This document shows positions 1 through 64,000 of a stretch of 64,000 nucleotides of DNA, in pieces. Made by a program: the position numbers and the translations under genes. The notes below the pieces were generated by a model. That model worked only from the letters and a program-made list of their open reading frames with translations. It made no database searches and was not told where the DNA came from. How positions within the stretch are numbered: the first letter of the stretch is position 1; each line of letters starts with the position of its first letter. The stretch lies in sequence record NC_055733.1. One strand, given 5' to 3'.

Positions 1-2
1 AG

Positions 3-185
3 ATCTATAACTGCAAAACCGTAGACGGCGTTTGTGAGTTGGAGAAATTCTACTCCAAACGCAAGAAAGAAGTTAACATTAGCGATTCGGAAGATATTCA
101 GATTCGCGATGCACTGAGCGGACGCAAGAAAGATATTGAATCTCAAGACAGTGCGGAAGCAGAAGGCAAGAAAGTTGACCTATGA
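3..185 (+). CDS. uvsW.1: UvsW.1-like protein, 3' part (truncated by window edge)
   Basis: Manual translation IYNCKTVDGVCELEKFYSKRKKEVNISDSEDIQIRDALSGRKKDIE resembles T4 UvsW.1; convergent with uvsY. Confidence 0.8.
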   Translation: MYNCKTVDGVCELEKFYSKRKKEVNISDSEDIQIRDALSGRKKDIESQDSAEAEGKKVDL

Positions 186-211
186 AAAAGGGAGCCATTG
201 GCTCCCTTTTT
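186..211. terminator. Bidirectional intrinsic terminator
   Basis: AAAA-GGGAGCC-ATT-GGCTCCC-TTTTT between convergent genes. Confidence 0.9.
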
Positions 212-213
212 GT

Positions 214-624
214 TTATTCGCCCGCTTCCAGTTTACGGCAATCTATAATCGCTCGCAGTGAAAAACCACGCTGACGAACGGCTTCCATTGCTTGGCGACA
301 AAAATCGGCTTTTGCTTGACTGAGTTCTACTGCCGCGTTTTTCTTGATAACGTCCTCGTCACCAGCGATAACAGTTTTTAGTTCGGTGGGACTGTATACG
401 TCCATGCATACTTCATCCTCACTTCTTCCGGTGTAGAACATAAATCGGTCTCTTAACATCTTTTTGCGCTCGGCATCAAGTCTAGTGATTTCCCGATTTA
501 TGTCGGCGAGATACCGGTTCCACTTACCATACAGAACCGGATTCTCTGCTACCTCAGTTTGAACCGCAGTCAACTTAATTGGCAAGTCTGCCTTAAGCTC
601 TTCCTTTAGTTCATCAAGAGTCAA
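214..624 (-). CDS. uvsY: Recombination mediator UvsY
   Basis: MTLDELKEELKADL...RFMFYTGR...RGFSL...LEAGE matches T4 UvsY pattern and length. Confidence 0.93.
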   Translation of the reverse strand: MTLDELKEELKADLPIKLTAVQTEVAENPVLYGKWNRYLADINREITRLDAERKKMLRDRFMFYTGRSEDEVCMDVYSPTELKTVIAGDEDVIKKNAAVELSQAKADFCRQAMEAVRQRGFSLRAIIDCRKLEAGE

Positions 625-791
625 AGCAGTTCTACCTCATCGAGATTAAAACTATCGTTGCTCTCATTTACCGAAGATTGTACGTCTTCTAGGTAACGTT
701 TGCAAACTTCTTTGTGAACTTTTTTACCGTCAACAGTTTCAACTCGATCTGTTGGCAACAGGTGTTGTTTACAAACAGCACACTTCTCCAT
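621..791 (-). CDS. UvsY.-2-like small Cys/His protein
   Basis: MEKCAVCK...VHKEVC...LDEVELL resembles T4 uvsY.-2; start reset to ATG 791. Confidence 0.75.
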   Translation of the reverse strand: MEKCAVCKQHLLPTDRVETVDGKKVHKEVCKRYLEDVQSSVNESNDSFNLDEVELL

Positions 792-792
792 T

Positions 793-1275
793 TTACACTC
801 CCATTTCTTTGCGAACAAGAGCACCATCAAACATCTTGCCTTGTTCCTGCGCAGCTTTCTTACAAGCTCCCATAACTTGGCCGATGTTGGCACCACTCAT
901 ATTTACAATGATAGCACGAATGTCGGCAGAGTCAAACACTTGCGGCAGATATGCGGTATAAAGCTCACGTTCGATCAAAGCATTGGTATAACGGATGTCC
1001 TGTTTCAGAATGTCCATTACTTCTTGATTGGTCAGATCGTTCGAAATTTGCTTGGTGCGTTTATGCAGTTCCGAGATTGCTTCATCCAAGTTCTTAACAA
1101 ACTTACGAATAACAGCTTGTACCTGTTCATCGGTAACAGTTGCATTACCAGCTGGAGACGATTCGCCGATAAGAGTGGTCAGCGCATTGATTTTCAGTTT
1201 ACCGACTTCGGTAATACGTTCTTCGGATTTCCGCAGCGCGATTTGATCTTTTTTCAGTTGTTCAAGCAGAGACAT
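793..1275 (-). CDS. GatB/YqeY-domain protein
   Basis: MSLLEQLKKDQIALRK, LTTLIGE, YLPQ...I and IGQVMGACK motifs typical of YqeY. Confidence 0.75.
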   Translation of the reverse strand: MSLLEQLKKDQIALRKSEERITEVGKLKINALTTLIGESSPAGNATVTDEQVQAVIRKFVKNLDEAISELHKRTKQISNDLTNQEVMDILKQDIRYTNALIERELYTAYLPQVFDSADIRAIIVNMSGANIGQVMGACKKAAQEQGKMFDGALVRKEMGV

Positions 1276-1302
1276 TATTTTTCCTTATAGGGCCTTAGCC
1301 CC

Positions 1303-2667
1303 TTAGCAATATATTACCCATTTCTGGGCGCGTGTGCAACCAACATATCCGAGTTGCGTTTGGATTTCAAATTGAGCGAAATTCATATCACCGGTATAAA
1401 CACAAACACCGATAACAGTCGTTCCCTGACTCTTGTGGAAAGTCGATGCGCCTAAGCTCTTGGTATTAACGAACATCCCTTTTACTTGCCAGAAAGCTTC
1501 CCAGAGTCTGGAAGTAGCTTTGCCACTACCCATCTGTTTGTACTGACTAGCAGCATAGGACAACGCTTCATCCAATAGGACTTGGCTACTTGCATCCCAT
1601 ACAACAGAGATTTCTACCTCTTTGTCGCTATCAACGCCTTCAGTAACATCGGTTTCCTGGCGCTCTACCAACATTGTTGCGACTTCGATTTGAATTGGAT
1701 CAACATACGGCAAGCTGATATATTTCAGTTGACGCTTGATTGATCCTGGGATAATCTTAACAGTTTCGCCGTTGTTTAGCAACGTCTCCGTGAAAGTTTC
1801 TCCACCAATCTCTTCTTCTCGCATAACAGGTTCTTGCATTACCAGATATTCGTTATCAACGAATGGATCGGTAGTCTTGTAAACGTGTTTTCGGATCACA
1901 CGGTTGAAGCTGTTTACAACGTCGTTAGTATAAGCCAACATACGGTAGTTTAACAAGTCTTCTGGCGTTTTTACCTTTGACAGATAGATTTGCATCATCT
2001 TTGCAATCGTTTTTACATCAAGTACACCGGTTCCCGTTGCTTTGTCCCAATTCGTCTCGAACCAGCCACCGTTACGGATCTTAGTCGCAACTTGAATAAT
2101 CGGGTTACCAGCTTGTTGACGAACAACAGTTTTCAGCTCTGCCAAACGGAAACGCTTGTCGGTAAAGAAAGGACTAATCTCTCCCGGCGCGTGTCGAACT
2201 GGCTGAATCTGGTGTTTGTCACCGATAGCGATAATCTGACAAAACGGATGCACAGATTTCAGAAGAATTTCAAACAGATCGTTATCTACCATACTCGCTT
2301 CATCAACGATCAGGTACTGAACGGCTTTGAGATCTTCCTTTGCTTTATCGCTTTTTGATTGTTTGAATTCCCGAACATCTTCATATGTATCTGGATGAAT
2401 CTTCAATACACTATGAATCGTGCTTGCGGTGAATCCGCTCATTTTGCTAAGAACGATCTTGGCTTGGTGAGTTGGGGCACATGTTATTACAGCGCCGTTA
2501 TTCAGGTCAAGCAATTTTTGAATCAGAATCTTAGTCAAAAATGACTTACCGCTACCTGCAGGACCAGAAATCGTGATATGTTTCTTGTCTGTTAAAACTG
2601 CATCAATAGCAGCTTTCTGGCAGTCGGTAAGAATAATTTTAGCTAATAGGCTCGCTGCCTCGCTCAT
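1303..2667 (-). CDS. dda: Dda SF1B DNA helicase
   Basis: GPAGSGKS Walker A, APTHQA, IVDEASMV, GDKHQIQPV, TFHKSQG, YVGCTRA. Confidence 0.95.
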   Translation of the reverse strand: MSEAASLLAKIILTDCQKAAIDAVLTDKKHITISGPAGSGKSFLTKILIQKLLDLNNGAVITCAPTHQAKIVLSKMSGFTASTIHSVLKIHPDTYEDVREFKQSKSDKAKEDLKAVQYLIVDEASMVDNDLFEILLKSVHPFCQIIAIGDKHQIQPVRHAPGEISPFFTDKRFRLAELKTVVRQQAGNPIIQVATKIRNGGWFETNWDKATGTGVLDVKTIAKMMQIYLSKVKTPEDLLNYRMLAYTNDVVNSFNRVIRKHVYKTTDPFVDNEYLVMQEPVMREEEIGGETFTETLLNNGETVKIIPGSIKRQLKYISLPYVDPIQIEVATMLVERQETDVTEGVDSDKEVEISVVWDASSQVLLDEALSYAASQYKQMGSGKATSRLWEAFWQVKGMFVNTKSLGASTFHKSQGTTVIGVCVYTGDMNFAQFEIQTQLGYVGCTRAQKWVIYC

Positions 2668-2669
2668 TG

Positions 2670-2999
2670 TTACTCCTCAAAGAATGATTCAACTACCTCT
2701 TGTTCGAGATTTTGAATACAAAAATATGTCTGACCGTTAATGTCAAACGTGAACGGATTAAACTCGTTTTCGATATGAGTTACCCAAATGTCACCAACTG
2801 TCAATCCCAGAAGTTTGGATCCGTGTTTTCCTTCTAGTGAATCCCGCATTACACCAATCAGGGATTTGAGTTGAATCATACCATCTTCCATTTCGTCGTC
2901 GCTCACATGAACAACGATAGGGAAGTTACCGACGTCTTCAACGATACCAGACAGCAGTTGGCGACGCAGATTGTAAGCAAACAACAGACTGTTTTTCAT
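2670..2999 (-). CDS. Hypothetical protein
   Basis: 109-aa ORF with GAGGA SD, abuts dda. Confidence 0.7.
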   Translation of the reverse strand: MKNSLLFAYNLRRQLLSGIVEDVGNFPIVVHVSDDEMEDGMIQLKSLIGVMRDSLEGKHGSKLLGLTVGDIWVTHIENEFNPFTFDINGQTYFCIQNLEQEVVESFFEE

Positions 3000-3010
3000 G
3001 ATGAAATCCT

Positions 3011-3017
3011 CTAAATA
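3011..3017 (+). promoter_or_regulatory. Late (gp55-type) promoter CTAAATA upstream of alt
   Basis: Variant of T4 TATAAATA; same motif precedes all + strand late genes here. Confidence 0.6.
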
Positions 3018-3043
3018 AGCAATATAACGTAAGGAGTTAAAAA

Positions 3044-4983
3044 ATGAGTATCAAAGAAATGTTAATGACCGAGCATCGCCCGTTCCATACACTTCTACAA
3101 AAACAAACAAAAACTCACTGTCCAACGATCTATGGACTTTCTCAGTTGGTCCCAAAACCCTAGGTGTGAAAGCAAATAGTATGCGAACAACCGGATTGGC
3201 TACCTACAAGAAGTCAGCTCTACCGTCAGTATTTCACATGTTCGAAATCGAGTCAAGTGGTAAAACAACAAGGAACATCAAATCTATTCCTAAGCCGCTT
3301 AACGCAATTGCTACCGTTGCTGAGATTATAGCAAACGAAACTCACGAAAACAAGCTTAATGATGTTGTTATTTTCCGTGTTCCGTCCAGCATGGGCAAAG
3401 CGGAAAGCGTTAGTGCTATCGTAACACGATATGTCAAAAAGAGTGGTGTTCCGTTTGAGCCGAAGGGAGTAATCAACGTAGGCGAAAAAGGTTTCAACTA
3501 CATTTTCATGACTCGCAAGGGCAAAAATCCAACAGTTGCTCAGGTGTTTGGCATCAAAGACGACGAGGTGATTACACTTGCCGACTTGTCTGCTAACGAA
3601 TCAACTATGGAAAAGATTGTAACTAAACTTGAGCCACAAATCAAGCGTCAAGTTCCTTCAATGATCAAAGTTTCTGAAATCGTTGGCGGTAGCGATGTTC
3701 CGGAAAACGCAGCCAAGTTTATCAAAGATAATCCACCTGTGTTGGGTAACGTGGATGTTAGCAAGAAACCAGAATTTAAAGTTGCGGACCTGTTTGCTAA
3801 GTATGAACTTGATTCAAGTAATGTGTTTATGTCATCAACTAACCCAACCGGTGATCGCCCAGCGAAAACAAGCAATATCGCGGGTATTATTTCCATGAAC
3901 TCTATGGCAGATAGCGTTGAAGCCAAACGGCTTGCAGCACAGATTGGTGAAATGAATATCACCATGAAAGACTTCTTGGAAAACAGCGATAAAATGACGA
4001 ATCTGAAAAAGTTCATCGAGGAAGAAATCACCGGTAATGCTACCGAGACTGAAAATATTGTACAGGCAGTATTTACTCACGGAATCGTTGAATCTATTTC
4101 GGATAAGATTACAGGGGCATACGCGAGCTTCCGTCCTACTTATATTGCAAAGGAAGATGTTGCTATTATTGAGCGTTATTGCGGCTCAGGATATTCTCAA
4201 ATTAATAACCAGCTCATTCACGGACTTGTTACTCCTGCTGCTACCGAGTGGATCAAGAAACTTGATGAAGCGTTTGAACGTTCTGGCGTTCGCGTGAATC
4301 CGGAGCTTACAGTCTATCGTGGTAGTAAGCTGCCTAGCTCGGAAGTCTTTGATATCACGGTTGGCAAGCTTTTCCACTTTAGAGCGTTTGTTAGTACGTC
4401 ATTGAACCCCAGAACTGGATTTAGTTTTGGTGGTAACGACAAACACGATATTGCCAGAGTATTGATTAGCACAAATCGAAGAGACAAGATCGATGATACC
4501 GAGCCTATGCAAGATCCAATGATTGCTGCATTTATGATCAGCGGACTCGATAAGATTCCTGTTATTATTCCAGGTGATTATAGTCCATATGAAAGAGAAT
4601 GTGAAGTTGTTTTGCCTCGTGGCACCACTATTCGAATCGAAGATATGGCAACAGCGAACTTTAATAAGTTCACAAAGACACTTACCAATATTCTTTTCGT
4701 TTGTAAGGGTGTCGCACCGTCAGAAGTAAGCATTAATGAAGTCGTTTATGACGGCGATGAATTCATGAATACCGGAAGACTGGTAGAATTCTCTCGATTC
4801 TCAGATCAGCAAAATGAATTGGTAGAAGCTAAGAAGAAAGCAGACAAAGCAGATAGCAAAGTAAAAGCCGCTATGTTGTTCACTGCCGCTGTTAACAGCG
4901 AGTCATTCACCAAGCAAATGAGCAAGAAAGAGAAAGATGAAATGAAACGAATCGCGGACAAATACTGCGGGTCTATTATGTGA
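3044..4983 (+). CDS. alt: Alt-like ADP-ribosyltransferase; apparent -1 frameshift near 3064
   Basis: YCGSGYSQIN, VYRG, FRAFVSTSL, ERECEVVLPRG (R-STS-ExE motifs) and VVYDGD tail; the strong AAGGAG SD plus ATG 3044 are out of frame with the 605-aa ORF at 3166. Confidence 0.9.
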
Positions 4984-5012
4984 AAAAGGGAGCCGATGGC
5001 TCCCTTTATTTT
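4984..5012. terminator. Bidirectional intrinsic terminator
   Basis: AAAA-GGGAGCC-GAT-GGCTCCC-TTTATTTT between convergent alt and 30. Confidence 0.9.
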
Positions 5013-6499
5013 TATCCGAAAAACTTCTTGATTGTCTTTTCATCGAATGCATGTTCGACGTTATTGGCTTCGTCTTTGTCGATGCGACGATGTTTGATAA
5101 TCGGCAGGAAGAAACTGACTTCCTTCTTGTTTTTCTTGTTGCGTGTCAAGCCGTTACACTCGATTTCCCAGATTGAGCCAATCAGTTCATCGGCAATACT
5201 CATGAGATATTCACGATCCAGATAGTCGCGCTCATGCAGAGGAATAGGAATCCACTGCTTGGTCTTCTTATCTTTGACTTGAGTTGTATCGGTAAAACCG
5301 GAGCCACAGTTACAGCGAACTTTACCGTCGGCAGTCTCGATTGTGAATCCGCCAACTTTGTTCGGATCTTTTTCGTGCGGATACAAAGCGACCACACGAA
5401 CGTCAACACGAATTTTTTCTTTGAACTTAACCTGATCTTTGCTACGAGTATTCTTCCACATGTTCAGTCCACATTTCAGAATGATACCTTCGTAACCAAG
5501 TTCACGATAACGCTGGTATACTGCTTTGGCGTCGGCCAGAGTGCTTACCTTAGTCTGCTCGATGATCTCCACACGGAAGCTATCACAACGCGATACAAAC
5601 GCTTCCAGCATTTCCCTACGCTTCTCAAAGTAGAAGTCTTTAGGACAATCACGCTGACCGTAATAAACATCACGCGGGATAATGTCCCATACTTGATATA
5701 CAATACAATCGGCTTCGTCAACCGTGATTGAGTTTTTCAGGCTCTTGTTTACGATGCCGTTACCCTCTTCACGGTCCGATACATCTTCGGATTTGTCAAA
5801 ATCGTCGGAATCGTCTTCCATGAGTGCGCTAAGACCAGTCGAGACTGATTTTTGTTTTCGATACACCAACTCGCCGTCGATTACCCAGTTTTGCATACCG
5901 GATTTCTTGATTGCTTCTTTCAGCTTATCCAGACCCATGTATTCGTTGCCAGCACGGGAATACATAGTGATAGAGTCGGTATCGGCGTCGATATCGGTAA
6001 AGCAACGAGCACCATCTGCTTTCAATTCTGCAATAGCGTGGCCGCGATTGATAATAGCCATAGAAAGCTTATCATCTTCTGGTTGTGCAAGCATTTGCGG
6101 CTGTTTTGGACACAGATCTGCCCATACTTTATTCGCGATTGTTGCACCGATGCCGATTTCGAGATCGCGAAACATAACGCGACGAATAACCTCATAATCA
6201 TGAGCATTACCCATGGACAACGCTTTCGCTAGTTCAGCAACAGCGGTACCGCCAGTGAGTGCGCGAGTTACCAGATAGGTTTCCATGAATGTCAGAGTTG
6301 CGATGATATCAGTCTTGTTATGAAAATCAACAACAACTGGAAAAGTCTTCTTGTTTATGCCAAAGTTAATTTGCTTGTTGTAAGCGAACTTAAAACAAGT
6401 GCTCAAACCTGGAACATTTTTGTGATACTCCACGATTTGTTGCTTTTTGTTGGTTGAATCTTCGGCAGCAATCACTTTCAAAATGTCTAATACGAACAT
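5012..6499 (-). CDS. 30: ATP-dependent DNA ligase gp30
   Basis: ELKADGAR motif I, IDGEL, EGIILK, VKFK, CGSGF; start reset to MFVLDIL at 6499. Confidence 0.96.
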   Translation of the reverse strand: MFVLDILKVIAAEDSTNKKQQIVEYHKNVPGLSTCFKFAYNKQINFGINKKTFPVVVDFHNKTDIIATLTFMETYLVTRALTGGTAVAELAKALSMGNAHDYEVIRRVMFRDLEIGIGATIANKVWADLCPKQPQMLAQPEDDKLSMAIINRGHAIAELKADGARCFTDIDADTDSITMYSRAGNEYMGLDKLKEAIKKSGMQNWVIDGELVYRKQKSVSTGLSALMEDDSDDFDKSEDVSDREEGNGIVNKSLKNSITVDEADCIVYQVWDIIPRDVYYGQRDCPKDFYFEKRREMLEAFVSRCDSFRVEIIEQTKVSTLADAKAVYQRYRELGYEGIILKCGLNMWKNTRSKDQVKFKEKIRVDVRVVALYPHEKDPNKVGGFTIETADGKVRCNCGSGFTDTTQVKDKKTKQWIPIPLHERDYLDREYLMSIADELIGSIWEIECNGLTRNKKNKKEVSFFLPIIKHRRIDKDEANNVEHAFDEKTIKKFFG

Positions 6500-6515
6500 A
6501 TAAACCCTCTTTAAA

Positions 6516-6552
6516 TGTGGCACCATTATATCATAGTGCCACACGTTGTCAA
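6516..6552 (-). promoter_or_regulatory. Sigma70-type promoter with inverted repeat around the -10 box
   Basis: Minus strand TTGACA-17-TATAAT; TGTGGCAC/GTGCCACA arms flank the -10. Confidence 0.85.
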
Positions 6553-6917
6553 TGAATAATCAGATCGCCACAAGCAACATTACATTTGCCGCTTTTGCCT
6601 TTAACTCGAACGTCGCCACATTCTACAGTCAAGCGACCAACGTCACCACCAATCACAACGTCACCCGCATCAACATCGCAGTTAATAACATCGCCTTTAA
6701 TTTCAACATCACCGGTACCAACTTCCAGTTTGTCAACGTTGCCGACAATCTGAATCACAAGCTTAGAGCTGTTTTCTACTTCTTCGCCGTCTACCATGAC
6801 TTTGCCGCCAACGATATCGACATTCTTACCGGCCAGAACTTTTCCGTTAACGGTAATGTTCACGCTGTTTTTTGCAAACATTCTCGCTTTGTTGCGAAAT
6901 GCATCCAAAAATCCCAT
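6549..6917 (-). CDS. Hypothetical protein with beta-helix-like G(D/N)V repeats
   Basis: Start MGFLDAF after AGGAG SD; repeated GDVEIKGDV, AGDVVIGGDV, CGDV. Confidence 0.65.
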   Translation of the reverse strand: MGFLDAFRNKARMFAKNSVNITVNGKVLAGKNVDIVGGKVMVDGEEVENSSKLVIQIVGNVDKLEVGTGDVEIKGDVINCDVDAGDVVIGGDVGRLTVECGDVRVKGKSGKCNVACGDLIIH

Positions 6918-6918
6918 A

Positions 6919-7317
6919 TTAACTCCTAAAACTTCTAGCGGTTGCAATTTTGTGACAGATGATTTCCAGATCACCCTCTGGATAAACAGTATGACCGTTT
7001 TTGATAGCAGCTTTGAATTGGCCAATCGTCTCTTCCATTTTAGCAGTCGGCACAGTCGCAACGGCGGTAATCGCGTGATTTAAGCCAGGCTCACTAAAGC
7101 TACGCATACCGTTACCGAACATGCCATATTTGATTACGAGAGATTTTAGATCATCATGATCACCGCCGTCAAGCAAAACAAGAGTCTCATGATCTCTTGC
7201 CCACATAACAACATCAAACTCGGGATTGACCATCATTCTGGTAACGGCGTGTGCTGCTTGAATACCAGCTTGTTTATCGCCTAAGTAGCGATTGATAAAC
7301 ACATAACACTTTTTCAT
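6919..7317 (-). CDS. Pth2-like peptidyl-tRNA hydrolase fold protein
   Basis: GIQAAHA, LVLLDGG and FSEPGLNHAITAVA resemble Pth2-family motifs. Confidence 0.6.
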   Translation of the reverse strand: MKKCYVFINRYLGDKQAGIQAAHAVTRMMVNPEFDVVMWARDHETLVLLDGGDHDDLKSLVIKYGMFGNGMRSFSEPGLNHAITAVATVPTAKMEETIGQFKAAIKNGHTVYPEGDLEIICHKIATARSFRS

Positions 7318-7709
7318 CGAAAATCAGTTTCCTCGTACTGCCAGTTCATTTTAGCGTAGAATTTGCCACCGTTGGAAAAAGTATATTCAACAACAAAGTC
7401 CCGATTTGGCAGAGTTTCAACAATACGACGGGTGCAGTTCATACACTTGACAACCTTAGAATCACTCCAAGCTGGCATTTTCCAGCGAGGTGCTTCTTTC
7501 ACAAATTGAACTTCATATTCTTTGTCGAGTTCAATTGTTGGAATCTCATATACTCGAACGGATACGTCACATACCTTAACGACGATACCGAATCCGTTGT
7601 CACTATGAACTACCAGATCCCCTGCTTTCATTTCGTTGCCGAAAACGTCCTCATGTTTGCCGAATGCATAAACGCGACGCCCATTTTCAACTTTTATTAC
7701 CGAAGGCAT
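7314..7709 (-). CDS. Hypothetical protein
   Basis: 131 aa; DVFGNEMKAGDLVV motif shared with neighbour. Confidence 0.7.
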   Translation of the reverse strand: MPSVIKVENGRRVYAFGKHEDVFGNEMKAGDLVVHSDNGFGIVVKVCDVSVRVYEIPTIELDKEYEVQFVKEAPRWKMPAWSDSKVVKCMNCTRRIVETLPNRDFVVEYTFSNGGKFYAKMNWQYEETDFR

Positions 7710-8020
7710 GACAAGTATTCCTCTTTTATGTTAACATTTTTAATGATTGTGTTTTGAATCGTGTCCACTATGTTACAAGTATTCAAGTTTGTTTTGTAAA
7801 ACAAGAACGTGTTTGTTACAAACACAGAGGAACAAGGCACTTCAATTCCGTTTGAAGTAATGTCGGTAAACGTCATTTCATGACCGTCTGATTTTACAGC
7901 AGGAATAATTCTGCATTTATCGTTCGCAACTGTAACGGCCAAGCAGATTTTCGTGCCACTTCCGCTATTGTAAATCACAACCGACCCACGACGAACTATA
8001 TTACCGAACATATCTTTCAT
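7697..8020 (-). CDS. Hypothetical protein
   Basis: Start MKDMFGN after GAGG SD; resembles 7314..7709. Confidence 0.7.
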   Translation of the reverse strand: MKDMFGNIVRRGSVVIYNSGSGTKICLAVTVANDKCRIIPAVKSDGHEMTFTDITSNGIEVPCSSVFVTNTFLFYKTNLNTCNIVDTIQNTIIKNVNIKEEYLSCLR

Positions 8021-8022
8021 GA

Positions 8023-8727
8023 TTATACCTCGTACACCGCTTTTGCGATCTGTTCCCAACTACAAACATTATGCTTGTTAGTCATAGAAGAGTCAAGCTT
8101 TTTATTGCTACCACGAAGAATATGGAATTTCAGCTTTTTGGAATCAAAAACCCGATGAAATGATTCCAAATGATGATGAAGATCATCAACGTAGCCAACG
8201 ACGTTTTCCTCGCCATATCGTTCTTTAACATGGCGGAACATATTACTTTTGGACTCGTTGTGATCGCATGTCAAGATCTCTTTAAACGCATTCGGAAACA
8301 GCACGTTCAGATTTGACATTCGATTGACGCTAACTTGGAAGTCAGACCCAATAGCGGTAGTAGCGACGAAATCAAAGTCCTTTTTGAGACGATTTACCCA
8401 CAACAGAGCATCGTCATATGCTTTAAGTCCACGGAACCACTTAGAATTGTTGTACATCCGAATCAGATTTTCACCGTGTTCTTGATTGCACTGAAAGATC
8501 TCTCCGGCTTTGCGGAATCGTTCATCGATAATCAGATCGATTACAACATCGGTAGGAATATTGTATTCAGCGCAGAAGAACGGCAGATTCGACGCCCATG
8601 ACAACAATACACCGTCAACGTCCGTAACGATAATCTTTTTCTTAGGCGATAAGATCGTATCTAGGTTTAAGGAACCGTACATCTTGTCCTGTTGTTGAGT
8701 TTGAGACTGGATTGCCAAGTCTGTCAT
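8023..8727 (-). CDS. 30.2: gp30.2-like HAD-superfamily protein
   Basis: IVTDVDGVLLSW, NRMSNLNVLFPNAF and YVDDLHHH match T4 30.2; start uncertain (8727 or 8682). Confidence 0.88.
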   Translation of the reverse strand: MTDLAIQSQTQQQDKMYGSLNLDTILSPKKKIIVTDVDGVLLSWASNLPFFCAEYNIPTDVVIDLIIDERFRKAGEIFQCNQEHGENLIRMYNNSKWFRGLKAYDDALLWVNRLKKDFDFVATTAIGSDFQVSVNRMSNLNVLFPNAFKEILTCDHNESKSNMFRHVKERYGEENVVGYVDDLHHHLESFHRVFDSKKLKFHILRGSNKKLDSSMTNKHNVCSWEQIAKAVYEV

Positions 8728-8866
8728 AAGTAACCACCATAGTTGATTGTAAAGTGAAATAAGTAACGATGATATAATCGTTGGTATAGAGCGCAGTTTC
8801 ACCACACTCATGTTTGCCTTGTTGATATGATTGGTACTCGAAACCACTAACCCAGTTTCCGTTCAC
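8642..8866 (-). CDS. Possible small hypothetical protein
   Basis: Open frame fills the gap between flanking genes; GTG start, weak SD, overlaps 30.2 start. Confidence 0.35.
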   Translation of the reverse strand: MNGNWVSGFEYQSYQQGKHECGETALYTNDYIIVTYFTLQSTMVVTYDRLGNPVSNSTTGQDVRFLKPRYDLIA

Positions 8867-8880
8867 TCGATAATGAGATT

Positions 8881-9222
8881 TCAGCGTCGGTGGCATTTGT
8901 AAACGCTCCGTTTGTTACCGTGCGTGGCCCAGAACGGAACTTCTTGTTCGAGTTTGCAACTGAATTCGCGAGCTGGCTCATACATCAGATGATCTAACAT
9001 CGCGAGAGAATCAGAGATAACAATCCGCATTTTCATTTTCTTATCTTCTTCGGCCGAACGAAGTTCTTCGATTTGATTCAAAACGTCTTCCTCTGTGATT
9101 TCAAGACCAATGAAAGCTTTCTTTAGATCTTCGTTCTCGGTAAGAATGCGGACCAGTTCAGCGCGCATTCCGATTCTTTCACTACCGCCAATAATAGCGA
9201 CCTTAATCGGTTCAGACGACAT
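8881..9222 (-). CDS. Hypothetical protein
   Basis: 113 aa; GAGGAA SD and ATG lie inside the 3' end of 30.3. Confidence 0.7.
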   Translation of the reverse strand: MSSEPIKVAIIGGSERIGMRAELVRILTENEDLKKAFIGLEITEEDVLNQIEELRSAEEDKKMKMRIVISDSLAMLDHLMYEPAREFSCKLEQEVPFWATHGNKRSVYKCHRR

Positions 9223-9635
9223 AAAAATTCCTCTACGGTCAAGATTGTTCTAAAAGAGTCCGTGTTTCCAATGCTATGCATCAGAACGTGGTTTCTTGAG
9301 TCATACAACGCTTGTTTAAAAGCGTCTGATTGCTCACATAGCTCATAAAATGCATTATCCAATAATGCTTGATAAGCGTCAGAATGGCGATTGAATGGAA
9401 CACCCTTCCAATACAGAGTTTGATCGTTGTACCATTTCTTCTTGGCACCACGAAACTTAGCTGACGCACCACACATACTAGCTACTTTTATTTGTTTGTC
9501 AACATCTTTAAACTTGAGGGACTGCAATAGTCCCTCCATTCCGCCACATTTCACGCCGTCAAAGATGAATGAATTACTTGCCAAGTTCGAAAGTACGTTC
9601 GCCGGATATGGCGATGTGATATGAATATCTAACAT
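9123..9635 (-). CDS. 30.3: gp30.3-like NADAR-family protein
   Basis: LSNLA..F.FDGV..GGMEGLLQSLK, TLYWKGVPFNR, LMHS and TILT.EEF match T4 30.3. Confidence 0.88.
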   Translation of the reverse strand: MLDIHITSPYPANVLSNLASNSFIFDGVKCGGMEGLLQSLKFKDVDKQIKVASMCGASAKFRGAKKKWYNDQTLYWKGVPFNRHSDAYQALLDNAFYELCEQSDAFKQALYDSRNHVLMHSIGNTDSFRTILTVEEFLCRLNRLRSLLLAVVKESECALNWSAFLPRTKI

Positions 9636-9802
9636 GTTAGCTCGCTATACAACAGCTTGGTTCGCTCGTTGGCCTGTTTCAAAAGCTTAGACAATGCATC
9701 CATGCTCATTCGTGGCTGAATAACGCCAGAACGTCTCTGGCGTCTTCTGGCGTGACGTTCTACGTCTTTCATTAGTCTAGCCAACTTAGTCGTATCGTTC
9801 AT
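9629..9802 (-). CDS. Small basic hypothetical protein (57 aa)
   Basis: Manual translation MNDTTKLARLMKDVERHARRRQRRSG...; TAATG-type coupling to the upstream frame, overlaps 30.3 start. Confidence 0.65.
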   Translation of the reverse strand: MNDTTKLARLMKDVERHARRRQRRSGVIQPRMSMDALSKLLKQANERTKLLYSELTC

Positions 9803-10354
9803 TACTTGATCTCGATGATTTCCACCGGTTTACGCTCTCGTCCGAGACGTCCGAGTGTCTGTTCCAGGTTGTAGGTACGCCCGGCGGCTACGTCATCTTG
9901 TGCAATGCCGATCAGTTGCACCAACCGCTTTTGCTTCACGCTCGTTGTGTAGCTTGTCTGCTAGTTCTTCGAAACCGATACGCTCCTCACCAACACAGAT
10001 TACCGCTGTGCCTTTGACGACGCCATAATCAACACCGATAGCTGGACTCAGAACCATTTCATAATCCTCGCTTTCAATGTCGCCATCATATTCACAGGTA
10101 TAAACCGGAACATCTGGGTATTTCAAAAGCATTTGAGCGAATTCATGTGTGGTCATTTGCTTCTCAATCGGAGCGATGATTTCATAAACTGTATTACGTG
10201 TGCGGAACCAACCCTGTCCAATCTCTTGAACGGTTGATGTCATGACTTCGGTACCATTGGAAAAACGACCAGCTTTATCAGCGTAGATTTTACCACTTGC
10301 GCGATAACCAACACGCGGAATGGAGTCAATCACAATCTTAGCGTCAAAATTCAT
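9802..10354 (-). CDS. Multi-module hypothetical protein with apparent +1 frameshift near 9925; Phd-like C-terminal helix
   Basis: Track ORF stops at 9893; removing one G gives ...AKALVQLIGIAQDDVAAGRTYNLEQTLGRL...IEIK*, whose stop overlaps the next ATG. Confidence 0.65.
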
Positions 10355-10358
10355 TTCA

Positions 10359-10565
10359 TTACCTCATTAACTTGTGGTACTTCATCAAGTGAGTACCGAA
10401 TGTGTCTTGTATCCCTATGTAACATGTCAGTCCATAGAAGATCATGCCATACCCGAGAAAGAAAACTGTTTCATAATCGAGTTGTTTGTAATAACTGATA
10501 CCTATCATAGCATTTACCAGAGCGAAATCAATAGAAAATGCTAAAATAATTGCCAACGCTTTCAT
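10359..10565 (-). CDS. Small membrane protein
   Basis: 68 aa, two hydrophobic segments. Confidence 0.6.
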   Translation of the reverse strand: MKALAIILAFSIDFALVNAMIGISYYKQLDYETVFFLGYGMIFYGLTCYIGIQDTFGTHLMKYHKLMR

Positions 10566-10576
10566 ATTTTCACCAT

Positions 10577-10611
10577 AAAAATGGGGACAATCTTTCGACT
10601 GTCCCCATTTT
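10577..10611. terminator. Intrinsic terminator-like hairpin
   Basis: AAAAATGGGGACA-loop-TGTCCCCATTTT. Confidence 0.8.
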
Positions 10612-10635
10612 ACTAAACTTGATTTACAAAGTCAA

Positions 10636-11067
10636 TCACTTACCGCGACGAACTTTCTTTTTGGTAACCGGTGATTGAGTTTCTGCACCAGTCGGACGCG
10701 GAGCGTGACGCTTGAACTTGAACTCGGTACGCTGGGTTTCGGCATCAACGATGCGATTTTGCTTGCCAAGTACCAGAGATTCGGTATCTTTCACGTACTT
10801 GTATACGCGCTCGGCTTTGCGTACCAGACGAGTCAGAGCAACGTCCAGACGAGATTCTTGTGCGCCTTTCTTCGGGTTCTTAGGACCAGCATAGCCCCAA
10901 CGAGAAGACTTAGCGGGAACCTTTTTCAGTGCTGCCTTAGCAGCTTCATCTTGCGGGTTAGCGGCAACATGACGCTCGATATCCCGGGTCTTGTTTTTCA
11001 CAAACAGACCAGCGGTTTTGTAGGTTGCGAAGTGACCCTTGCCACGAGAAGATTTTTTACCAGCCAT
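10636..11067 (-). CDS. Highly basic hypothetical protein
   Basis: 143 aa, Lys/Arg-rich, AAGGA SD. Confidence 0.75.
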   Translation of the reverse strand: MAGKKSSRGKGHFATYKTAGLFVKNKTRDIERHVAANPQDEAAKAALKKVPAKSSRWGYAGPKNPKKGAQESRLDVALTRLVRKAERVYKYVKDTESLVLGKQNRIVDAETQRTEFKFKRHAPRPTGAETQSPVTKKKVRRGK

Positions 11068-11227
11068 TTTGAATTTCCTTTTGTATAGATTCGATTAGTT
11101 GTTTAACACCGTCATCACTGAATTCAGTTTCGATGTTTTCGACGTCTAGTGTCCAACTAGCCGTAAGCTTTCTAGGTTTAGCGTTAACAACGACTCGTTC
11201 GACTCTGAATGTCAGTGATTGATCAGT
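11057..11227 (-). other. 56-codon frame without ATG, in frame behind the rIII TGA; gp23/gp24-like peptide
   Basis: TDQSLTFRVERVVVNAKPRKLTASWTLDVENIETEFSDDGVKQLIESIQKEIQNGW*. Confidence 0.5.
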
Positions 11228-11512
11228 TCAGGATTTGAAGTAGTCTTTCAGTTCGGTAGTGATACCGCGAACAACAGTGCTATCCAGTTCTTTAGCGAAA
11301 CGCAGACCGTATCCTTGTTCCATGTCCCATTGGTTGATGTATTCTACCAGTTCAACGGCTTTCTTGTTCTTGGGAAGAGCGGAAGCAACTTCCAGAGCAT
11401 AAGCCAGAACGTCGATAGACGCGCCTTGATTTTCGTGACCGGCATTCCATGCTTGACGTTGAGCAACAACACCACCACGTACCAGAGTTTCAGCAAAAGT
11501 TTTTACAGACAT
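11228..11512 (-). CDS. rIII: rIII lysis-inhibition accessory protein
   Basis: QRQAWNAGHENQGASIDV matches T4 RIII; downstream of 31. Confidence 0.9.
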   Translation of the reverse strand: MSVKTFAETLVRGGVVAQRQAWNAGHENQGASIDVLAYALEVASALPKNKKAVELVEYINQWDMEQGYGLRFAKELDSTVVRGITTELKDYFKS

Positions 11513-11521
11513 TTTATTTCC

Positions 11522-11932
11522 TTAACGATTCAGAAGAGTAAGAGAAGATGTGAACGGTTGCTCACTTTGTTCTACGGGTTTGCCTTGTGGCTTACCATCA
11601 TAGATTGTACGAATGCCTTTGTAATGCATAGTCACGAAAATTCGTGCTTCTGTGCTGTTACGCGGGATAAGCCCGTAGGCCATTCGCGGGTCAGGTACGT
11701 TACTGTAAATCCCACCACCTTGCGGCAGCGCAACGTCCTTTCCAATCAACTCTTTGATACTTTCTGGACAGTTTTCACCAACAGAAACGACAGTTCCATA
11801 CAAAGGAATGTCACCTTGATTTCTAACACCGAGAATCAATCCGGCATCAGATTTCAGTTCCTCACCCTTTCGGGCTGCATTACATTCGAGAACAACTTGT
11901 TCGTCAAATGCTCTAAAACCTAATTCACTCAT
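11522..11932 (-). CDS. 31: Co-chaperonin gp31 (GroES analogue)
   Basis: FRAFDEQVVL, SDAGLILG..QGDIP, VVSVG, NVPDP, HYKGI. Confidence 0.92.
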   Translation of the reverse strand: MSELGFRAFDEQVVLECNAARKGEELKSDAGLILGVRNQGDIPLYGTVVSVGENCPESIKELIGKDVALPQGGGIYSNVPDPRMAYGLIPRNSTEARIFVTMHYKGIRTIYDGKPQGKPVEQSEQPFTSSLTLLNR

Positions 11933-12002
11933 TATTGATCTTCTTTAAATGAGTTTAACATACGTTGTCTCTCAGGACAACTCCCTTTTGTTGTTCGCTT
12001 GT

Positions 12003-12047
12003 CGCGTCAACAAAGTAATAATATCATTGTTGACGCGAGTCGTAAAC
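12003..12047 (-). promoter_or_regulatory. Promoter upstream of 31 with 11-bp inverted repeat around the -10 box
   Basis: Minus strand (G)TTTACG-17-TATTAT with TG extension; CGCGTCAACAA/TTGTTGACGCG arms. Confidence 0.75.
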
Positions 12048-12048
12048 A

Positions 12049-12378
12049 TTAAATTCGAATCAAATCTTCGATTTTCAGAGAACCGATGGAGATCAGTTTC
12101 TTGAGCTGGAAGCTACGCCACTCTTTGGTACCAACTTCATAGAAGCGGCAAGACTCAAAGCTTTCGCGACGCACAACAGACGGTTTAACTTCTTTTTCGA
12201 ACAGCTCTTTGCCGAGTTCGGTAGTGATCAGGCGCTCATTCAAAGAGGCTTGAGCTACACGTATGGAGCCGTCAACTTTTTCGAACACCACTTGATGTTC
12301 ACCCAGACGCAGAATTGCTTCCACGCAACGTTTTACGATTACTTTTTCGTTTTCGGTCAGATCTTCCCACTTTCTCAT
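12049..12378 (-). CDS. 31.1: gp31.1-like protein
   Basis: VVFEKVDGSIR and EWRSFQLKKLIS match T4 31.1. Confidence 0.8.
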   Translation of the reverse strand: MRKWEDLTENEKVIVKRCVEAILRLGEHQVVFEKVDGSIRVAQASLNERLITTELGKELFEKEVKPSVVRRESFESCRFYEVGTKEWRSFQLKKLISIGSLKIEDLIRI

Positions 12379-12650
12379 TTTTTCGGTTCCTTACAGGTTT
12401 TGTCAGTTATATCAGTTTCTTTCATCCAGCCGGACTCGCTAGAGTAGAAGAATGTTTTATTGGTCGGAGCAGGAGCATATCGGGATTGTTCGATATGCAC
12501 AGTTCGGCCTTTGTATGTTGCATTGCAATCAACATCGGTATCAACCACGTTGCTCATGTATTCAGATGCAGCAGGCATAGCCATAAGCACTACAACAACA
12601 CCGAACAGGACTTTCTTTGCACGGTCACTCAGGGTAAAATCAAACTTCAT
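12375..12650 (-). CDS. Hypothetical exported or membrane-anchored protein
   Basis: N-terminal hydrophobic segment, two Cys. Confidence 0.65.
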   Translation of the reverse strand: MKFDFTLSDRAKKVLFGVVVVLMAMPAASEYMSNVVDTDVDCNATYKGRTVHIEQSRYAPAPTNKTFFYSSESGWMKETDITDKTCKEPKK

Positions 12651-13195
12651 TCTATACGTTTCCTTTTAGATAAAACTTTTTCCCAGTTTAACATAGTCAG
12701 GTATTTCTTGTCAATCTTTATGACTTTGATACCGCTACGTGTCAACGTTTCGGCCCAATCCGCGTTTGAGCCGTTATAATCTTCACAATACACAAGCGTT
12801 TTGATTTTAGCTTGTGCAATCGTCTTGGCACACTCTGGACACGGTGCCATAGTGCAATACATGGTAGCGCCTTCGATAGACTTGCCGCCGTGAGCAGCGA
12901 ACAGAATAGCGTTCATTTCTGCATGAATAACGTTGGACTTAGCCCAAGCGGAGTATTCATCCGACTTGTCTTGTCTGAGTCTCAATTCTTTACCCACTCC
13001 AGGAACATCGACGTATTCTGCCCATCCGTTTTCTTCTGCTACTTCGTCACAGTTTGGCTGTCCGGAGATTGTGCCGTTGTAGCCACTACTGATAGGACGA
13101 TCATCTTTAGAGATAATCGCACCAACTCTATAGCTAACACACTTGCTTTCCTGTGCGACAAGAAAGGCATTTTGTAACAGTGTTGTTGTCTTCAT
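12647..13195 (-). CDS. cd: dCMP deaminase
   Basis: SKCVSYRVGA, SGYNGT, HAEMNA and PCPEC zinc motifs. Confidence 0.95.
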   Translation of the reverse strand: MKTTTLLQNAFLVAQESKCVSYRVGAIISKDDRPISSGYNGTISGQPNCDEVAEENGWAEYVDVPGVGKELRLRQDKSDEYSAWAKSNVIHAEMNAILFAAHGGKSIEGATMYCTMAPCPECAKTIAQAKIKTLVYCEDYNGSNADWAETLTRSGIKVIKIDKKYLTMLNWEKVLSKRKRIE

Positions 13196-13566
13196 TTTAC
13201 TGGTTTCGGATCAATAATGATAGAGTCTACCGCAACTTTAATCACGATGTTTTGTTCTTTAAACAAAAGCCTACTAACACGTTGAAACAGTGCGGCATTA
13301 TCGTTGATAATGCTCGGATGTTTTGCTGTGTGCCAGTGAGCATTTCGACATTGATAATCTGACCATGCTTCGCGAGCAATGTCAAGACACACGCCGAGTT
13401 CTTTGGCAACAATTCGATGCTTCAACTCATTCCAGAAACCAGAATTGTAAAGCTTGAGTGTAGGATTACCACCCTTGCCAAATGTGATACCGCCACCAAC
13501 CGGAATCAGTTTTTTATGCTCGGTATCATAAAAAGCATAGTTGCCCTTTAAATCAATCGTTTCCAT
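13192..13566 (-). CDS. Hypothetical protein
   Basis: Start reset to METIDL; tightly packed operon. Confidence 0.65.
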   Translation of the reverse strand: METIDLKGNYAFYDTEHKKLIPVGGGITFGKGGNPTLKLYNSGFWNELKHRIVAKELGVCLDIAREAWSDYQCRNAHWHTAKHPSIINDNAALFQRVSRLLFKEQNIVIKVAVDSIIIDPKPVK

Positions 13567-13823
13567 TAAATGTCCTTTGTTGGGTTTTGAGGCAAATGAC
13601 CTTCGCACCATTCGATTTTATCGCCAACGTACCACACGGTATAAATCATATTTCGAAATGCCATCATCCCGTTATGCATGGGATGAGGAATTCGAATATT
13701 AAATTCATATTCATCTGGTCTATTGCGACGATATCCAAAAGGAATGCCTTTCTGTCCGTACTCAGAAGCAAGGACAGGAATCAGTTTCTCCTCGATTTCA
13801 GTCTCAAACTGTGTAGGAGTCAT
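13566..13823 (-). CDS. Hypothetical protein
   Basis: 85 aa, coupled stop/start. Confidence 0.65.
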   Translation of the reverse strand: MTPTQFETEIEEKLIPVLASEYGQKGIPFGYRRNRPDEYEFNIRIPHPMHNGMMAFRNMIYTVWYVGDKIEWCEGHLPQNPTKDI

Positions 13824-14107
13824 CTTGTTTTCCCAAACGTTAGTTTAGTAACACTTTCGATCATCATGGTATCCAACATTCGCTTGATACGACGAGCGTC
13901 ATCTAGTGCTATTGGTTTATACTTGAGTTTGCCAAACATACTTTTACCGGCAAACTCGCCCTTTTCAATTAGCTCTATCAGCTTAGGTACCAGTATACTA
14001 CCCTGGTAATCTTTTGCAAGCTCTTTCGTCTTAAAAATACAAGCTCGTCCGTCTTGTAGAACAACTGATCTTCTCTGGTTGTCATCAAAATATGTAATCG
14101 CGTACAT
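13820..14107 (-). CDS. Hypothetical protein
   Basis: 95 aa, AAGGAG SD. Confidence 0.7.
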   Translation of the reverse strand: MYAITYFDDNQRRSVVLQDGRACIFKTKELAKDYQGSILVPKLIELIEKGEFAGKSMFGKLKYKPIALDDARRIKRMLDTMMIESVTKLTFGKTR

Positions 14108-14180
14108 AAAAACTCCTTGTTTCTATCTATGCTATCACAGAAATAACACAGAAGAAACAAGGGGATTCCTCCCCTTGCAA

Positions 14181-15098
14181 TTAGAAATTGGATTCTTGAA
14201 CTTCCCAGCACTCAAGACCAATCGAGCGCCACATATCTACCACTTTCTTGCGGTCATCTACAGCATACAGCACGTTGAATTTCGGTGCAATATCACGGAA
14301 GAAGATTTCTTTCTTGATAACGTCATCGGGACGTTGATCTCCTGCTTCACGCTGGAAGTGAAAATCACACGGCATACCGACTTTCTTGTACCACTCTGCG
14401 GTGGCCCCTTTACAACAGCCATCACGACCACTCAAGTTGATGATAGTCACACCACGCGCTTTCAGATCTTTAGCGTGATTGATTACGTTATATTTCGGCA
14501 GATCTTGTCCAACCTTGTCCCATTCGAACGGACCGCGATTGTGCATATGTGCAGTAGTTCCGTCAGTGTCAAACATCACCGCGCTAGGCAGAGAGGTGGA
14601 CGGCTCATACAACTCGGTTTCAACTGCATAATCGGGAACATACGAAGTATGAATTTCAGGATTGAATTGTTCAACAAATTGTTCATGCATCGCTTTCACG
14701 CGCTCGGGATCAAGTTTCCAAGCTCCGCGAGTTTTGTTACGCGCAAGCAGCTCGTCCAGCTCAACATTGAACCACAGTTCACGATATTCGTATCCAACAC
14801 TAGCGGCAAATTCTTGCCACTGTTTACGATACACTGGACTCAAATTGGTATCGGAAATGATTACATTCTTTTTAGCGGCAACAGCAGCATTAACAGCGGC
14901 TTTGTTGATCTCACTAACGAGATTTTCGCGATCATTGTTGAACTTATATTCACCCCAGCCACCAACCGCAAACAGAGACTTCCGAGTGTTATCGCGATTT
15001 ACTTCCACAAGTAGACCACGAGATTTCTTTACTTCACTTTTTGCGTAGGTACTCTTACCAGAAGACGATACGCCAACAGTCAATTCAATATACGGCAT
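14181..15098 (-). CDS. pseT: Polynucleotide 5'-kinase/3'-phosphatase
   Basis: GVSSSGKST P-loop, VNRD, IISDTNL; HAD DTDGT, SGR, DDR. Confidence 0.95.
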   Translation of the reverse strand: MPYIELTVGVSSSGKSTYAKSEVKKSRGLLVEVNRDNTRKSLFAVGGWGEYKFNNDRENLVSEINKAAVNAAVAAKKNVIISDTNLSPVYRKQWQEFAASVGYEYRELWFNVELDELLARNKTRGAWKLDPERVKAMHEQFVEQFNPEIHTSYVPDYAVETELYEPSTSLPSAVMFDTDGTTAHMHNRGPFEWDKVGQDLPKYNVINHAKDLKARGVTIINLSGRDGCCKGATAEWYKKVGMPCDFHFQREAGDQRPDDVIKKEIFFRDIAPKFNVLYAVDDRKKVVDMWRSIGLECWEVQESNF

Positions 15099-15100
15099 TT

Positions 15101-15595
15101 TTAACCCTTATTTACCAGTTCTACCAGATAAGGCACGATTTCATCATGCTTTACGGTTTTGCTATGTTTACCATGCATTCCAAACATCCGATTATACGGG
15201 GTTTGATCGTTCATGTAAACTACCTTTTCATTTTCTTTATAGACAACATAAAACTTGTAGCATCCAACTCGGATATAAAGATTGTTGATGATCACTTCCA
15301 CAGAGTTTTCACCGAATGCGTCTCGAACGTCTTTTGTGATTCGCATCTTATCGGTAATTTCGTCAAACTCTTGTGCACCATCATCGCTAAAGATTCGTTC
15401 ACAGTAATAATCCTTGCCGTCTTGAACTTCTAGTTCAATACAGTGAGAATCATAATACCCATGCTCGTCATCTTCCAACTCTTGTTCGAGTTTGGCAATT
15501 GCTTTTAAAACTGCATCACGCTCGAATTCAATCTCAACATCGGTGATTTCGAATCTAGCTTGATCTTCCTCAAAAGCATTCAGATTGGCTTTCAT
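15101..15595 (-). CDS. Acidic hypothetical protein
   Basis: 164 aa, GGAG SD. Confidence 0.7.
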   Translation of the reverse strand: MKANLNAFEEDQARFEITDVEIEFERDAVLKAIAKLEQELEDDEHGYYDSHCIELEVQDGKDYYCERIFSDDGAQEFDEITDKMRITKDVRDAFGENSVEVIINNLYIRVGCYKFYVVYKENEKVVYMNDQTPYNRMFGMHGKHSKTVKHDEIVPYLVELVNKG

Positions 15596-15676
15596 TCTAC
15601 AGTCTCCTTTTGACTTTTCAAGACAACTCGAAAATTGTCTTGAAAAGTCGGGCAGTTTCCTCTGCCCACACTTATA

Positions 15677-16201
15677 TTATTGCTCGATACAGTCACAATT
15701 CTGTAACTTTCTCATGTTGGCCTTGACTTTAGAAAGGTAAGTCTGACCGTCTTTGCCACGATAGTTAAATCCGGCATTATATGAAGCAATGATCTTGCTC
15801 CAAGCTTTCTTACCATGAACTTCTTGCCAGTATTTCAAGTTCATTTCGGTCATGGAAGCAGATAGCTCCATGTTCTCGATTAGACCCTTTTTGAGATCGC
15901 GAACTTGTTTGGCAGTCATCTTGTAACCAAGCTTCTTTTCCAGTCCCCTAACGGTGTAACGAAGATTATTCTGAAACACCCCGTAGTCACCGGAAACATT
16001 GTTTACGAGATCCTTTCCAGCTTGACTCTCGGTAAGAGCTATGGCAGCAAAAGTCATGCCGTAATCCATATTCTGACCCAACTCATATGCTCGATTAAGA
16101 ACATACAACTGATCAGCATTCAAATCAAGACTAGACGGCGCAGCATTAACGCCAACACTACTAACTGCCAACAGTAGTGCTATACCGATTTTCTTTAACA
16201 T
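15677..16201 (-). CDS. vs.1: Vs.1-like SLT lytic transglycosylase with signal peptide
   Basis: Signal peptide; AIALTES, YGVFQN and IASYNAG match T4 Vs.1. Confidence 0.85.
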   Translation of the reverse strand: MLKKIGIALLLAVSSVGVNAAPSSLDLNADQLYVLNRAYELGQNMDYGMTFAAIALTESQAGKDLVNNVSGDYGVFQNNLRYTVRGLEKKLGYKMTAKQVRDLKKGLIENMELSASMTEMNLKYWQEVHGKKAWSKIIASYNAGFNYRGKDGQTYLSKVKANMRKLQNCDCIEQ

Positions 16202-16283
16202 TTTCTTCCTCTATTTGTTTGGAATAGAAAGATACCTTTTTCTATGCACTTCCTTTGTTGTGGTTGTTGATGATTGCCTAGTG

Positions 16284-16311
16284 ATTATACACGACGAAAT
16301 AGCTATGTCAA
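16284..16311 (-). promoter_or_regulatory. Sigma70-type promoter upstream of vs.1
   Basis: TTGACA-16-TATAAT with TG extension. Confidence 0.7.
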
Positions 16312-16354
16312 ACGGTATAATCGATTTTATCTCATTTGATTATTAAATAATCTA

Positions 16355-16530
16355 CTCCAGAAATCAGATATCGTAAGATTGCGAGCATAGCGAGCTAACT
16401 TATTGATTTCATTGAAGAAGACAAAATAGATTCTCATTAAAGTATTATAAGAGATTTTATTTTGTCTTTTTAGATCATTTAATTAACACTTATAACAAGG
16501 TTTTAACAAACTAGCGGCTACGCCGCAGTC
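16355..16530. repeat. Dispersed structured intergenic element, copy 1
   Basis: Near-identical to 61445..61595; 53-bp identical core at 16417..16469; several hairpins. Confidence 0.9.
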
Positions 16531-16820
16531 TATCGACACTCTTCTTCCTTGAGATCTTTTCGATAATGACAAATGATCTCGTTTTGCTTCTGAACATAGT
16601 TGAACACTTTTTCAAGCCAGATCCGATATCTTACCGAATCATCATAGCTCATTGCTACATAAGGCTTACCGTCGTCAAGAATTACTCTCCACTCCGGTCG
16701 ATAAGTCTCTACTACTTCCGGTCTCGGTGGGTGATAGACAACTGGCTTGATTTCTTGTTGGTGTTTCGCACACCCACCCAACATCAGAGTTAGTCCAATC
16801 AATGCATGTTTCATTTGCAT
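16530..16820 (-). CDS. o-spanin (Rz1-like lipoprotein, PseT.2-like)
   Basis: LMLGGC lipobox, HPPRP, YVAMSY, WL...YV; overlaps i-spanin. Confidence 0.85.
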   Translation of the reverse strand: MQMKHALIGLTLMLGGCAKHQQEIKPVVYHPPRPEVVETYRPEWRVILDDGKPYVAMSYDDSVRYRIWLEKVFNYVQKQNEIICHYRKDLKEEECR

Positions 16821-17197
16821 TTCTTCGCTCCCATGATACAATCGGCGTTATCACTAAATCCCTGATAACTGGTATTGATCTTCTTCTCTACCAGCTTGGG
16901 TTTCTTGGCAACAACGTCACCTCTGCCGATCATCTTCTCAAGTCCAGATACTTTGTTATCAAGCTTCGTATTAAGCTCTCCCATGCGTTTTCCAAGCGTT
17001 TGACTCTGAGTTGATAGCTCCGTAATATTCTCCTGCAACTCTTTCGCCAAACGCTCCTGGCTTTCGATTTGAGTTGATAAACTCGATATCTCTTTTCTCT
17101 GATCCTCTATCGTGCTGCTCATATACCAGAAAGCGCCGCCAAGCAGAGCAATCCCAAGTACACCAGCAGTCCACTTATTCGCTAATAAACCTAACAT
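16811..17197 (-). CDS. i-spanin (Rz-like, PseT.3-like)
   Basis: One N-terminal TM, coiled coil, KKPKLVEKKIN, C-terminal Cys. Confidence 0.85.
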   Translation of the reverse strand: MLGLLANKWTAGVLGIALLGGAFWYMSSTIEDQRKEISSLSTQIESQERLAKELQENITELSTQSQTLGKRMGELNTKLDNKVSGLEKMIGRGDVVAKKPKLVEKKINTSYQGFSDNADCIMGAKKCK

Positions 17198-17432
17198 ACT
17201 TCTCCTTATGTCTCATGATTTTGTGAACAAGCACATTACTATTTACAAACAACTGAACCGTTTCCTTTGTGTGAATTTCGAGCGCACCAGTAATGAAATC
17301 CTTGATAAAGAACTTATTACCCTTCCGACTGATTGCATACAGATTGCGACAATTGACGATGTAATGACGTTCGCCCTTATAGAACCGTGCTATCAGTTGA
17401 CTTGATGCCATAAGCCTTGATTGGGAACACAT
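17175..17432 (-). CDS. Hypothetical protein
   Basis: About 78-85 aa; start uncertain. Confidence 0.55.
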   Translation of the reverse strand: MCSQSRLMASSQLIARFYKGERHYIVNCRNLYAISRKGNKFFIKDFITGALEIHTKETVQLFVNSNVLVHKIMRHKEKYVRFISE

Positions 17433-17670
17433 CGGTAGCGACGATAGGATCGATTACCTCAGCTTTCTCATAATCAGTCATACACTCGTTTAGCTTCTTA
17501 AAGAAAGCGTTGGCATCGCATTCCATAGCGCATACAGACGGTATATCACCATGCACGATAAATGGGTGAATAGGATTACCGGTGTATTCGACTGTGCCAA
17601 CTTTGTTGATCTTCTGCTTGTGTACCAAGTACAGTTTGCCGTCTTTATAAATATCTTTCATGCTAAACAT
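17377..17670 (-). CDS. Hypothetical protein
   Basis: 97 aa, GAGGAA SD, first gene after promoter. Confidence 0.65.
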   Translation of the reverse strand: MFSMKDIYKDGKLYLVHKQKINKVGTVEYTGNPIHPFIVHGDIPSVCAMECDANAFFKKLNECMTDYEKAEVIDPIVATDVFPIKAYGIKSTDSTVL

Positions 17671-17691
17671 ACGAAATTCCTCATAGCTAAT

Positions 17692-17728
17692 GAGCTAACA
17701 TACTATCATAGCTCGGTAAACATTACAA
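17692..17728 (-). promoter_or_regulatory. Promoter with inverted repeat around the -10 box
   Basis: TTGTAA-17-TAGTAT with TG extension; GAGCTA/TAGCTC arms. Confidence 0.6.
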
Positions 17729-17730
17729 AT

Positions 17731-17753
17731 AAAAAAGGCACCCGAAGGTGCCC
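17731..17753 (-). terminator. Intrinsic terminator
   Basis: Minus strand GGCACC-TTCG-GGTGCC-TTTTTT. Confidence 0.9.
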
Positions 17754-17757
17754 AAAA

Positions 17758-18363
17758 TTAATCTCGTTCTACATCTTCAATCATGTAACGCGATACATCA
17801 TGATCGTCATGATACTGATTTCGCCAAGAGCTAATGATCATCTTTGGCTTATAGTCGAATACCATGAAATCAAATGCAGGATAAGCTTCCAACACTTTCA
17901 CGATCTCTTCCCATTTTCCGCCACCGATACCAGCTCCGATTCGTGGCATCAGAATGACTGGATTATTGGTGTCGTTTACCGTAGCTTCTTCGATTCTCAG
18001 CATCATTTCATCGAACGCACGTTCAAATGCTTCCAGTCGGAAATCAGGACCACCGTAAAGTTGTGAATATAGATTGAACATCACAACGCCACCACCAATT
18101 GACGCAGCACTGAGACTTCCTAGTTGGCTAGCCATTTTTTCTTCATCCGTTTTAAACTCAGCGGCATATTCTTCATCTGCCTTTGCTGCTTCTGGATAAT
18201 TTCGAGCTACTTGAGCAGCAAAACCAGCTCCCATTGCCGCATAACAGTTACAGCCCTGCGCTACAAATATTTTGGCGTCCGTGTTGATACCTTCTTTCCG
18301 ATCTTTAATAAGCTTGTTGATTACTTCGATCAAGTTAGCTTCCAAATAATGAATCATTTTCAC
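17758..18363 (-). CDS. Macrodomain protein (Tk.4-like ADP-ribose hydrolase)
   Basis: AQGCNC..AMGAGFAAQV, FNLYSQ, MPRIGAGIGGGKW. Confidence 0.9.
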   Translation of the reverse strand: MKMIHYLEANLIEVINKLIKDRKEGINTDAKIFVAQGCNCYAAMGAGFAAQVARNYPEAAKADEEYAAEFKTDEEKMASQLGSLSAASIGGGVVMFNLYSQLYGGPDFRLEAFERAFDEMMLRIEEATVNDTNNPVILMPRIGAGIGGGKWEEIVKVLEAYPAFDFMVFDYKPKMIISSWRNQYHDDHDVSRYMIEDVERD

Positions 18364-18384
18364 ACCTCAATTAAAAGATATCTT

Positions 18385-18413
18385 ATCCTATCAACTTATC
18401 GTGTTTATGTCAA
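18385..18413 (-). promoter_or_regulatory. Sigma70-type promoter
   Basis: TTGACA-17-TAGGAT with TG extension. Confidence 0.65.
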
Positions 18414-18429
18414 ATGTTTTTGGAAAATA

Positions 18430-18450
18430 AAAAGCCTCCCTAGGGAGGCT
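18430..18450 (-). terminator. Intrinsic terminator
   Basis: Minus strand AGCCTCC-CTAG-GGAGGCT-TTT. Confidence 0.8.
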
Positions 18451-18544
18451 CCATATCGTCGTTACCACAGAATGGGCAACTACCGTCAGAAATATCGGCA
18501 TGAAACAGACTAGCCGAACAACGATTGCATATATGTACTAACAT
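18440..18544 (-). CDS. 34-aa zinc-ribbon microprotein
   Basis: MLVHICNRCSASLFHADISDGSCPFCGNDDMEPP*; two CxxC pairs; GAGG SD. Confidence 0.65.
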   Translation of the reverse strand: MLVHICNRCSASLFHADISDGSCPFCGNDDMEPP

Positions 18545-18617
18545 TTTCTTTCCTCTTAGATAATGAATGTAACTCAAACGTCACCCGGCTAATGCCGGTT
18601 GTCTATAAAATAGACGA

Positions 18618-19106
18618 TTAATCTTGCTTATTTATGTGCTCACTATCTGAGCCATATTGGTAGAATGCGTGTTCTGTGAATAGACAACGATTCTTTTTGT
18701 CAACTAGGATATCACCGCATCCTAAAAACGATCTCTTTGTGCGTACAGCATTATTCCATACCGCTTTCGGAAACTTATACTCTCGATTCTTGCCTGTCAA
18801 TACGAATTCGTTAATGATAACGAGATTCGGAGTTTGACTTGCAAAACGATACATAAAAGAGCCGTCGATGCAAGCGAAATCCATCATGTTCTTAGCAATG
18901 TAGAAACTGATTTGCTGATTACCGCGCTTGAACCCACGCCATGGTTGACCATTTGCAACATCAAATCCAAGTGCATTCATGAATTCAACTAGAGATTCAA
19001 GCCGACATTTGATCGCGTCCGCTTGATGTTCTCTGTTCTGCATTGCCGGGGTAGGCTCTCTCCATGTATGGCGATGTTTCCAAGGAACGTATTTATATTC
19101 TGCCAT
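18618..19106 (-). CDS. Hypothetical protein
   Basis: 162 aa, coupled to upstream ORF. Confidence 0.7.
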   Translation of the reverse strand: MAEYKYVPWKHRHTWREPTPAMQNREHQADAIKCRLESLVEFMNALGFDVANGQPWRGFKRGNQQISFYIAKNMMDFACIDGSFMYRFASQTPNLVIINEFVLTGKNREYKFPKAVWNNAVRTKRSFLGCGDILVDKKNRCLFTEHAFYQYGSDSEHINKQD

Positions 19107-19885
19107 TAGTCGCCCAACTTTTTCAGTTTGTTCTTGATGGTTGCAATACCGTTAGAATAGATCTGCATATTACGCTTGGAAAGTTCCAGTTGTTCGTTGA
19201 TCTTGTTCATGTTCAATTCTTCTTGCTGAATACGTTGTTCAGTAGCGTTGAGTTCGGCTTGTAGCTTCTTCCGTTCCGCATCAAAACTATCATAGTGAGC
19301 AAGAATCCGACGCATAGTGGCATCAAACACCTGTGCGCCAAAATCGCGTTGATACAACTCGATTGCCCGCTGTGCTTTCTCAATATCGATCCGAACTACC
19401 TCTTTGAAGAAGTGTACCTCAGACGGCATGATGATAGGATATTTCGGACTGTACTTCACCTTCTTGTCACCAATCAGCACTTCAACAACGGCACTCAGAC
19501 TGTTGTGGTTAACGACCTCGAATACTTCGTCGCCAACGATGTTCACAAAATCAGTATTCTCGGAACACTTGATCTTGTATGCATTCTTGGAAGCTTCATC
19601 TTTGAACTTGTAAGTTTTGCCAACCCCAAGAACAAATGATGCCTGACGACTGGTAGTAAATTGTTTGGCAGCTTTTACAGAGATCCAACCCCGTTGAGCG
19701 GTCTCACGCTTTTTACCGTCAGCACTCGCTACAGTCATATAAACGCCGTCTTTCTCGTCCAATAGACGGAATTCGAACTCTTTATTTTCTTGTGTCCACT
19801 TTACCAGTTCGAAGTGACGTTTGGTATCGGTAAACTTGTCCAATAACTTCGGATGCATCGACTTGATGCGATACAGAGTAATCAT
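19106..19885 (-). CDS. Hypothetical protein with C-terminal coiled coil
   Basis: 259 aa; internal GKTYKFKD module. Confidence 0.75.
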   Translation of the reverse strand: MITLYRIKSMHPKLLDKFTDTKRHFELVKWTQENKEFEFRLLDEKDGVYMTVASADGKKRETAQRGWISVKAAKQFTTSRQASFVLGVGKTYKFKDEASKNAYKIKCSENTDFVNIVGDEVFEVVNHNSLSAVVEVLIGDKKVKYSPKYPIIMPSEVHFFKEVVRIDIEKAQRAIELYQRDFGAQVFDATMRRILAHYDSFDAERKKLQAELNATEQRIQQEELNMNKINEQLELSKRNMQIYSNGIATIKNKLKKLGD

Positions 19886-19908
19886 TTTTGTTCCTATGGT
19901 GTTTTATA

Positions 19909-19942
19909 GGGCGATTATGCTAGACAATCGCCCAAGTGTCAA
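19909..19942 (-). promoter_or_regulatory. Promoter with inverted repeat around the -10 box
   Basis: TTGACA-17-CATAAT; GGGCGATT/AATCGCCC arms. Confidence 0.75.
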
Positions 19943-19945
19943 TAC

Positions 19946-20464
19946 TTACAGCATTTCTTTTCGCTGTGCCAGAGTCTTGGTAAGAATCTCAATCTTCTCT
20001 TCGATTTCACGAATGTTCAGATTGTGCATATCCCATGACTTACGCAGACCAGCAGCGGTGATCTTGGAGTCAGGTGCGTCTGGATGATAGGACTTGTGAA
20101 TCGCCATCAGTTTAGCGAAAGAAGTTTTTGCGAATGCTTCGTCCATGTTGATCTCCACGCTTACAGCGACTTGGAAGTAACGCATTTCGGATTCGGCGAT
20201 CAATGTGGCGCCACTGTCGATATAGATTTGTTTTCCATGCACGTCGGTTAAAGACTTTCGTACATCATCCACCAGTTCGCCTTCTTTGTTCATTCTGTCG
20301 CCATGGAATTCACCTTCAACGATGCGAAACACACCACCGGCGTTTACGATTGCATCTACGATATGGCGATTTATCCGTGCGGCATCGCGATATGTATCCT
20401 GACATTGTTTGTTCTTGAACTCGTAGTTCTCGCCGATTTTCATAACGTTCATATTTGTGCCCAT
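19946..20464 (-). CDS. Hypothetical protein
   Basis: 172 aa; GENYEFKN module; CTGAGGAA SD. Confidence 0.75.
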   Translation of the reverse strand: MGTNMNVMKIGENYEFKNKQCQDTYRDAARINRHIVDAIVNAGGVFRIVEGEFHGDRMNKEGELVDDVRKSLTDVHGKQIYIDSGATLIAESEMRYFQVAVSVEINMDEAFAKTSFAKLMAIHKSYHPDAPDSKITAAGLRKSWDMHNLNIREIEEKIEILTKTLAQRKEML

Positions 20465-20527
20465 TTCAATTTCCTCAGTTTTGTTTCAGTAATAATACGG
20501 TATCAAATCTCGTTTTGTTCGTCAAGC

Positions 20528-20878
20528 TCAATCTTTAAGAATTTCGATCAAACTTATTTCCATGATTTCAGACTCGCGTCCCGCTTTGAATGCTGCCTTG
20601 ATTTTTTCGATCAACTTATTCATAGTCGATTGTTCGGCTTCCTCAAAGTAAACGTAATCTGATTGAAGAATCGGATTATACGTCATTGTAACACCGTTCA
20701 GCTTATCAACGCAACCCTCAATCACAGAATCAACAACGATAACAGGCTGATTCATTACGTTATGAATCTTGTGATACGCGCTTGTTCCACTAGCTAGACC
20801 CAGATTTTCAAAATACTGCTTTTTGTGTTCATCGCTAATAAAACGGATCTGTTGTCCGTCATACACTCGGTCTATCAT
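20528..20878 (-). CDS. Hypothetical protein
   Basis: 116 aa, AAGGAG SD. Confidence 0.7.
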   Translation of the reverse strand: MIDRVYDGQQIRFISDEHKKQYFENLGLASGTSAYHKIHNVMNQPVIVVDSVIEGCVDKLNGVTMTYNPILQSDYVYFEEAEQSTMNKLIEKIKAAFKAGRESEIMEISLIEILKD

Positions 20879-21069
20879 TGAACTCTCCTTAGATAGTCTT
20901 CCATATCTCCTGTGACTACCTTGGTGATTTTACGTCCTTGATAGAAGAATGTCAATATGCTCATGTCTTTTCTTAGCCAAAGACACGGAGTAAACATAAC
21001 ATCTTCTACCAAAGATCCCGCTTTTACGTCATGAATGTTTTTCAGTAGTCTAAATTTGAGTTTTTTCAT
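20875..21069 (-). CDS. Hypothetical protein
   Basis: 64 aa, coupled stop/start. Confidence 0.6.
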   Translation of the reverse strand: MKKLKFRLLKNIHDVKAGSLVEDVMFTPCLWLRKDMSILTFFYQGRKITKVVTGDMEDYLRRVQ

Positions 21070-21473
21070 GATTTATGAGTTGCACCGTATATTGAGACAA
21101 TACACCCAATAAATGCAGTCAGAAGACCAAGCAGAAAGACAGGTGCGGATCTTTCTAGGATATTCTTCGTTTTCATTGAATCCGCTTCAATCATGAAATT
21201 GGTGCCAGACGGATATTTTGACATTTCTTGATATGCAAGTGGGTGATAGTTGTTCACAACGTATTCGTTAACCCTAGCGTCAATAAAACGACACTTAAAC
21301 ACTTCTGATACGCTGTGTTTACTGCCTTCAAGTCTGGTATAGCAGCCGTCAAGTGGCATACTTACCATTTCTTTATCCTGACAACCGGCGTATATAAATC
21401 CGCCTGCGCCAACTGCGAATGAAAGCAACCCACCCACAATCATGCCAATTCCAGTCTTTTCGATTTTATTCAT
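21066..21473 (-). CDS. Two-TM membrane protein
   Basis: Start MNKIEK after GAGGAA SD; N- and C-terminal hydrophobic helices. Confidence 0.7.
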   Translation of the reverse strand: MNKIEKTGIGMIVGGLLSFAVGAGGFIYAGCQDKEMVSMPLDGCYTRLEGSKHSVSEVFKCRFIDARVNEYVVNNYHPLAYQEMSKYPSGTNFMIEADSMKTKNILERSAPVFLLGLLTAFIGCIVSIYGATHKS

Positions 21474-21624
21474 GACGTTTTCCTCATTAGTTTTGGTACG
21501 TATACCATAGCGCCTGCGGTGGTCAATGTCAACACTACACCGAACAAAAGTCCGATTTTTCCGAAGAAATGTACCATAACGAAACATAGAACATTAACGA
21601 CAATACACATTAAAACTTTTATCA
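21470..21624 (-). CDS. Small hydrophobic protein (46 aa from ATG 21610; possible 1-nt deletion after ATG 21624)
   Basis: MCIVVNVLCFVMVHFFGKIGLLFGVVLTLTTAGAMVYVPKLMRKTS*; stop overlaps next ATG. Confidence 0.5.
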
Positions 21625-21640
21625 TGTTGATTTCCAAATG

Positions 21641-21664
21641 AAAAATCCCGCCGAAGCGGGATTT
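21641..21664 (-). terminator. Intrinsic terminator
   Basis: Minus strand AATCCCGC-TTCG-GCGGGATT-TTT. Confidence 0.9.
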
Positions 21665-21671
21665 GAGCTAA

Positions 21672-22754
21672 TTAGATACCCGTAAAATACTGTATGATCT
21701 CATAATGATCATCAAAGAAGTTATGACGATTGCGGCGTACCATATGCATCGGCATCCAGAACACATCGCGAACTTCATCACGCGGCTTAACAGCAGGTAG
21801 CTTTCCGTCGTTATCCGGCTGCAATTCAATGTACAGAGCCAAAGTCGGCTTGCAGATCGGGTAACTGCGACCTGGGTAATCGAAAATCTTTTCTTTCTTG
21901 ACGGACCCGCGAATCACCCGTTCGGGAACTTTTAGACGAACTTCCTCTCGTAGCTCACGAATCGCACACTCTTTATAGGTTTCGTCTTCGTTCTTATGAC
22001 CACCTGGCAGAGCATACGCGCCGAGTCCTGGCAGATTTCCACGAATTGTAACGAGCAAGTGACCGTTGCAAGTAACTACGGCATCACCAGTAGAACAGTT
22101 CAGAGCCTCGCGATATGGATACGCTTCCATTTTCTTGAGTTCTTTGATATTGTGTTGGTGTTCTTTCGCCAGTCTGTCATACTCTTCCGATTTCTTGACC
22201 TTGTAGGATTTCAGCCACTCGATAACTCCTGGTGTAACAATCTCACTATGCAACTCCGTGAAATCGAACTCTGGGTCAAAGAAAGAATCGCGAATGAAAG
22301 TAGCACTGATCGGCTTACCGTTGTGCATTTGGCATTCAATTTCAGTCAGTTCCCAGCCGAAAGTCTCAAGCCACCAACTGTTTTTGTCTTTCTTGTTACC
22401 AACCATGGTAATTTTGTCGCCGAGTTGCTCGTCTACCGCGTCTCGAATATCAGCTTGCCAACGTTCATTGGTATAGTTGCTATCGTCAACATAACGAAAG
22501 TTTACTTTACTAGGATCGAGTCCGTAATCTTTCATGCCAATACGGAGCATTGCTTCACGTTCGGCGGGACGGAACGGGTTTTTCATATTCGGATATGCAT
22601 TCGCGGAACCCAAGATAATATATACTTTTTTTGCAACGCTCATTGCAACGCGAATCATTTCCAGATGGCCGATATGATTAATCTGATATCTGCCGTTTAC
22701 CACTGCTTTGTCATACACTTTATTCATTTCCCAAAACTCCTTTGGTAATGCCAC
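21672..22754 (-). CDS. Bifunctional NMN adenylyltransferase / Nudix ADP-ribose pyrophosphatase (NadM-Nudix)
   Basis: GRYQINHIGH (HxGH), GSAN, NPF...ER, ISATFIR; Nudix box GGHKNEDETYKECAIRELREE. Confidence 0.92.
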   Translation of the reverse strand: MALPKEFWEMNKVYDKAVVNGRYQINHIGHLEMIRVAMSVAKKVYIILGSANAYPNMKNPFRPAEREAMLRIGMKDYGLDPSKVNFRYVDDSNYTNERWQADIRDAVDEQLGDKITMVGNKKDKNSWWLETFGWELTEIECQMHNGKPISATFIRDSFFDPEFDFTELHSEIVTPGVIEWLKSYKVKKSEEYDRLAKEHQHNIKELKKMEAYPYREALNCSTGDAVVTCNGHLLVTIRGNLPGLGAYALPGGHKNEDETYKECAIRELREEVRLKVPERVIRGSVKKEKIFDYPGRSYPICKPTLALYIELQPDNDGKLPAVKPRDEVRDVFWMPMHMVRRNRHNFFDDHYEIIQYFTGI

Positions 22755-22785
22755 ACTCAGAGCGGTGGCTTAACTCATAAACACA

Positions 22786-23010
22786 TTATACACGATTTGC
22801 GACATTCATCAAGAGATTTATCGCATCTTTTCTAAAACTATCTGGCAGATTGAAACAACAGGTATCCCATATGTTATTCCGCAAGATAGTGGTAGTCAAG
22901 TTTCGTGACTCCAGTTTAACAATGTGGCTTTCACCACACTGTCTCACATACTTACCAAGATACATCACACCGTCATAAAGTGCAAGAACAATTTCGTTTT
23001 CTTCAAACAT
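22786..23010 (-). CDS. Small hypothetical protein
   Basis: Start reset to MFEENEIV. Confidence 0.6.
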   Translation of the reverse strand: MFEENEIVLALYDGVMYLGKYVRQCGESHIVKLESRNLTTTILRNNIWDTCCFNLPDSFRKDAINLLMNVANRV

Positions 23011-23200
23011 TATCTTTGTACCAGTAATAGCTACAGGAGAACGTATTCGACTTTGGGACAACGGAAACACCTTTCTCTGTAGATACCTCTACACTATCTC
23101 CCAAGTCTCGTTGGATAACGGCCTGATAGCTATAGCCGCTAATTAACACTTTACACGGGTTACCGACTTTGTATTCTTTTAATCCGTATCTCAAGCTCAT
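23003..23200 (-). CDS. Small hypothetical protein
   Basis: 65 aa, coupled. Confidence 0.6.
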   Translation of the reverse strand: MSLRYGLKEYKVGNPCKVLISGYSYQAVIQRDLGDSVEVSTEKGVSVVPKSNTFSCSYYWYKDNV

Positions 23201-23454
23201 TTGTTTTTACAAACCGCGTTTGCCTCCTGAAACTTAGAATAATCACGGAAAGGGTTAGAGATAACGTAAATCGAAACTAACCCAATTCGACTGTGCAGCT
23301 CACACAAGTGCGCGGGAGGATTACCTTCTAGGATCGCATTCTCCATGCGATTCATTAACTTTTCGGTATCACTTCTTAACATCAATGCGGAAACAACAGC
23401 ACTTGACGCAAAAGCCAGAATCAAAATCAATAGACCGCGAGTTAAATCATTCAT
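23197..23454 (-). CDS. TM-anchored protein with two Cys
   Basis: N-terminal TM; C...EANAVC. Confidence 0.7.
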   Translation of the reverse strand: MNDLTRGLLILILAFASSAVVSALMLRSDTEKLMNRMENAILEGNPPAHLCELHSRIGLVSIYVISNPFRDYSKFQEANAVCKNK

Positions 23455-23804
23455 CGGTTAACCTCATTGAGACAATAATTATAGACATCCATGTTTCGTT
23501 TCAGTTTAACGGCAAGCTCGGTCCTGAGTGTCAGTTTATAACAAGCGTTTTTCAGATACACACGATATTGTCCCCTTGCTTCGGACAAAGCCATAGCGTT
23601 TCTATCATAAATTTCTTCTTGCTCTCGATATGTGATTTGATCATCAACATGGACAAAATCGTCTCGGTTGCGAATCACATCACCTTCAAGCCGGATCAAT
23701 TCCGAAACATACATTTTATCAAACTGCTTTTCCATGAACATGATACCGGTTCCGATTATAGCAGCGAATCCAACCAATCCCAGATAAGTCTTCCAATTAT
23801 TCAT
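23451..23804 (-). CDS. TM-anchored protein with two Cys
   Basis: N-terminal TM; C-terminal Cys pair. Confidence 0.7.
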   Translation of the reverse strand: MNNWKTYLGLVGFAAIIGTGIMFMEKQFDKMYVSELIRLEGDVIRNRDDFVHVDDQITYREQEEIYDRNAMALSEARGQYRVYLKNACYKLTLRTELAVKLKRNMDVYNYCLNEVNR

Positions 23805-24225
23805 CCAAATTTACTCCATGAGACTTACAAATTTTGTTGGCTTCGATAACGTCTTGCATGAACTTAGTGCCGTCTTTCAAATCGATTTCGGTACGTTCGT
23901 CCTGTGTGCGATATATCTTGCATGTATAATAAATCTGACGGTGTGAGTTATCAATCAAATTGCGATTGATTTCCTGAATTTTCCTCAGATTATCAACGCT
24001 CATTGAGCCAATCAACCCGATTTCTTCCTCGTGATATCGTTTGCGGTCTTCTTTCAGATCGATATGGCGCTTTATGATCTCGTTTACGTATTCTTGCTCT
24101 ACAGACCAAATCATTGGAACATTCATTTCATAGCTGATCGCTCGGTGTTCTTGATAAGCAGCGCCAGCAATAAAAGCTCCACAGAAAATGATTGTTCCTA
24201 ATAGTGCTACTTTGTATCGTTTCAT
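23797..24225 (-). CDS. TM-anchored protein with distal Cys pair
   Basis: N-terminal TM; C...EANKIC. Confidence 0.7.
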   Translation of the reverse strand: MKRYKVALLGTIIFCGAFIAGAAYQEHRAISYEMNVPMIWSVEQEYVNEIIKRHIDLKEDRKRYHEEEIGLIGSMSVDNLRKIQEINRNLIDNSHRQIYYTCKIYRTQDERTEIDLKDGTKFMQDVIEANKICKSHGVNLDE

Positions 24226-24437
24226 TTCAGGGTCTCCGGTTTAACAGTAGCGAAATTCAGAATAGTTTGTCCGTATCCGTTGTCATCGGTGAAAACCGGT
24301 TTCATATACATTGGAAAGTCAAACTTGCTATACTCTCGGGCAACGAAATCATAGTAGCCAACTTCGGTCAAGAAACCCAGATATTCAGCTTTGGCGTTCA
24401 GAAGAGTGTAACCGATTTTGATCATAAAGTCGTGCAT
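24222..24437 (-). CDS. Hypothetical protein
   Basis: 71 aa, AAGGAG SD. Confidence 0.65.
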   Translation of the reverse strand: MHDFMIKIGYTLLNAKAEYLGFLTEVGYYDFVAREYSKFDFPMYMKPVFTDDNGYGQTILNFATVKPETLK

Positions 24438-24446
24438 GATAGCTCC

Positions 24447-24806
24447 TTATTTTTTGAAAGTGATTTCGGTGCCGTTTTCGCACAGTACGGTGATTTCGGT
24501 GTTGCTAACGATATGAACGACTTGGAATTGCTGGGTTTTGAACTTGCGATCCATGACGTTAAAGCTAGTTTTGTAACGGTATTTCTTGCCAGCTTCTACT
24601 GGAGTTTTGCCGAACAGCTTCTTGTAAATCTCGTATTCGCTACTGTGGGAGATTACAGCAACTTTACCATCAGAGTCAAGCAACATATAAGACGGCATAA
24701 CAAATTGTTGAGTGTTATCATAAACGTGGAATCCGAGTTTCTTTGCTGCTTCCAGTTCTTTCAGGGTTTGCAGACCTTTAACATTCATTACGTTTTGCTT
24801 GCTCAA
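24447..24806 (-). CDS. Hypothetical protein
   Basis: 119 aa; TTG start after CTGAGGAA SD. Confidence 0.65.
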   Translation of the reverse strand: MSKQNVMNVKGLQTLKELEAAKKLGFHVYDNTQQFVMPSYMLLDSDGKVAVISHSSEYEIYKKLFGKTPVEAGKKYRYKTSFNVMDRKFKTQQFQVVHIVSNTEITVLCENGTEITFKK

Positions 24807-24827
24807 GATAACTTCCTCAGATTGTGT

Positions 24828-24872
24828 GTTTCGATTTGGCTATAATAACAGGACTAGATTTTGATGCAAGCA
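24828..24872 (-). promoter_or_regulatory. Repeated early-type promoter module, copy A
   Basis: GTGCTTGCATC..ATCTAGTCCTG-TTATTAT...ATCGAAAC shared with 29015 and 29726. Confidence 0.8.
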
Positions 24873-24885
24873 CTTTCTGAAAAAT

Positions 24886-24908
24886 AAAAATCCCGCCGAA
24901 GCGGGATT
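24886..24908 (-). terminator. Intrinsic terminator
   Basis: Same stem-loop as 21641. Confidence 0.9.
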
Positions 24909-24912
24909 ATTG

Positions 24913-25476
24913 TTAGCGGAGCTTGATTGTCTTAGCTTCACCAGTTTCGAAAGCTTCGTTGGTCTCTTTGTCCAACACAATCTTACACAGAGAATCGATA
25001 TCTTTCTTCGGGAAACCAGCTACGCGAGAGAAGAAGCCAGACATCACATAGTTAAGCTGATTTTCATAGCCAGTACAAACGTCCAGCTTTTTATCTTGAC
25101 TCAGTTTGAACTCATTACGACCAGCTTCCATCGCTACTTGCAGACTCTTATACATAGAGCTATCAAATTGCAGGTTGTTTTCAGTCATGAACTGAGTAAC
25201 AGCTTTAGAGCCATCTTTACCGTATCTACCTTGGAAAGTCGCGTCAATGATCTTTTTCAGGTCAGCGGTGTACATGTCCGGAATTTGAGCCATGTCACGA
25301 ATCTTGAGGGTGTAGTTGCTCAGAGTGTTCTGGCTTGCTTTGTGGAACTTCTCGATATTCGATTCCATCTGAGTGTTGGTGTTTGAGGTACTAACGTACA
25401 TGCCAACAAAACCAACAACAGGAACAACAACCAGACCAAGAACAAACACGATAACAGCAATCAAAGTTTTATTCAT
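24913..25476 (-). CDS. LemA-like membrane-anchored protein
   Basis: Single N-terminal TM, YVSTSN, helical body, AGRNEF, GFFSRVAGF. Confidence 0.55.
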   Translation of the reverse strand: MNKTLIAVIVFVLGLVVVPVVGFVGMYVSTSNTNTQMESNIEKFHKASQNTLSNYTLKIRDMAQIPDMYTADLKKIIDATFQGRYGKDGSKAVTQFMTENNLQFDSSMYKSLQVAMEAGRNEFKLSQDKKLDVCTGYENQLNYVMSGFFSRVAGFPKKDIDSLCKIVLDKETNEAFETGEAKTIKLR

Positions 25477-25485
25477 TTTAGTACC

Positions 25486-26541
25486 TTAGTTTTTAGTGAA
25501 GAAGTAACCAACAGCGATTGAAGAACCAATACCAACGATAAGTGATAGAATAATTACCCACATTGGAGGCTCTACTTGATCTTTCAAGTATTCAAACTGT
25601 TCCATAGGAAGTCTGTTATACTTGTTGGCTATAATATTAACTTGAGATTTCAACAAGTCAAGCGTTATTTCTTTGTCTACCGATTCATTTCGCAGAGTAA
25701 CATGAAGTTCTTGATTTCCCATGCCGTTGCCTAAGCTAGTGCTCTGGAACCAAGAGACTTTATTGCCGTCTACTCCATAAATCATGATAACATCGTTTTT
25801 CTTGCCACCGGACCAATTGTAAATCAGTGCGTCGGCGTAGTCAATCGGATTTTTTGTCAATACCGCAATAATGTTGATCTGTTTCTCTTTACCCAAAGAT
25901 TTCAGAACAGTTTCCAGGTAAGTGTTCCAGTCTCGGGTATCCGCACCGGACATATTGATAACGCGATTAACATTATAGTAATCAAACACTTCTGGGTATT
26001 TCGGGATCTCGTTCTTATACTTTTCAATCAAATTCTTGTCATGCGCAAACAGAGAATCTGATGCCGCTTTGATATAGTTGGTATAAGCGTGTTCTTTAGC
26101 AGCCGGATCTCCGATTTGAACTTTAGAGAAACGCGGCGGCTCAAGACTACCACGACGATCAATCCGATCAATTTCAAAAGTGCCTACGGTAGTGTGAACA
26201 TCCCAATCCCAGTCGTTCGAATGCTCATAACAGGTATCACATACCCGAGTTGTAGAACATGAACGACTTTTACCGGAACCAGAGCATGAGCGAACATTAC
26301 GACAACGACAGTCGTAGCTATGGGAACAGCTAACATAAGTTTGTTCCTTTGACGTCACGTAACCACTAAGAATTTCGGTATCGTACATCGCACGATAAGT
26401 ACCGAGTCCATACACCATTCCAGTTAATGCCACAGCTATGGCAGCGTTTGCCGCCATTTCGCCATAGGTATACTCGCGTTTGAACCAAAACTTGTATATG
26501 AACGGCACAAGCAGTGGCACGATCAAAATCAAATAGAACAT
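25486..26541 (-). CDS. Membrane protein with Cys-rich loop and TPM-like domain
   Basis: Two N-terminal TMs, CSHSYDCRC..C..SC..CDTC, NWSGGKKNDVIMI, C-terminal TM. Confidence 0.65.
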   Translation of the reverse strand: MFYLILIVPLLVPFIYKFWFKREYTYGEMAANAAIAVALTGMVYGLGTYRAMYDTEILSGYVTSKEQTYVSCSHSYDCRCRNVRSCSGSGKSRSCSTTRVCDTCYEHSNDWDWDVHTTVGTFEIDRIDRRGSLEPPRFSKVQIGDPAAKEHAYTNYIKAASDSLFAHDKNLIEKYKNEIPKYPEVFDYYNVNRVINMSGADTRDWNTYLETVLKSLGKEKQINIIAVLTKNPIDYADALIYNWSGGKKNDVIMIYGVDGNKVSWFQSTSLGNGMGNQELHVTLRNESVDKEITLDLLKSQVNIIANKYNRLPMEQFEYLKDQVEPPMWVIILSLIVGIGSSIAVGYFFTKN

Positions 26542-26551
26542 TATGTTATCC

Positions 26552-27565
26552 TCATTTTACTAATGCATCTGCGATCCTGTTAATGCGATCACACATCATC
26601 GCACGTCCAAGTTCTTTACCTTGTTCACTATACGCGGAAGCAACCACAGAGTCAAATGCTTTTTCAGCGGATTCGAACTTTTCTTTGCTAACTTGATTTT
26701 CATCAACAAAGTAGTTTTTGATCTCTTCTCGGAACTTATTCCGAGTCGCGTTCAGTGCTGTATACAATCTAACATTCAACGCGGTATCTTGCAAGCTGTT
26801 TTTCACGATATCAGCGAACTTTTTGAACTCACTTGGTACTTTCACAACTGAATAAAACTTGGCAAGTTGCTCCGTGTTCATATCATATGCGATTGCCGCG
26901 AATTGCTCAACAGGAGCACCATTACCATGACGATGAATTGTCCATCCCGCATGAATACCTAGTGCTTTGAATGCACCGGTGCAATGCATGTTCATAAGGA
27001 AATCGGACATATTTTTGCCGAATGACTTTTCAAACTCAAGCCAGATTCGCTCCGAGGTCAAGTGATCCATTCGACCATCTTTGATGCATCGTAGAATGCA
27101 TTCCAGCGTGAGCGTAGACAGACGGAAATCATAACGTGCCGCAAATCGACAAGCACGGAGAACACGTACTGGGTCCTCGTGAAACGCTTGTGGATTAACT
27201 ACATTTACCACGCGATCTTTGATATCCTGTTGGCCGTTGTACGGGTCAACGAGTACACCATTCATACCAAGAGCCATTGCATTCATTGTAAAGTCACGAC
27301 GCAACAAATCTTGTTCGAGTGTCACATTCGGGTTAAAGTCGGTAACGAAATCGTTATAGCCTTTGCCAGTAGAACGTTCGGTACGAGCAAGTGCATATTC
27401 TTGACCCAGATCATCGAGATAAACCGGAAAATCTGCGCCTACTTGCTTGTATCCTTTAGCGATCATTTCATCGTGGGTAGAACCCACGATAACGTAATCT
27501 CGGTCTTTTGGCTGACGATTCATTACCATATCGCGAACAGCGCCGCCTACCAAATAGATGTTCAT
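26552..27565 (-). CDS. cca: CCA-adding tRNA nucleotidyltransferase (short form)
   Basis: YLVGGAVRD, DRDYV, EYALARTE, DLLRRDFTMNAMA, EDPVRVLRACRFAAR, ERIWLE. Confidence 0.93.
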   Translation of the reverse strand: MNIYLVGGAVRDMVMNRQPKDRDYVIVGSTHDEMIAKGYKQVGADFPVYLDDLGQEYALARTERSTGKGYNDFVTDFNPNVTLEQDLLRRDFTMNAMALGMNGVLVDPYNGQQDIKDRVVNVVNPQAFHEDPVRVLRACRFAARYDFRLSTLTLECILRCIKDGRMDHLTSERIWLEFEKSFGKNMSDFLMNMHCTGAFKALGIHAGWTIHRHGNGAPVEQFAAIAYDMNTEQLAKFYSVVKVPSEFKKFADIVKNSLQDTALNVRLYTALNATRNKFREEIKNYFVDENQVSKEKFESAEKAFDSVVASAYSEQGKELGRAMMCDRINRIADALVK

Positions 27566-27801
27566 TATCGTATCCTCGCTTGATAGAATTCAGTTAAGTA
27601 ACGAGCCCAGTTATCATGAACCGACAATGTGGGATTACCATTACCACGTGGGATATTTTGACACATGGTGATATAGCTGTCAAGTTTATCAAACGTTTCC
27701 ACCGCTAGTAATTTGATGGCAGGATCGTTTTTCGTCATCGATTCTTTGACGTCATATCGAAGTTTGTACGCTTGATCATATGTAAAGATAATCATTACCA
27801 A
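27565..27801 (-). CDS. Hypothetical protein
   Basis: 78 aa, coupled. Confidence 0.6.
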   Translation of the reverse strand: MVMIIFTYDQAYKLRYDVKESMTKNDPAIKLLAVETFDKLDSYITMCQNIPRGNGNPTLSVHDNWARYLTEFYQARIR

Positions 27802-28052
27802 TCCTTACTGATTCTTATCAGACTTTTAATTGCTTCAAATGAACGGATGTCCATTGACAATGTAGTGCCTCCAACGGAGGTTTCCAGATTTTCAACAACA
27901 TAAATCAGATTATTGATCTTTTTACCGATTCTCTCCAACAGAGAGGCATCAAGACTGCCAACTTTACGTTGTTTTTCTTGATCGTTCAACATAATTTCGA
28001 TCAGTTCGTTGACTTTTTTCGCGGTATTATACCCGATAGTGTAACCAAACAT
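27795..28052 (-). CDS. Hypothetical protein
   Basis: 85 aa, AAGGAG SD. Confidence 0.7.
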   Translation of the reverse strand: MFGYTIGYNTAKKVNELIEIMLNDQEKQRKVGSLDASLLERIGKKINNLIYVVENLETSVGGTTLSMDIRSFEAIKSLIRISKDW

Positions 28053-28061
28053 AAATTCTCC

Positions 28062-28211
28062 TTAGATCTTATGATGAAAGTAAAACAATGTCATAGACGC
28101 CGCCAACTCGCCGATGATAATCCAATTAAGCTCATATCCGTTTTGTACGATAGTCATGCCAGCGAGCATACCCAAAACTGTACCGAGTGTTTGTAACATT
28201 GATTTCAACAT
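28062..28211 (-). CDS. 49-aa two-TM protein
   Basis: Manual translation MLKSMLQTLGTVLGMLAGMTIV...LFYFHHKI*; AAGGAG SD. Confidence 0.65.
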   Translation of the reverse strand: MLKSMLQTLGTVLGMLAGMTIVQNGYELNWIIIGELAASMTLFYFHHKI

Positions 28212-28212
28212 A

Positions 28213-28491
28213 TTAACTCCTTTCGTAGTTTTTCACATTTACCATAGCGTGAACAATGAACGGCACATAACGCGCTTCAATGTCAAGTCGATTTTCCGTT
28301 TTGTTCATCAGTGTGGTGCCGATAAGCTCACACAGAGAGAGAAAAGGCTCGATTTCATCACGAACGAAGTTTCTAAGGTGGAACAACTCGTTGCGACTGT
28401 TGTTCCAATCAATTTTGTCATTATCTACCAGAACGGATGCTCTATTGATGTAGTATCGAATTTCTGCTGCTGATTTCAGATCTACGATCAT
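28213..28491 (-). CDS. Hypothetical protein
   Basis: 92 aa, coupled. Confidence 0.65.
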   Translation of the reverse strand: MIVDLKSAAEIRYYINRASVLVDNDKIDWNNSRNELFHLRNFVRDEIEPFLSLCELIGTTLMNKTENRLDIEARYVPFIVHAMVNVKNYERS

Positions 28492-28670
28492 TTTTTCAGA
28501 ATCTCCAGAACAAGAGGCATGTCATCGATATAGATCGGGAATGTGCTCTTTGTGTCGTGTGTCAGGTGACATACTCGTTTGAAAATGTCTAACTTGGATT
28601 TCATGGATTCCATTTTCATTCTCTGTTTGTTATCAAACTCATTCCACTGTTCACGCGACATAAGAGACAT
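28488..28670 (-). CDS. Hypothetical protein
   Basis: 60 aa. Confidence 0.55.
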   Translation of the reverse strand: MSLMSREQWNEFDNKQRMKMESMKSKLDIFKRVCHLTHDTKSTFPIYIDDMPLVLEILKK

Positions 28671-28717
28671 TTTGTGTAACAGTTGATAACCAACTTCGTA
28701 GGAGATTTGTACGTGTA

Positions 28718-28975
28718 TTATGCTGCCTTTTTGTTTTGACGACGGGTTATAGTGCTCGGCTTGGTGCCAACAAATATCACTTTCTTGGTACCACGTTTTA
28801 TACCAGCGAACTTCACTTCCAGATCAGCGGCGATTTGAGCTTTAACAGCTTCGCGGCCTTGTTCTACCCAGCGACCGATGGTGCGAGGAGAAACTTCCAG
28901 TTCACGGGCGACTTGGGCTTTGGTGATGTTTTTACGAACTACAGAAACATAAGCTTGGATTTGTACGTTTTTCAT
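28718..28975 (-). CDS. HTH DNA-binding protein (85 aa)
   Basis: ITKAQVARELEVSPRTIGRWV helix-turn-helix; CTGAGGAA SD. Confidence 0.75.
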   Translation of the reverse strand: MKNVQIQAYVSVVRKNITKAQVARELEVSPRTIGRWVEQGREAVKAQIAADLEVKFAGIKRGTKKVIFVGTKPSTITRRQNKKAA

Positions 28976-29014
28976 GATGTATTCCTCAGAGTTTGTTTGT
29001 GAATCGCGTCTCGC

Positions 29015-29062
29015 GTTTCGATGTGGACATAATAACAGAACTGGATTACCGTGCAAGCACTT
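29015..29062 (-). promoter_or_regulatory. Repeated early-type promoter module, copy B
   Basis: GTGCTTGCAC..AATCCAGTTCTG-TTATTAT-GTCCACATCGAAAC. Confidence 0.8.
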
Positions 29063-29071
29063 TTTAAACTT

Positions 29072-29341
29072 TTACCAAGAAATTTTCAAATAATCACCCG
29101 TAGTAGATCTGTGATCGTATTCCGTAGTGAATTCAACTTCATATCCGTGTTTGGTAATCTCGTTGACTACTTCCCTACGAATATCAGAACTAACGTCATA
29201 CACATAGACAACACGCTTACCTTGAACAGAAGCTGCCTCGATCTTCTTGCTTGCGTTGCTGATAGCTTCGCGCATACGGAGAGCGCGATCAAATCTTAAA
29301 TTTTCTCTTGCTTTAGATGCCGGAATCATAATTTTCTCCAA
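29072..29341 (-). CDS. Hypothetical protein
   Basis: 89 aa. Confidence 0.65.
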   Translation of the reverse strand: MEKIMIPASKARENLRFDRALRMREAISNASKKIEAASVQGKRVVYVYDVSSDIRREVVNEITKHGYEVEFTTEYDHRSTTGDYLKISW

Positions 29342-29344
29342 AGA

Positions 29345-29360
29345 GAGGGCCGAAGCCCTC
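29345..29360 (-). terminator. UUCG hairpin, possible terminator
   Basis: GAGGGC-TTCG-GCCCTC with short T tract. Confidence 0.55.
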
Positions 29361-29369
29361 AGTTAGTTT

Positions 29370-29705
29370 TTAGCCTACGCGGATGATATCGATACGCAGG
29401 ATACCGTCGCATACATCAGCACAAACACGGATATCATTTTTGCCAACTCGCAGAGTCATACCAGCTTGTTGACCTTCTATCATGTCGTTGAACTTGATTT
29501 CTTCGTTGTTCAGACACAGATTAGCTTTTTCGGAGAAAGAAAACTCGCCTTTCTTGATAGCTTTCTTTACCAGAGTTTTGACAGAAGCGCAACCTTTGCC
29601 GGTGCGGATTGCAGTCTCACGACCGTTAGCTTCAAAACGTTCACAAGCACTCAGTCCGAAGTAAGTCAGTTTGTAACCAGTTGGGCCGTACATATTCATA
29701 ATCAT
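29370..29705 (-). CDS. Hypothetical protein
   Basis: 111 aa from ATG 29705 after CTGAGGAA SD. Confidence 0.7.
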   Translation of the reverse strand: MIMNMYGPTGYKLTYFGLSACERFEANGRETAIRTGKGCASVKTLVKKAIKKGEFSFSEKANLCLNNEEIKFNDMIEGQQAGMTLRVGKNDIRVCADVCDGILRIDIIRVG

Positions 29706-29725
29706 TTCCTCAGTTGGTGTATCTC

Positions 29726-29775
29726 GTTTCGATGTGGTCATAATAACAGGACTGGATTTCGATGCAAGCTTTTTC
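29726..29775 (-). promoter_or_regulatory. Repeated early-type promoter module, copy C
   Basis: GCTTGCATCGAAATCCAGTCCTG-TTATTAT-GACCACATCGAAAC. Confidence 0.8.
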
Positions 29776-29779
29776 CAAA

Positions 29780-29803
29780 AAAAATCCACCCGAAGGTGGA
29801 TTT
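29780..29803 (-). terminator. Intrinsic terminator
   Basis: AAATCCACC-TTCG-GGTGGATTT-TTTT. Confidence 0.9.
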
Positions 29804-29805
29804 AG

Positions 29806-30039
29806 TTAGAAGCTACCAAGCTCGTTTGCTCTTTGTTTGATTTGCTCGTCTGTTAAAGTCGAACGACCCTTGATTGTTTCGTCATATTGAAAAACGCCGT
29901 CGGGTGCAATCAGAACATAATCGCTTGACCCAGTTTCGGGATTTCTAGTCATCGCTAACCCGAGTGGATGTAAAACTTGTTCATTGATACGCTTGATAAG
30001 CCCCAATGAGGACATATCGTTCCAATCGATCTTTTTCAT
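29806..30039 (-). CDS. Hypothetical protein
   Basis: 77 aa; WNDMSSLGLI.RIN..VLHPLGLAM motif. Confidence 0.7.
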   Translation of the reverse strand: MKKIDWNDMSSLGLIKRINEQVLHPLGLAMTRNPETGSSDYVLIAPDGVFQYDETIKGRSTLTDEQIKQRANELGSF

Positions 30040-31208
30040 TAGAATCCCTTCGGAATAAAAGTCTTTGGATACTTCTTGATTACTGCCACGATTTCGTCTG
30101 TCATGTTGAAATCTGGACGTTGCGCAAACATCTGCATAGCGATATTGAACCAGTGACGCTCATTTTTAAAATCGTTGTTCATGTTGATCGCATAATCACG
30201 ACGCTCCATGCCACGATACTTTTCATAAGCTTTGGTAAGCTTCTTCATCGCATCCACAACAACGCCACGGAAGTGATTATCAAAGATCTCGATCTTTTGA
30301 AGACTGTTTGGATCGTCACGGAACATCTGACGCAAGTCATCGGTGCAATTTTCGGCACAAGCGTAGATCAGTCGCTCGCTGTTGTTAATACTGTCTTTGG
30401 TGTGATGCAGAGCAACGTACCAATCTGTTTTCAGCTTGAACATTTGATAGTCTTCCATAACTACCACAAAGCCTTCGATGCCAGTCATTTGGTAAACTTC
30501 ATTGATCCAAGCTTTTCCATCACCGGGAACTTCGAAGAAGTCGGCAGCGTATTTCGCAAACGTCGGATCTTTTTGTAGTTCACCGAAATCAACATATTCG
30601 CCAGTTTCGTTGTGACGAATGTTCAGAATACGGAGCTGGTGTTCGTTGTAGCACAGCACGATCTGATTATTAGGAGCAGTCCACTCCATATTCACAGTAA
30701 AGCCGTTTTCTGCATACGCAACACAGAAGTCAAGCAGATCCTTATGATCTTCCTTATACAACCAAACGCTGGCATCATTCGCTTGATTGCTACGAATGGA
30801 CGCTTTGGATTTCAGCAGGAGATTTTTAGTATCACCGCTGATATCGAGATAGGTAGAGATCAGGGAGCCGTCGCGCTTGTCGATAACATAAGCGATCTTG
30901 TTCAGATCTGGCATTTTCATGTTTCCATGAGTTTCGAGTTTTTCCCATCCGGTAACTTCGCTGTAGTTGAAGAACTTGTCCATCGGACGGCTCATGATAC
31001 GCACCGGAATTTCGCCGTCCATTTCGAACATGATACCACGACAAGCCATAGCGTCCGGACGAATCCAATCATTATAACCGGCAACGTGATAATCAAAGAT
31101 GCGAACTTTGGTACCAAGACTGGTCACAGTTTCAGCGAAATAAAACTTGGTGTTATCATCAACACACAGATTAATAAGATTTTGGTACAGCTCTTTGATA
31201 CTTTGCAT
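30039..31208 (-). CDS. rnlA: RNA ligase 1
   Basis: CRGIMF, RPMDKFFN, KRDGSL motif I, FEWT-like MEWTAPNNQIV, EGFVV, KLKTDWY..LH. Confidence 0.95.
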   Translation of the reverse strand: MQSIKELYQNLINLCVDDNTKFYFAETVTSLGTKVRIFDYHVAGYNDWIRPDAMACRGIMFEMDGEIPVRIMSRPMDKFFNYSEVTGWEKLETHGNMKMPDLNKIAYVIDKRDGSLISTYLDISGDTKNLLLKSKASIRSNQANDASVWLYKEDHKDLLDFCVAYAENGFTVNMEWTAPNNQIVLCYNEHQLRILNIRHNETGEYVDFGELQKDPTFAKYAADFFEVPGDGKAWINEVYQMTGIEGFVVVMEDYQMFKLKTDWYVALHHTKDSINNSERLIYACAENCTDDLRQMFRDDPNSLQKIEIFDNHFRGVVVDAMKKLTKAYEKYRGMERRDYAINMNNDFKNERHWFNIAMQMFAQRPDFNMTDEIVAVIKKYPKTFIPKGF

Positions 31209-31608
31209 AATGTTTATTCCATTCGGGGTTAAAGTGTTTGATTACTTTGGGTTCTTCCAAGTGCATGGATGTTACTGTTATCGCTTTAGAATCGCTACCG
31301 ATAAAGATAGTCGGACATTCTTTGACGTATAATTCAACGCCGGTTTTGGCAATCGTTTTTTCGAGTAAATCCGTTTTGATTTGATTAGAAACAAACGCAT
31401 TCTTCCAGTTTTTGGAATTTCGGTATGTGTCGAATCGCTTCCATAGATCATTGGTCTTGCCGATGTAATGAACAACACCGCCAACAACAAAAGCATACAG
31501 GACAAAAGTCAACTGTTTGGGCTTAACGAATGATCTATCAATCATTCCCTCTGAGTCGAGAGACAGATCGCACAGCTTTTTGAACCCGAACTTGGTAAGA
31601 TCGCTCAT
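31171..31608 (-). CDS. denA: Endonuclease II (GIY-YIG family)
   Basis: VLYAF...HYIGKT..L..R...Y and LEEP.VI..FNPEWN match T4 DenA; syntenic with rnlA. Confidence 0.88.
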   Translation of the reverse strand: MSDLTKFGFKKLCDLSLDSEGMIDRSFVKPKQLTFVLYAFVVGGVVHYIGKTNDLWKRFDTYRNSKNWKNAFVSNQIKTDLLEKTIAKTGVELYVKECPTIFIGSDSKAITVTSMHLEEPKVIKHFNPEWNKHYAKYQRAVPKSY

Positions 31609-31889
31609 ATATCCAGCTCGGTATGAGTTCCAGCTAACTTGTTGACTAACACAGCTATAATATCACCGTGACACGGAAGAGGCGAGCAGGTACATCCTAA
31701 ACGCTTTCCATGCAGACTCAGTAACATTTCTTTCGTTATATTACCGCGCCTGATTTGGTCTTTCAAGTGATTTTTGAATTGTTCGATGTTTTCTGTTCGA
31801 GTCCCGTCTTTGTGAGGATTTCCCCAGATCGTTCCTCGTTGAATGTCAACATCGAACTCCATTTTATACTTGTTTACCACATAGCACAT
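31605..31889 (-). CDS. DUF4326-like protein
   Basis: DVDIQRGTIWGNP, L.GKRLGC.CSPLPCHGD. Confidence 0.8.
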   Translation of the reverse strand: MCYVVNKYKMEFDVDIQRGTIWGNPHKDGTRTENIEQFKNHLKDQIRRGNITKEMLLSLHGKRLGCTCSPLPCHGDIIAVLVNKLAGTHTELDI

Positions 31890-32367
31890 AAATTGCTTTC
31901 TCCGTCAAGTTTTCAGTTAGCCCATATCGCTTTGGACAAATGTGCCTATCTGCCAACTCTTCGTATTCAGAAAACATTGGAATGTCGTCGAGAATAACGA
32001 AATCGGTAATGCTATGTTCTTTGATGTGGCGAATTACCGATTCAACTCGATGATATCCGCCACCAGTGTAATCTATCAGATCAACGATTTCAATGTCAAG
32101 AAATTCAGCAATCTTTTTAGTTCTTTTGTCGTCTCCGACTTTGAACCAAGAGCTGATACCAACGACTTTCGCGTTAGTCTCACGAATGATCCGATGCAGA
32201 CGTTCGAGCATTGGAACATAAATCCAATCCAGTTTGCCGTACAATCGGAACATTCTCGCATTATTCTCTTTTTTGACAAGTGTATCGAGTTCGGAATACG
32301 AATTCAATACGCCGTCGATATCAAGATAGATTACACTGCCATAGGTGCTTTGATAGCTGGGTGGCAC
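31864..32367 (-). CDS. HAD-superfamily (Swiss-army-knife RNA-repair type) phosphatase-like protein
   Basis: YLDIDGVLN, ISSW, FVILDD, GLT; start uncertain. Confidence 0.75.
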   Translation of the reverse strand: MPPSYQSTYGSVIYLDIDGVLNSYSELDTLVKKENNARMFRLYGKLDWIYVPMLERLHRIIRETNAKVVGISSWFKVGDDKRTKKIAEFLDIEIVDLIDYTGGGYHRVESVIRHIKEHSITDFVILDDIPMFSEYEELADRHICPKRYGLTENLTEKAIYVLCGKQV

Positions 32368-33164
32368 TTGTAATCCTCTAGTTCAATATCATCTAAACCC
32401 AGATTACACGCTTCTTCCAGAGTTGTAAAGCGTTTTTTGAATTTCAATGTCGGAAGCTTGTATGGCTCACGCTGTAATTGCTCTTGAACCTGATCAAAGT
32501 GATTATGATAGATATGGGTATCATCGAGCATACCGGTAAGAATACCAGCGCGATACCCGGTGATATGAGATACCATTTCAAGTAGCAAGCCGTAACTGGC
32601 GATATTGAAAGGCAAGCCCAAGAAGGTGTCAACACTTCTTTGATACCAAGTCAGGTTCAAGCGACCTTTCTTCACGCTGAAACGGAACAGAACGTGACAA
32701 GGAGGCAGAGCCATTTTGTCTAGATCAACGGGGTTCCAAGCACAAACGATATTGCGGCGACATTCTGGATTAGTCTTGATTCGTTCAATAGCTTTAGCTA
32801 GTTGATCTACGCCGTTAAAGTCGCGCCATTGCTTGCCATAAACAGGACCAAGCTCACCGTCTGTATAGCCCAGTGCTACCCCTTGATGATTGAAATTATC
32901 GTCCCAAATCGTTTTGGCCGATGATCCAACACCATATGTCATTGCTCGCAGAGTTTCGACGTTTGTAAACCCGTTCATAAACCACAGTAGTTCTCCGCGG
33001 ACGGCTTTCCACGCTAGTGTCTTTGTGGTAACAGCGGGGAATCCGTCTGTCATGTCATGGCGAAACACTTGACCCAGAACAGAACGGGTACCTACACCCG
33101 TCCGATCCATTTCATCTTCACCGTTCCAGAATGTATGTTTGATGATATCGATATAAGCTTTCAT
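32331..33164 (-). CDS. td: Thymidylate synthase ThyA (no intron)
   Basis: DRTGVGT, LGPVYGKQWR, ALPPCH, QRSVDTFLGLPFNIASY, HIY.NH. Confidence 0.97.
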   Translation of the reverse strand: MKAYIDIIKHTFWNGEDEMDRTGVGTRSVLGQVFRHDMTDGFPAVTTKTLAWKAVRGELLWFMNGFTNVETLRAMTYGVGSSAKTIWDDNFNHQGVALGYTDGELGPVYGKQWRDFNGVDQLAKAIERIKTNPECRRNIVCAWNPVDLDKMALPPCHVLFRFSVKKGRLNLTWYQRSVDTFLGLPFNIASYGLLLEMVSHITGYRAGILTGMLDDTHIYHNHFDQVQEQLQREPYKLPTLKFKKRFTTLEEACNLGLDDIELEDYKCHPAIKAPMAV

Positions 33165-33460
33165 AGCAGCAGAATACCACCTTCGGAACGAGTTGACCCC
33201 ATTTCACTTGCGCCCTTGATTACATCGAGTTGATTGCGCAATTCAATCAATCCCTCTTGGAGTTCGCCGATGCATTTCTCATGCAGTTTAAAGACTTCGG
33301 AAGCTTCTTGTAAACGCTTGTTGATAACTTTGATTGTCTCGCTTTGACTCTCAATCTTGTTTGTCATGTTTTCCAACAGATAGAAAAACAGGGTATTCGT
33401 TTCTTCTTGCGTCATTTGTTCTGGATCTTTTTCCAGAAGCGTTTGAATGTTTACATCCAC
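33161..33460 (-). CDS. Coiled-coil hypothetical protein
   Basis: 99 aa, heptad pattern. Confidence 0.7.
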   Translation of the reverse strand: MDVNIQTLLEKDPEQMTQEETNTLFFYLLENMTNKIESQSETIKVINKRLQEASEVFKLHEKCIGELQEGLIELRNQLDVIKGASEMGSTRSEGGILLL

Positions 33461-33900
33461 TCAGATTCGTCCTCGATAATTTCAGCCATAACATAACGGC
33501 CATACTTTTCTAAAATAAACTTGATTTCGACTACCAACTCGGAATAATCAACGATAGGAATAGTCTTGTTTGCAATTCCGTGCATCAGCTTGTTGAAACT
33601 GTTTGTGCCAATTGCGATCTTGCGATATCTACCGTTGTGCAAAACTTCGGCATCAATGTAATAAGCGGTACCAGAATGAGATTGGATGTCACCAAGTCTC
33701 AGACACGCTTTGTATGCGAAATGAGCATTCTTTGTTCCTGGAATTTCAGACGCACCATGAAAATAATTACTGTATTCGCCTGTCTGTGGAATACCGTCAT
33801 AAACACTCAGGCTCCACTTTCGCTTCTTAGCGTCCTTACGAACGCCAAGAACTTCAATCACGGGTGCAATCTTATCAGCTTCATCGACACTAATAAACAT
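33451..33900 (-). CDS. Hypothetical protein
   Basis: 149 aa; resembles neighbour. Confidence 0.7.
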   Translation of the reverse strand: MFISVDEADKIAPVIEVLGVRKDAKKRKWSLSVYDGIPQTGEYSNYFHGASEIPGTKNAHFAYKACLRLGDIQSHSGTAYYIDAEVLHNGRYRKIAIGTNSFNKLMHGIANKTIPIVDYSELVVEIKFILEKYGRYVMAEIIEDESEWM

Positions 33901-34373
33901 TAAATGAGATCCTTTATTTCACCAAAGTATGGTTCAGCATATACATTTTCGCCTTTCTTTTCAAGAACGAAATTCAATACAAAACGTCCAGCAACAACAT
34001 CAATCTTTTGTTCCGCAATCGCACTAAGCAGCATATGAACACCGGTTGCGCCAAATTGAATTGTTTGATCGTCGTGTGGAGTATTAAAATCGATTTGAAA
34101 TGAACTCTGTCCTCGGTACATATCTTTGATAGCGAGTTCGGCGCGAAACACCGGATGATATGAACGATCACACGCAGGAGATTGTTCGTCAGGACGATAG
34201 TAATAACGACCGTAATAGCCAGTCTTAATCTGTCCAGTTGTTTGATCGATTATAATACACCAATTACGCTTACGCTTGTAATCTTCCCGCATACCAACAA
34301 TCTCGATATCTCGGATTATTGGTAGAAGTTGATCCTTCGAATATTGTGTTAGTCTGGTATCTATGATGCTCAT
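33900..34373 (-). CDS. Hypothetical protein
   Basis: 157 aa; resembles neighbour. Confidence 0.7.
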   Translation of the reverse strand: MSIIDTRLTQYSKDQLLPIIRDIEIVGMREDYKRKRNWCIIIDQTTGQIKTGYYGRYYYRPDEQSPACDRSYHPVFRAELAIKDMYRGQSSFQIDFNTPHDDQTIQFGATGVHMLLSAIAEQKIDVVAGRFVLNFVLEKKGENVYAEPYFGEIKDLI

Positions 34374-34888
34374 TTCTTTTTCCTAACGGATGTGTATGTA
34401 ATTGCTTCGTCTCCCAATAACTTGTTGGACAGTACATAGAAATCGGATGTGATTTTCTCTTGTACCGTTTCGTCTAGTTCAACGTCGCACTCTAATTTTT
34501 CTTCGTTGAGAATGACAGTATGAACTACCTGGTCTGCCATGTCAATCGCTTCCTTCAACACAGTCATTCCACCGATAACACAGATGTTGTCATAAAGCGT
34601 CTGGAGTTCGTTTAGAGCTTGAGTAACGTCTCCATGCATGAACATATCGGGTCGCTCGCCGTTCTTCGCTACAACGCGGCTTGTGTCGTTTGACGTACTC
34701 AATACCACGTTTACCCTGTTCTTTAATTTTGTCGGCAGACTCGTGAATGTTTTTGCTCCCATGAGCAAGCATGAATCTTTGGTTGTTTCCATAAAGTTGA
34801 GCATGTCAACTCTACAATGTCCCCACGGAAGTCCGTTCTTGTTGCCGAACTCGCCGAATTTACCGGTTGCGAAAACCAATCTAATCAT
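34370..34888 (-). CDS. frd: Dihydrofolate reductase
   Basis: Start MIRLVFA; GLPW...DM..F, LMGAKTFTSL, LKNRVNVVLS, VIGG. Confidence 0.92.
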   Translation of the reverse strand: MIRLVFATGKFGEFGNKNGLPWGHCRVDMLNFMETTKDSCLLMGAKTFTSLPTKLKNRVNVVLSTSNDTSRVVAKNGERPDMFMHGDVTQALNELQTLYDNICVIGGMTVLKEAIDMADQVVHTVILNEEKLECDVELDETVQEKITSDFYVLSNKLLGDEAITYTSVRKKK

Positions 34889-34907
34889 TTTATCTCCAAT
34901 AAGGAGC

Positions 34908-36551
34908 TTACGCCTCCATTTTAAACACATAGTTACCGGAATCCCATATACGACGATATCCATTATTGTACATGTTTTCATGTTCGGTCAAATTTTCATC
35001 GAACGTTTCCAATTTGTCTTTGAGCATATGCTTCATGAAACCGCTACGATGCGTCGTTTTGCCATTTTTCACGTAGAAATAACATGGCCGACTGATATGC
35101 AGCTCCTTAAATCCTAGCTTACGGTAAAAGTTTCCATCCGACCACCTACGATTCGCATAGCTGATTATCGATCCAAAATGATTCTTTCTGAAATGATTTA
35201 GCAGTCTGGAACCAGCACCAACAACGCTAGTGTGTAGCTTGTTGCAGAATCGAATCAACTCATAATTGGCGTCGGAATAACGAGCTTTGCCGAATGTCAT
35301 CAAACTAACGAGTTCATCGTTATGAAATAACCCATATCTGATACTGCCGATTGCAGACCCACCCTGTAAATGGTTTTTATCGCAGAAGTCCGATGCGGTA
35401 GAACTATCAACCTCTTTTATAACACACTTTCTGGCATAGAGTCTAGCTGATTTTCCGAATGCGTTTTCAATGACCGATTTCCAGATCTCTCGTTTCTTAT
35501 CATCTAGCCACTCGTCCTCAAATACATGGTATAATCGTATTCCTAGTTTCTCACACTCGTTTGTTTTATCAACATGCTTGCGCATGAACTCATTGTCGGT
35601 AGAGGTATCACCGGAGCTGTGCCAATAAACACCGTTATACTCGATAGCAATTTTATAACGTTCGTCGTATATATCAAGCTCACTTCTTCCGTGTTTACCA
35701 ATCATACGAACGGATTGTTTTACCGATGTGGAAAATGTTTTTGTGTGATTGAAAACTTCCGTCTCCGCCAAAGACACAGAACTCACGCATTTAGGACACC
35801 CTGATCCCTGCAACAGATAATATGCCTTCGTTGTGAACAACCCATGAGTTGGACACTTTACATTGACCGAATTATGACTGCTCTTATAGATAGTTTCCGA
35901 ATAATCATACTCTGGATGTATTTTGGATATTTCTGATATAAATTCGGAGCTAGTATATTGGTGTTTGTTTGAGCATTTAGGACATCCGAATCCCCGAAGA
36001 TGAACGTCGGGACGTTGTGGAAAATCTCCGTGAATTCTGCAGGTAATCATAACATCAGTAGACGAATCAACATAATGGACGTTCTCATAAGAAAACGTAT
36101 TGCCGTGTTCCTCTATTGCCTTATGTATAAATCGTTCTTGTATTGAGTCTATTCCTGTGTGGCATTTAATACATCCTCCATTCTTTAATTTGAAATGGGA
36201 TTGTTCTTCGACCGAAAACTTGCCATGTTTCTTACAAATCAATTCCATTCTTTTTGAAAACTCAGTTGGATAATTGAATCTTTCTCCGAATATTAACTTT
36301 GATCGTCTAATGAATCGTTGTATGTCGGTCTCTCCTACCTCTGTATTGGTCGCACAGTTTTTACATCCTCCATGTTTTAATCTACAGTGCGCGTTGGCAT
36401 TTACAATGAAATTTCCGTGTATCTTGCATGTCACCGTTATGTCATTAGCATTTGTGGTATATACAGTGTTGCTATAATCGAATCGATTTCCGTGTTTTGT
36501 TCTAGCTCGATTTATAAACTCAGATTGTGTTATTCTTTTTCTTCCTGTCAT
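34908..36551 (-). mobile_element. Free-standing Hef-like homing endonuclease gene
   Basis: Four C-x2-H...GC-x2-C zinc repeats, ELDIY...AIEYNGVYWH nuclease motif, LYARKC...NHLQG...SYANRRWS domain; inserted between 32 and frd. Confidence 0.8.
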
Positions 36552-36567
36552 CGCATATTCTCCAAAA

Positions 36568-36597
36568 TAAAAAAGCCACTCAATGAGTGGCTTTTAT
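36568..36597 (-). terminator. Intrinsic terminator after gene 32
   Basis: AAAAGCCACTC-ATT-GAGTGGCTTTTTT. Confidence 0.88.
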
Positions 36598-36624
36598 TGT
36601 CTCACTTGTCGGTCAACAAGTCAA

Positions 36625-37533
36625 TTAGATTTCGTTCAGCAGATCATCCAGATCGGTGTCTACGGTACCAGCGGAGCCGGTATTGAACGGAACGTCGTCA
36701 TCATCTTTCTCAGACTTGGAAGCCGGAGTATTTTCAAACTGTTCCATCTGTTTTTCGAAGTCATCAGCAGCGCGAGCGTTAGAACGCTTCTCGGCACCCA
36801 TAACACGATTGAACACAGTGGTCAGATCTTCCATAGACTTGAATTTATCTTTGGAGATCAGGCTCATGATATCATGCATTTGTTCGAACAACTGAGCTTG
36901 ATAAGCTTCGTCTTCGATGTTTGCAATCGGACATTGTTTGCCAAATGTGCTCGAATCGTAGTTGTTATTACCGCCCACTTTAGTCACTTTAAAGGAGAAG
37001 TTTTTACCTTCGAACGGACAAGTTACGTCGCACGGTTCTTCACCCAGATCGGTGTTAACATCGACCTCAGCTTGAATTTTCTGCATCACTTTTTTCCCGA
37101 ATCGAAACTTGAAAACTTTGCCTTCGTTGTCTGGGTTAGCCGGATCTTTGATTACCAGAATGTTTGCCCAGAACGCGGTCTTGCGAGTTACACCAGAAGC
37201 ATACATAGCTTTCTTGTCGGCTTCGTTGTTGTAATCCCAGTTTTGTTCTTTGATCCACTGGCAAGCTGGACAGTTATCGTAATCGCCGTGAGTGCTGGAG
37301 CAATTCTCGATATACCATTTACCGTTGCGCTGGAAACCGTGATTTACGAGCTTAACGAAAGTGGTAGCATTATCACCCTTAGCAGGCAAGAAACGAATAA
37401 CAGCGGCACCGTTACCTTGTTTGTCTTGAGTCAGTTTCCACTCAGTGGCATCAGATTCGAAACCTTTCTTGGCAGAGAAGGCAGCCAGTTGTTGTTGCAG
37501 TTGGGACGGGTCTTTGCGCTTGAAAATAGACAT
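36625..37533 (-). CDS. 32: Single-stranded DNA-binding protein gp32
   Basis: FKRKDPSQL, WKL..DKQGNG.AVIRFLP, WYIENCSSTHGDYDNCPAC, acidic tail DLDDLL. Confidence 0.97.
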   Translation of the reverse strand: MSIFKRKDPSQLQQQLAAFSAKKGFESDATEWKLTQDKQGNGAAVIRFLPAKGDNATTFVKLVNHGFQRNGKWYIENCSSTHGDYDNCPACQWIKEQNWDYNNEADKKAMYASGVTRKTAFWANILVIKDPANPDNEGKVFKFRFGKKVMQKIQAEVDVNTDLGEEPCDVTCPFEGKNFSFKVTKVGGNNNYDSSTFGKQCPIANIEDEAYQAQLFEQMHDIMSLISKDKFKSMEDLTTVFNRVMGAEKRSNARAADDFEKQMEQFENTPASKSEKDDDDVPFNTGSAGTVDTDLDDLLNEI

Positions 37534-37591
37534 TACAGTTTTTCCTTTTATCAGTTTTACAGTTTGATTTAGTTTGATTGGTATGCTTCAT
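37451..37591 (-). other. Upstream ORF (46 codons) overlapping the gene 32 start out of frame
   Basis: CTGAGGAA SD plus ATG at 37591, 58 nt before the gene 32 ATG. Confidence 0.45.
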
Positions 37592-37612
37592 AATATATTC
37601 CTCAGATTTATG

Positions 37613-38260
37613 TTATAGCTTGTTTTGATTAGCTATCTCGATAAAACAGGCTTTCGCTTGTTCTTTATTTATGAGCGTCAGTTGGCGGTAGGCTTTAATT
37701 CTAGCCGCATACCCGTTAGCCCATACATGGTCTTCAAGTGTATCATAACTATCAACGAACTTAAACAAAGAATCGAGAATAATCATTGTTTCATAACTGA
37801 TTGTACCAGTTTGAACAAACTTGAATATCCATGGTTGCCCGTTTGTTGAGTAAATCAGATCCTTGAATCTCATGTCCTTTTTACGGGCGAAGTAAAACAT
37901 CTGCTCTACTTCTTCTTTAAACACCGAACTCATTCGCTCATAGCGACCGAGTGCAGTACGATAGAACGTAACGGCATCAGCGTTAGCAATGTCACCGCTC
38001 CAAGCGTCTGGGTTCGCTGCAAAGTTCACAGTCATAATAGCAGCTAGTTCACCAAGAGTAAACTTTTTTGCTAATCTTTCGTATATAGCTCGACTACGAT
38101 GTTTGACGAAACTTTGTTCGGATGCCCTGATAGGAGCCCACTGGTACTTGAGAATGTCATACTTACCAGCAAAGTGATTTTTAAGCGTCAGATAAAGACG
38201 ATATACACTAATGCCGTTGATCATCATTTTCGGCTTGGGCGGTAACACCAGTTCAATCAT
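37613..38260 (-). CDS. 59: Helicase loader gp59
   Basis: INGISVYRLYL.LKNHF.GKYD..KY, IFEK-like IYERLAKKF, ISYET.IILDS. Confidence 0.93.
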   Translation of the reverse strand: MIELVLPPKPKMMINGISVYRLYLTLKNHFAGKYDILKYQWAPIRASEQSFVKHRSRAIYERLAKKFTLGELAAIMTVNFAANPDAWSGDIANADAVTFYRTALGRYERMSSVFKEEVEQMFYFARKKDMRFKDLIYSTNGQPWIFKFVQTGTISYETMIILDSLFKFVDSYDTLEDHVWANGYAARIKAYRQLTLINKEQAKACFIEIANQNKL

Positions 38261-38487
38261 TCTAAAAATGCCAACGTTGCATTATGAGTGGGTTTAATTG
38301 TCCGACTCTCAATTCCTTCTTCTTCGATTTTATCCTTCAACGCTGGATAAATATACTTTGGAATATCGTTCGGATCAATATCCATTTCTTCGGCGATTTC
38401 TAAGCAAGATTCGATAAGGGAGAGCTCCTTTTCGCGAGCCCTCTCTTCCACTTTCATGCTGAAATCAATTTTACTGATCTCTGCCAT
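38257..38487 (-). CDS. 33: Late transcription co-activator gp33
   Basis: FS..VEE, LIESC, LKDKIEEE; syntenic between 59 and dsbA. Confidence 0.85.
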   Translation of the reverse strand: MAEISKIDFSMKVEERAREKELSLIESCLEIAEEMDIDPNDIPKYIYPALKDKIEEEGIESRTIKPTHNATLAFLE

Positions 38488-38494
38488 GATATCC

Positions 38495-38782
38495 TTACTT
38501 ACGCGGGAAAGCAGCGTCGTACTTTTCCAGAATCTCGTCGTTCTCAGCTTCTACTTGATCGCGCTCACGCTTGAAGTAGATTTTCAGCATTTTGTTGAAC
38601 TCTTTACCTTCCAGACCAAGTTCAGCCTTAGCACCATCGCGAATCTCTTTGATCTTTTCTTTGAAAGATTCGATCTGAGTCAAGTGACCTTCGGCTTCTT
38701 GAATCATTTCTGCCAGACGTTCAGAGTGCGCGTTAACGTTAAATTCAACTTTCGGCTTTTTGGCTTTCTTTTCAGTAGTCAT
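38495..38782 (-). CDS. dsbA: dsDNA-binding protein DsbA
   Basis: VEFN, IKEIRDGAKAELG..GK.FN...KIYF. Confidence 0.9.
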   Translation of the reverse strand: MTTEKKAKKPKVEFNVNAHSERLAEMIQEAEGHLTQIESFKEKIKEIRDGAKAELGLEGKEFNKMLKIYFKRERDQVEAENDEILEKYDAAFPRK

Positions 38783-38819
38783 TTTTCAGTTCTCTCTGTT
38801 ATTAAGTTCGTTTATCTTA

Positions 38820-39740
38820 TCAAAACTCGTTTACGTGGTCAAGCAGTTTTTTGATTGCTTTCTTCACGAAATACGGGTAAATCTTGCTACGACCTGGGAC
38901 TTTGATTGTCTCAAACTCCTTGATAATCGCTTGGCGAATGTTATCAGGAATCATTTCAAAGTCAACTAATTCACGGTTCTCATTATAACGTGTGAACTCG
39001 TCACCTGTAAACAGAACAGACGGGTCTTTCTCTTCAAACGCTTGTGCCAACAGCTTAGAGCTTATTGACTTCTGACGCTCGCCGTCAAGTTTTGTGAGAA
39101 TAAAATCAGAACGCGACTTGATGTTAGCAATACCGTCACCACTATCACCTTTGATGATCTTGGTAATCAGATCTTTGCGCCAAGTGCCTTCTTTGGGTTT
39201 GACCCACTTCTTCTGACCTGGGCTCCACTGTTTAACGTTTTTGTAACGTTGTGTTTGTGTCATATCGCCATCGGACGATACTACCAAAACAGGAGCATCG
39301 GGGAATTTTTCATCCAGATACTTACACAGAACACCGATAATATCATCTGCTTCGGTATGAGGCAAGATCAAAGTTTTGTACGGCATGTTTTCACGGAGTT
39401 CATACGCTACCGTTTTAATACTGTCAAAAATTGACTCCCAATCCCAATCAGACTCTTTGCGATCTTTCTCCCGATGCTTCTTATAGAAGTAATATTTTTG
39501 ACGTCTCCAGTATCCACCATCAGCACTGTTATCCACAGCAATGATAATATTCGGATACTCTTGCTTGCGGTTAAGCACGTTGTATTTCAACGAACTTAGA
39601 ATGAGGTGACGGACCAGATTGGCATCAATCTTATCGGTCGGCTCATATGTTTGCATGATTGTTGCAATAGCGATTTGGCTAAAGTCAAAGATACAGAATC
39701 CTTGGCTATCAGCTTCATCCATAAACTGTGCTAAACTCAT
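38820..39740 (-). CDS. rnh: RNase H / 5'-3' exonuclease
   Basis: FDFSQIAIA, YWRR..Y..YK..R, EADDIIG, SSDGD..Q, KGDSGDGIANI. Confidence 0.95.
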   Translation of the reverse strand: MSLAQFMDEADSQGFCIFDFSQIAIATIMQTYEPTDKIDANLVRHLILSSLKYNVLNRKQEYPNIIIAVDNSADGGYWRRQKYYFYKKHREKDRKESDWDWESIFDSIKTVAYELRENMPYKTLILPHTEADDIIGVLCKYLDEKFPDAPVLVVSSDGDMTQTQRYKNVKQWSPGQKKWVKPKEGTWRKDLITKIIKGDSGDGIANIKSRSDFILTKLDGERQKSISSKLLAQAFEEKDPSVLFTGDEFTRYNENRELVDFEMIPDNIRQAIIKEFETIKVPGRSKIYPYFVKKAIKKLLDHVNEF

Positions 39741-39787
39741 GGTTTTCCTTATTACCGTCTTAGAACGGATCGTTTTCAGACTTTTTA

Positions 39788-39794
39788 CTAAATA
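39788..39794 (+). promoter_or_regulatory. Late promoter CTAAATA for gene 34
   Basis: TACTAAATA about 30 nt upstream of ATG. Confidence 0.7.
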
Positions 39795-39824
39795 ATAGCA
39801 TAACACACAAAACGAGGTAACGCA

Positions 39825-42800
39825 ATGGCTTTACAACCACTTCGCGCAACGGCAGGTTTGGATGCTGCTGGTAAACGCGCTATAAACTTCGGCTACCCGG
39901 ACAAGTCATTCGGTGGAGACGGCGTTAACGTTGATTTCTTTATCTACGAAAACACAATTCAACCTCATAGTCCGAGCAGAACATATCCAAAAGATTTCGC
40001 AGTAGTATACAATGACCGTATCTATATCAGTCAAGTGGCAATTACCGCACCAGAAGCATTCAACCTCAACAAGTGGAAAGCAACTCGTGTTGACCCATCT
40101 TGGAGAGTTGTTACTTCTACCGCTAACTTGCAGGGAAACGTTCGTCAGGGTGAATACATCCTATCGCAAGTTGTCGGTGCAAACTCAGTATACACTATGC
40201 CGTTCGATGCTGCAAACGGCATTCCGGCTGCTGGTGATACCGTAGTTGTCAAAGATAACGGATTCGCTACACACGATTATGAAATCGTTGTTAACGGTAA
40301 CGGTAAAAACATCAACGGACATCCAACATATCGCATTACTCTTGCTGGGTCAACCACTGTTTTCATTTACAATGGTACCGAGTGGGTAGCTCAAGTTTGG
40401 TCGCCTGGAGAGCATAACAGAACTTATGTTAGTTCGTCAAGCTATATTCCAGGAGAAAACTGGTTCCGTGCTAAAGTTGGCGATCATCTTGTTCGTGAAA
40501 CTCAGTACGGTGGCGGTATTCGTATTCGTTTGCCACGCTATGCGAATCATGGAGATACAATTGTCACTTATGACTTGGACGGACTAAACCCAGTAACCAA
40601 AACTGAGTTGTTTGTTTATCCAAACAGCGGACATAAAATTTTGACCGGTGTTGGCGCAACTCCTGTTGACTCGGTAAAATCCGACACAACCGGATTTGGT
40701 TATTTCATCTTCGATGCTCGCACAAATCAGTGGAGAATTTTCGAAAGTGACAGAGCCGTTCGTTGGAACAGGATTGAGTCCAATTATACCGCGATTCTTG
40801 GCGAAAAATTGGCAGTTCATGCTGCGAAATCTACAGATACAATCACGGTTACTTTCCCACAAGATGCATCAAACGGTGATAGTTTCATCATTGATACAAG
40901 CTATATGGTACAGGGTTCTAAGATTGTTCTCAAGATTCCGGATGCACAAGCGAATGACTACATTGTACCAGATGATAACGCTTTGTCAACCCCGTATGTC
41001 ACGAAATATCGTGATATCGTAAAAGATCTAACTAAGTTCACAACTAAGTCAGAGAGCTTGACGATTGACGGACGTTCTCACCAATGGGAATTCACTTACT
41101 TCCGAAATGCGCTGAACACTGGGTTGGATGTATGGGTATTGATTACAAACTCTCCTGTTCCTTTCCGTGTTGATCGCAATGATACATCATTTGTTGGTCT
41201 AGCTGCAATTGCTAACCAAGAGGAAGTGAACAAAAACAAAGAGCAGATCACTGCCGGGCAAAATCGCGACTGTGAAGCATTTGTTACACCAGAAACATTA
41301 GCAAACAAAATCGCCACAATGACAATGCGCGGTATCGCTCGTATCGCAACCGACGCCGAAAGTAAAGCAACTTCTGGTAACAACGAGGCTTGGAACGGAG
41401 TTATCATGACTCCAGAAAAAGTCAACAACAGACTAGCTACCGAGACAATGCGCGGTGTTTTGACTGTAGCGACCCAAGCACAAGCTAACGCTATGAGCGG
41501 CACCGGTGAAATGTGGGCACAGACTGCAATTACTCCAAAAGTCCTTGACGGACGTAAAGCAACTGAAACCCAAACCGGTATTACTTATCAAGTAATCCAA
41601 GCTGGCGCAAAACAAGCAGAGCGTGGAACAAAAGGTGTTGGTGTTCATGATTTCGATGAACATTACCGTTATGTTACACCAAAAACTCTGTTTGAGAAAG
41701 TAGCAACTGATACCTCACAAGGTATGGGCTTCACCGCAACTCAAGCAGAAGCAAACGCAGGCACAGACAATCATGCAAATGGTCCTCTGTTTGTTACCGC
41801 CAAAACTCTGCATGGAAGACAAGCTACTACAGAACTAACCGGTCTGTCAAGAGCTGTTACCGATGCCGAAATGAGTTCTAACACTCCGCCAACTGGCGAT
41901 AACATTCATGTTACGCCGGATGCGATTGTTAAACGCACAGCAAACGAAACTCGATGGGGTCTGGCAGAAACCGCAACTCAAGCAGAAGTTGATGCTGGCG
42001 TTTTGCATGATCGCTACTTTATCACTCCACTGACAAACAAAGTGTGGCTAGACGGTACACGATTGACAGTTGAAGATTCGAGCGGTTTGACTACAGAGGG
42101 AACGATTTGGAAAGGTCAAAAGTTTGATATTAAACTAGCAACCGAGACACAACGCGGATCATTGCGTGTAGCTACTCAAGCAGAAAGCAACACAATGATC
42201 AATCCGATCGACGACACTGTTATTACTCCGAAAAAGCTTAATGCCAGAGTCGCCACTGAGACTTTGACTGGTATCATTGAGATTGCAACTAAAGCAGAAG
42301 CAGACACAGGCACAGACGCTACCAGAGCTATGACTCCAATTCGTGTAATTGATTCAATTCGCACAAGTGTAAATCACAGAATGACCGATAGTCGTTACGG
42401 TGTTGGTATGATGTGTGTATTGGCAAATGATGCAAGCGCAAATACGGTTTGGCAAGGTGATGATATTAAAGGATCAACTCGTCCTATTGGAAGCTATGCA
42501 AATGATAATATCGTTGTTAGTCCAAGAGCATTGAATACCGCGCTGTCTCATTATTTGCCTATTCTAGGTGTTGCTGAAAGTTCGCGTTCTATGGACACAG
42601 CGGACGGAACAAGAGTAGAAGCGGATGATTGGATTCGTCGCACAGTCGCACAGACTATTACCGGAGCAATGAAGTTTACAGAAAACGTCGTTGTTGAAAA
42701 GAGAACAACTCGTATTGTTCTTAACGATTCTGGAACCGGACATAATACATGCATTCAATATTCTACAAAAGCAAAAGACACCGGTTGGCTAACTGGAGTG

Positions 42801-43532
42801 ATTGTATTGGACGGTTCGTTTATCATAGGAACAACAATCGATTCTAACATGACTCCGGTTGCGACTTTTGGTAGAAACGGAACACTAACAACCGCTGGAA
42901 TTGTTTCTAATGGCGGACAAGATCCAACTAATGCCAATCACTTGACACGTTGGGATTATACCGAAAATCGTTATATGCGCAAGACTGGAAACTTTGATGA
43001 AACTATTACAGGTTTCAAGACATTCCAGAACAACACAACGTTTAGTGCTGGCGCCGGTAACGCATTCAGTATTAAAATTGGTCCTGATTCTGAGAAAGCT
43101 GGTATTTACGCTCACCCGGATGGAACACTTGCAATTGGATCAAACGGAACTTTGCGTTTGCGTCCACGCTCAATGACAGATGCTACCAATCAAACATCGA
43201 TTGATACAAACGGCGTAATGACTGTGGCTAGTCAAGTTAAATCTTTGGCAACCGCACCGAAAGACGCTAATGACTTAACCCGCAAGGATTACGTCGATGG
43301 ATTGGTTGACGATGTTACCAAGTCTGCTGATATTCGCGTAAATAAGAAAGGTGACAACATGACTGGTGAATTGATTATTACGTCTCCGCAAGCTATTACA
43401 GCAAACGGTGATGTGACTATCAAAGAATTGCTAACAGTTAAACGTCTGAGAATTGAAGTCGGCAACGGCGAGTTCTTGGAAATCAGACCAAACGCAACAA
43501 CCAGATCTGTTGATTTCGTATGGATTAGTTAA
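39825..43532 (+). CDS. 34: Long tail fibre proximal subunit gp34
   Basis: RATAGLDAAGKRAIN, GVNVDFF; repeated ATET..G...IATQAE...VTP motifs; 1235 aa. Confidence 0.95.
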   Translation: MALQPLRATAGLDAAGKRAINFGYPDKSFGGDGVNVDFFIYENTIQPHSPSRTYPKDFAVVYNDRIYISQVAITAPEAFNLNKWKATRVDPSWRVVTSTANLQGNVRQGEYILSQVVGANSVYTMPFDAANGIPAAGDTVVVKDNGFATHDYEIVVNGNGKNINGHPTYRITLAGSTTVFIYNGTEWVAQVWSPGEHNRTYVSSSSYIPGENWFRAKVGDHLVRETQYGGGIRIRLPRYANHGDTIVTYDLDGLNPVTKTELFVYPNSGHKILTGVGATPVDSVKSDTTGFGYFIFDARTNQWRIFESDRAVRWNRIESNYTAILGEKLAVHAAKSTDTITVTFPQDASNGDSFIIDTSYMVQGSKIVLKIPDAQANDYIVPDDNALSTPYVTKYRDIVKDLTKFTTKSESLTIDGRSHQWEFTYFRNALNTGLDVWVLITNSPVPFRVDRNDTSFVGLAAIANQEEVNKNKEQITAGQNRDCEAFVTPETLANKIATMTMRGIARIATDAESKATSGNNEAWNGVIMTPEKVNNRLATETMRGVLTVATQAQANAMSGTGEMWAQTAITPKVLDGRKATETQTGITYQVIQAGAKQAERGTKGVGVHDFDEHYRYVTPKTLFEKVATDTSQGMGFTATQAEANAGTDNHANGPLFVTAKTLHGRQATTELTGLSRAVTDAEMSSNTPPTGDNIHVTPDAIVKRTANETRWGLAETATQAEVDAGVLHDRYFITPLTNKVWLDGTRLTVEDSSGLTTEGTIWKGQKFDIKLATETQRGSLRVATQAESNTMINPIDDTVITPKKLNARVATETLTGIIEIATKAEADTGTDATRAMTPIRVIDSIRTSVNHRMTDSRYGVGMMCVLANDASANTVWQGDDIKGSTRPIGSYANDNIVVSPRALNTALSHYLPILGVAESSRSMDTADGTRVEADDWIRRTVAQTITGAMKFTENVVVEKRTTRIVLNDSGTGHNTCIQYSTKAKDTGWLTGVIVLDGSFIIGTTIDSNMTPVATFGRNGTLTTAGIVSNGGQDPTNANHLTRWDYTENRYMRKTGNFDETITGFKTFQNNTTFSAGAGNAFSIKIGPDSEKAGIYAHPDGTLAIGSNGTLRLRPRSMTDATNQTSIDTNGVMTVASQVKSLATAPKDANDLTRKDYVDGLVDDVTKSADIRVNKKGDNMTGELIITSPQAITANGDVTIKELLTVKRLRIEVGNGEFLEIRPNATTRSVDFVWIS

Positions 43533-43542
43533 CGGAGGCCAA

Positions 43543-46500
43543 ATGGCTGAATTAGTTATTGCCCGTGTTACTGAACAGGGTATACAAGCGCGTGATTTGT
43601 CGGAAACATTTTCTGGCGATAACGAGTTGATCATTAAGGGTCAACAGGGCAACGCAGGGGGAACTTGCGTTGCCGCCCTAAATGGAGTCAGCCTTAGCCC
43701 TTCAAATTTGAAGGGCTTAAACTGCATTCATTTAACAGAAGATTTCAAATCAACCGCCATGACGTTTGATTTTAGTGTGTCAACGGACACAGATCGATTT
43801 ATCAATTGGGTAAACGGAATTTCAACCGGTATTATTCTTCTAATGAGTCATACCGAAAACGTTACCAACGATAAGCTAAACACGTATTTTGATCAAATAG
43901 GAAGCGTTGGTTGGAAATATTATTGGAATCCAGACAAGGGAACTCACCGTAGTTCTTATGTCGCTATTATTGATTGTCCACTGAAAAAGATCATGACTGA
44001 ACAGTTTATGGGTCATGGTAAAACAACAATGCAGGCCCAGCTATGTGTCGTATTTGATACATTCGCGGATATTGGTGTTACCGGTTATGGTGATATGCTC
44101 GCGTGGGAAGAAAATGAGGTATTCGTTGAAACACCTGGTTACGGAGTAGTTACGTATTTTGATAATAAACCACAAACTCTGAATATTAAACCAGGTGAAA
44201 TGATTGAGATAAATGCCGAAGTTTGGAAATCAAAAGAAGCGCACGCCGCTGGAACTGGTTCCGCACTAATCGTACAGTTCTGGGGAGATCCAATTCCTCC
44301 GGCAACTGGCAATCCGGGCTCAAGATATATTAGCTCGTTTAGCGTTAATGCTAAAGGAGTTGAAACTTGGGAAAAAGGAACAAATAGTGCGATTGTTCCG
44401 GCTGCATGTACGAGAATAGAGGCAACTCTATATCGATATCCAAACAAAAATAGCAGTGCAAAAATTGGTATCCGCGATGTTATGATTAAACTCAAAAAGC
44501 CGGATGTTGTTAAACAACGTTCAAACGGTACTGTTGGTCAGTGGGGTTTTATTACCGCTAATGCGAATGCAGCCGAAAGTTCTGCTAACTGGGTAGCGAG
44601 TTCCAAAGGACAAGATTTGATTACTCATTCATATGAAGAATTGGATCAAGAATGGCTACCTCAATTTAATCAAGACGGACATTTTGATATTCCAGATTGG
44701 ATTCCAGGATCTAAATTTGAAATCAGTCAGACTATTTCATATGATTATCCTGTTGACGGAGAAACTTGGATGCGTTCCGGAATGGGTGGAGTTACCGACG
44801 GAAAAGAAGATCGTAGTTTGAGGATGGGAATCCGTACCATTAATCATCCAGACGGAGAAGCACATTCTTTATTTTACGCAGGTGCGAGATCCGACACAAA
44901 AGCAACAATTGAATATGGTAGACCATATACATATAAAATTGTTGTTGACGGAGCAAATGTCCAATTCTTTATTGACGGCGTAGAGCAACCTAAAATTGGA
45001 ACAACAACTCCGTTTAGACAAGTAACCCATTTCGCGGTTGGAGCAGAGAAGCGAGGAAATACATATATCCATCGTATTCGTGGTTCCGTTCATGAACTTA
45101 ATATGATTGATAAAACAAGAACAGACGGAACAAATGATCGTTATTATAACTTTGTTCGTCCTGGACAACTCGATGATAAAAGAACAGTTCCTGGAAAATC
45201 TCGTTGGTCCGGCATCGAATACTTTGCCGATAACGTTACGCCGGATGATAGCGCGAACACTCTTTACTGTGGAGCTGGGTCAAAGCTTGTGCCAGGCGGC
45301 CTAAGCGATGATAGCACGGATGTATATGTCACGATACTAGATGCGGGTGGAAACACGTTGGCGCACGGACTAGAGCTTAATAAGCGATATCTATGTCGAC
45401 CTAAGTGGCTAGATAACCCCAGACTGGATTGGGTACAATCTCAAAGTCAATTTGCACTGAGAAATCCACTGTCTCCAACGTCGGGAGCTTGGATTGTTGA
45501 AGAAGCTGGTAAAAACGCAAAGACTATGAAAGTCAGAATAGAATGTGTTACATCGCCAAAAATAAACGGAACCGTTACCAACGTTGACTGGATCGATATT
45601 AACAAGCAAATCGCTGGATTCAATGGAGTCAATCAATGCGCGGATATTCCCATGTGGAAAGGCCCGGGAGAGTTTCAAGTTAAGTTCAACTATGAGAAAA
45701 CCGGACAAGCCCAATACGTGTTAGAAGGAAGAACGTCTACCGAAACAGATAACAAATACGGCTATATCTATATTAATAGCGCGGACTCTATTGACGTAGG
45801 CGGGTCTATTGTTGTATCTACTATTAACGGCATGCCGTATACCAACGGAATGAAAGTTGTTCCTAACACAGACTATCTGATTTGTGGTTATATCAGAGAA
45901 GGAAGTCAAGTAAACCGAATTGGTGCTCGATACAACAATATTGAGTATTTCAAAGGTTATATCTGGGATCTCTCATTTGACGGATCTTCCGATGACCGTT
46001 ATTACAAAAATTATAACGTGAGTCGTTATGATGCATATAACAACTATATCAGAGACGAGTTAGGAAAGTCCAGAACAATTTATTCGAATGTGAATCTAAA
46101 TGACTTTTCTTTCTTTACTACCGCTGTGAAGCAGAATACAAAGTCTTATAAGTTCAATACCGCTACAACTCCGAGTGGATCAGTTCTTAAAATAGACGCA
46201 AAGAAAGGAATGATGTTGAGGATCGATTTTGATATTTCCGGAGAAACGGAATACGAACTAAGATACTCTAATACCCATGACGGTAACGCTCCGGTTATAA
46301 AACGTCTTCCGGCTGGTCGTAATAGGGGATCGTTGTGCTATAACGTGACTACAGATAATCACGGTATCTACATTCGCACAATAAGTCCTAAAGCGAATGA
46401 GACTGTTTTTGTTAGTAGACTTAATGTGAGCGAGGTATACACCCACGCAATCATTAGTAATACCGAAGGCAAAGACTATAAGCTGGACGAAAGAGAATCT

Positions 46501-47250
46501 CCTGTCATGAAAACAAATACAAGACTACAATGGGTACCGCAGTTCAATGCGACGAACAAAGGGCTTCTGTTAGTAGAAAACGCATGGAAACCAGATCCAA
46601 AAGACTGGGCTATTAGGGTAAAATGTAAAGTCGGTGAATTGCGAGATTCTGTTAATCCTATTATCAGTGGCGATAAGTATGATACAAGTTCAATCAACAT
46701 TGATCAGTTTGGTAGCGTTGGCGATATACGTGTATTCTCTTATAACTCCAAAAAAGTATTGAATACCGGGGTAACGCTGAAAACCGGAGCTAAAGTGGGA
46801 GACGTTTTGGACATCTTTGTTAAAGTAACAGGGAATAACGTCACATTAAATGTGAACGGGAAATCTGTTAGTGGAGCGTGGAATCCGGACGGAACAGAAT
46901 ACGTCAAACTTATCGGAGCAAGAGAAACTGGATTAAGATATAACAACGACATTTATCTCGTTGAACTTATCGACAGTAGCACAAAACTCTGTAATAGCAG
47001 ACGTTACGATCTCTCTTATTATTCAACTGTGCAACCTACTTTCACCGTTATTGAAAACGAACTCGGTGCAATTAAATACGTGAGAATCGCAGAGATTGAC
47101 GCGAAAGAAGGAATATTTGGATGGGACGGAACCAAAGGAGAAGAATTCCAAATAGGAAGAATGAAAGACTCATGGTTTATTGACGGGCATCAAATGGATC
47201 TTTTCACTACTATAAATAAGAGTGGGTATACTGCTACTTGCGATTTGTAG
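43543..47250 (+). CDS. 35: Long tail fibre hinge/knee gp35, greatly extended (about 1235 aa)
   Basis: Position between 34 and 36; GGAGG SD; N-terminal gp35-like region (HRSSYVAI) followed by beta-rich domains. Confidence 0.75.
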   Translation: MAELVIARVTEQGIQARDLSETFSGDNELIIKGQQGNAGGTCVAALNGVSLSPSNLKGLNCIHLTEDFKSTAMTFDFSVSTDTDRFINWVNGISTGIILLMSHTENVTNDKLNTYFDQIGSVGWKYYWNPDKGTHRSSYVAIIDCPLKKIMTEQFMGHGKTTMQAQLCVVFDTFADIGVTGYGDMLAWEENEVFVETPGYGVVTYFDNKPQTLNIKPGEMIEINAEVWKSKEAHAAGTGSALIVQFWGDPIPPATGNPGSRYISSFSVNAKGVETWEKGTNSAIVPAACTRIEATLYRYPNKNSSAKIGIRDVMIKLKKPDVVKQRSNGTVGQWGFITANANAAESSANWVASSKGQDLITHSYEELDQEWLPQFNQDGHFDIPDWIPGSKFEISQTISYDYPVDGETWMRSGMGGVTDGKEDRSLRMGIRTINHPDGEAHSLFYAGARSDTKATIEYGRPYTYKIVVDGANVQFFIDGVEQPKIGTTTPFRQVTHFAVGAEKRGNTYIHRIRGSVHELNMIDKTRTDGTNDRYYNFVRPGQLDDKRTVPGKSRWSGIEYFADNVTPDDSANTLYCGAGSKLVPGGLSDDSTDVYVTILDAGGNTLAHGLELNKRYLCRPKWLDNPRLDWVQSQSQFALRNPLSPTSGAWIVEEAGKNAKTMKVRIECVTSPKINGTVTNVDWIDINKQIAGFNGVNQCADIPMWKGPGEFQVKFNYEKTGQAQYVLEGRTSTETDNKYGYIYINSADSIDVGGSIVVSTINGMPYTNGMKVVPNTDYLICGYIREGSQVNRIGARYNNIEYFKGYIWDLSFDGSSDDRYYKNYNVSRYDAYNNYIRDELGKSRTIYSNVNLNDFSFFTTAVKQNTKSYKFNTATTPSGSVLKIDAKKGMMLRIDFDISGETEYELRYSNTHDGNAPVIKRLPAGRNRGSLCYNVTTDNHGIYIRTISPKANETVFVSRLNVSEVYTHAIISNTEGKDYKLDERESPVMKTNTRLQWVPQFNATNKGLLLVENAWKPDPKDWAIRVKCKVGELRDSVNPIISGDKYDTSSINIDQFGSVGDIRVFSYNSKKVLNTGVTLKTGAKVGDVLDIFVKVTGNNVTLNVNGKSVSGAWNPDGTEYVKLIGARETGLRYNNDIYLVELIDSSTKLCNSRRYDLSYYSTVQPTFTVIENELGAIKYVRIAEIDAKEGIFGWDGTKGEEFQIGRMKDSWFIDGHQMDLFTTINKSGYTATCDL

Positions 47251-47498
47251 GAAATAAGAGACCATTTAATTCCGTTGATATTGAGTTGTATCAGATCGAC
47301 AACAATAATAACGAACAGTTAATCGGAACATTCAACGCAAATCAATCAGTTGATGCGTTTGGATATGGAATTCCGGAAAACGAAACTGTTAAAACTTGGT
47401 TTAGCGAGTTGAACTCCACCAAGAAAGTTGTCTTTAGACCAAAAGGATCCGGAGCAAGAGTTAGTATTCTGGATGCAAAACCTTGGGTCTCAATCTAA
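47238..47498 (+). CDS. Probable frameshifted C-terminus of gp35, or a small separate late gene
   Basis: One extra T at 47238 joins ...SGYTAT-LRFVGNKRPF; TATAAATA at 47211 is the alternative explanation. Confidence 0.5.
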   Translation: MRFVGNKRPFNSVDIELYQIDNNNNEQLIGTFNANQSVDAFGYGIPENETVKTWFSELNSTKKVVFRPKGSGARVSILDAKPWVSI

Positions 47499-47538
47499 TC
47501 GTACCCTACCCGGTACCCTTACCGTTACTTGCGGGTTT

Positions 47539-47564
47539 GCCCTGACTTCGGTCAGGGCTTTTTT
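47539..47564 (+). terminator. Intrinsic terminator
   Basis: GCCCTGAC-TTCG-GTCAGGGC-TTTTTT. Confidence 0.92.
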
Positions 47565-47576
47565 ATTTCAAAATCG

Positions 47577-47583
47577 CTAAATA
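47577..47583 (+). promoter_or_regulatory. Late promoter CTAAATA for distal fibre 1
   Basis: Between terminator and GAGG SD. Confidence 0.65.
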
Positions 47584-47608
47584 AATGAAAATAACATGAG
47601 GATTAGAA

Positions 47609-50600
47609 ATGGCAGATCTTAAATTAGGGTCTCAGATTGGTGGAAATCTAATCTGGCACCAAGGAATCCTGGAATTAAATCCCGTTGACGATAAACTATT
47701 TTATCGTGATCAGGAAATAATGACTACAAAAGGGTACCAAACAATGCTTGGCTCAATCAAGTTTGGTACACCGAATAACGCTTATGATATCGAGAGTCTT
47801 GGCACAGAAGCAGGTGCGGGAACAAAGCGTTATTTGCGTAAAATGAAATCGGGCGCAAGTGCTACTATTTGGCATGAAACTATTCTGGATAACGTATACA
47901 CGATTTCGACTGGTATAACTGATGCGGCTCCGCAGTTTACGATCACTAATGGAAATAGCGCGACATTTCAGTTCCCTGTATTAACTAACAGTCCACAATC
48001 TGGCGCAGCAAATAGTTTCGCTAGAAAAGACTACGTGGACGCTGTTGATGCTAGAAACGTTGCTAAAGCGGGCGATACAATGACCGGTACTCTTACTGTG
48101 CCAAAAATTGTTGATAACAACACAAATATTGGTAAGGATATTCTTACTTATATTAAACTGAGTAATGTAAATCAGTGGGCTGGTCCCGTTGGACAATCTC
48201 GATTTGTTACGCCAGATTCTGTTGGTAGTCCAGCTGGTAATAAGGGCGGATATTGGAACGTATTATCTCGCCGCGATTCTGCTGGAGGGTATGCCGGTAT
48301 CTTTATTCCGTATGGCAACAGTGAAAACAAAAACTATATCGGCACACAAGAACTTGGAACTAATGCTCCAATTTGGGCAGAGATCTATACCAATCTGAAT
48401 AAACCAACACCGGGCGATCTGAATGCTTACACCAAATCGGAAGTTGATGAAAAGAGTTGGATCAGAGTTAGAGATGAAAGAGAGGCAATGATTCAGCCAA
48501 GTGCGCTGGATGCTCGCACAATTTCGGCTTATTTCACAAACAAGAGCGACGTTTCAACAAACTGGGTTTCTGGTTTCACTGTTAAAGGCTGGGATACAAC
48601 TTACGCATCTTGGTCTATTTTTTCTAGTTCAAGATCTGACACCGATGATAAACGTCTTTGGTTTAAGCATGGTAGAACCGATTGGGCTCCTAGTTCAAGA
48701 ATTTATCATGAGAATGATAAGCCAACAAACGTTGAGTTGAATCTGGTATCACGCGACGGCGATGAAATGACCGGTCTATTGAATATGAAAGTTCCGGATT
48801 CAATGGGTTACGGAAAATACAGCATTCAATTGAATAACGGGTCTATCGGCGGAATCAATCAGTTAGTATTCAACGATCCGTCTGATGCAACTAGCGAAGG
48901 TATTGCTTGGCCAAAAACCGGTAAGAATTCATCATCCGAAACACAAGCAGATTATGATATGTTATGGGCTTTTGACGGTAAGCTTCTATTCAATAACAAA
49001 GAAACTTACGGAGAATGGAATAAGCCAACAAATAACGATTTAAATCTGGTATCTCGTGCTGGTGATATTATCAAAGGCGAACTTGAGATTCAGAATGCAC
49101 CGCTTACATTGACTAACGGTATGATGTACGTTAATAACGGCAACACAAAAAGAGTTATTAAACGTCTAGGTGTGCAAAATGACGCAAAAGCAATGCTGAT
49201 TCTAATTGCACCAAAATACGTTGGCAAAGCATTACCAAAACGCGGATTTGTTGGTCGAGTTACATTTGAGCGTGGTTCAACAGGTTCAACCCTACAAGCT
49301 AACTACGTTGATATTTCTGCCGTAACTGCATACACAGAAACAGATGCTCAGATTCATTATGAGTCAGGTGGAACTCCTGTAAAACTCGTTTATCATACGC
49401 ATACCGATGGCATAGAATATCTTGCACTGTATCGCGGAGTAGTTAGTGCGGCTACAATTTACATCGATGGATATGTTTATGGAGAAGAGCCAGTTGTTAT
49501 TTCTGACGCTACTGGATTGACATTCACCGATCTGAAAACAAGAGCTAGAATTTACAGCTCAGATAATAAGCCAACTAATGTTGATTTAAATCTGGTATCA
49601 CGCGCTGGTGATACAATTACCGGTGATTTGATTGCAACTAACATTTATTCGTCTGTTACTCAAAGCACACGTGGCGATTCTTTTGCTCGTAAAGACTACG
49701 TTGATACCAAGGTAGGCACAGCGGTACAGAGCGTTACCGCTACTGGAGCAGTTAAGAGCACAGGTGGTATTAACCCAGTTATCAGTTTGATTAACGCAAC
49801 AAACTCTGCCGACGGTGCAATGTCTGCTGCCGATAAAGCCAAACTAGACGGTTTGCCTTCCGCCGCGGTTAATAAGACTGGCGACACTATGACTGGCAAC
49901 TTGACATTCACTAATAATAGTGAATTGGTGTGGAGTCGAAATACAGACTGGGCAAAGATTGGATTCAAGAACGACTCGGACGCAGATACCGATAGCTATA
50001 TGTGGTTTGAGACTGGTGATAATAAGAACGAGTATTTTAAGTTTAGGATGCACAACACAACTGGACCAAAACACGAAGTTCTGGATATCAAACTGGAAGG
50101 ATCAACATTCGCACACGATGTTATTCTAAAGGCGAGAGAATCTAACGCTGTCAAGTTGACTAACGCGCAAACAGAATATACAGGCAATACCGGCGTTGAG
50201 CGTATTATTGGTGGAATCACTTCGCAGTGGTACGAAGACAATCTAGTATTTGGACACGTTCGTTCTCCAGGTCAGCCGTCTGCTGGGTTTGGTGTTAGAT
50301 TGAATGACGCTTATTTGATGCGAGTCACACCGGACAGAAGACTTGCAACTGGTGCTCTTGTTGGTGATAGTTATGTCGCAGTTGCTAAAAATGATCGCAT
50401 TTTGGCAATGGAAGTTGATACAACAACTAAAGTTCCTTACATTTCAGTAGATGTGAAATATCAAGCAATTAGATTTGAAAACGATAGAGCAATCACTATG
50501 CCAGCCGGCGCTCTTAACGTGGCGAGTAATGTTTCTTCTGGCGGAGATGTATTTGCAAAATCAAACGTGAATGTAACTGGACAATATATTCAGTTCAACG

Positions 50601-51766
50601 ACAAAGCGGCGGGTAAGACCGCTGGTGAAACTGGCATTACAACAGCAAGATTTGTTGAAATGTTAACAGCACTCGGTGCATTCAAGACTGTTTATTGGTG
50701 TGGTAAAGTTTCGTGGGATTATGCTGGTAATAACGTATTGACCGATACGGGATATGGTAATATTCATTTGGCTGGATGCGTTGTTGAAGTTATTGGTACG
50801 GCTCAATATATGATCCGTATTACTACTCCGACAATAACAGGAACTTCTCTGACAGGAGCACAGAATAACGCTAGTAAAGAGTTCATCTATGTTAATCACG
50901 GTTCTACATATGCGCCTGGTTGGAGACGCGGTATTAATAGCCTAGACGTTAGAGATTTGAATTCAGCTACGTCTGTTGGAGATCCACGCAATACTATTCC
51001 TTATATCAAGGGTGATGGTGTTATGGAAATCTCTACCTTCATTGATATGCATCGTAAAGATTCAACTGCTGATTTTGATACTAGATTAGAATGTGGTAGC
51101 GCAAAACAACTATTGGTGACGAACTCAAATGGAACACTAGAGTTGGGAGCACAGAATGCTAGTTATGCTCACATTTATACAGATCGTCCTGTATTCTACA
51201 TGAACAAAGAATTGCAGATTAATGGCGCTCGCGTAATGTATGAGGGTTCCACTCACGGAACATTAACTCTAAGTAACTGGATTAGAACAACAGGTAATAC
51301 CGGCTGGTTTAACGCAACGTACGGTGGTGGAATCCACATGGAAGACGCAACTTGGTTACGCGCATATAACGGTAAAAAGTTTTATGTTGCGAATACAGAT
51401 GGCGACGCATTGAATACATCCGGTGGTGTTTATGCTGCTGGTAATGGTAATTTCAACGACGTTCAAGTTCGTTCGGATGAAAGATTGAAATCTAATTTCG
51501 AGCCAATTTTGAATGCTTTGGACAAAGTTGATTCTCTTTCTGGTTGGATATATGACAAAGTTGGCAAAACAACTCGCGAAGCGGGTATTATCGCACAACG
51601 TTTGAAAGCAGTATTGCCAGAAGCTACTGGAATAGCGAAAGATTCTATGAATCCAAATGCAATCGAGTATCTGACTGTTTCTAACTCTGGCGTTAACGCG
51701 CTGTTGGTAGAAGCAATCAAAGAACTTAGAGCCGAGTTGAACGAACTTAAATCAAAACTTAACTAA
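47609..51766 (+). CDS. 37: Distal long tail fibre 1: gp36-like N-terminus fused to gp37-like shaft, with C-terminal S74-type intramolecular chaperone
   Basis: MADLK.GS..GG..IWHQG (gp36), RKDYVD and GDTMTG repeats, SDERLK...GIIAQ...LPEA...LLVEAIKEL. Confidence 0.88.
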   Translation: MADLKLGSQIGGNLIWHQGILELNPVDDKLFYRDQEIMTTKGYQTMLGSIKFGTPNNAYDIESLGTEAGAGTKRYLRKMKSGASATIWHETILDNVYTISTGITDAAPQFTITNGNSATFQFPVLTNSPQSGAANSFARKDYVDAVDARNVAKAGDTMTGTLTVPKIVDNNTNIGKDILTYIKLSNVNQWAGPVGQSRFVTPDSVGSPAGNKGGYWNVLSRRDSAGGYAGIFIPYGNSENKNYIGTQELGTNAPIWAEIYTNLNKPTPGDLNAYTKSEVDEKSWIRVRDEREAMIQPSALDARTISAYFTNKSDVSTNWVSGFTVKGWDTTYASWSIFSSSRSDTDDKRLWFKHGRTDWAPSSRIYHENDKPTNVELNLVSRDGDEMTGLLNMKVPDSMGYGKYSIQLNNGSIGGINQLVFNDPSDATSEGIAWPKTGKNSSSETQADYDMLWAFDGKLLFNNKETYGEWNKPTNNDLNLVSRAGDIIKGELEIQNAPLTLTNGMMYVNNGNTKRVIKRLGVQNDAKAMLILIAPKYVGKALPKRGFVGRVTFERGSTGSTLQANYVDISAVTAYTETDAQIHYESGGTPVKLVYHTHTDGIEYLALYRGVVSAATIYIDGYVYGEEPVVISDATGLTFTDLKTRARIYSSDNKPTNVDLNLVSRAGDTITGDLIATNIYSSVTQSTRGDSFARKDYVDTKVGTAVQSVTATGAVKSTGGINPVISLINATNSADGAMSAADKAKLDGLPSAAVNKTGDTMTGNLTFTNNSELVWSRNTDWAKIGFKNDSDADTDSYMWFETGDNKNEYFKFRMHNTTGPKHEVLDIKLEGSTFAHDVILKARESNAVKLTNAQTEYTGNTGVERIIGGITSQWYEDNLVFGHVRSPGQPSAGFGVRLNDAYLMRVTPDRRLATGALVGDSYVAVAKNDRILAMEVDTTTKVPYISVDVKYQAIRFENDRAITMPAGALNVASNVSSGGDVFAKSNVNVTGQYIQFNDKAAGKTAGETGITTARFVEMLTALGAFKTVYWCGKVSWDYAGNNVLTDTGYGNIHLAGCVVEVIGTAQYMIRITTPTITGTSLTGAQNNASKEFIYVNHGSTYAPGWRRGINSLDVRDLNSATSVGDPRNTIPYIKGDGVMEISTFIDMHRKDSTADFDTRLECGSAKQLLVTNSNGTLELGAQNASYAHIYTDRPVFYMNKELQINGARVMYEGSTHGTLTLSNWIRTTGNTGWFNATYGGGIHMEDATWLRAYNGKKFYVANTDGDALNTSGGVYAAGNGNFNDVQVRSDERLKSNFEPILNALDKVDSLSGWIYDKVGKTTREAGIIAQRLKAVLPEATGIAKDSMNPNAIEYLTVSNSGVNALLVEAIKELRAELNELKSKLN

Positions 51767-51799
51767 GGAGGACGGGGAGAAATCCCCGTTATTATTATG
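51765..51799 (+). promoter_or_regulatory. Split translation start: SD, GAAA hairpin, ATG
   Basis: AAGGAGG + ACGGGGA-GAAA-TCCCCGT + 7 nt + ATG. Confidence 0.8.
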
Positions 51800-52249
51800 G
51801 TAGCATTACCGTTTTTTATGAGCACAGCTAACTCGGAATTTCGAGCAAACGGCTGGGGATCTAATATGAGAACACAAGCTGGATTACCAGCCGCTGGTAT
51901 GATAAGTGAACTCGTTGAAAAAGCATTCTTGAACTTAATTGAGGCGCCGAGATACACTCACTTTGTTCCGGTTGATTTCTGGTTTGATGGCACCAACACT
52001 ATAATCAAACATGGTGGACCATATGGCTCTACAGCTCAATATGCTGTTATTGCTGGCAACCCATGGATCTATATTAGATTTGAAGGTGCGATGATAGCTG
52101 ATGGCATTGCCGCTAATACGTGGCAAAGAATGAGCACGGCCGCAGTTAAGATTAGAAGAGTGTGGAGCACTGGCGGAAAAGCGTTTGTTACTTTTGGCAA
52201 CGCGCCATTTTCACCACAGAAACGATATGATTGGACTTTCACTGGATAA
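51797..52249 (+). CDS. 38: gp38-like fibre-tip adhesin
   Basis: Follows a fibre with cleavable chaperone; N-terminus loosely like T2-type gp38 attachment helices; gene-38-type hairpin start site. Confidence 0.6.
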   Translation: MVALPFFMSTANSEFRANGWGSNMRTQAGLPAAGMISELVEKAFLNLIEAPRYTHFVPVDFWFDGTNTIIKHGGPYGSTAQYAVIAGNPWIYIRFEGAMIADGIAANTWQRMSTAAVKIRRVWSTGGKAFVTFGNAPFSPQKRYDWTFTG

Positions 52250-52250
52250 T

Positions 52251-52275
52251 AAGGAGCTTCGGCTCCTTTTATTTT
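52251..52275 (+). terminator. Intrinsic terminator
   Basis: GGAGC-TTCG-GCTCC-TTTTATTTT. Confidence 0.9.
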
Positions 52276-52277
52276 AT

Positions 52278-52284
52278 CTAAATA
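52278..52284 (+). promoter_or_regulatory. Late promoter CTAAATA for distal fibre 2
   Basis: Same layout as fibre 1. Confidence 0.65.
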
Positions 52285-52308
52285 TGACTATAAACGAGAG
52301 GAGTCACA

Positions 52309-55300
52309 ATGGCAGATCTTAAATTAGGGTCGCAGATTGGCGGAAATCTAATCTGGCACCAAGGCATTCTAGAATTAAATCCTCTGGACGATAGCCTATT
52401 TTACAAAGAATTCGACATGATCACTTCTAAGGGTGGTCAGACAATTAATGGTACACTGTCACTAGCTGGTGATGTTGATACAAAAGGAAGATTTACCGCA
52501 GTTGGTAATGATACTTCTTGGGGTTCGGTCGCTCAACCAGCATTTGGAATGGACAAAGATAATACCGCTGGTGCTCATTGGCTGCTTGCCAGTCGCAAAC
52601 GTGACGGAAGTCAACGTGCTGGTATTCAAGTTCTTACAAATGATTCTGGTGAAATGCGTATCTACACAAACAAACATGCTAATTACACTTCATTTAAAGA
52701 CGGCCAAATCTATATTCAAGCTACCACTCCGTCTGCTGATGCAAATGCAACTAGAAAAGATTATGTGGATCGAGAAGTTGATAAAGCGATGCAATTTGCG
52801 GAAACAACAACTGATAAACTTACTGCCGATTTAGCTACTGCTAATACCAGAATTAATACTCTTGACGCGCAAAACGTGAAGATTACTGGCAATCAGAATA
52901 TCGCTGGCACTAAGACTTTCACCGACTTGCCTGTTATTCAAGATCAGCCAACTGCTGATACACACGCGACAAACAAGAAATATGTTGATACCAAAGTTGG
53001 TACCGCTGTCCAAAGCATTGTTACAACTGCCCCACTGACTACTACTGGTGGTGTTAACCCAACGCTGGCCATCAATCCTGCGACTCGTACCGCTGCTGGG
53101 TCTATGAGCGCACAAGACAAAGTTAAACTTGATGATTTGCCTGCCGATGCATTGAGTCGTTCTGGTGGTAACATGAAGAATGGTGGATATATCAAGCTTG
53201 AAGGACTTGGTGGATTGCAATCACTGTATAACGGTAAAAATTATTCTATTCTGAGAGATCATAATAACGGTAACGTTACTCTTGGTGCAGCCGCTGGTGA
53301 TTTGTATGTTGGTTATAACACAACATCAGAAGAGTTTACGACTAAAAACGTATTGCTTTATGCGCCTATGAAATGGACTAATACAAACCGTGTTCTAGTT
53401 GATACTGACGGCTTTATTCCGTGGGCTAGTATTAAAGATCGCATTGGTCTTGAAGGCAAGTCTAAAATGTTGAGAGGACCAATCAACTTTGACGAACTGG
53501 AAAGCACAGGCGATTATAACTTGTATCTTGCTAAAGCAACTGGATCTAAAAACCCGCCGCCATTTGATTATGGTACTATGAGTGTTATTGGTGCTGATAA
53601 AGATGGAAATACTTTTGTTACTCAATTAGCAACAGATCAAAGAACTGGGATTAGTTATACCAGAACACGTAATGATGGTGCTATGGCATGGACTGGCTGG
53701 ATTGAGAATGCCAACGAGTTTACTGATTTTGGATATCAATATAAAACCCGAATCGAAGTTGGTGGTGACGCAGACAAGTTTTATCCAGTGGCAATAGAAA
53801 ATGATAGATTTCGCACATACAACACAAAACGATATTGTATATCCCGCGCATACAACGCAAAGGCACCTGATACTTGGAACAACACAACACACAAAGGTGG
53901 TTTAACTCTTTCTTTTGAATGGAGTGGTGATGGTGATTGGGGTGGAAACTCTAAAAACATTGTTGTGACTGATTTTAGTTCGTCTTATACAACTGTTTGT
54001 GGTGGTATGCAATTATCAGCGGGTGATATGGTTGTTTGGTTAAGAGGCGGTGGTGCGGAATACTGGTTCTATAGTGACAATGGTATTAAATCAAGAATAT
54101 CCGTTAACTTAAAAAAGTTTATTGCACCAGATAAGAAAGAGTATTTGCCCAGAACTAAAGCGGAAGCAGATCAAGCAGTTATTGATGAAATCATGCCTAA
54201 ATTCGCAATTCGCAATGGCGGCGAACTATATGATCGCAATCGTAGAGTTCTAGTTGCCGATGGTTCTACCTCAATGATTGGCGATCTCAAAATTGAGAAA
54301 GAACAAGCCGCATTGATTCTGAAAAACGCTGCTGGTAACGTGGCGGATAAACCAGAAAACTATGGTCGTATTAGATTCGAACATGCAACTGGGGATCAAC
54401 ACGTTGAGTTGTGGCATTCAGTACATGACGATTACAGACCCGGATATGGATTAAGAGTTCTTAAACCGGCTGATAATAAAGGTACAAGTAATGCTTGGCT
54501 TGATGTTCAAGGTGATGTATTTGGACAAAACTTTATTCAAACTACAGCACAATCCACAAATGCGGCATCTAGCACACGGAAAGATTATGTTGACGCATTA
54601 ATTGCAACTAAAGTGAATAAATCTGATGTTGCTGCTAGTTCTGATTACGCTGGACTATTGGGTAAGATTCCAAGATGGTGTATTTGAAATTGCTCGTTAT
54701 ATCGATTTTCATACAGTTGGAAGCACAAGAGATTTCGATGTTAGACTGGATTGCTATGAAACTGGAAAGCTTAATGTTGTTGGTGGGGTTTTGCAAGTTG
54801 GCGGTGGCGATGTGTATCACAGCAAAAACAAACCAACTAATACGGATTTGAACCTAGTTAGTCGTGCTGGCGATACAATGACTGGCGCGTTGACACTGCC
54901 GAAGATCAAGGGTGCTATTAACTTGATGGACAAAGCAAGTGTTAAATTTGTTGATGGTGCGAATACTTGGTTCCATTTGTTTTCCGAAGGTAATCTATTC
55001 AAGATAAGTCAAGGAACAACTGGTCAGAATAATGTTCTGAGTATCGGAAGTGATGGTGCCGTTAATATGATTGGTAACTTGACTAACACCAAAATGATAA
55101 CATCAAACACCGCTATCGGAGTTGACGCTAATACTAGAAAGATTGCGTTTGAAGTTGGTGATGATAAAACTCCTTATATCAGTGTTGATTATGCATATAG
55201 AGCATTACAGTTTAACGAAAATAAAACTGTTACCGCGACTCATGGATTTGAGATTAATGGCAAAAACGGAAACGGTGATTACTTCGTTAATCACACTGGA

Positions 55301-56374
55301 TTTGTTGGAGGATGGGCTCGTGGTTTACGTGCTGTAAACTCTGCTGGTGCTATTAGTGCTGGTATTGGGTTTAATGGCGAAGGCGATAAAGTTGACAACA
55401 TTTATCTTGGAGTTGGTGCAACACCGTGGGGTGATGGAACATTAAGTGCAATGAAGATTTCTGCCGATAGAGTTAACATCAGTAAACCAACATGGGTAAA
55501 TAGCGGTAGATTCCAGATTAACTCGGCCAGTCATAACATTCTTGAATTCCATACACCAGGTAAACACGCTCGATTGATTTGGATGGACGGAACTACAGGA
55601 CAGATGAATATAGGTATATCAAATGGTTCATTTACAGAGGCAACTCGTATCGCATCCATTGGCAGTTCAACAATTGAACTTAATGGTGCTACTTGGTCTG
55701 TAAATTATCGACATGATTATGCCGGTCAGTTTTCTACCACTGCTCCATTTCACGTCAGTTACGGTGCCATTCCAGGCACAAGTGATTATTACCCACTTGT
55801 TCGGGGTCGGGGATATGCAACTGGATCCGGATATACAACTGACGTTGATTTTGGTGTATTGCGTTCCGGTGGAACTTGGGGCCAAGGCGTTATTCGCGTT
55901 GGTTCGGCAGAAAGTAACTCTGCCGGGGTACAAGCGGCGTTTTACTTTGATATCAATGGGAACTTTAGAGCGCCTGCTGGTGTTTATGATAGTGGAAACA
56001 GATGTTATTCAGCGAGTAACCCAGTTCCAGCTGGTCATCACAATCACGCGAATTTGAGAGCAAGAGACGCTGTTATTATTTGGGATGGTGATATTGGCAA
56101 CGGAAACTTCACACTAACAAGACCTTGGTCAGACTTTGACTTTGTTTGCTTCTGTGTATTGTGGGATGATGGCGGCGGACTATCAACCAAGACATTCTCA
56201 AGATACGATTTGGAGATAAACCAAGCAATTGGCGTCAACTATGATATCTCTGGCGGTGCTGGCGGTATTCAGTGGATGGGTAGATTTGCCGCTGATAATA
56301 GATCGTTCGCAACTAGCTATGAAAACGGTCGTATGCGTAGAGTGTTTGGATATAACATGGGAACAGTGAACTAA
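52309..56374 (+). pseudogene. Distal long tail fibre 2 (gp36/37-like), split by a +1 frameshift at about 54673; either a pseudogene or an assembly error
   Basis: First 25 aa identical to fibre 1; ...GKIP (frame 1) continues as DGVFEIARYIDFH (frame 2); joined length about 1354 aa. Confidence 0.75.
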
Positions 56375-56407
56375 ATAACTCAAAGGGGCTTCGGCCCCTT
56401 TTCTTTT
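56371..56407 (+). terminator. CTAAATA late-promoter motif followed by UUCG terminator
   Basis: CTAAATA...GGGGC-TTCG-GCCCC-TTTTCTTTT. Confidence 0.8.
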
Positions 56408-56420
56408 AAAAGGAGAAAAT

Positions 56421-56945
56421 ATGTTAGCTTTAAGAATGATTCAATTTTGGACTTTGCTTCCTATTCATTTGTTTATGTGCCTAACGTGCTGGATCTTATC
56501 ACCAGTGCTTCCGTTATTCGCACTAAATAAAGAAACACTGCCTAAATGGTTGAGCTGGTTTCAAACTCCAGACGCGCCATTAGACGGTGATAGCGGACAT
56601 GTTGAACGTTGTACTGGATATCCTAGATATGTTCAGCGAGTGCTATGGCTTATTAGAAACCCTGCATATGGATTTGCTTGGTCCGTTTTAGCTTATCAGC
56701 CTAAGTCCAAAGATTTCAATTGGAAGGGCTCATTGGGTTATACAAACGGGAAAGAACACGGATTCGGGTGGTATTTCATTACTCAACCCGACGGCCATTT
56801 TCAGTTCTTTGTTAGAAAGCCGAGTGTATTCGGACAACAGTTTTATTTCAGATTCGGTTGGAAGATTATTGGCATTGCAACGGCAGGAACTTGGCATGAG
56901 CGTAAAAAGTTTGTATTTACACTGAATCCTATTGACGGAGGCTAA
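56421..56945 (+). CDS. Phage membrane-associated protein of unknown function
   Basis: Hydrophobic N-terminus; LP.WLSWFQTPDAPLDGD and WLIRNPAYGF motifs; AAGGAG SD. Confidence 0.75.
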   Translation: MLALRMIQFWTLLPIHLFMCLTCWILSPVLPLFALNKETLPKWLSWFQTPDAPLDGDSGHVERCTGYPRYVQRVLWLIRNPAYGFAWSVLAYQPKSKDFNWKGSLGYTNGKEHGFGWYFITQPDGHFQFFVRKPSVFGQQFYFRFGWKIIGIATAGTWHERKKFVFTLNPIDGG

Positions 56946-56946
56946 A

Positions 56947-57444
56947 ATGCTTGCACAGATGTTAAAACAGGATGAGGGATATAAAGAGACTGTATATTGG
57001 GATACTGAGGGTTACCCAACCATTGGAATCGGACACCTTATTCTAAAGAAAAGAACAAAAGACATGGGAGAAATCAATCGCGAATTAAGTTCCCATGTTG
57101 GAAGAGTAGTTAAAGACGGTAAGATCACAGGAGAAGAAGTGCTTGCTTTGTTCGAGCGCGATCTATCTGTTTTAAAGCGTAGTATCATGAGCCTACCGAA
57201 CTTGGCTGACGTTTATGTTAGTCTTGATATGGTGCGTCAGACGGCAATTGAAAACATGGTATTTCAAATGGGAGCTGTTGGCGTATCGAAGTTCCCAGGA
57301 ATGCTTCGTTGTCTGAAAGCGAAAGACTGGGACGGCGCTTATAGAAACGCACTTGATAGTGCATGGGCTAGACAAACGCCAAATCGAGCCAAACGAGTTG
57401 CCAGCGTTTTGAAACTGGGGTCTTATGCTCCCTATGGCTTTTGA
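56947..57444 (+). CDS. e: T4-type lysozyme (endolysin), gp5-domain-like
   Basis: DEG...YWDTEGYPTIGIGHL catalytic E/D/T, NMVFQMG..GV.KF, W.RQTPNRA.RV. Confidence 0.92.
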   Translation: MLAQMLKQDEGYKETVYWDTEGYPTIGIGHLILKKRTKDMGEINRELSSHVGRVVKDGKITGEEVLALFERDLSVLKRSIMSLPNLADVYVSLDMVRQTAIENMVFQMGAVGVSKFPGMLRCLKAKDWDGAYRNALDSAWARQTPNRAKRVASVLKLGSYAPYGF

Positions 57445-57446
57445 TT

Positions 57447-57754
57447 ATGATTACTTCCAAGTTAAGCCTAAGCGATTGGATCGCGATATGCACCGTAGTT
57501 GGTGGAGTCTTCATTGGTGGATATCGTATTGGCTCGGCAGAAGAAGCGGTAAACAAAGTTATTGATAGAATGGACAGAGTGGAACAAAGGGTTAGTCAAA
57601 GCGATAGCATTAACGTAACTCAAGACACCAAACTGGAATATCTACAAAAGCAACAAGAAAAGACTACCGAAGTAATGGAGAAGATGAACGAGGCACTTAA
57701 TAATTTAAATGGTCGATCAATAAATTGCAGGCTGTTATTGAAAGTCAGAAATAA
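57447..57754 (+). CDS. Single-TM coiled-coil protein, holin candidate (apparent 1-nt deletion at about 57712)
   Basis: One TM then coiled coil, directly after lysozyme; the corrected frame ends INKLQAVIESQK* just before the terminator. Confidence 0.55.
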
Positions 57755-57755
57755 G

Positions 57756-57785
57756 AAAAGGGAGCCGTTGGCTCCCTTTATTTTT
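57756..57785. terminator. Bidirectional intrinsic terminator
   Basis: AAAA-GGGAGCC-GTT-GGCTCCC-TTTATTTTT between convergent genes. Confidence 0.9.
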
Positions 57786-58077
57786 ATGCGTAGTCTACGT
57801 CACTGCGAGGACCCAGCATCGCGTTCAGCATTTCATAATGCTCCTGTGCCGAGAACTCAGAAAGAACTTCCATACGTTCTTCCGGTGTGAGTCTACCTAT
57901 CATTTGTCTGAAACTCATTTTGGTGAATTCTAGTCCTCGAACAGTGCGGAACCCAGCTTCATTCAAAAAGTCGATCAGATTTTGTTGTGTGTCAAGGATT
58001 TCACCGTCTACCTCAAGTTTGATAATAAGAGAAACGGTAGCAACGATATCCTTAATTAGTTCTAATTTGGCATTCAT
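57784..58077 (-). CDS. asiA: Anti-sigma70 factor AsiA
   Basis: IVATVSLIIK, FLNEAG, SFRQM..RLT.EER match T4 AsiA; syntenic. Confidence 0.88.
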   Translation of the reverse strand: MNAKLELIKDIVATVSLIIKLEVDGEILDTQQNLIDFLNEAGFRTVRGLEFTKMSFRQMIGRLTPEERMEVLSEFSAQEHYEMLNAMLGPRSDVDYA

Positions 58078-58334
58078 ACTTCATAACCCACTTCGCGCAA
58101 GGTAATATCGGCATTGAAAAGCGCATTACCCTTAAATCTAATTTGGTGTCCATCATTTAGCACGACTAGGCTTGATGTTACTACATTCTTGTGATCGCGA
58201 TAAAGTGTTACCTCTACCTCAGTCATTTGATAATCTTCTAGGTTAATATCAACCGTAGTTTTTACGTCAGAATCTTCCCAGTTCGGAGCAAGCCCTTGAA
58301 CAACAGCCCCGGTTACAATAATCATTTGCGGCAT
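58074..58334 (-). CDS. Hypothetical protein
   Basis: 86 aa, GAGG SD. Confidence 0.65.
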   Translation of the reverse strand: MPQMIIVTGAVVQGLAPNWEDSDVKTTVDINLEDYQMTEVEVTLYRDHKNVVTSSLVVLNDGHQIRFKGNALFNADITLREVGYEV

Positions 58335-58620
58335 CTAAAAGCTTTCCCTCTAATTCGGTTTCGCTAACAAGAGGAATGCCGTCTTCGATGTTAAAATAAT
58401 GTCCCTGTCGCTCAAGGTGTCGGATCACGGCAGCCATGTTATCATAAACATGATCTTTTTTGTAAGCTCGATTCTTTTGACTGAGTAGCGTGCCGAAATC
58501 ATCCTGTTCAAATATGAAATCGGCAATCATCGCTGCTCGCAACGGGAGTCTATAAGAGTTAACGGCGAAGACTTTATTCGCTCCGAAAGCATAGTATCGT
58601 TTCATTTTTACCATATTCAT
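58267..58620 (-). CDS. Hypothetical protein
   Basis: 117 aa, GAGGTG SD; 68-nt overlap with next gene. Confidence 0.6.
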   Translation of the reverse strand: MNMVKMKRYYAFGANKVFAVNSYRLPLRAAMIADFIFEQDDFGTLLSQKNRAYKKDHVYDNMAAVIRHLERQGHYFNIEDGIPLVSETELEGKLLDAANDYCNRGCCSRACSELGRF

Positions 58621-58640
58621 TTCTTCACCTCACAATCCAA

Positions 58641-58757
58641 TCAATAATCGAATTTGTTTTTGTGTTTCACTTTGCCACGTTTGGCTTCTTTCTTGCGATC
58701 AACCATAACGGTGGCTTTGTTGAATTCACGAGCATGTTTGGCAACAAAGTTATTCAT
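58641..58757 (-). CDS. 38-aa basic microprotein of a family seen in the T4 asiA-arn region
   Basis: MNNFVAKHAREFNKATVMVDRKKEAKRGKVKHKNKFDY*; GAGG SD. Confidence 0.7.
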   Translation of the reverse strand: MNNFVAKHAREFNKATVMVDRKKEAKRGKVKHKNKFDY

Positions 58758-58769
58758 TTCTTGTTCCTC

Positions 58770-59192
58770 TTAAAACGATAAAAAGATTGTAGCAGCAATC
58801 AAATAAGAAAGCAATAGCTGAATATTCAGTTTCTTATTTATTTCTTCACGTTCCTGCGGAGTCATTCTGTCAAACTTGTCGGCAACTTCATCCGAGATCT
58901 CTTTCGCGTCGGACAGACGGCAGAGATAATCGAAAATCAGAATATGCTTGAACTTGTTTCCAATCAGATATCGTTTGGACTCAATCTGATATGATTTGAT
59001 GAACGTCGCTAACATGAATAGCGAACACCAGATTTTGAATCCCAGTACCCAAGCAGTCTTACCGTCTACGAACATAGCGAGGACGTTACAAGCGACAATC
59101 ACTATGCCAAACACACCAAACCCACGGCACAATGATTGCCACTCGATTCGCTCTTGTTTCATAGCACGATTCAATCGAGTGGCAAGCAACAT
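58770..59192 (-). CDS. Membrane protein
   Basis: Three hydrophobic segments. Confidence 0.65.
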   Translation of the reverse strand: MLLATRLNRAMKQERIEWQSLCRGFGVFGIVIVACNVLAMFVDGKTAWVLGFKIWCSLFMLATFIKSYQIESKRYLIGNKFKHILIFDYLCRLSDAKEISDEVADKFDRMTPQEREEINKKLNIQLLLSYLIAATIFLSF

Positions 59193-59470
59193 TATTTCAG
59201 CAACTCCGCGAACTTGTCAGCGATACGACCGGCGCGTTCTGCATCTTGACGCTTGTTAGCCTGACGCTTCTGGATAACAGCGATATCCTTGTCAAGTTGT
59301 TCAACTTGAGCAATATCAGCAGCTTGACGCTCACGCAGTTCTACCACGTTTTGTTCCAGTTGACCAACAATATCAGTCAGAGCGCGAGGACCGATAGTCA
59401 GTTCATCGTCGCCGTTCAGGTGACGGGTAACACGTTTCTTGGCTTTCAGAAAAAATGCAATAATACTCAT
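59192..59470 (-). CDS. Coiled-coil hypothetical protein
   Basis: 92 aa, coupled to 52. Confidence 0.7.
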   Translation of the reverse strand: MSIIAFFLKAKKRVTRHLNGDDELTIGPRALTDIVGQLEQNVVELRERQAADIAQVEQLDKDIAVIQKRQANKRQDAERAGRIADKFAELLK

Positions 59471-60783
59471 TTCAAAAATTCCTTAATATCAGATTGGTAT
59501 TGCTTCTTGGGAGTAGTTGTCTTCCAGAAGTCATGCTCTTTTTGAAGCTCCACAACTTGTTTTTCAAGCTTGGATACTTCGTCCTCAGTCATATGATACA
59601 GGTTCATTTGTACCAGTTGATCTGCATAGCTTTTCAGATTATCGAAAGCATTGATCTGTTCGATTACCTGTTTCCTAGTCTGACGATTGAAAACAATCTT
59701 ATCTGCCAGAACTAGCTTAATGAAATCAACCTTTGCTTGTGCGAAATCAAGTTTCTCACGTGTGGCAATGATAGCATTGTCGATTCGCTTTTGCAAGACA
59801 TTAAATCTAAAATTCACGAAATCAACAATCAGATCGGATGCCTTATCGTACGGCTTCAAATTGCCGTTTTCATCGATAACACGGATATATTGACTCACGT
59901 TCTGAGATAGCTTAAACACCTTGATGATGTTTTCGTGGCTAACATCAAAATCACGCTTGAGAGTTACCTTAAAGCAAAACTCTCGGTCTTTCATCTTGGA
60001 TTCATCATAACCCACAATCTTGTCAGTTTCAACAAGTTTGTTGAGGTGTGTGACGTACTTCAAACGATCATACTTCGGAGGCAATTCATTGATAATCAAC
60101 TTAGTTTTTCCACTAAGCTCATAATCTCCCTCTACTTTCCAAGACTGAGTTTCACCTTCAATCGGCAGAATTTTACCGAAGAATTTAGGAAACTGAATCT
60201 CGGGTTCGTCACACTTGCCAGATTTTAGCACTTGTTCAACGCATTTTGCAACACTTTGAACGTTATGCGGCATGATCTTTGTGGCAAAGCCGGTAGCGAT
60301 ACCACTAACACCGTTAAGCAATACAGTTGGCAGAATCGGTAGATAATAACGCGGTAGAATAGAGCCGTCGGCAGTAGATTCTTCCAGTAATTCCATGTCC
60401 TTGAACATAGATTCGAATTTTTCGTGTTTGCTACAGAAGATATAACGAGCCGCAGCTCCTTCCTGAACAGCACGACAACCGAAGTTTCCACGACCCTGAA
60501 TAACAGGGAAGTTGTTGTTCCAAGTAGAAGCCATCAAACAAGCGGCATCCATCGCAGCCATTTCGCCGTGATTGTATCCGTATTCAGAAATAACACCAGC
60601 AATCGCGGCATTTTTCTTGAACTCACGACCGGCGTTTTTCAACACGCTAAAGAGCACGTACCGTTGAACTGGCTTCAACCCGTCAATCATAGACGGAAGA
60701 GCGCGTTCCTCGATTGTGTACATTGCAAATTCTTTAGCTTCATTGTTTACCAGACTTGAGATTCCACGTTTTGTTACTTGCAT
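59467..60783 (-). CDS. 52: DNA topoisomerase II medium subunit gp52
   Basis: YTIEERALPSMIDGLKPVQR, YNHGE, GNFG, AAARY catalytic Tyr, LPTVLLNG..GIATGF. Confidence 0.97.
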   Translation of the reverse strand: MQVTKRGISSLVNNEAKEFAMYTIEERALPSMIDGLKPVQRYVLFSVLKNAGREFKKNAAIAGVISEYGYNHGEMAAMDAACLMASTWNNNFPVIQGRGNFGCRAVQEGAAARYIFCSKHEKFESMFKDMELLEESTADGSILPRYYLPILPTVLLNGVSGIATGFATKIMPHNVQSVAKCVEQVLKSGKCDEPEIQFPKFFGKILPIEGETQSWKVEGDYELSGKTKLIINELPPKYDRLKYVTHLNKLVETDKIVGYDESKMKDREFCFKVTLKRDFDVSHENIIKVFKLSQNVSQYIRVIDENGNLKPYDKASDLIVDFVNFRFNVLQKRIDNAIIATREKLDFAQAKVDFIKLVLADKIVFNRQTRKQVIEQINAFDNLKSYADQLVQMNLYHMTEDEVSKLEKQVVELQKEHDFWKTTTPKKQYQSDIKEFLK

Positions 60784-60811
60784 TCTTTACCTCTTTTCAA
60801 ACAGTCATGCC

Positions 60812-60839
60812 ATTATACACAACTGCCTGAGATAGTCAA
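60812..60839 (-). promoter_or_regulatory. Sigma70-type promoter upstream of 52
   Basis: TTGACT-16-TATAAT with TG extension. Confidence 0.6.
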
Positions 60840-60841
60840 CA

Positions 60842-61354
60842 CTAGGATTTCTGACGACCAAAGAATTTGTACTTGGTACGCAACTCGGTAATCATTGCCA
60901 GTCCGTTGTTTTTGGCGCTGTATTCTTCGATACCCAGTAGATCTCGCATTTGCGCATACGTCATGAAGTATACACGGTGGCGAGCGTTAACTTCACGCAA
61001 TGCACGAATCAGACGTTGATTGTTGAAGATATCGGTAGCACGTTTGCACAGAAAATCTCCCAGTGCTTTGTTTTGTTCGGTGCGAGGATTGTTCATACGA
61101 TTCAAGATTTCTTTGAAACCGGACTTACGTTTCTGAATACCGACGTGGTTCACGGTAACAATTTCTAAGGTAAGATTCGACTCACCAGAAACACCAATCA
61201 GGTAAAAACCCGGAGTAGTCAGATCATGATTCACACTGCCAATTTTTTCGTTTTGGCAATTCTTGAACTCAATGATACCCTCTTTGTTCGGGAACAGTGA
61301 ACCGATGTAGGTATAACGACTACCAAGATTACCAATATACATTTTAGTTTTCAT
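60842..61354 (-). CDS. ndd: Nucleoid disruption protein Ndd
   Basis: LTTPGFY and VGIQKRKSGFKEIL resemble T4 LSKPGFY and VGNQRSKQGFSAVL; syntenic. Confidence 0.78.
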   Translation of the reverse strand: MKTKMYIGNLGSRYTYIGSLFPNKEGIIEFKNCQNEKIGSVNHDLTTPGFYLIGVSGESNLTLEIVTVNHVGIQKRKSGFKEILNRMNNPRTEQNKALGDFLCKRATDIFNNQRLIRALREVNARHRVYFMTYAQMRDLLGIEEYSAKNNGLAMITELRTKYKFFGRQKS

Positions 61355-61384
61355 TTCATTTACCTTTTGTTAAGAAGTGTTACC

Positions 61385-61413
61385 AGTATTGCATAGTTGG
61401 ATGATAGTGTCAA
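61385..61413 (-). promoter_or_regulatory. Sigma70-type promoter upstream of ndd
   Basis: TTGACA-17-AATACT with TG extension. Confidence 0.65.
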
Positions 61414-61444
61414 TAGATAATCAAATCGACTATTAACTAATCGG

Positions 61445-61595
61445 CTCCAGAAATCGATGATCGCAAGATTGCGAACGTAGTGAGCTAACTCATTGATTAC
61501 CTTAAGGAAGACAAAATAGATTCTCATTAAAGTATTATAAGAGATTTTATTTTGTCTTTCTCAATTAACTAGCGGCTATGCCGCAGTCTTCGACA
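61445..61595. repeat. Dispersed structured intergenic element, copy 2
   Basis: Homologous to 16355..16530; identical core 61507..61559. Confidence 0.9.
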
Positions 61596-61612
61596 ATCTA
61601 CTTGGAAACGAT

Positions 61613-61674
61613 TTGGAGCGATCCCATATGATAGCTATAACATCGTATTGCTATATCATACAGAATCGCTCCAA
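61613..61674. other. Long imperfect hairpin next to repeat copy 2
   Basis: TTGGAGCGAT/ATCGCTCCAA outer stem with inner TATGATAGC/GCTATATCATA pairing. Confidence 0.6.
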
Positions 61675-61684
61675 CGATTTCCTA

Positions 61685-61900
61685 TTACTGTGGAAGCGTC
61701 ATATGATCATAACAGTATTGAATGATCTCTTGTTGACGCTTATTGTCCCAATAAAAGAAGTCTTTATCGGTACCACGAATTGAATCTGCCAGTTCTTGTG
61801 GCAGATTATTGAACAACGCTTGTCCGAAACGATAGCTATCGGTTGTTTGCTGAATAGACGCTCGGATCAGATCGTACATATGTGGAACAGTGATTTTCAT
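61685..61900 (-). CDS. Hypothetical protein (71 aa)
   Basis: Start MKITVP after GGAG SD; YRFGQALFN motif. Confidence 0.7.
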   Translation of the reverse strand: MKITVPHMYDLIRASIQQTTDSYRFGQALFNNLPQELADSIRGTDKDFFYWDNKRQQEIIQYCYDHMTLPQ

Positions 61901-61901
61901 A

Positions 61902-62459
61902 TCAGTTGCTCCAATCATAGTCAACACCCAGGAAATCAAATACTTCCATGAGTTCTGCTTTTACGGTACGGGCACAGTTTGCATGTTTCATTTGCTTTAC
62001 GGTGGGGGGAGTCAAATGAGCCACCGCGTTGCCAAACGCTTCAATCCGACTGTGGCAAGCATCCATTGCCGAGCGTTGCATAACGTACAGCTCTTCCTCA
62101 GGAACGCGACACATGTACAGGTGGCAATGCATACCGCTTTCTGGGATCTTGTGAGTGCAAAGATGCAGAAGATGATCAGGATTAACAGTGTATCCGATTT
62201 CTTCTTTGCACTCACGTACCGCTGCTTCGATCAAAGTCTCACCTTCATCTACCATACCACCTGGGAAGCCAAAGCGAGAATCCCAGCGAACGTTCAGCAG
62301 AATTTTATGAGCCCAAACGTGTTTCTTGTCTTCTGGGAAAGAAGGGTCCGTGGAGTTGATATACGGCTGCACTTTATCACAGTAGAAGCATACGAAAGCC
62401 GCGTCGGATTTGCCACGAGCGCCGGATTCTACTTCGATGCAGTCATTGAACTTTTTCAT
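61902..62459 (-). CDS. Nudix hydrolase, NUDT16-like
   Basis: ILLNVRWDSRFGFPGG.VD plus Nudix box GGMVDEGETLIEAAVRECKEEIG. Confidence 0.85.
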   Translation of the reverse strand: MKKFNDCIEVESGARGKSDAAFVCFYCDKVQPYINSTDPSFPEDKKHVWAHKILLNVRWDSRFGFPGGMVDEGETLIEAAVRECKEEIGYTVNPDHLLHLCTHKIPESGMHCHLYMCRVPEEELYVMQRSAMDACHSRIEAFGNAVAHLTPPTVKQMKHANCARTVKAELMEVFDFLGVDYDWSN

Positions 62460-62488
62460 TACTTTATACCTCTTGTTGGTGTGAACTT

Positions 62489-62518
62489 AGTATACTGGAT
62501 TGGATTTAGTTAGCAAGC
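62489..62518 (-). promoter_or_regulatory. Early-type promoter related to the CTTGC family
   Basis: CTTGCT-17-TATACT. Confidence 0.6.
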
Positions 62519-62529
62519 AATTTTGGAAA

Positions 62530-62556
62530 TAAAAAAGCCACCCTAAGGTGGCTTTT
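62530..62556 (-). terminator. Intrinsic terminator after rIIB
   Basis: AAAAGCCACC-TTAG-GGTGGCTTTTTT. Confidence 0.88.
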
Positions 62557-62561
62557 AGTGA

Positions 62562-63878
62562 TTAGTTCTTGTTTCCAATCAGTGCTTTTACTTGTGCTTC
62601 GGTCATTTCTCGGAGAACGAACATCTTACAAGTACGCATCTTAGAGGAGCCGTAGTCAGCCGGAATAGATACAATGTCAGTTGGGCTAACAGTACATTCC
62701 AGAATCTTACCGCTACCGCCGTGAAAGTGAGGCAGATATCCTTTGCTACACAGGTGCAGACCACGAGAACAGGTTGCGGAACTTTCGTCACACTTAGATC
62801 GATCCATCTTGACTTCTGTGCCGACTTTGTAGAGTACAGTCCCAGAGTGGAAATCTTTGTAGTCGTTACGAACACGACGGTAAGCAACAACATCACCTTT
62901 ATCGTTTACGACGATATCTTTTGCTTCCAGGAACTTGAACAGTTCACCAACAACCCGCTTATTCGGGTTAGCCAGCAGTTTCTCAAGGAAACGTACCCAC
63001 TTTTCGAACGGCTTGCCTTCGTGCATGGATTGAATGATACGCTCGACGACAGAGTTACCAACTTCCATGCCTTTAAAATACACAGTATCGTTTTTGATTT
63101 CGATATTGGTACCAGCATAAGAGCTAACACCCTTAGCAACGTTGATCAGTCCCAGAGCTTTCAGAACATCACCGGCGATACACAGATCCAGCGCCTTGCG
63201 GAAGCTTTCGTGGCTGCTATCAGCGGTGAAAGTCTTGCCGTCTGCCATGATGTTGATGAACTTGGTAGAAGCGAACCACTTGAGTTCTTTAGGAGCTTCA
63301 ACTTTCGGCTCAACTTTAGCAGCAGGAGACCCTGGACGGCGAGCTTTTACACCAGCACGTTTCAGAACTTCGCCAACAGTGCTTTCAGAGCAACCAACCA
63401 GCGCGGCAACAGTCTTTTGAGATTTGTACTCGCCGGTCGAATAGAGTTCAACGATCTTGGCGTCTCGCTCGTCTGCTCGTTTGTCGGTTTCACGAAATCG
63501 AGCACCCAGATGATCCTCTTTCTTCTCTACTTCTGCTTTCGGTGCAACCGGTGCGACTTTTGCAACAGGCTTTTGAACATCAGCAGTTTTCGGCTTTTCG
63601 GAACGAATTGCTTCAATGATCTTACGCGCTTCGTGCTCTTTGATGCCCAGTTTCTTGGACAGAGCCACACGACCCAATTTACCAGCGACGATTTCTTGAC
63701 GCATAGCCTCAGTCACACCACCGGTTTTCTGTTTTGCTTCTCGTTCGGCCTCAGCTTTAACGAGTTCGATCATTTTGCGAGCTTCGGATTCTTTGATACC
63801 CAGTTCGCGAGCGAGTACGACACGACCCAGAGTGCCAGCCAGAATACGTGCTTTTTGTTGTTCAGTCAGTTTAGCCAT
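62562..63878 (-). CDS. rIIB: rIIB protein with extra N-terminal HTH-like repeats
   Basis: WFASTKFI, FLEKLLANP, FKFLEAKDI, D.HSGT, TCSRGLHLCS..Y, DIVSIP.DY..SKMRTC. Confidence 0.93.
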   Translation of the reverse strand: MAKLTEQQKARILAGTLGRVVLARELGIKESEARKMIELVKAEAEREAKQKTGGVTEAMRQEIVAGKLGRVALSKKLGIKEHEARKIIEAIRSEKPKTADVQKPVAKVAPVAPKAEVEKKEDHLGARFRETDKRADERDAKIVELYSTGEYKSQKTVAALVGCSESTVGEVLKRAGVKARRPGSPAAKVEPKVEAPKELKWFASTKFINIMADGKTFTADSSHESFRKALDLCIAGDVLKALGLINVAKGVSSYAGTNIEIKNDTVYFKGMEVGNSVVERIIQSMHEGKPFEKWVRFLEKLLANPNKRVVGELFKFLEAKDIVVNDKGDVVAYRRVRNDYKDFHSGTVLYKVGTEVKMDRSKCDESSATCSRGLHLCSKGYLPHFHGGSGKILECTVSPTDIVSIPADYGSSKMRTCKMFVLREMTEAQVKALIGNKN

Positions 63879-63958
63879 TTTACAGTTTCCTTCATTTGTC
63901 AGGTTTGATTAGTTTAATGCTTTTTGGTTTCATAATAAACATTATCTCTTTCTCAGCA

Positions 63959-63997
63959 ACATGGCGCTATTGTCTCATGTCGATAGCGCCATGTCAA
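63959..63997 (-). promoter_or_regulatory. Promoter upstream of rIIB with 12-bp inverted repeat around the -10 box
   Basis: TTGACA-17-GACAAT with TG extension; ACATGGCGCTAT/ATAGCGCCATGT arms. Confidence 0.75.
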
Positions 63998-64000
63998 CTA

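Follow-up and report, generated by a model that had tools for sequence, protein, structure and literature searches.

In the BIME-1 (RIB/RIP) elements of E. coli, which lie at the 3' ends of operons, an IHF site is enclosed by two REP palindromes in inverted arrangement. ERIC and Correia (NEMIS) elements are imperfect intergenic palindromes of 100-190 bp that are often transcribed and occur in either orientation. Correia elements also carry an IHF site, are cut by RNase III when present in RNA, and show target duplications. Phage T7 has about ten RNase III sites (R0.3 to R18.5), which are related intergenic hairpins of about two helical turns with a conserved internal irregularity, all in transcribed orientation and with demonstrated cleavage.

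RB49/phi1-type and other T4-like phages carry PeSLs, repeated intergenic hairpin cassettes between transcription units and near promoters (PMC2839356, PMC4122927). They contain a strong sigma-70 promoter within the repeat and a short G/C stem-loop terminator, share the orientation of transcription, and occur in large numbers that cluster in hyperplastic regions (PMC2839356, PMC4122927). T4 itself has five or more replication origins, two of which are understood mechanistically (PMC3016281). Both oriF and oriG are built as a promoter followed by a DNA-unwinding element and depend on MotA-dependent promoters, but the T4 origins have no common sequence motif (PMC3016281). Early synthesis in T4 begins in late-gene regions, and oriC may need a late promoter (PMC3016281). 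The phage Aeh1 lacks MotA and T4-type middle promoters (PMC1524935).

Papers describing five T4-like genomes, T4-related genomes and PeSLs make no mention of the repeat analyzed here, and this hairpin-forming intergenic repeat is apparently undescribed so far. Like the PeSLs, it is a repeated intergenic cassette between transcription units and near promoters, with copies similar enough to recombine. However, a -10-like hexamer is all that the repeat itself contains of a promoter, the good promoters being outside it; its core hairpin is long and rich in A+T, and the eight copies stand at seven evenly spaced loci in varying orientation. It shares with T4 oriF (uvsY) and oriG (gene 34) the presence of several sites per genome at tens-of-kb spacing, a linkage to late-gene regions, and, by composition only, an A+T-rich segment of about 50 bp beside a promoter-like element. 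The T4 origins, in contrast, are not palindromic, share no common sequence, and are MotA-dependent, whereas the present repeat is one hairpin sequence family. With BIME-1 it shares inverted small G+C palindromes flanking an A+T-rich centre with an IHF-consensus match, in intergenic positions after genes, but BIME-1 is bacterial, is present in about 100 copies and lacks a long central hairpin, and IHF is represented here by a consensus match only. ERIC and Correia elements are likewise imperfect palindromic intergenic repeats in either orientation. However, they are high-copy bacterial elements with terminal inverted repeats, while the present repeat has 7-8 copies at fixed positions, and, different from Correia elements, no target duplication at the inspected junctions and arms that are not copy-specific. 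The T7 RNase III sites are also related intergenic hairpins with a conserved irregularity in a virulent phage; here, orientation varies and several copies follow terminators.

The window, i.e., the whole stretch of DNA that was analyzed, is the final 64 kb of the T4-like Aeromonas phage Ah1 (genome 221 kb). It contains a direct repeat of 132 nt with 87% identity (16338-16469 and 61428-61559), and the 53-nt identical core reported in an earlier note on this DNA is present in both copies (16417-16469 and 61507-61559; about 21% G+C, counted from the sequence). The whole units extend over 16343-16537 (copy 1) and 61433-61594 (copy 2). The earlier note described a two-copy duplication; both copies are real, but Ah1 has eight copies at seven loci, of which the window holds only these two (profile-HMM E-values 1e-36 to 1e-46). 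Sites D and E are a tandem pair. That copies 1 and 2 are members of an eight-copy composite intergenic repeat in Ah1 is well supported. The statement that no ORF is included also stands, with none of at least 40 aa inside copy 1 and no gene annotated in the record for the interval of copy 2. At its right end, copy 1 extends over the stop codon of pseT.2 (16530-16532). Both window copies fold much more stably than shuffled sequence, with z-scores of -5.3 and -5.45. As a separate observation, an unrelated second long hairpin directly adjoins copy 2. The features in the window are:

16284..16311, - strand: leftward vs.1 promoter, TTGACA-16-TATAAT, a neighbour outside the repeat.
16343..16363, + strand: 5' flank motif of copy 1, -10-like TAATCT followed by ACTCCAGAAA; such a motif lies upstream of most copies in four phages.
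16371..16384, + strand: 5' G+C hairpin of copy 1, TCGTA-AGAT-TGCGA; the 'variant I' module extends to 16393.
16394..16471, + strand: rigid 78-nt block of copy 1 with GCTAAC, a 17-nt spacer and the core hairpin, indel-free in 26 copies.
16396..16408, - strand: match of copy 1 to the IHF consensus WATCAANNNNTTR (AATCAATAAGTTA), a candidate IHF site.
16417-16435, 16436-16450 and 16451-16469, + strand: 5' arm, loop and 3' arm of the core hairpin of copy 1, from covariation and folding.
16470..16513, + strand: variable 3' spacer of copy 1, which has 0 to about 45 nt in other copies.
16514-16526, + strand: 3' G+C hairpin of copy 1, GCGGC-TAC-GCCGC.
16528-16537, + strand: second 3' hairpin of copy 1, GTC-TATC-GAC, overlapping the pseT.2 stop.
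61385..61413, - strand: leftward promoter of the ndd-like gene, TTGACA-17-AATACT, a neighbour outside the repeat.
61433..61453, + strand: 5' flank motif of copy 2, TAACTAATCGGCTCCAGAAA.
61461..61474, + strand: 5' G+C hairpin of copy 2, TCGCA-AGAT-TGCGA.
61484..61561, + strand: rigid 78-nt block of copy 2 with the core hairpin.
61507-61525, 61526-61540 and 61541-61559, + strand: 5' arm, loop and 3' arm of the core hairpin of copy 2.
61572-61584 and 61586-61594, + strand: 3' G+C hairpins of copy 2, GCGGC-TAT-GCCGC and GTC-TTC-GAC.

Each unit is ordered as flank motif, one or two small G+C hairpins, an unpaired stretch GCTAAC..TTGA, the core hairpin, a variable spacer, and more G+C hairpins. The core is an A+T-rich 19-bp hairpin with a conserved loop motif, TTAAAG-N2-3-TATAAG. 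The imperfect stem, of 19 positions, and the 15-nt loop agree with the earlier description. The hairpin is composed of 19 bp plus 3 bp. Nearly every copy retains a mismatch at pair 15, a G.U at a distance of two pairs is likewise conserved, and a T run follows on the 3' side in most copies. Not one insertion or deletion interrupts the 78-nt block among the 26 copies of four phages. The earlier note had named conservation and covariation among relatives as the test of the structure, and both are found: 90% of the core stem is paired (37-64% in slid controls), and both sides have changed in 7 of 19 pairs. The argument that one particular strand folds is weak but not empty. On the canonical strand, G.U-type positions outnumber A.C-type positions by 8 to 1 in the core stem, but the folding energy of the whole element is better for this strand in only 16 of 26 copies, i.e., without consistent strand preference. 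The minus-strand TATAAT of the loop, also pointed out earlier, occurs in two of the eight Ah1 copies, but the others read TATAGA, TATATA or TATAAA, and the hexamer is not conserved across the family.

The flanking hairpins TCG(T/C)A-AGAT-TGCGA and GCGGC-TA(C/T)-GCCGC are present in the window copies as previously described. Other copies have GTCGC-GCCA-GCGAC, GTGGC-AA-GCCAC or GCGGC-GTA-GCCGC as 5' hairpin; pairing is kept while the sequence varies from copy to copy within one genome. This combination of constant pairing and variable sequence counts in favour of a single-strand structure rather than duplex protein sites, and the covariation of the core stem and its excess of G.U-type positions point the same way. 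GTCGC-GCCA-GCGAC was also considered as a CRISPR repeat and rejected, with no CRISPR family match in Rfam and unrelated hairpins in the other copies. In the minimum-free-energy fold of both window copies, the 5' module pairs with the 3' module. An outer stem, GAAATCA(G)ATA/TATTGATTTC in copy 1 and AATCGATGA/TCATTGATT in copy 2, can be drawn in both as the earlier note proposed, but it is limited to copies with the 'variant I' 5' module, is missing from the others, and is not a family-wide feature. A maintained long palindrome comprising the whole unit was rejected, since the complementarity of a copy's own 5' and 3' arms hardly exceeds that between arms of different copies (mean score 15.9 versus 15.1, Ah1). 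As own arms match no better than foreign arms across the family, firm support is limited to the core and the local hairpins. Matches to the IHF consensus WATCAANNNNTTR number 12 in the 64 kb against 6.1 expected, with one per window copy at the same position. The CAA..TTAGC part is kept in 26 of 26 copies, while several PX29 copies deviate from the WATCAA of the consensus.

Only one clade of T4-like Aeromonas phages carries the repeat. Carriers include Ah1, Aeh1 and avDM12-TAAL (Cinqassovirus), phiAS5 and phiWae14 (Chrysonvirus), and PX29, AsFcp_1, AsFcp_2 and AsFcp_4 (Angelvirus), and a strongly diverged version is present in seven copies in Ahp1_CNU-2021 (hereafter Ahp1_CNU). By BLAST, Cinqassovirus and Chrysonvirus genomes have 8-9 places each, and so do PX29-type genomes when a PX29-type copy is used as query; the counts are equal among Ah1, Aeh1 and avDM12-TAAL, and likewise between phiAS5 and phiWae14. 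Matches in Staphylococcus phages were dismissed as chance A+T-rich similarity. A search of IMG/VR, JGI metagenomes and GTDB with the exact core-loop pattern returned the known Aeromonas phages and chance matches to the pattern only. The whole window had no match in Rfam 15 at gathering score, and the E-value mode gave only chance generic hairpins (microRNA precursors, snoRNAs) of 10-27 bits against thresholds of 48-120. In Aeh1, at least one annotated ORF (49489-49671), which covers a copy, appears spurious.

Ah1 and Aeh1 have all eight sites in common. PX29 has at least sites A, B, C, D, F, G and H in common with Ah1, and phiAS5 at least C, F, G and H. Ahp1_CNU is without sites A (gp47) and H (ndd), and has two of its own, which are located next to the primase gene and between tail-fibre genes, respectively. 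The seven Ah1 loci are separated by gaps of 16.1-45.1 kb (sd 8.7 kb), and an sd as low or lower is obtained for seven random points with P = 0.002 in a test devised after the positions had been looked at. The seven loci of Ahp1_CNU are separated by 25.1-38.6 kb (sd 4.6 kb, P = 3.5e-5). As five of the seven Ahp1_CNU sites are common by descent, the two tests are not independent. The site set has changed between the two lineages, with two sites differing, and the evenness is kept or improved.

The repeat could also be a selfish or neutral palindrome, similar to a miniature inverted-repeat element or recombination linker, that is homogenized by gene conversion and has no function for the phage. 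Copies within a genome are more similar (0.90) than copies at the same site across genera (0.77), the entire unit is inverted at H between Ah1/Aeh1 and PX29/phiAS5, the lineages differ through turnover of sites, D and E stand in tandem, and the arms of some copies are inverted repeats of each other. However, there is no transposase, no target-site duplication at the junctions inspected, and no set of copy-specific terminal repeats in Ah1 by the arm scores above. The copy number is steady at about 7-8 in every genome, most sites are common to three genera, and close relatives show no presence/absence polymorphism, the only differences in sites being those to the distant Ahp1_CNU. Between genera, the core has stayed conserved amid scrambled adjacent non-coding DNA, and even spacing would be unexpected. 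We consider this explanation very unlikely.

All copies are intergenic and follow the order gene end or terminator, unit, promoter of the next gene. For at least three of the Ahp1_CNU copies, the upstream gene has an ordinary terminator before the unit, and the downstream promoter follows directly in 7 of 7; in Ah1, an ordinary terminator precedes the element at site A. Since ordinary terminators precede several copies, the upstream transcript can end without the element, which occupies places where little read-through is expected. Among the Ah1 units, five are sense and three antisense, and, besides the inversion of H, sites B and G are inverted by loop direction between the Ah1 type and Ahp1_CNU. 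Such freedom of orientation with regard to the neighbouring genes is more readily explained by a DNA site than by an RNA of fixed direction.

These observations bear on whether the unit might instead punctuate transcripts, i.e., end or attenuate operon RNA or be cut out of it (e.g., by RNase III), with the G+C hairpins protecting the new 3' and 5' ends. The unit would be transcribed within the RNAs of adjacent operons and fold there into a long A+U-rich hairpin between G+C hairpins. Such a device would work in either orientation, in the manner of the PeSL stem-loops of RB49-type phages, the T7 RNase III sites or bacterial REP/ERIC elements, and the position of the unit, always between a stop codon and the next promoter, agrees with it. 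The kept pair-15 mismatch and nearby G.U of the core hairpin would also agree, as T7 RNase III sites have internal loops resembling this irregularity. On the opposite strand, terminators are predicted at the 5' hairpin of Aeh1 (hairpin plus TTTCTGG, TransTerm) and at the 3' hairpin of copy 1 (hairpin plus TAGTTTGTT), and in 6 of the 7 Ahp1_CNU copies, the gene-sense strand of an extra G+C hairpin has a TTCG loop, as is typical of hairpins in RNA. The T run after the core, the predicted-terminator flank hairpin of Aeh1, and the TTCG loops would all suit a role at the RNA level, and the unrelated long hairpin beside copy 2 may be read in the same way. However, no core hairpin is called a terminator among the Aeh1 TransTerm predictions listed, several copies already have ordinary terminators before them, and the even spacing would be unexplained. 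Moreover, loop conservation, the asymmetry of the rigid block and the G.U bias remain on the same strand regardless of how the neighbouring genes are directed. Better folding of the gene-sense strand was seen in 21 of 27 copies, but this equals the genome background of 73% of random windows and was therefore rejected. Overall, transcript punctuation is rather unlikely.

The leftward TTGACA promoters noted earlier beside both copies are present. They are of sigma-70 type and match 12 of 12 consensus positions beside copy 1 (16311 to 16284) and 10 of 12 beside copy 2 (61413 to 61385), but they are unlike each other and not shared between the copies. These well-formed adjacent promoters face away from the core. 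Facing the core, about 60 nt upstream, most Ah1-type copies have the -10-like flank motif TA..CT without a -35 or extended -10. In most copies, CCAGAAA follows it after 5-7 nt. The motif is absent from site A and degenerate at C and E, and the inversion of the H copy carried it along with the unit; neither the motif nor the GCTAAC spacing is found in the Ahp1_CNU copies. In Ah1, it occurs only beside elements and is therefore not a general promoter class such as middle promoters of phages lacking MotA. An upstream (T/C)AAATA was likewise rejected as a late promoter because of its poor fit to the Ah1 consensus, CTAAATA or TATAAATA.

A family of small non-coding RNA genes would use this motif as its own -10 promoter, followed by a 5' hairpin, a seed GCUAACUCAUUGAU, and the core with a U run as terminator. 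The unit layout resembles bacterial small RNAs, with a flank motif that travels with the unit, a conserved unpaired stretch GCUAAC..UUGA, a core hairpin followed by 3-5 U in most Ah1-type copies, and the 8:1 ratio of G.U-type to A.C-type positions on the canonical strand. However, the promoter-like part is weak and inconstant, as described above, the loop sequence is conserved although terminator loops do not need this, and the conserved 3' hairpins would fall outside the RNA. Complementary targets of the unpaired stretch in the phage genome with at most three mismatches were limited to the copies themselves and chance-level matches. The missing Rfam match and the flips of orientation relative to neighbouring genes between lineages also count against a small RNA, and the even spacing would be left unexplained. 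We regard a small RNA as quite unlikely.

At sites C and F of Ah1, Aeh1, PX29 and phiAS5, a late promoter runs straight on from the last hairpin; the C and F copies are neighbours of gp126 and gp15, respectively. Such abutment is seen at two of the eight Ah1 sites and four of the seven Ahp1_CNU sites. The even spacing would fit other genome-wide roles too, e.g., an entry point for late transcription through loading of the gp45 clamp, or a programmed recombination hotspot at which gp46/47 or endonuclease VII cuts the hairpin to give ends for recombination-dependent replication. T4 late transcription depends on DNA-loaded clamps, SbcCD-type enzymes cut hairpins, and gp46/47, endonuclease VII, gp45 and gp44/62 are all encoded by these phages. 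However, sites A, B, G and H of Ah1 have no late promoter adjoining, the 15-nt loop and the mismatches disfavour cruciform extrusion, and a conserved loop sequence would not be required. A DNA role of this kind is unlikely.

The reading we tentatively prefer, at a probability of roughly 0.35, is that the element is a cis-acting DNA signal at whole-genome scale that serves as a replication-initiation module. The copies would then be sequence-defined origins, or programmed hairpin sites that start replication, possibly every ~31 kb. The earlier note had suggested either a non-coding RNA or a replication origin or helicase-loading signal; the former has little specific support, whereas the origin type gains support from the even spacing of seven loci in two lineages and from the terminator-to-promoter gaps in which the units lie. 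It also agrees with the stable copy number and positions, the abutment to late promoters (early T4 synthesis likewise begins in late-gene regions), the evidence for a single-strand structure, the low G+C content of the core, the free orientation, and the lack in Aeh1 of the MotA system on which T4 oriF and oriG depend. Against it count the promoter-like part of the element, a mere -10-like hexamer beside well-formed promoters that face away from the core, and the features named above that would suit an RNA. None of the sites corresponds in position to T4 oriA (near soc), oriC (near rI.-1) or oriE (near repEA) (PMC3016281). As T4 origins lack a common motif, a sequence-identical origin set would be unlike T4.

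From the anatomy, copy number, conservation, covariation, placement and spacing that are observed, we infer a possible course of unwinding, one-strand folding, priming and helicase loading. The duplex would open at the A+T-rich core, and the canonical (G.T-tolerant) strand, once unpaired, could fold into the core hairpin. The G+C hairpins would bound or stabilize the opened region and may present a branched structure as favoured by the T4-type helicase loader gp59. A priming transcript might come from the -10-like motif of the element or from an abutting promoter, as at T4 oriF and oriG. Seven sites about 31 kb apart would split the 220-kb genome into similar replicons.

The choice of replication start sites in T4-type phages is only partly understood. 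Seven regular loci with one conserved structured element would make origin choice directly testable, as the loci are predictable from sequence. If the elements are origins, they would be the first origin set of the T4 group with a recognizable common motif, and the first case known to us of spacing that is kept while sites are exchanged in evolution. If their role is in transcript punctuation or late transcription, they would nonetheless represent a new type of regulatory repeat in large virulent phages, and the even spacing would need a separate explanation. In practical terms, the repeat marks intergenic regions that should not be taken as spare DNA in annotation or engineering, in a clade whose phages are candidates for use against Aeromonas in aquaculture.

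The window is identical (100%) to positions 157,117 to 221,116 of Aeromonas phage Ah1 (MG250483 / NC_055733; 221,116 bp; Straboviridae, Cinqassovirus). The earlier note had described a structured intergenic element duplicated within it. Both copies are real, and BLAST and a profile HMM give exactly eight in Ah1, two of them (D and E) forming a tandem pair. Each copy has a clear orientation, since it scores 122-155 with the HMM in the forward direction and 19-36 in reverse; five lie sense and three antisense to the neighbouring genes.

Copies of the repeat in Ah1 (record position, orientation relative to neighbouring genes)
Site A, 23.8 kb, sense
Site B, 39.9 kb, antisense
Site C, 78.2 kb, sense
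Site D, 107.9 kb, sense
Site E, 108.1 kb, sense
Site F, 136.7 kb, sense
Site G, 173.5 kb, antisense; copy 1 (window 16343-16537), between vs.1 (gp229) and pseT.2 (gp228, Rz-like spanin gene), both on the minus strand
Site H, 218.6 kb, antisense; copy 2 (window 61433-61594), between an ndd-like gene (gp166) and gp165, both on the minus strand

Copies 1 and 2 form a 132-nt direct repeat with 87% identity and share the 53-nt identical core first reported. The hairpins named with it were recovered, as were the leftward promoters, which match 12 of 12 (16311->16284) and 10 of 12 (61413->61385) consensus positions. Both copies fold much more strongly than shuffled sequence (-50.8 and -51.4 kcal/mol, z = -5.3 and -5.45), with the 5' module paired to the 3' module in a single long imperfect hairpin. 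The proposed outer stem exists in copies whose 5' module carries the TCG(T/C)A-AGAT-TGCGA hairpin and is missing from the others, and the folds of both window copies leave it unused; the minus-strand TATAAT is limited to two of the eight copies in Ah1. The original observation is real and beyond chance, though only partly seen.

In the Ah1-type phages, the unit is built around a 78-nt block with no insertions or deletions among 26 copies from four phages, consisting of GCTAAC, 17 nt, a 19-position stem arm, a 15-nt loop and the second arm. Within the loop CATTAAAG and TATAAG are kept and variation is confined to the middle three bases, while in the stem almost every copy leaves pair 15 open, and pair 13 is mostly G.U. 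One or two small G+C hairpins precede the block (TCGCA/TGCGA, GTCGC/GCGAC, GTGGC/GCCAC, GCGGC/GCCGC or GCGCC/GGCGC), varying in sequence among copies of one genome; a variable spacer (0 to ~45 nt) and more hairpins of these types follow it. The arms of a copy match each other no better than they match those of other copies. Most copies have an upstream flank motif, TA..CT then CT(C/T)CCAGAAA, which is absent elsewhere in Ah1. A candidate IHF site lies on the other strand of the conserved GCTAAC..TTGAT stretch, at equal position in copies 1 and 2, under a loose consensus (12 window matches against 6.1 expected) from which some PX29 copies deviate.

By BLAST, the family is present in 13 records from three genera. 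Aeh1 carries eight copies at sites identical to those of Ah1, at least sites A, B, C, D, F, G and H are occupied in PX29, and at least C, F, G and H in phiAS5. No further members emerged when IMG/VR, public metagenomes and GTDB genomes were scanned, the Rfam comparison suggested in the earlier note gave no match to the element, and the literature searched, including the Aeh1 genome paper and papers on PeSL (promoter-early stem-loop) cassettes, holds no description of it. Copy number is steady at ~7-8 per genome throughout; that the repeat is simply selfish seems to us very improbable.

A protein search with vs.1 led to a diverged lineage, Ahp1_CNU-2021 (MT161459, 218,317 bp), whose pseT.2 / vs.1 site has a long gap holding a recognisable, strongly diverged unit. 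This genome has seven copies, and none of the other records searched carries the diverged unit. In its core, GGGGGACTTATAGAGTCTC-TTTAAAGGGTATAAG-GAGATTCTATTTCTCCCCC, the upper stem is retained, as is the loop motif TTAAAG-N2-3-TATAAG, with a G+C clamp and internal loop instead of the Ah1-type pairing in the lower stem. In six of the seven copies two mutually exclusive hairpins are possible at the core base, where the C run of the 3' arm pairs with either the 5' arm G run or the following GGGG (CCCC-TTCG-GGGG). A small RNA gene would be compatible with the layout of the unit, but such an RNA would have a weak promoter and would exclude the conserved 3' hairpins, Ahp1_CNU copies lack the flank motif, and a target sought in the phage genome was not found; we regard this reading as unlikely.

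With this lineage included, the covariation check in relatives proposed earlier yields both-side changes at 7 of 19 stem pairs, a number attained by only 3 of 500 shuffles, and 90% of core-stem cells are paired compared with 37-64% in slid controls. Because the hairpins keep pairing despite sequence change within one genome, they point to single-stranded folding (RNA or unwound DNA) and not to duplex sites for a sequence-specific protein. On the TTAAAG...TATAAG strand, G.U-type outnumber A.C-type positions 8 to 1, and DNA-parameter folds are slightly stronger (-9.6 versus -8.8 kcal/mol in Ah1, -10.0 versus -8.0 in Ahp1_CNU). The seemingly stronger folding of the gene-sense strand reflects the genome background.

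Copies within a genome are 0.90 similar over the block and 0.95 in the core, while between genera same-site copies (0.77) are hardly closer than different-site copies (0.76); the copies have therefore evolved in concert. At site H the entire unit with its flank motif is inverted between Ah1/Aeh1 and phiAS5/PX29, leaving a motif vestige on the old side, and, judging by loop direction, Ahp1_CNU has the units at B and G in the opposite orientation to the Ah1 type. All copies are intergenic, in the order gene end, unit, promoter of the next gene. The site A unit of Ah1 has an ordinary terminator before it and a sigma-70-type promoter after it, and in Ahp1_CNU at least three copies lie downstream of the upstream gene's ordinary terminator. 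The downstream promoter directly follows the unit in all seven Ahp1_CNU copies, four of which touch a late promoter. In each of the four Ah1-type phages examined, the last hairpin also runs into the late promoter (CTAAATA or TATAAATA in Ah1) at two sites, C (gp126) and F (gp15).

Several other features were seen near the copies and elsewhere.

Other features in the window
183-220, 4981-5018 and 57753-57790, both strands: terminator-like hairpin AAAAAGGGAGCC(N4)GGCTCCCTTT (family D6); these look like bidirectional terminators
15612-15649, gp230-vs.1 gap: perfect 15-bp inverted repeat GACTTTTCAAGACAA / TTGTCTTGAAAAGTC, 8-nt loop
16202-16260, minus strand: ~59-nt 5' leader of vs.1, directly upstream of the start codon, with an ATAGAAA...TTTCTAT hairpin; nearly invariant among Ah1, phiAS5 and PX29 beside a scrambled promoter region, it could be a translational operator
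24821-24908, 29008-29068 and 29719-29802: 61-nt intergenic repeat, ..GTTTCGATGTGG.CATAATAACAGGACTGGATTT..GCAAGC.. (families D4 and D5), with a AAAATCCCGCCGAAGCGGGATT-family terminator hairpin immediately after two of the three copies; possibly a PeSL-like promoter-terminator cassette
47593-55000: diverged direct repeats (41-153 nt, 62-80% identity; families D1, D2, D7) within tail-fibre genes, which look like repeated coding modules of fibre proteins
61603-61684, adjoining copy 2 and immediately 3' of the gp165 stop codon: second, unrelated long palindrome, GGAGCGATCC...GAATCGCTCC, stem ~30 bp or more; conserved, with compensatory changes (GGAGCGATTC versus GGTGCGATTTC), in phiAS5 and PX29

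Beyond the window (Ah1 record 136560-136643), gp286 is annotated to begin within the copy F flank motif (GTTCAT, or ATGAAC on the opposite strand); this start is probably too far upstream, because a minus-strand sigma-70-type promoter sits within the annotated ORF. In Aeh1, ORF Aeh1p059 (49489-49671, 60 aa, minus strand) spans copy B and is probably not a true gene, and what TransTerm lists as a 'terminator' at 49530-49543 is the 5' hairpin of the element on the other strand.

When D and E are counted as one locus, the seven Ah1 loci are separated by 16.1-45.1 kb (standard deviation 8.7 kb); among sets of seven random points on a circular map, 0.2% of trials gave a standard deviation this low and 0.5% a largest gap this small. 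Since this test was post hoc, made after the positions had been seen, Ahp1_CNU served as a check. Its seven loci have gaps of 25.1-38.6 kb (standard deviation 4.6 kb, P = 3.5e-5), although the data sets share five sites (B, C, D, F, G) and so are not independent. Sites A and H are missing. One new site is next to the primase gene, which in Ah1 maps to the circular interval between H and A, and the other is between tail-fibre genes inside the stretch matching the largest Ah1 gap. The differences are in the direction of evenness.

Free orientation, post-terminator position and even spacing disfavour an oriented RNA signal in operon transcripts and a local regulator, and we consider punctuation of transcripts doubtful. 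The best fit is a genome-wide DNA role. Such a role could be loading of the clamp for late transcription, or a hotspot of break-induced replication, though we find this rather improbable. Among roles of this type, replication initiation, which the earlier note had raised beside a non-coding RNA, has the closest precedent, the T4 origins. At least five of these are spread over the 169 kb of T4, oriF and oriG combine a promoter with an A+T-rich unwinding element, early synthesis begins in late-gene regions, and oriC may need a late promoter (PMC3016281). The T4 origin promoters are MotA-dependent (PMC3016281), and Aeh1 is without MotA (PMC1524935). Collectively, the family is apparently an undescribed, clade-specific set of structured intergenic repeats with strikingly regular spacing, and the best-supported guess, at a probability of roughly 0.35, is that they are origin-like elements for replication initiation.

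What the first reader, a model, noticed from the sequence alone, without database searches (positions are those of the whole stretch)
47609..56374. Two alternative distal tail fibres sharing an identical knee-docking N-terminus
Seen: two gp36/37 fusion genes of similar length, each with its own terminator, late promoter and SD. The first 25 aa are identical, and all six nucleotide differences in those 75 nt are synonymous, indicating selection on both. The tips differ: fibre 1 has an S74 chaperone plus a gp38-like adhesin, and fibre 2 has a different tip and no chaperone. Shared KPTN.DLNLVSR.GD and YVDTKVGTAVQS blocks provide homology for module swaps. Inference: one gp34/35 pair can carry either fibre, giving mixed virions or a switchable host range. 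Recombination between the 5' repeats would delete fibre 1 and its adhesin (4.7 kb).
Basis: partly seen in the sequence, partly recalled or inferred. Interest (0 to 1): 0.7.

Follow-up and report, generated by a model that had tools for sequence, protein, structure and literature searches.

The report
Tandem alternative phage tail-fibre genes
Aeromonas phage Ah1 has two different long-tail-fibre tip genes side by side that start with the same 25-residue attachment segment; this layout was already described for its relative Aeh1, and in this record the second gene is interrupted by one frameshift.

Summary
The window is Aeromonas phage Ah1 (Straboviridae, Cinqassovirus). The core observation holds. 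Two tandem gp36/37-type distal fibre genes begin with 25 identical residues, and all 6 nucleotide differences there are synonymous. In seven related phages the same 25 codons show 10-16 synonymous and 0-2 non-synonymous changes between paralogues, so the protein segment is under strong constraint. This N-terminus matches the gp36 N-terminus of about 1,370 phage records, while gp35 is single-copy. Fibre 1 ends in a Peptidase_S74 chaperone domain. It is followed by a 150-aa protein whose N-terminal anchor matches that of a GP38-family adhesin, but whose body does not. Each fibre has a conserved hairpin, a TAAATA late-promoter-like motif and a Shine-Dalgarno site.

It carries one frameshift, as does gp35. 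All ten other related genomes examined have it intact, and the part after the shift shows no decay (dN/dS 0.19).

The tandem duplication was published for Aeh1 in 2011 with its function left open. The most likely mechanism is two homotrimeric distal half-fibres competing for one gp35 knee, giving mixed virions. This is inferred, not shown. No switch element was found. This is a new member of a known kind, of moderate to low interest.

The parts
39825..43532 (+). gp34, proximal half-fibre (1235 aa)
   Evidence: Annotated as gp34 in NC_055733. CTAAATA lies 37 nt upstream.
43543..47498 (+). gp35-type knee protein. It is unusually large (about 1318 codons in relatives), single-copy, and interrupted in this record by one frameshift.
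   Evidence: phrog_11229 is matched by two ORFs in different frames. avDM12 and L015 gp35 are 98-99% identical and fully covered in two frames. One place per genome in 462 records.
47539..47558 (+). hairpin terminator after gp35
   Evidence: 8-bp stem, 6 GC pairs, T-run. Conserved in relatives.
47577..47583 (+). late-promoter-like CTAAATA upstream of fibre 1
47609..51766 (+). fibre 1: gp36/37-type distal fibre, 1385 aa, intact
   Evidence: phrog_19567 full length. PDB hits to Mu S/S' and to the S16 gp37 tip 6f45_A.
47609..47683 (+). shared N-terminal 25-codon module, fibre 1 copy
   Evidence: About 50% identical to gp36 N-termini over 39-40 aa.
51473..51766 (+). Peptidase_S74 intramolecular chaperone domain of fibre 1. 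The predicted cleavage follows Ser1289.
   Evidence: Pfam match at residues 1289-1339. The S|D motif and the preceding ~12 residues are conserved in 8 phages.
51771..51790 (+). hairpin between fibre 1 and the small ORF, with a weak T-tract
51797..52249 (+). small 150-aa protein with a conserved gp38-type N-terminal anchor and a variable beta-sandwich body; candidate tip adhesin of fibre 1
52251..52268 (+). hairpin terminator after the small ORF
52278..52284 (+). late-promoter-like CTAAATA upstream of fibre 2
52309..56374 (+). fibre 2: gp36/37-type distal fibre with a globular C-terminal tip and no S74 domain. Interrupted in this record by one frameshift and otherwise complete.
   Evidence: Both ORFs match phrog_26758. 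AsFcp_4 fibre 2 is covered at 1356 of 1359 residues in two frames at 87% identity. Tip model and fold hits.
52309..52383 (+). shared N-terminal 25-codon module, fibre 2 copy
49681..49727 (+). RKDYVD/YVDTKVGTAVQS block in fibre 1; a mosaic junction and homologous to a block in fibre 2
   Evidence: Megablast matches to AsFcp and PX29 start here. High-identity segments start at about aa 700 in all relatives. Repeats.
56382..56401 (+). hairpin terminator after fibre 2
56421..56945 (+). neighbour: DUF7338 membrane protein upstream of lysozyme e. It probably belongs to the lysis cassette and is not a fibre accessory.
   Evidence: Pfam DUF7338 at 160 bits. Found in 606 phage records in varied contexts, sometimes annotated as holin. 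Absent at this position in Ahp1_CNU-2021.

Best explanation
In Aeh1-like Aeromonas phages, including Ah1, the distal half of the long tail fibre is encoded twice in tandem. Each gene fuses a gp36-type N-terminus to a gp37-type shaft and tip, and each is transcribed from its own late promoter.

Each product forms its own homotrimer. Both then compete, through the same conserved ~25-residue N-terminus, for the single gp35 knee protein. The six fibre positions of a virion are therefore filled with a mixture of two distal half-fibres that have different receptor-binding tips.

Fibre 1 folds with a C-terminal S74 chaperone domain, which is cut off after Ser1289. The small downstream protein then docks on the exposed conserved end through a gp38-type N-terminal anchor and presents a variable beta-sandwich domain as the adhesin. 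Fibre 2 ends in its own globular tip and needs no dedicated partner.

Shown here: gene anatomy, homologies, purifying selection, conserved expression signals and mosaic exchange.

Inferred: docking on gp35, homotrimer formation, S74 cleavage, the adhesin role and mixed virions.

In the Ah1 record itself fibre 2 is interrupted once. This isolate may therefore make fibre 1 only.
For: SHARED N-TERMINUS
- 25 of 25 residues are identical, with 6 synonymous and 0 non-synonymous changes.
- Seven other genomes show 10-16 synonymous and 0-2 non-synonymous changes in codons 1-25, against about 24 non-synonymous changes in codons 26-60.
- The same pattern occurs independently in Cronobacter S13: 22 of 25 identical, 12 synonymous and 3 non-synonymous.
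- The N-terminus matches gp36 'distal connector' N-termini in 1369 phage records. Two copies per genome were seen only in the Aeh1-like group and in S13/LPCS28: 1389 places in 1369 records, with every two-place record in the listed top hits from these two groups.
- gp35 is single-copy.
[quoted passage not shown] At least three fibres are needed for infectivity (PMC3004832).

BOTH GENES ARE MAINTAINED
- Both are intact in 10 of 11 related genomes.
- Both are under purifying selection, with dN/dS of 0.19-0.29 against AsFcp_4 and PX29.

EXPRESSION SIGNALS
- Hairpin, nTAAATA and GAGG lie upstream of each fibre in 8 phages.

FIBRE 1 TIP AND SMALL PROTEIN
- Fibre 1 has S74, S16 gp37 tip homology and a conserved mature end.
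- The small protein's N-terminus aligns with the N-terminus of a GP38-domain protein that follows an S74 fibre gene (hhalign 96.9%, E 1.8e-10).
- Its body does not co-vary with the fibre 1 tip. This fits an adhesin better than a tip-specific chaperone.

FIBRE 2 TIP
- The fibre 2 tip model's best fold hits are phage receptor-binding tips: phi812, T7 gp17 and phage K gp144.
Against: - There are no virion data. I found no proteomics or imaging of this phage group in the paper library.
- Docking of either N-terminus on gp35 was not tested.
- gp35 here is 3.5 times the T4 size, so its stoichiometry may differ from T4.
- In Ah1, fibre 2 and gp35 each carry a frameshift.
- The small protein has no Pfam GP38 or Gp38_N hit of its own and no informative fold match.
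- The fold matches for the fibre 2 tip have low TM-scores (about 0.3), and the model is a monomer of a trimeric protein.
Confidence: 0.5

Rival explanations
1. In Ah1 as sequenced, fibre 2 is truly inactivated. It was dispensable on the propagation host and was recently lost by a short indel. This isolate then uses fibre 1 plus the small adhesin alone, and the two-fibre system works only in relatives.
For: - Fibre 2 is read in two frames, whereas 10 related genomes have one ORF.
- The interruption is a short indel whose length is not divisible by three. It does not lie in a homopolymer, so it is not a typical base-calling slip.
- A fibre that is unused on a single laboratory host is expected to be free to break.
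Against: - No decay follows the shift. There are no further stops, and dN/dS downstream is 0.19 against AsFcp_4.
- Two other genes in the same 64 kb are also frameshifted, including gp35, which in T4 is a structural component of the long tail fibre (PMC3004832). This suggests the assembly carries errors.
- No reads are available to decide between the two.
Confidence: 0.4
2. Branched fibres: the enlarged gp35 holds both distal half-fibres at once, so each knee carries two arms and a virion carries twelve.
For: - gp35 is about 1318 aa, against 372 in T4. Only its first ~320 residues match the usual gp35 family (PMC3004832).
- Both fibres are conserved together in every member of the group.
Against: - No internal repeat in gp35 suggests a second docking site.
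- Cronobacter S13 also has two distal fibres but a gp35 of only 501 aa.
- Trojet et al. state that fibre length fits a single gp37 trimer (PMC3157838).
- Near-identical N-termini suggest one shared site.
Confidence: 0.08
3. A regulated switch: only one of the two genes is expressed in a given infection, through DNA rearrangement or differential late transcription, as with the Mu or P1 invertible fibre segments.
For: - Fibre 1 shares shaft segments with Mu S/S' (8ju3, 5yvq).
- Trojet et al. raise 'a single expressed version' as one possibility.
Against: - No inverted repeats flank either gene, and no recombinase gene is in the neighbourhood.
- Both genes are on the same strand and have equivalent promoter-like motifs and Shine-Dalgarno sites in 8 phages.
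Confidence: 0.05
4. Mixed trimers: subunits of both genes co-assemble into heterotrimeric fibres through the common N-terminus.
For: - The first 25 residues are identical, and the first 52 are 69% identical.
- Trojet et al. mention a random mixture of subunits as a possibility.
Against: - Beyond about residue 52 the two proteins are unrelated apart from short motifs.
- Fibres with C-terminal chaperone domains trimerise from the C-terminus (established for S74 domains). The two C-termini differ entirely.
Confidence: 0.03

Closest known systems
Tandem g37 duplication of Aeromonas phage Aeh1 (Trojet et al. 2011, PMC3157838)
   Same: It is the same locus in the type phage of the genus: two tandem gp36/37-like genes (Aeh1p335 and p337) between gp35 and lysozyme e, each followed by a small ORF. 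The paper leaves the function open, as either a mixture of subunits or one expressed copy.
   Different: The paper does not describe the shared N-terminus and its strong constraint, the gp38-type anchor of the first small ORF, or the lysis-cassette affinity of the second small ORF. In Ah1 the second fibre and gp35 are each interrupted by one frameshift.
T2/S16/RB49-type distal fibre: gp37 with a self-cleaving C-terminal chaperone plus a monomeric gp38 adhesin (PDB 6F45; PMC9569957, PMC12032242)
   Same: Fibre 1 has Peptidase_S74 and homology to the S16 gp37 tip. A small gene lies immediately downstream, and its N-terminal ~45 residues align with the attachment segment of a GP38-domain protein.
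   Different: The small protein has no GP38 domain and no glycine-rich motifs. Its body is predicted as a ~100-aa beta-sandwich with no informative fold match. It does not align with the canonical gp38 of Cronobacter S13.
Cronobacter phages S13 and LPCS28
   Same: Two tandem distal fibre genes have near-identical gp36-type N-termini (22 of 25 residues), with mostly synonymous differences, downstream of a single gp35.
   Different: This is an unrelated lineage. Both of its fibres end in S74, a canonical GP38 follows only the second, and its gp35 is 501 aa.
Mu G-segment and P1 C-segment alternative fibres (S/S')
   Same: Two alternative fibre tips serve one virion architecture, and shaft segments of fibre 1 match Mu S/S' structures.
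   Different: Those systems switch by site-specific inversion, so one tip is made per infection. Here there are no inverted repeats and no invertase, and both genes stand in the same orientation with their own promoters.
Multi-receptor-binding-protein phages with conserved N-terminal anchors (K1-5/SP6 dual tailspikes, ViI/CBA120 tailspike sets, T5-like DT57C LtfA/LtfB); from my own knowledge, not tested here
   Same: The principle is the same: a conserved N-terminal docking module joined to variable receptor-binding parts, which widens the range of receptors.
   Different: Those phages display all their proteins at once on adaptor or branched structures. Here both proteins appear to target the same single site on the knee.

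Membership tests
gp36-type distal connector (N-terminal module) | Sequence homology of the N-terminus to gp36 of T4-like phages | tested here: met
   tblastn of the first 50 aa matches 1369 phage records, mostly annotated as hinge or distal connector, at about 50% identity over 39-40 aa. phrog_1425 matches fibre 2 residues 1-208 at E 5e-9.
gp36-type distal connector (N-terminal module) | Pfam Phage_T4_gp36 domain (PF03903) | tested here: not met
   No hit in fibre 1 or in either fibre 2 ORF at E<=0.01.
gp36-type distal connector (N-terminal module) | Physical binding to gp35 | not testable with these tools
   Inferred from T4 assembly order (PMC3004832).
gp37 distal subunit with S74 intramolecular chaperone | Peptidase_S74 domain at the C-terminus | tested here: met
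   Fibre 1 residues 1289-1339, 46 bits against a cut-off of 22. Fibre 2 of Ah1 has none, whereas fibre 2 of Ahp1_CNU-2021 has one.
gp37 distal subunit with S74 intramolecular chaperone | Homology to a solved gp37 tip | tested here: met
   6f45_A (S16 long tail fibre distal subunit) at E 2.3e-5 over fibre 1 residues 1265-1384.
gp37 distal subunit with S74 intramolecular chaperone | Autoproteolytic release of the domain | not testable with these tools
   Only the conserved Ser|Asp motif and flanks in 8 phages are seen.
Gp38 adhesin (Pfam GP38 PF05268 plus Gp38_N PF21721) | GP38 receptor-binding domain with glycine-rich motifs | tested here: not met
   No hit even at E<=10. The model is a plain beta-sandwich, and Foldseek does not return 6F45.
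Gp38 adhesin (Pfam GP38 PF05268 plus Gp38_N PF21721) | N-terminal attachment domain | tested here: inconclusive
   No Gp38_N hit for the Ah1 protein. Relatives P0011, P0009 and P0012 score below the cut-off (13.8-18.5 bits against 25). The family profile aligns to the N-terminus of GP38-domain protein P0025 at hhalign probability 96.9% and E 1.8e-10. There is no alignment to S13 gp38.
Gp38 adhesin (Pfam GP38 PF05268 plus Gp38_N PF21721) | Gene placed directly after an S74-bearing fibre gene | tested here: met
   The same holds for P0025 in L014.
Invertible alternative-fibre switch (Mu G / P1 C type) | Inverted repeats flanking the alternative segments, plus an invertase gene | tested here: not met
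   Only three short, imperfect inverted pairs were found, and none flanks a gene. No recombinase is among the neighbours.
Aeh1-type tandem distal fibre locus | gp34, large gp35, fibre 1, small ORF, fibre 2, (DUF7338), lysozyme e, in this order | tested here: met
   The order is the same in Ah1, Aeh1, avDM12-TAAL, PX29, AsFcp_4, phiAS5, phiWae14, Ahp1_CNU-2021 and metagenomic contig L015.

The most novel reading that the evidence does not exclude
The 3.5-fold enlarged gp35 knee of Aeh1-like phages may carry both distal half-fibres at the same time. That would give branched long tail fibres with twelve receptor-binding arms, an architecture not described for T4-like phages.
Probability: 0.08. 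Interest if true: 0.7.

Novelty: new member of a known kind. Interest (0 to 1): 0.33.

Why it matters
Tail-fibre tips set which bacteria a phage can attach to. How a T4-like virion with one knee protein uses two different distal fibres has been an open question since the Aeh1 locus was described in 2011.

The data here sharpen that question in two ways:
- The strict protein-level conservation of the shared N-terminus in both copies, seen in two independent lineages, argues that both copies are used and that they use the same docking site.
- The small protein after fibre 1 looks like a gp38-type anchor carrying a new kind of head domain.

None of this changes the known picture in kind. For users of the Ah1 record, the practical point is that fibre 2 and gp35 are each interrupted by a frameshift, and that both fibres are mislabelled as short tail fibres.

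Tried and rejected
- Nucleotide-level global alignments to locate indels were too noisy at 73-89% identity and were not used. They were replaced by protein-level two-frame coverage counts and by a local comparison with close relatives that printed only gap size and homopolymer context.
- A search for relatives of the fibre 2 tip among proteins of similar length to the 3' ORF found nothing. Using the intact AsFcp_4 orthologue as the query gave 15 hits.
- PDB sequence searches gave nothing useful for the fibre 2 pieces or the small ORF.
- Fold searches with the small-ORF model found only its own family.
- No paper in the library cites the Ah1 accession, and none reports virion proteomics of Aeh1-like phages.
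- A programmed frameshift in fibre 2 was considered and rejected, because all relatives have a continuous frame.
- The DUF7338 ORF was considered as a fibre 2 chaperone and rejected.
- An invertible switch was considered and rejected.
- CTAAATA is not enriched in the window as a whole (6 matches against 9 expected). Its weight comes only from its position and its conservation in relatives.
Full report
**Identity of the window.** The 9-kb region is 100% identical to Aeromonas phage Ah1 (MG250483.1 / NC_055733.1; Straboviridae, Cinqassovirus; host A. hydrophila). The gene order is:
- rnh (opposite strand)
- gp34 (39825-43532)
- a very large gp35-type knee protein (43543-47498)
- fibre 1 (47609-51766)
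- a small ORF (51797-52249)
- fibre 2 (52309-56374)
- a DUF7338 ORF
- lysozyme e

GenBank labels the two fibres 'gp12 short tail fibers'. The homology below does not support that label.

**Check of the observation.**
- The first 25 residues of the two fibres are identical. The 75 nt differ at six positions, all synonymous.
- The two proteins are 69% identical over residues 1-52 and then diverge.
- The quoted motifs are real. KPTN..L.LVSR.GD occurs at fibre 1 residues 371, 472 and 654 and once in fibre 2. YVDTKVGTAVQS occurs once in each fibre, within a 67-aa stretch that is 54% identical.
- The DNA repeat at the two 5' ends is 153 nt at 77% identity and 4700 nt apart. Its longest exact runs are 24 and 23 nt.
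- Hairpins with T-tracts follow gp35, the small ORF and fibre 2, and a weaker one follows fibre 1.
- CTAAATA occurs six times in the 64 kb, always on the + strand. Four of the six lie 31-50 nt upstream of the starts of gp34, fibre 1, fibre 2 and the DUF7338 ORF.
- The motif is not enriched overall. However, hairpin, then nTAAATA at -28 to -39, then GAGG is conserved upstream of both fibres in all eight phages compared. In four of them the fibre 1 motif reads ATAAATA or TATAAATA.

Fibre 2 is not a single open frame in this sequence.
- It is read in two overlapping frames, and both database records annotate two CDSs.
- Both parts match one PHROG family of ~1308-residue fibres, at its two ends.
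- The intact AsFcp_4 orthologue (1359 aa) is covered at 1356 residues by exactly two alignments in two frames, at 87% identity. That means one frameshift and nothing else missing.
- Compared with two relatives, the interruption is a short indel whose length is not divisible by three, and it does not lie in a homopolymer.
- The part downstream of the shift has dN/dS of 0.19 against AsFcp_4, no higher than the intact fibre 1 (0.27-0.29). There is therefore no decay.

gp35 is interrupted in the same way.
- It carries one single-base indel.
- Orthologues 98-99% identical are fully covered in two frames, and the downstream part has dN/dS of 0.04.
- A third gene at 17178-17694 on the minus strand is also split.

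Three frameshifted genes in 64 kb, one of them a structural fibre component, make record errors plausible. The non-homopolymer indel in fibre 2 makes a real, recent loss equally plausible. I cannot decide between the two without reads.

**Relatives.**
- The same locus, with both fibres as single intact ORFs, is present in Aeh1, avDM12-TAAL, PX29, AsFcp_4, phiAS5, phiWae14, Ahp1_CNU-2021 and a metagenomic contig (L015). L015 is 98-99% identical to Ah1 in the flanking genes.
- AsFcp_1 and AsFcp_2 also have two copies of the N-terminal module. Full-length intact fibre 2 proteins from both genomes were returned by the protein search.
- The PX29 fibre 2 start is annotated 37 codons too short. The conserved N-terminus is in frame upstream.
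- Within each genome, codons 1-25 of the two paralogues differ by 10-16 synonymous and only 0-2 non-synonymous changes. Codons 26-60 carry about 24 non-synonymous changes.
- This rules out recent gene conversion and RNA-level constraint as the cause of the identity. It shows strong selection on the protein segment in both copies.

**What the parts are.**
- *N-terminus.* It is homologous, at about 50% identity over 39-40 aa, to the N-terminus of gp36 in 1369 phage records. There are 1389 places in all. Among the listed top hits, two places per genome occur only in the Aeh1-like Aeromonas phages and in Cronobacter S13/LPCS28.
- *gp35.* It is single-copy in all 462 records that have a match and has no internal repeat.
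[quoted passage not shown] Three fibres are the minimum for infectivity (PMC3004832).
- *Fibre 1 C-terminal third.* It matches gp37-type families, Mu S/S' structures and the S16 gp37 tip. It ends in Peptidase_S74.
- *Fibre 1 cleavage site.* The Ser|Asp cleavage motif and the ~12 residues before it are conserved in all eight phages, although the ~95 residues further upstream fall into two unrelated types.

**The small ORF.**
- The 150-aa form is open and conserved in all eight phages, although several records annotate a shorter one.
- The family is tiny. It has six hits among 5.8 billion proteins and 21 representatives among 1.84 billion. Most of these share only the first ~45 residues.
- One such relative, P0025, carries a Pfam GP38 domain (53 bits) and lies directly after an S74 gene. 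The family profile aligns to its N-terminus with hhalign probability 96.9%.
- The Ah1 protein itself has no GP38 or Gp38_N hit and does not align with S13 gp38.
- Its predicted body is a ~100-residue beta-sandwich (pLDDT 70-88) with no informative fold match.
- The body does not track the fibre 1 tip. In PX29 the tip is 17% identical to Ah1's while the body is 95% identical. In Aeh1 the tip is 80% identical while the body is 29% identical.
- A conserved anchor on a conserved fibre end, carrying a freely exchanged body, fits an adhesin better than a tip-specific chaperone.
- In gp38 adhesins the N-terminal attachment domain joins gp38 to gp37 after the chaperone domain is removed (PMC12032242, PMC9569957).

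**Fibre 2 tip.**
- Ah1 fibre 2 has no S74 domain.
- Its last ~105 residues are predicted as a compact domain (pLDDT 73-90). The best fold matches, at low TM-score, are receptor-binding tips of phages phi812, T7 (gp17) and K.
- The sub-terminal part is shared with gp37 of about 430 T-even phages and with chromosomal Aeromonas 'pyocin knob' fibres.
- The DUF7338 ORF after fibre 2 occurs in 606 phage records in other contexts and is sometimes called a holin. It is missing at this position in Ahp1_CNU-2021, so it belongs with the lysis genes.
- Tips are swapped between lineages. PX29 fibre 2 is followed by a Tfa-like gene, and Ahp1_CNU-2021 fibre 2 ends in S74.

**Module exchange.**
- Identity per 100-aa bin is strongly mosaic in both fibres.
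- High-identity segments of fibre 1 begin at about residue 700 in every relative, that is at the RKDYVD/YVDTKVGTAVQS block. Other borders fall next to the KPTN motifs.

**Mechanism.**
- The best-supported reading is that both fibres are made late, that each forms its own trimer, and that both use the same N-terminus to occupy the single gp35 knee. Virions then carry a mixture of tips.
- No switch element was found. There are no flanking inverted repeats and no recombinase gene.
- The rival readings are a truly dead fibre 2 in this isolate, branched fibres on the enlarged gp35, regulated single expression, and heterotrimers. The evidence for and against each is set out in the Rival explanations section.

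**Novelty.**
- Trojet et al. [quoted passage not shown] They left its use open (PMC3157838).
- Ah1 is a further member of this group.
- This analysis adds four things: the strict constraint on the shared N-terminus, a parallel case in Cronobacter S13 (22 of 25 residues identical, 12 synonymous and 3 non-synonymous), the gp38-type anchor of the small protein, and the frameshifts in the Ah1 record.

My first notebook entry records the bounds of the two fibre 2 ORFs as the ORF tool printed them, and these bracket the break. My references to the pieces in tool calls use the same bounds. After that point I wrote no places of breaks.

Noticed in passing
window 43543-47498: The gp35-type knee protein is interrupted by one frameshift (a single-base indel) in this record. 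It is intact in avDM12-TAAL and in metagenomic contig L015, which are 98-99% identical. The part after the shift is fully conserved (dN/dS 0.04).
   Followed up: yes
window 17178-17694 (minus strand): The orthologue of Aeh1p288 / avDM12 OPFAMLBM_00112 (hypothetical protein) is also split into two reading frames. It is the third frameshifted gene in this 64 kb, which may point to errors in the Ah1 assembly.
   Followed up: partly
window 43543-47498; L004 43-3999: gp35 of Aeh1-like phages is about 1318 aa, 3.5 times T4 gp35. Only the first ~320 residues match the common gp35 family. The rest has weak concanavalin/LamG-like hits and no internal repeat. It could be an extra binding module at the knee.
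   Followed up: partly
window 51797-52249; L005 10520-10630: There are start-codon and name problems in the public records. The small ORF is annotated 23 codons too short in Ah1 and some relatives, PX29 fibre 2 is 37 codons too short, and the Ah1 fibres are named 'gp12 short tail fibers'.
   Followed up: yes
window 56421-56945: The DUF7338 protein with a hydrophobic N-terminus lies directly upstream of lysozyme e. It is found in 606 phage records, including FelixO1-like and RB16-like phages, and is sometimes annotated as holin. It is likely a lysis-cassette gene.
   Followed up: partly
L010 10501-16192 (Cronobacter phage S13): This is an independent tandem pair of distal fibre genes with near-identical gp36-type N-termini. 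Both end in Peptidase_S74, and a canonical GP38 adhesin follows only the second.
   Followed up: partly
L009 15128-19387; L005 14382-14807: Fibre 2 tips differ by lineage. Ahp1_CNU-2021 fibre 2 ends in an S74 chaperone domain, and PX29 fibre 2 is followed by a tail-fibre-assembly-like gene.
   Followed up: partly
L014 3232-5695 (metagenomic contig, SRR31200892): An S74-domain fibre gene is followed by two consecutive GP38-family genes. The first shares its N-terminal anchor with the Ah1 small ORF family.
   Followed up: no
window 47539-47583, 52251-52284, 56382-56401: A hairpin terminator immediately followed by a late-promoter-like motif forms a compact cassette before each fibre gene. It recalls the promoter/stem-loop cassettes proposed to mediate module shuffling in T4-like phages (PMC4122927, PMC2839356; known to me only from their titles and abstracts).
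   Followed up: no
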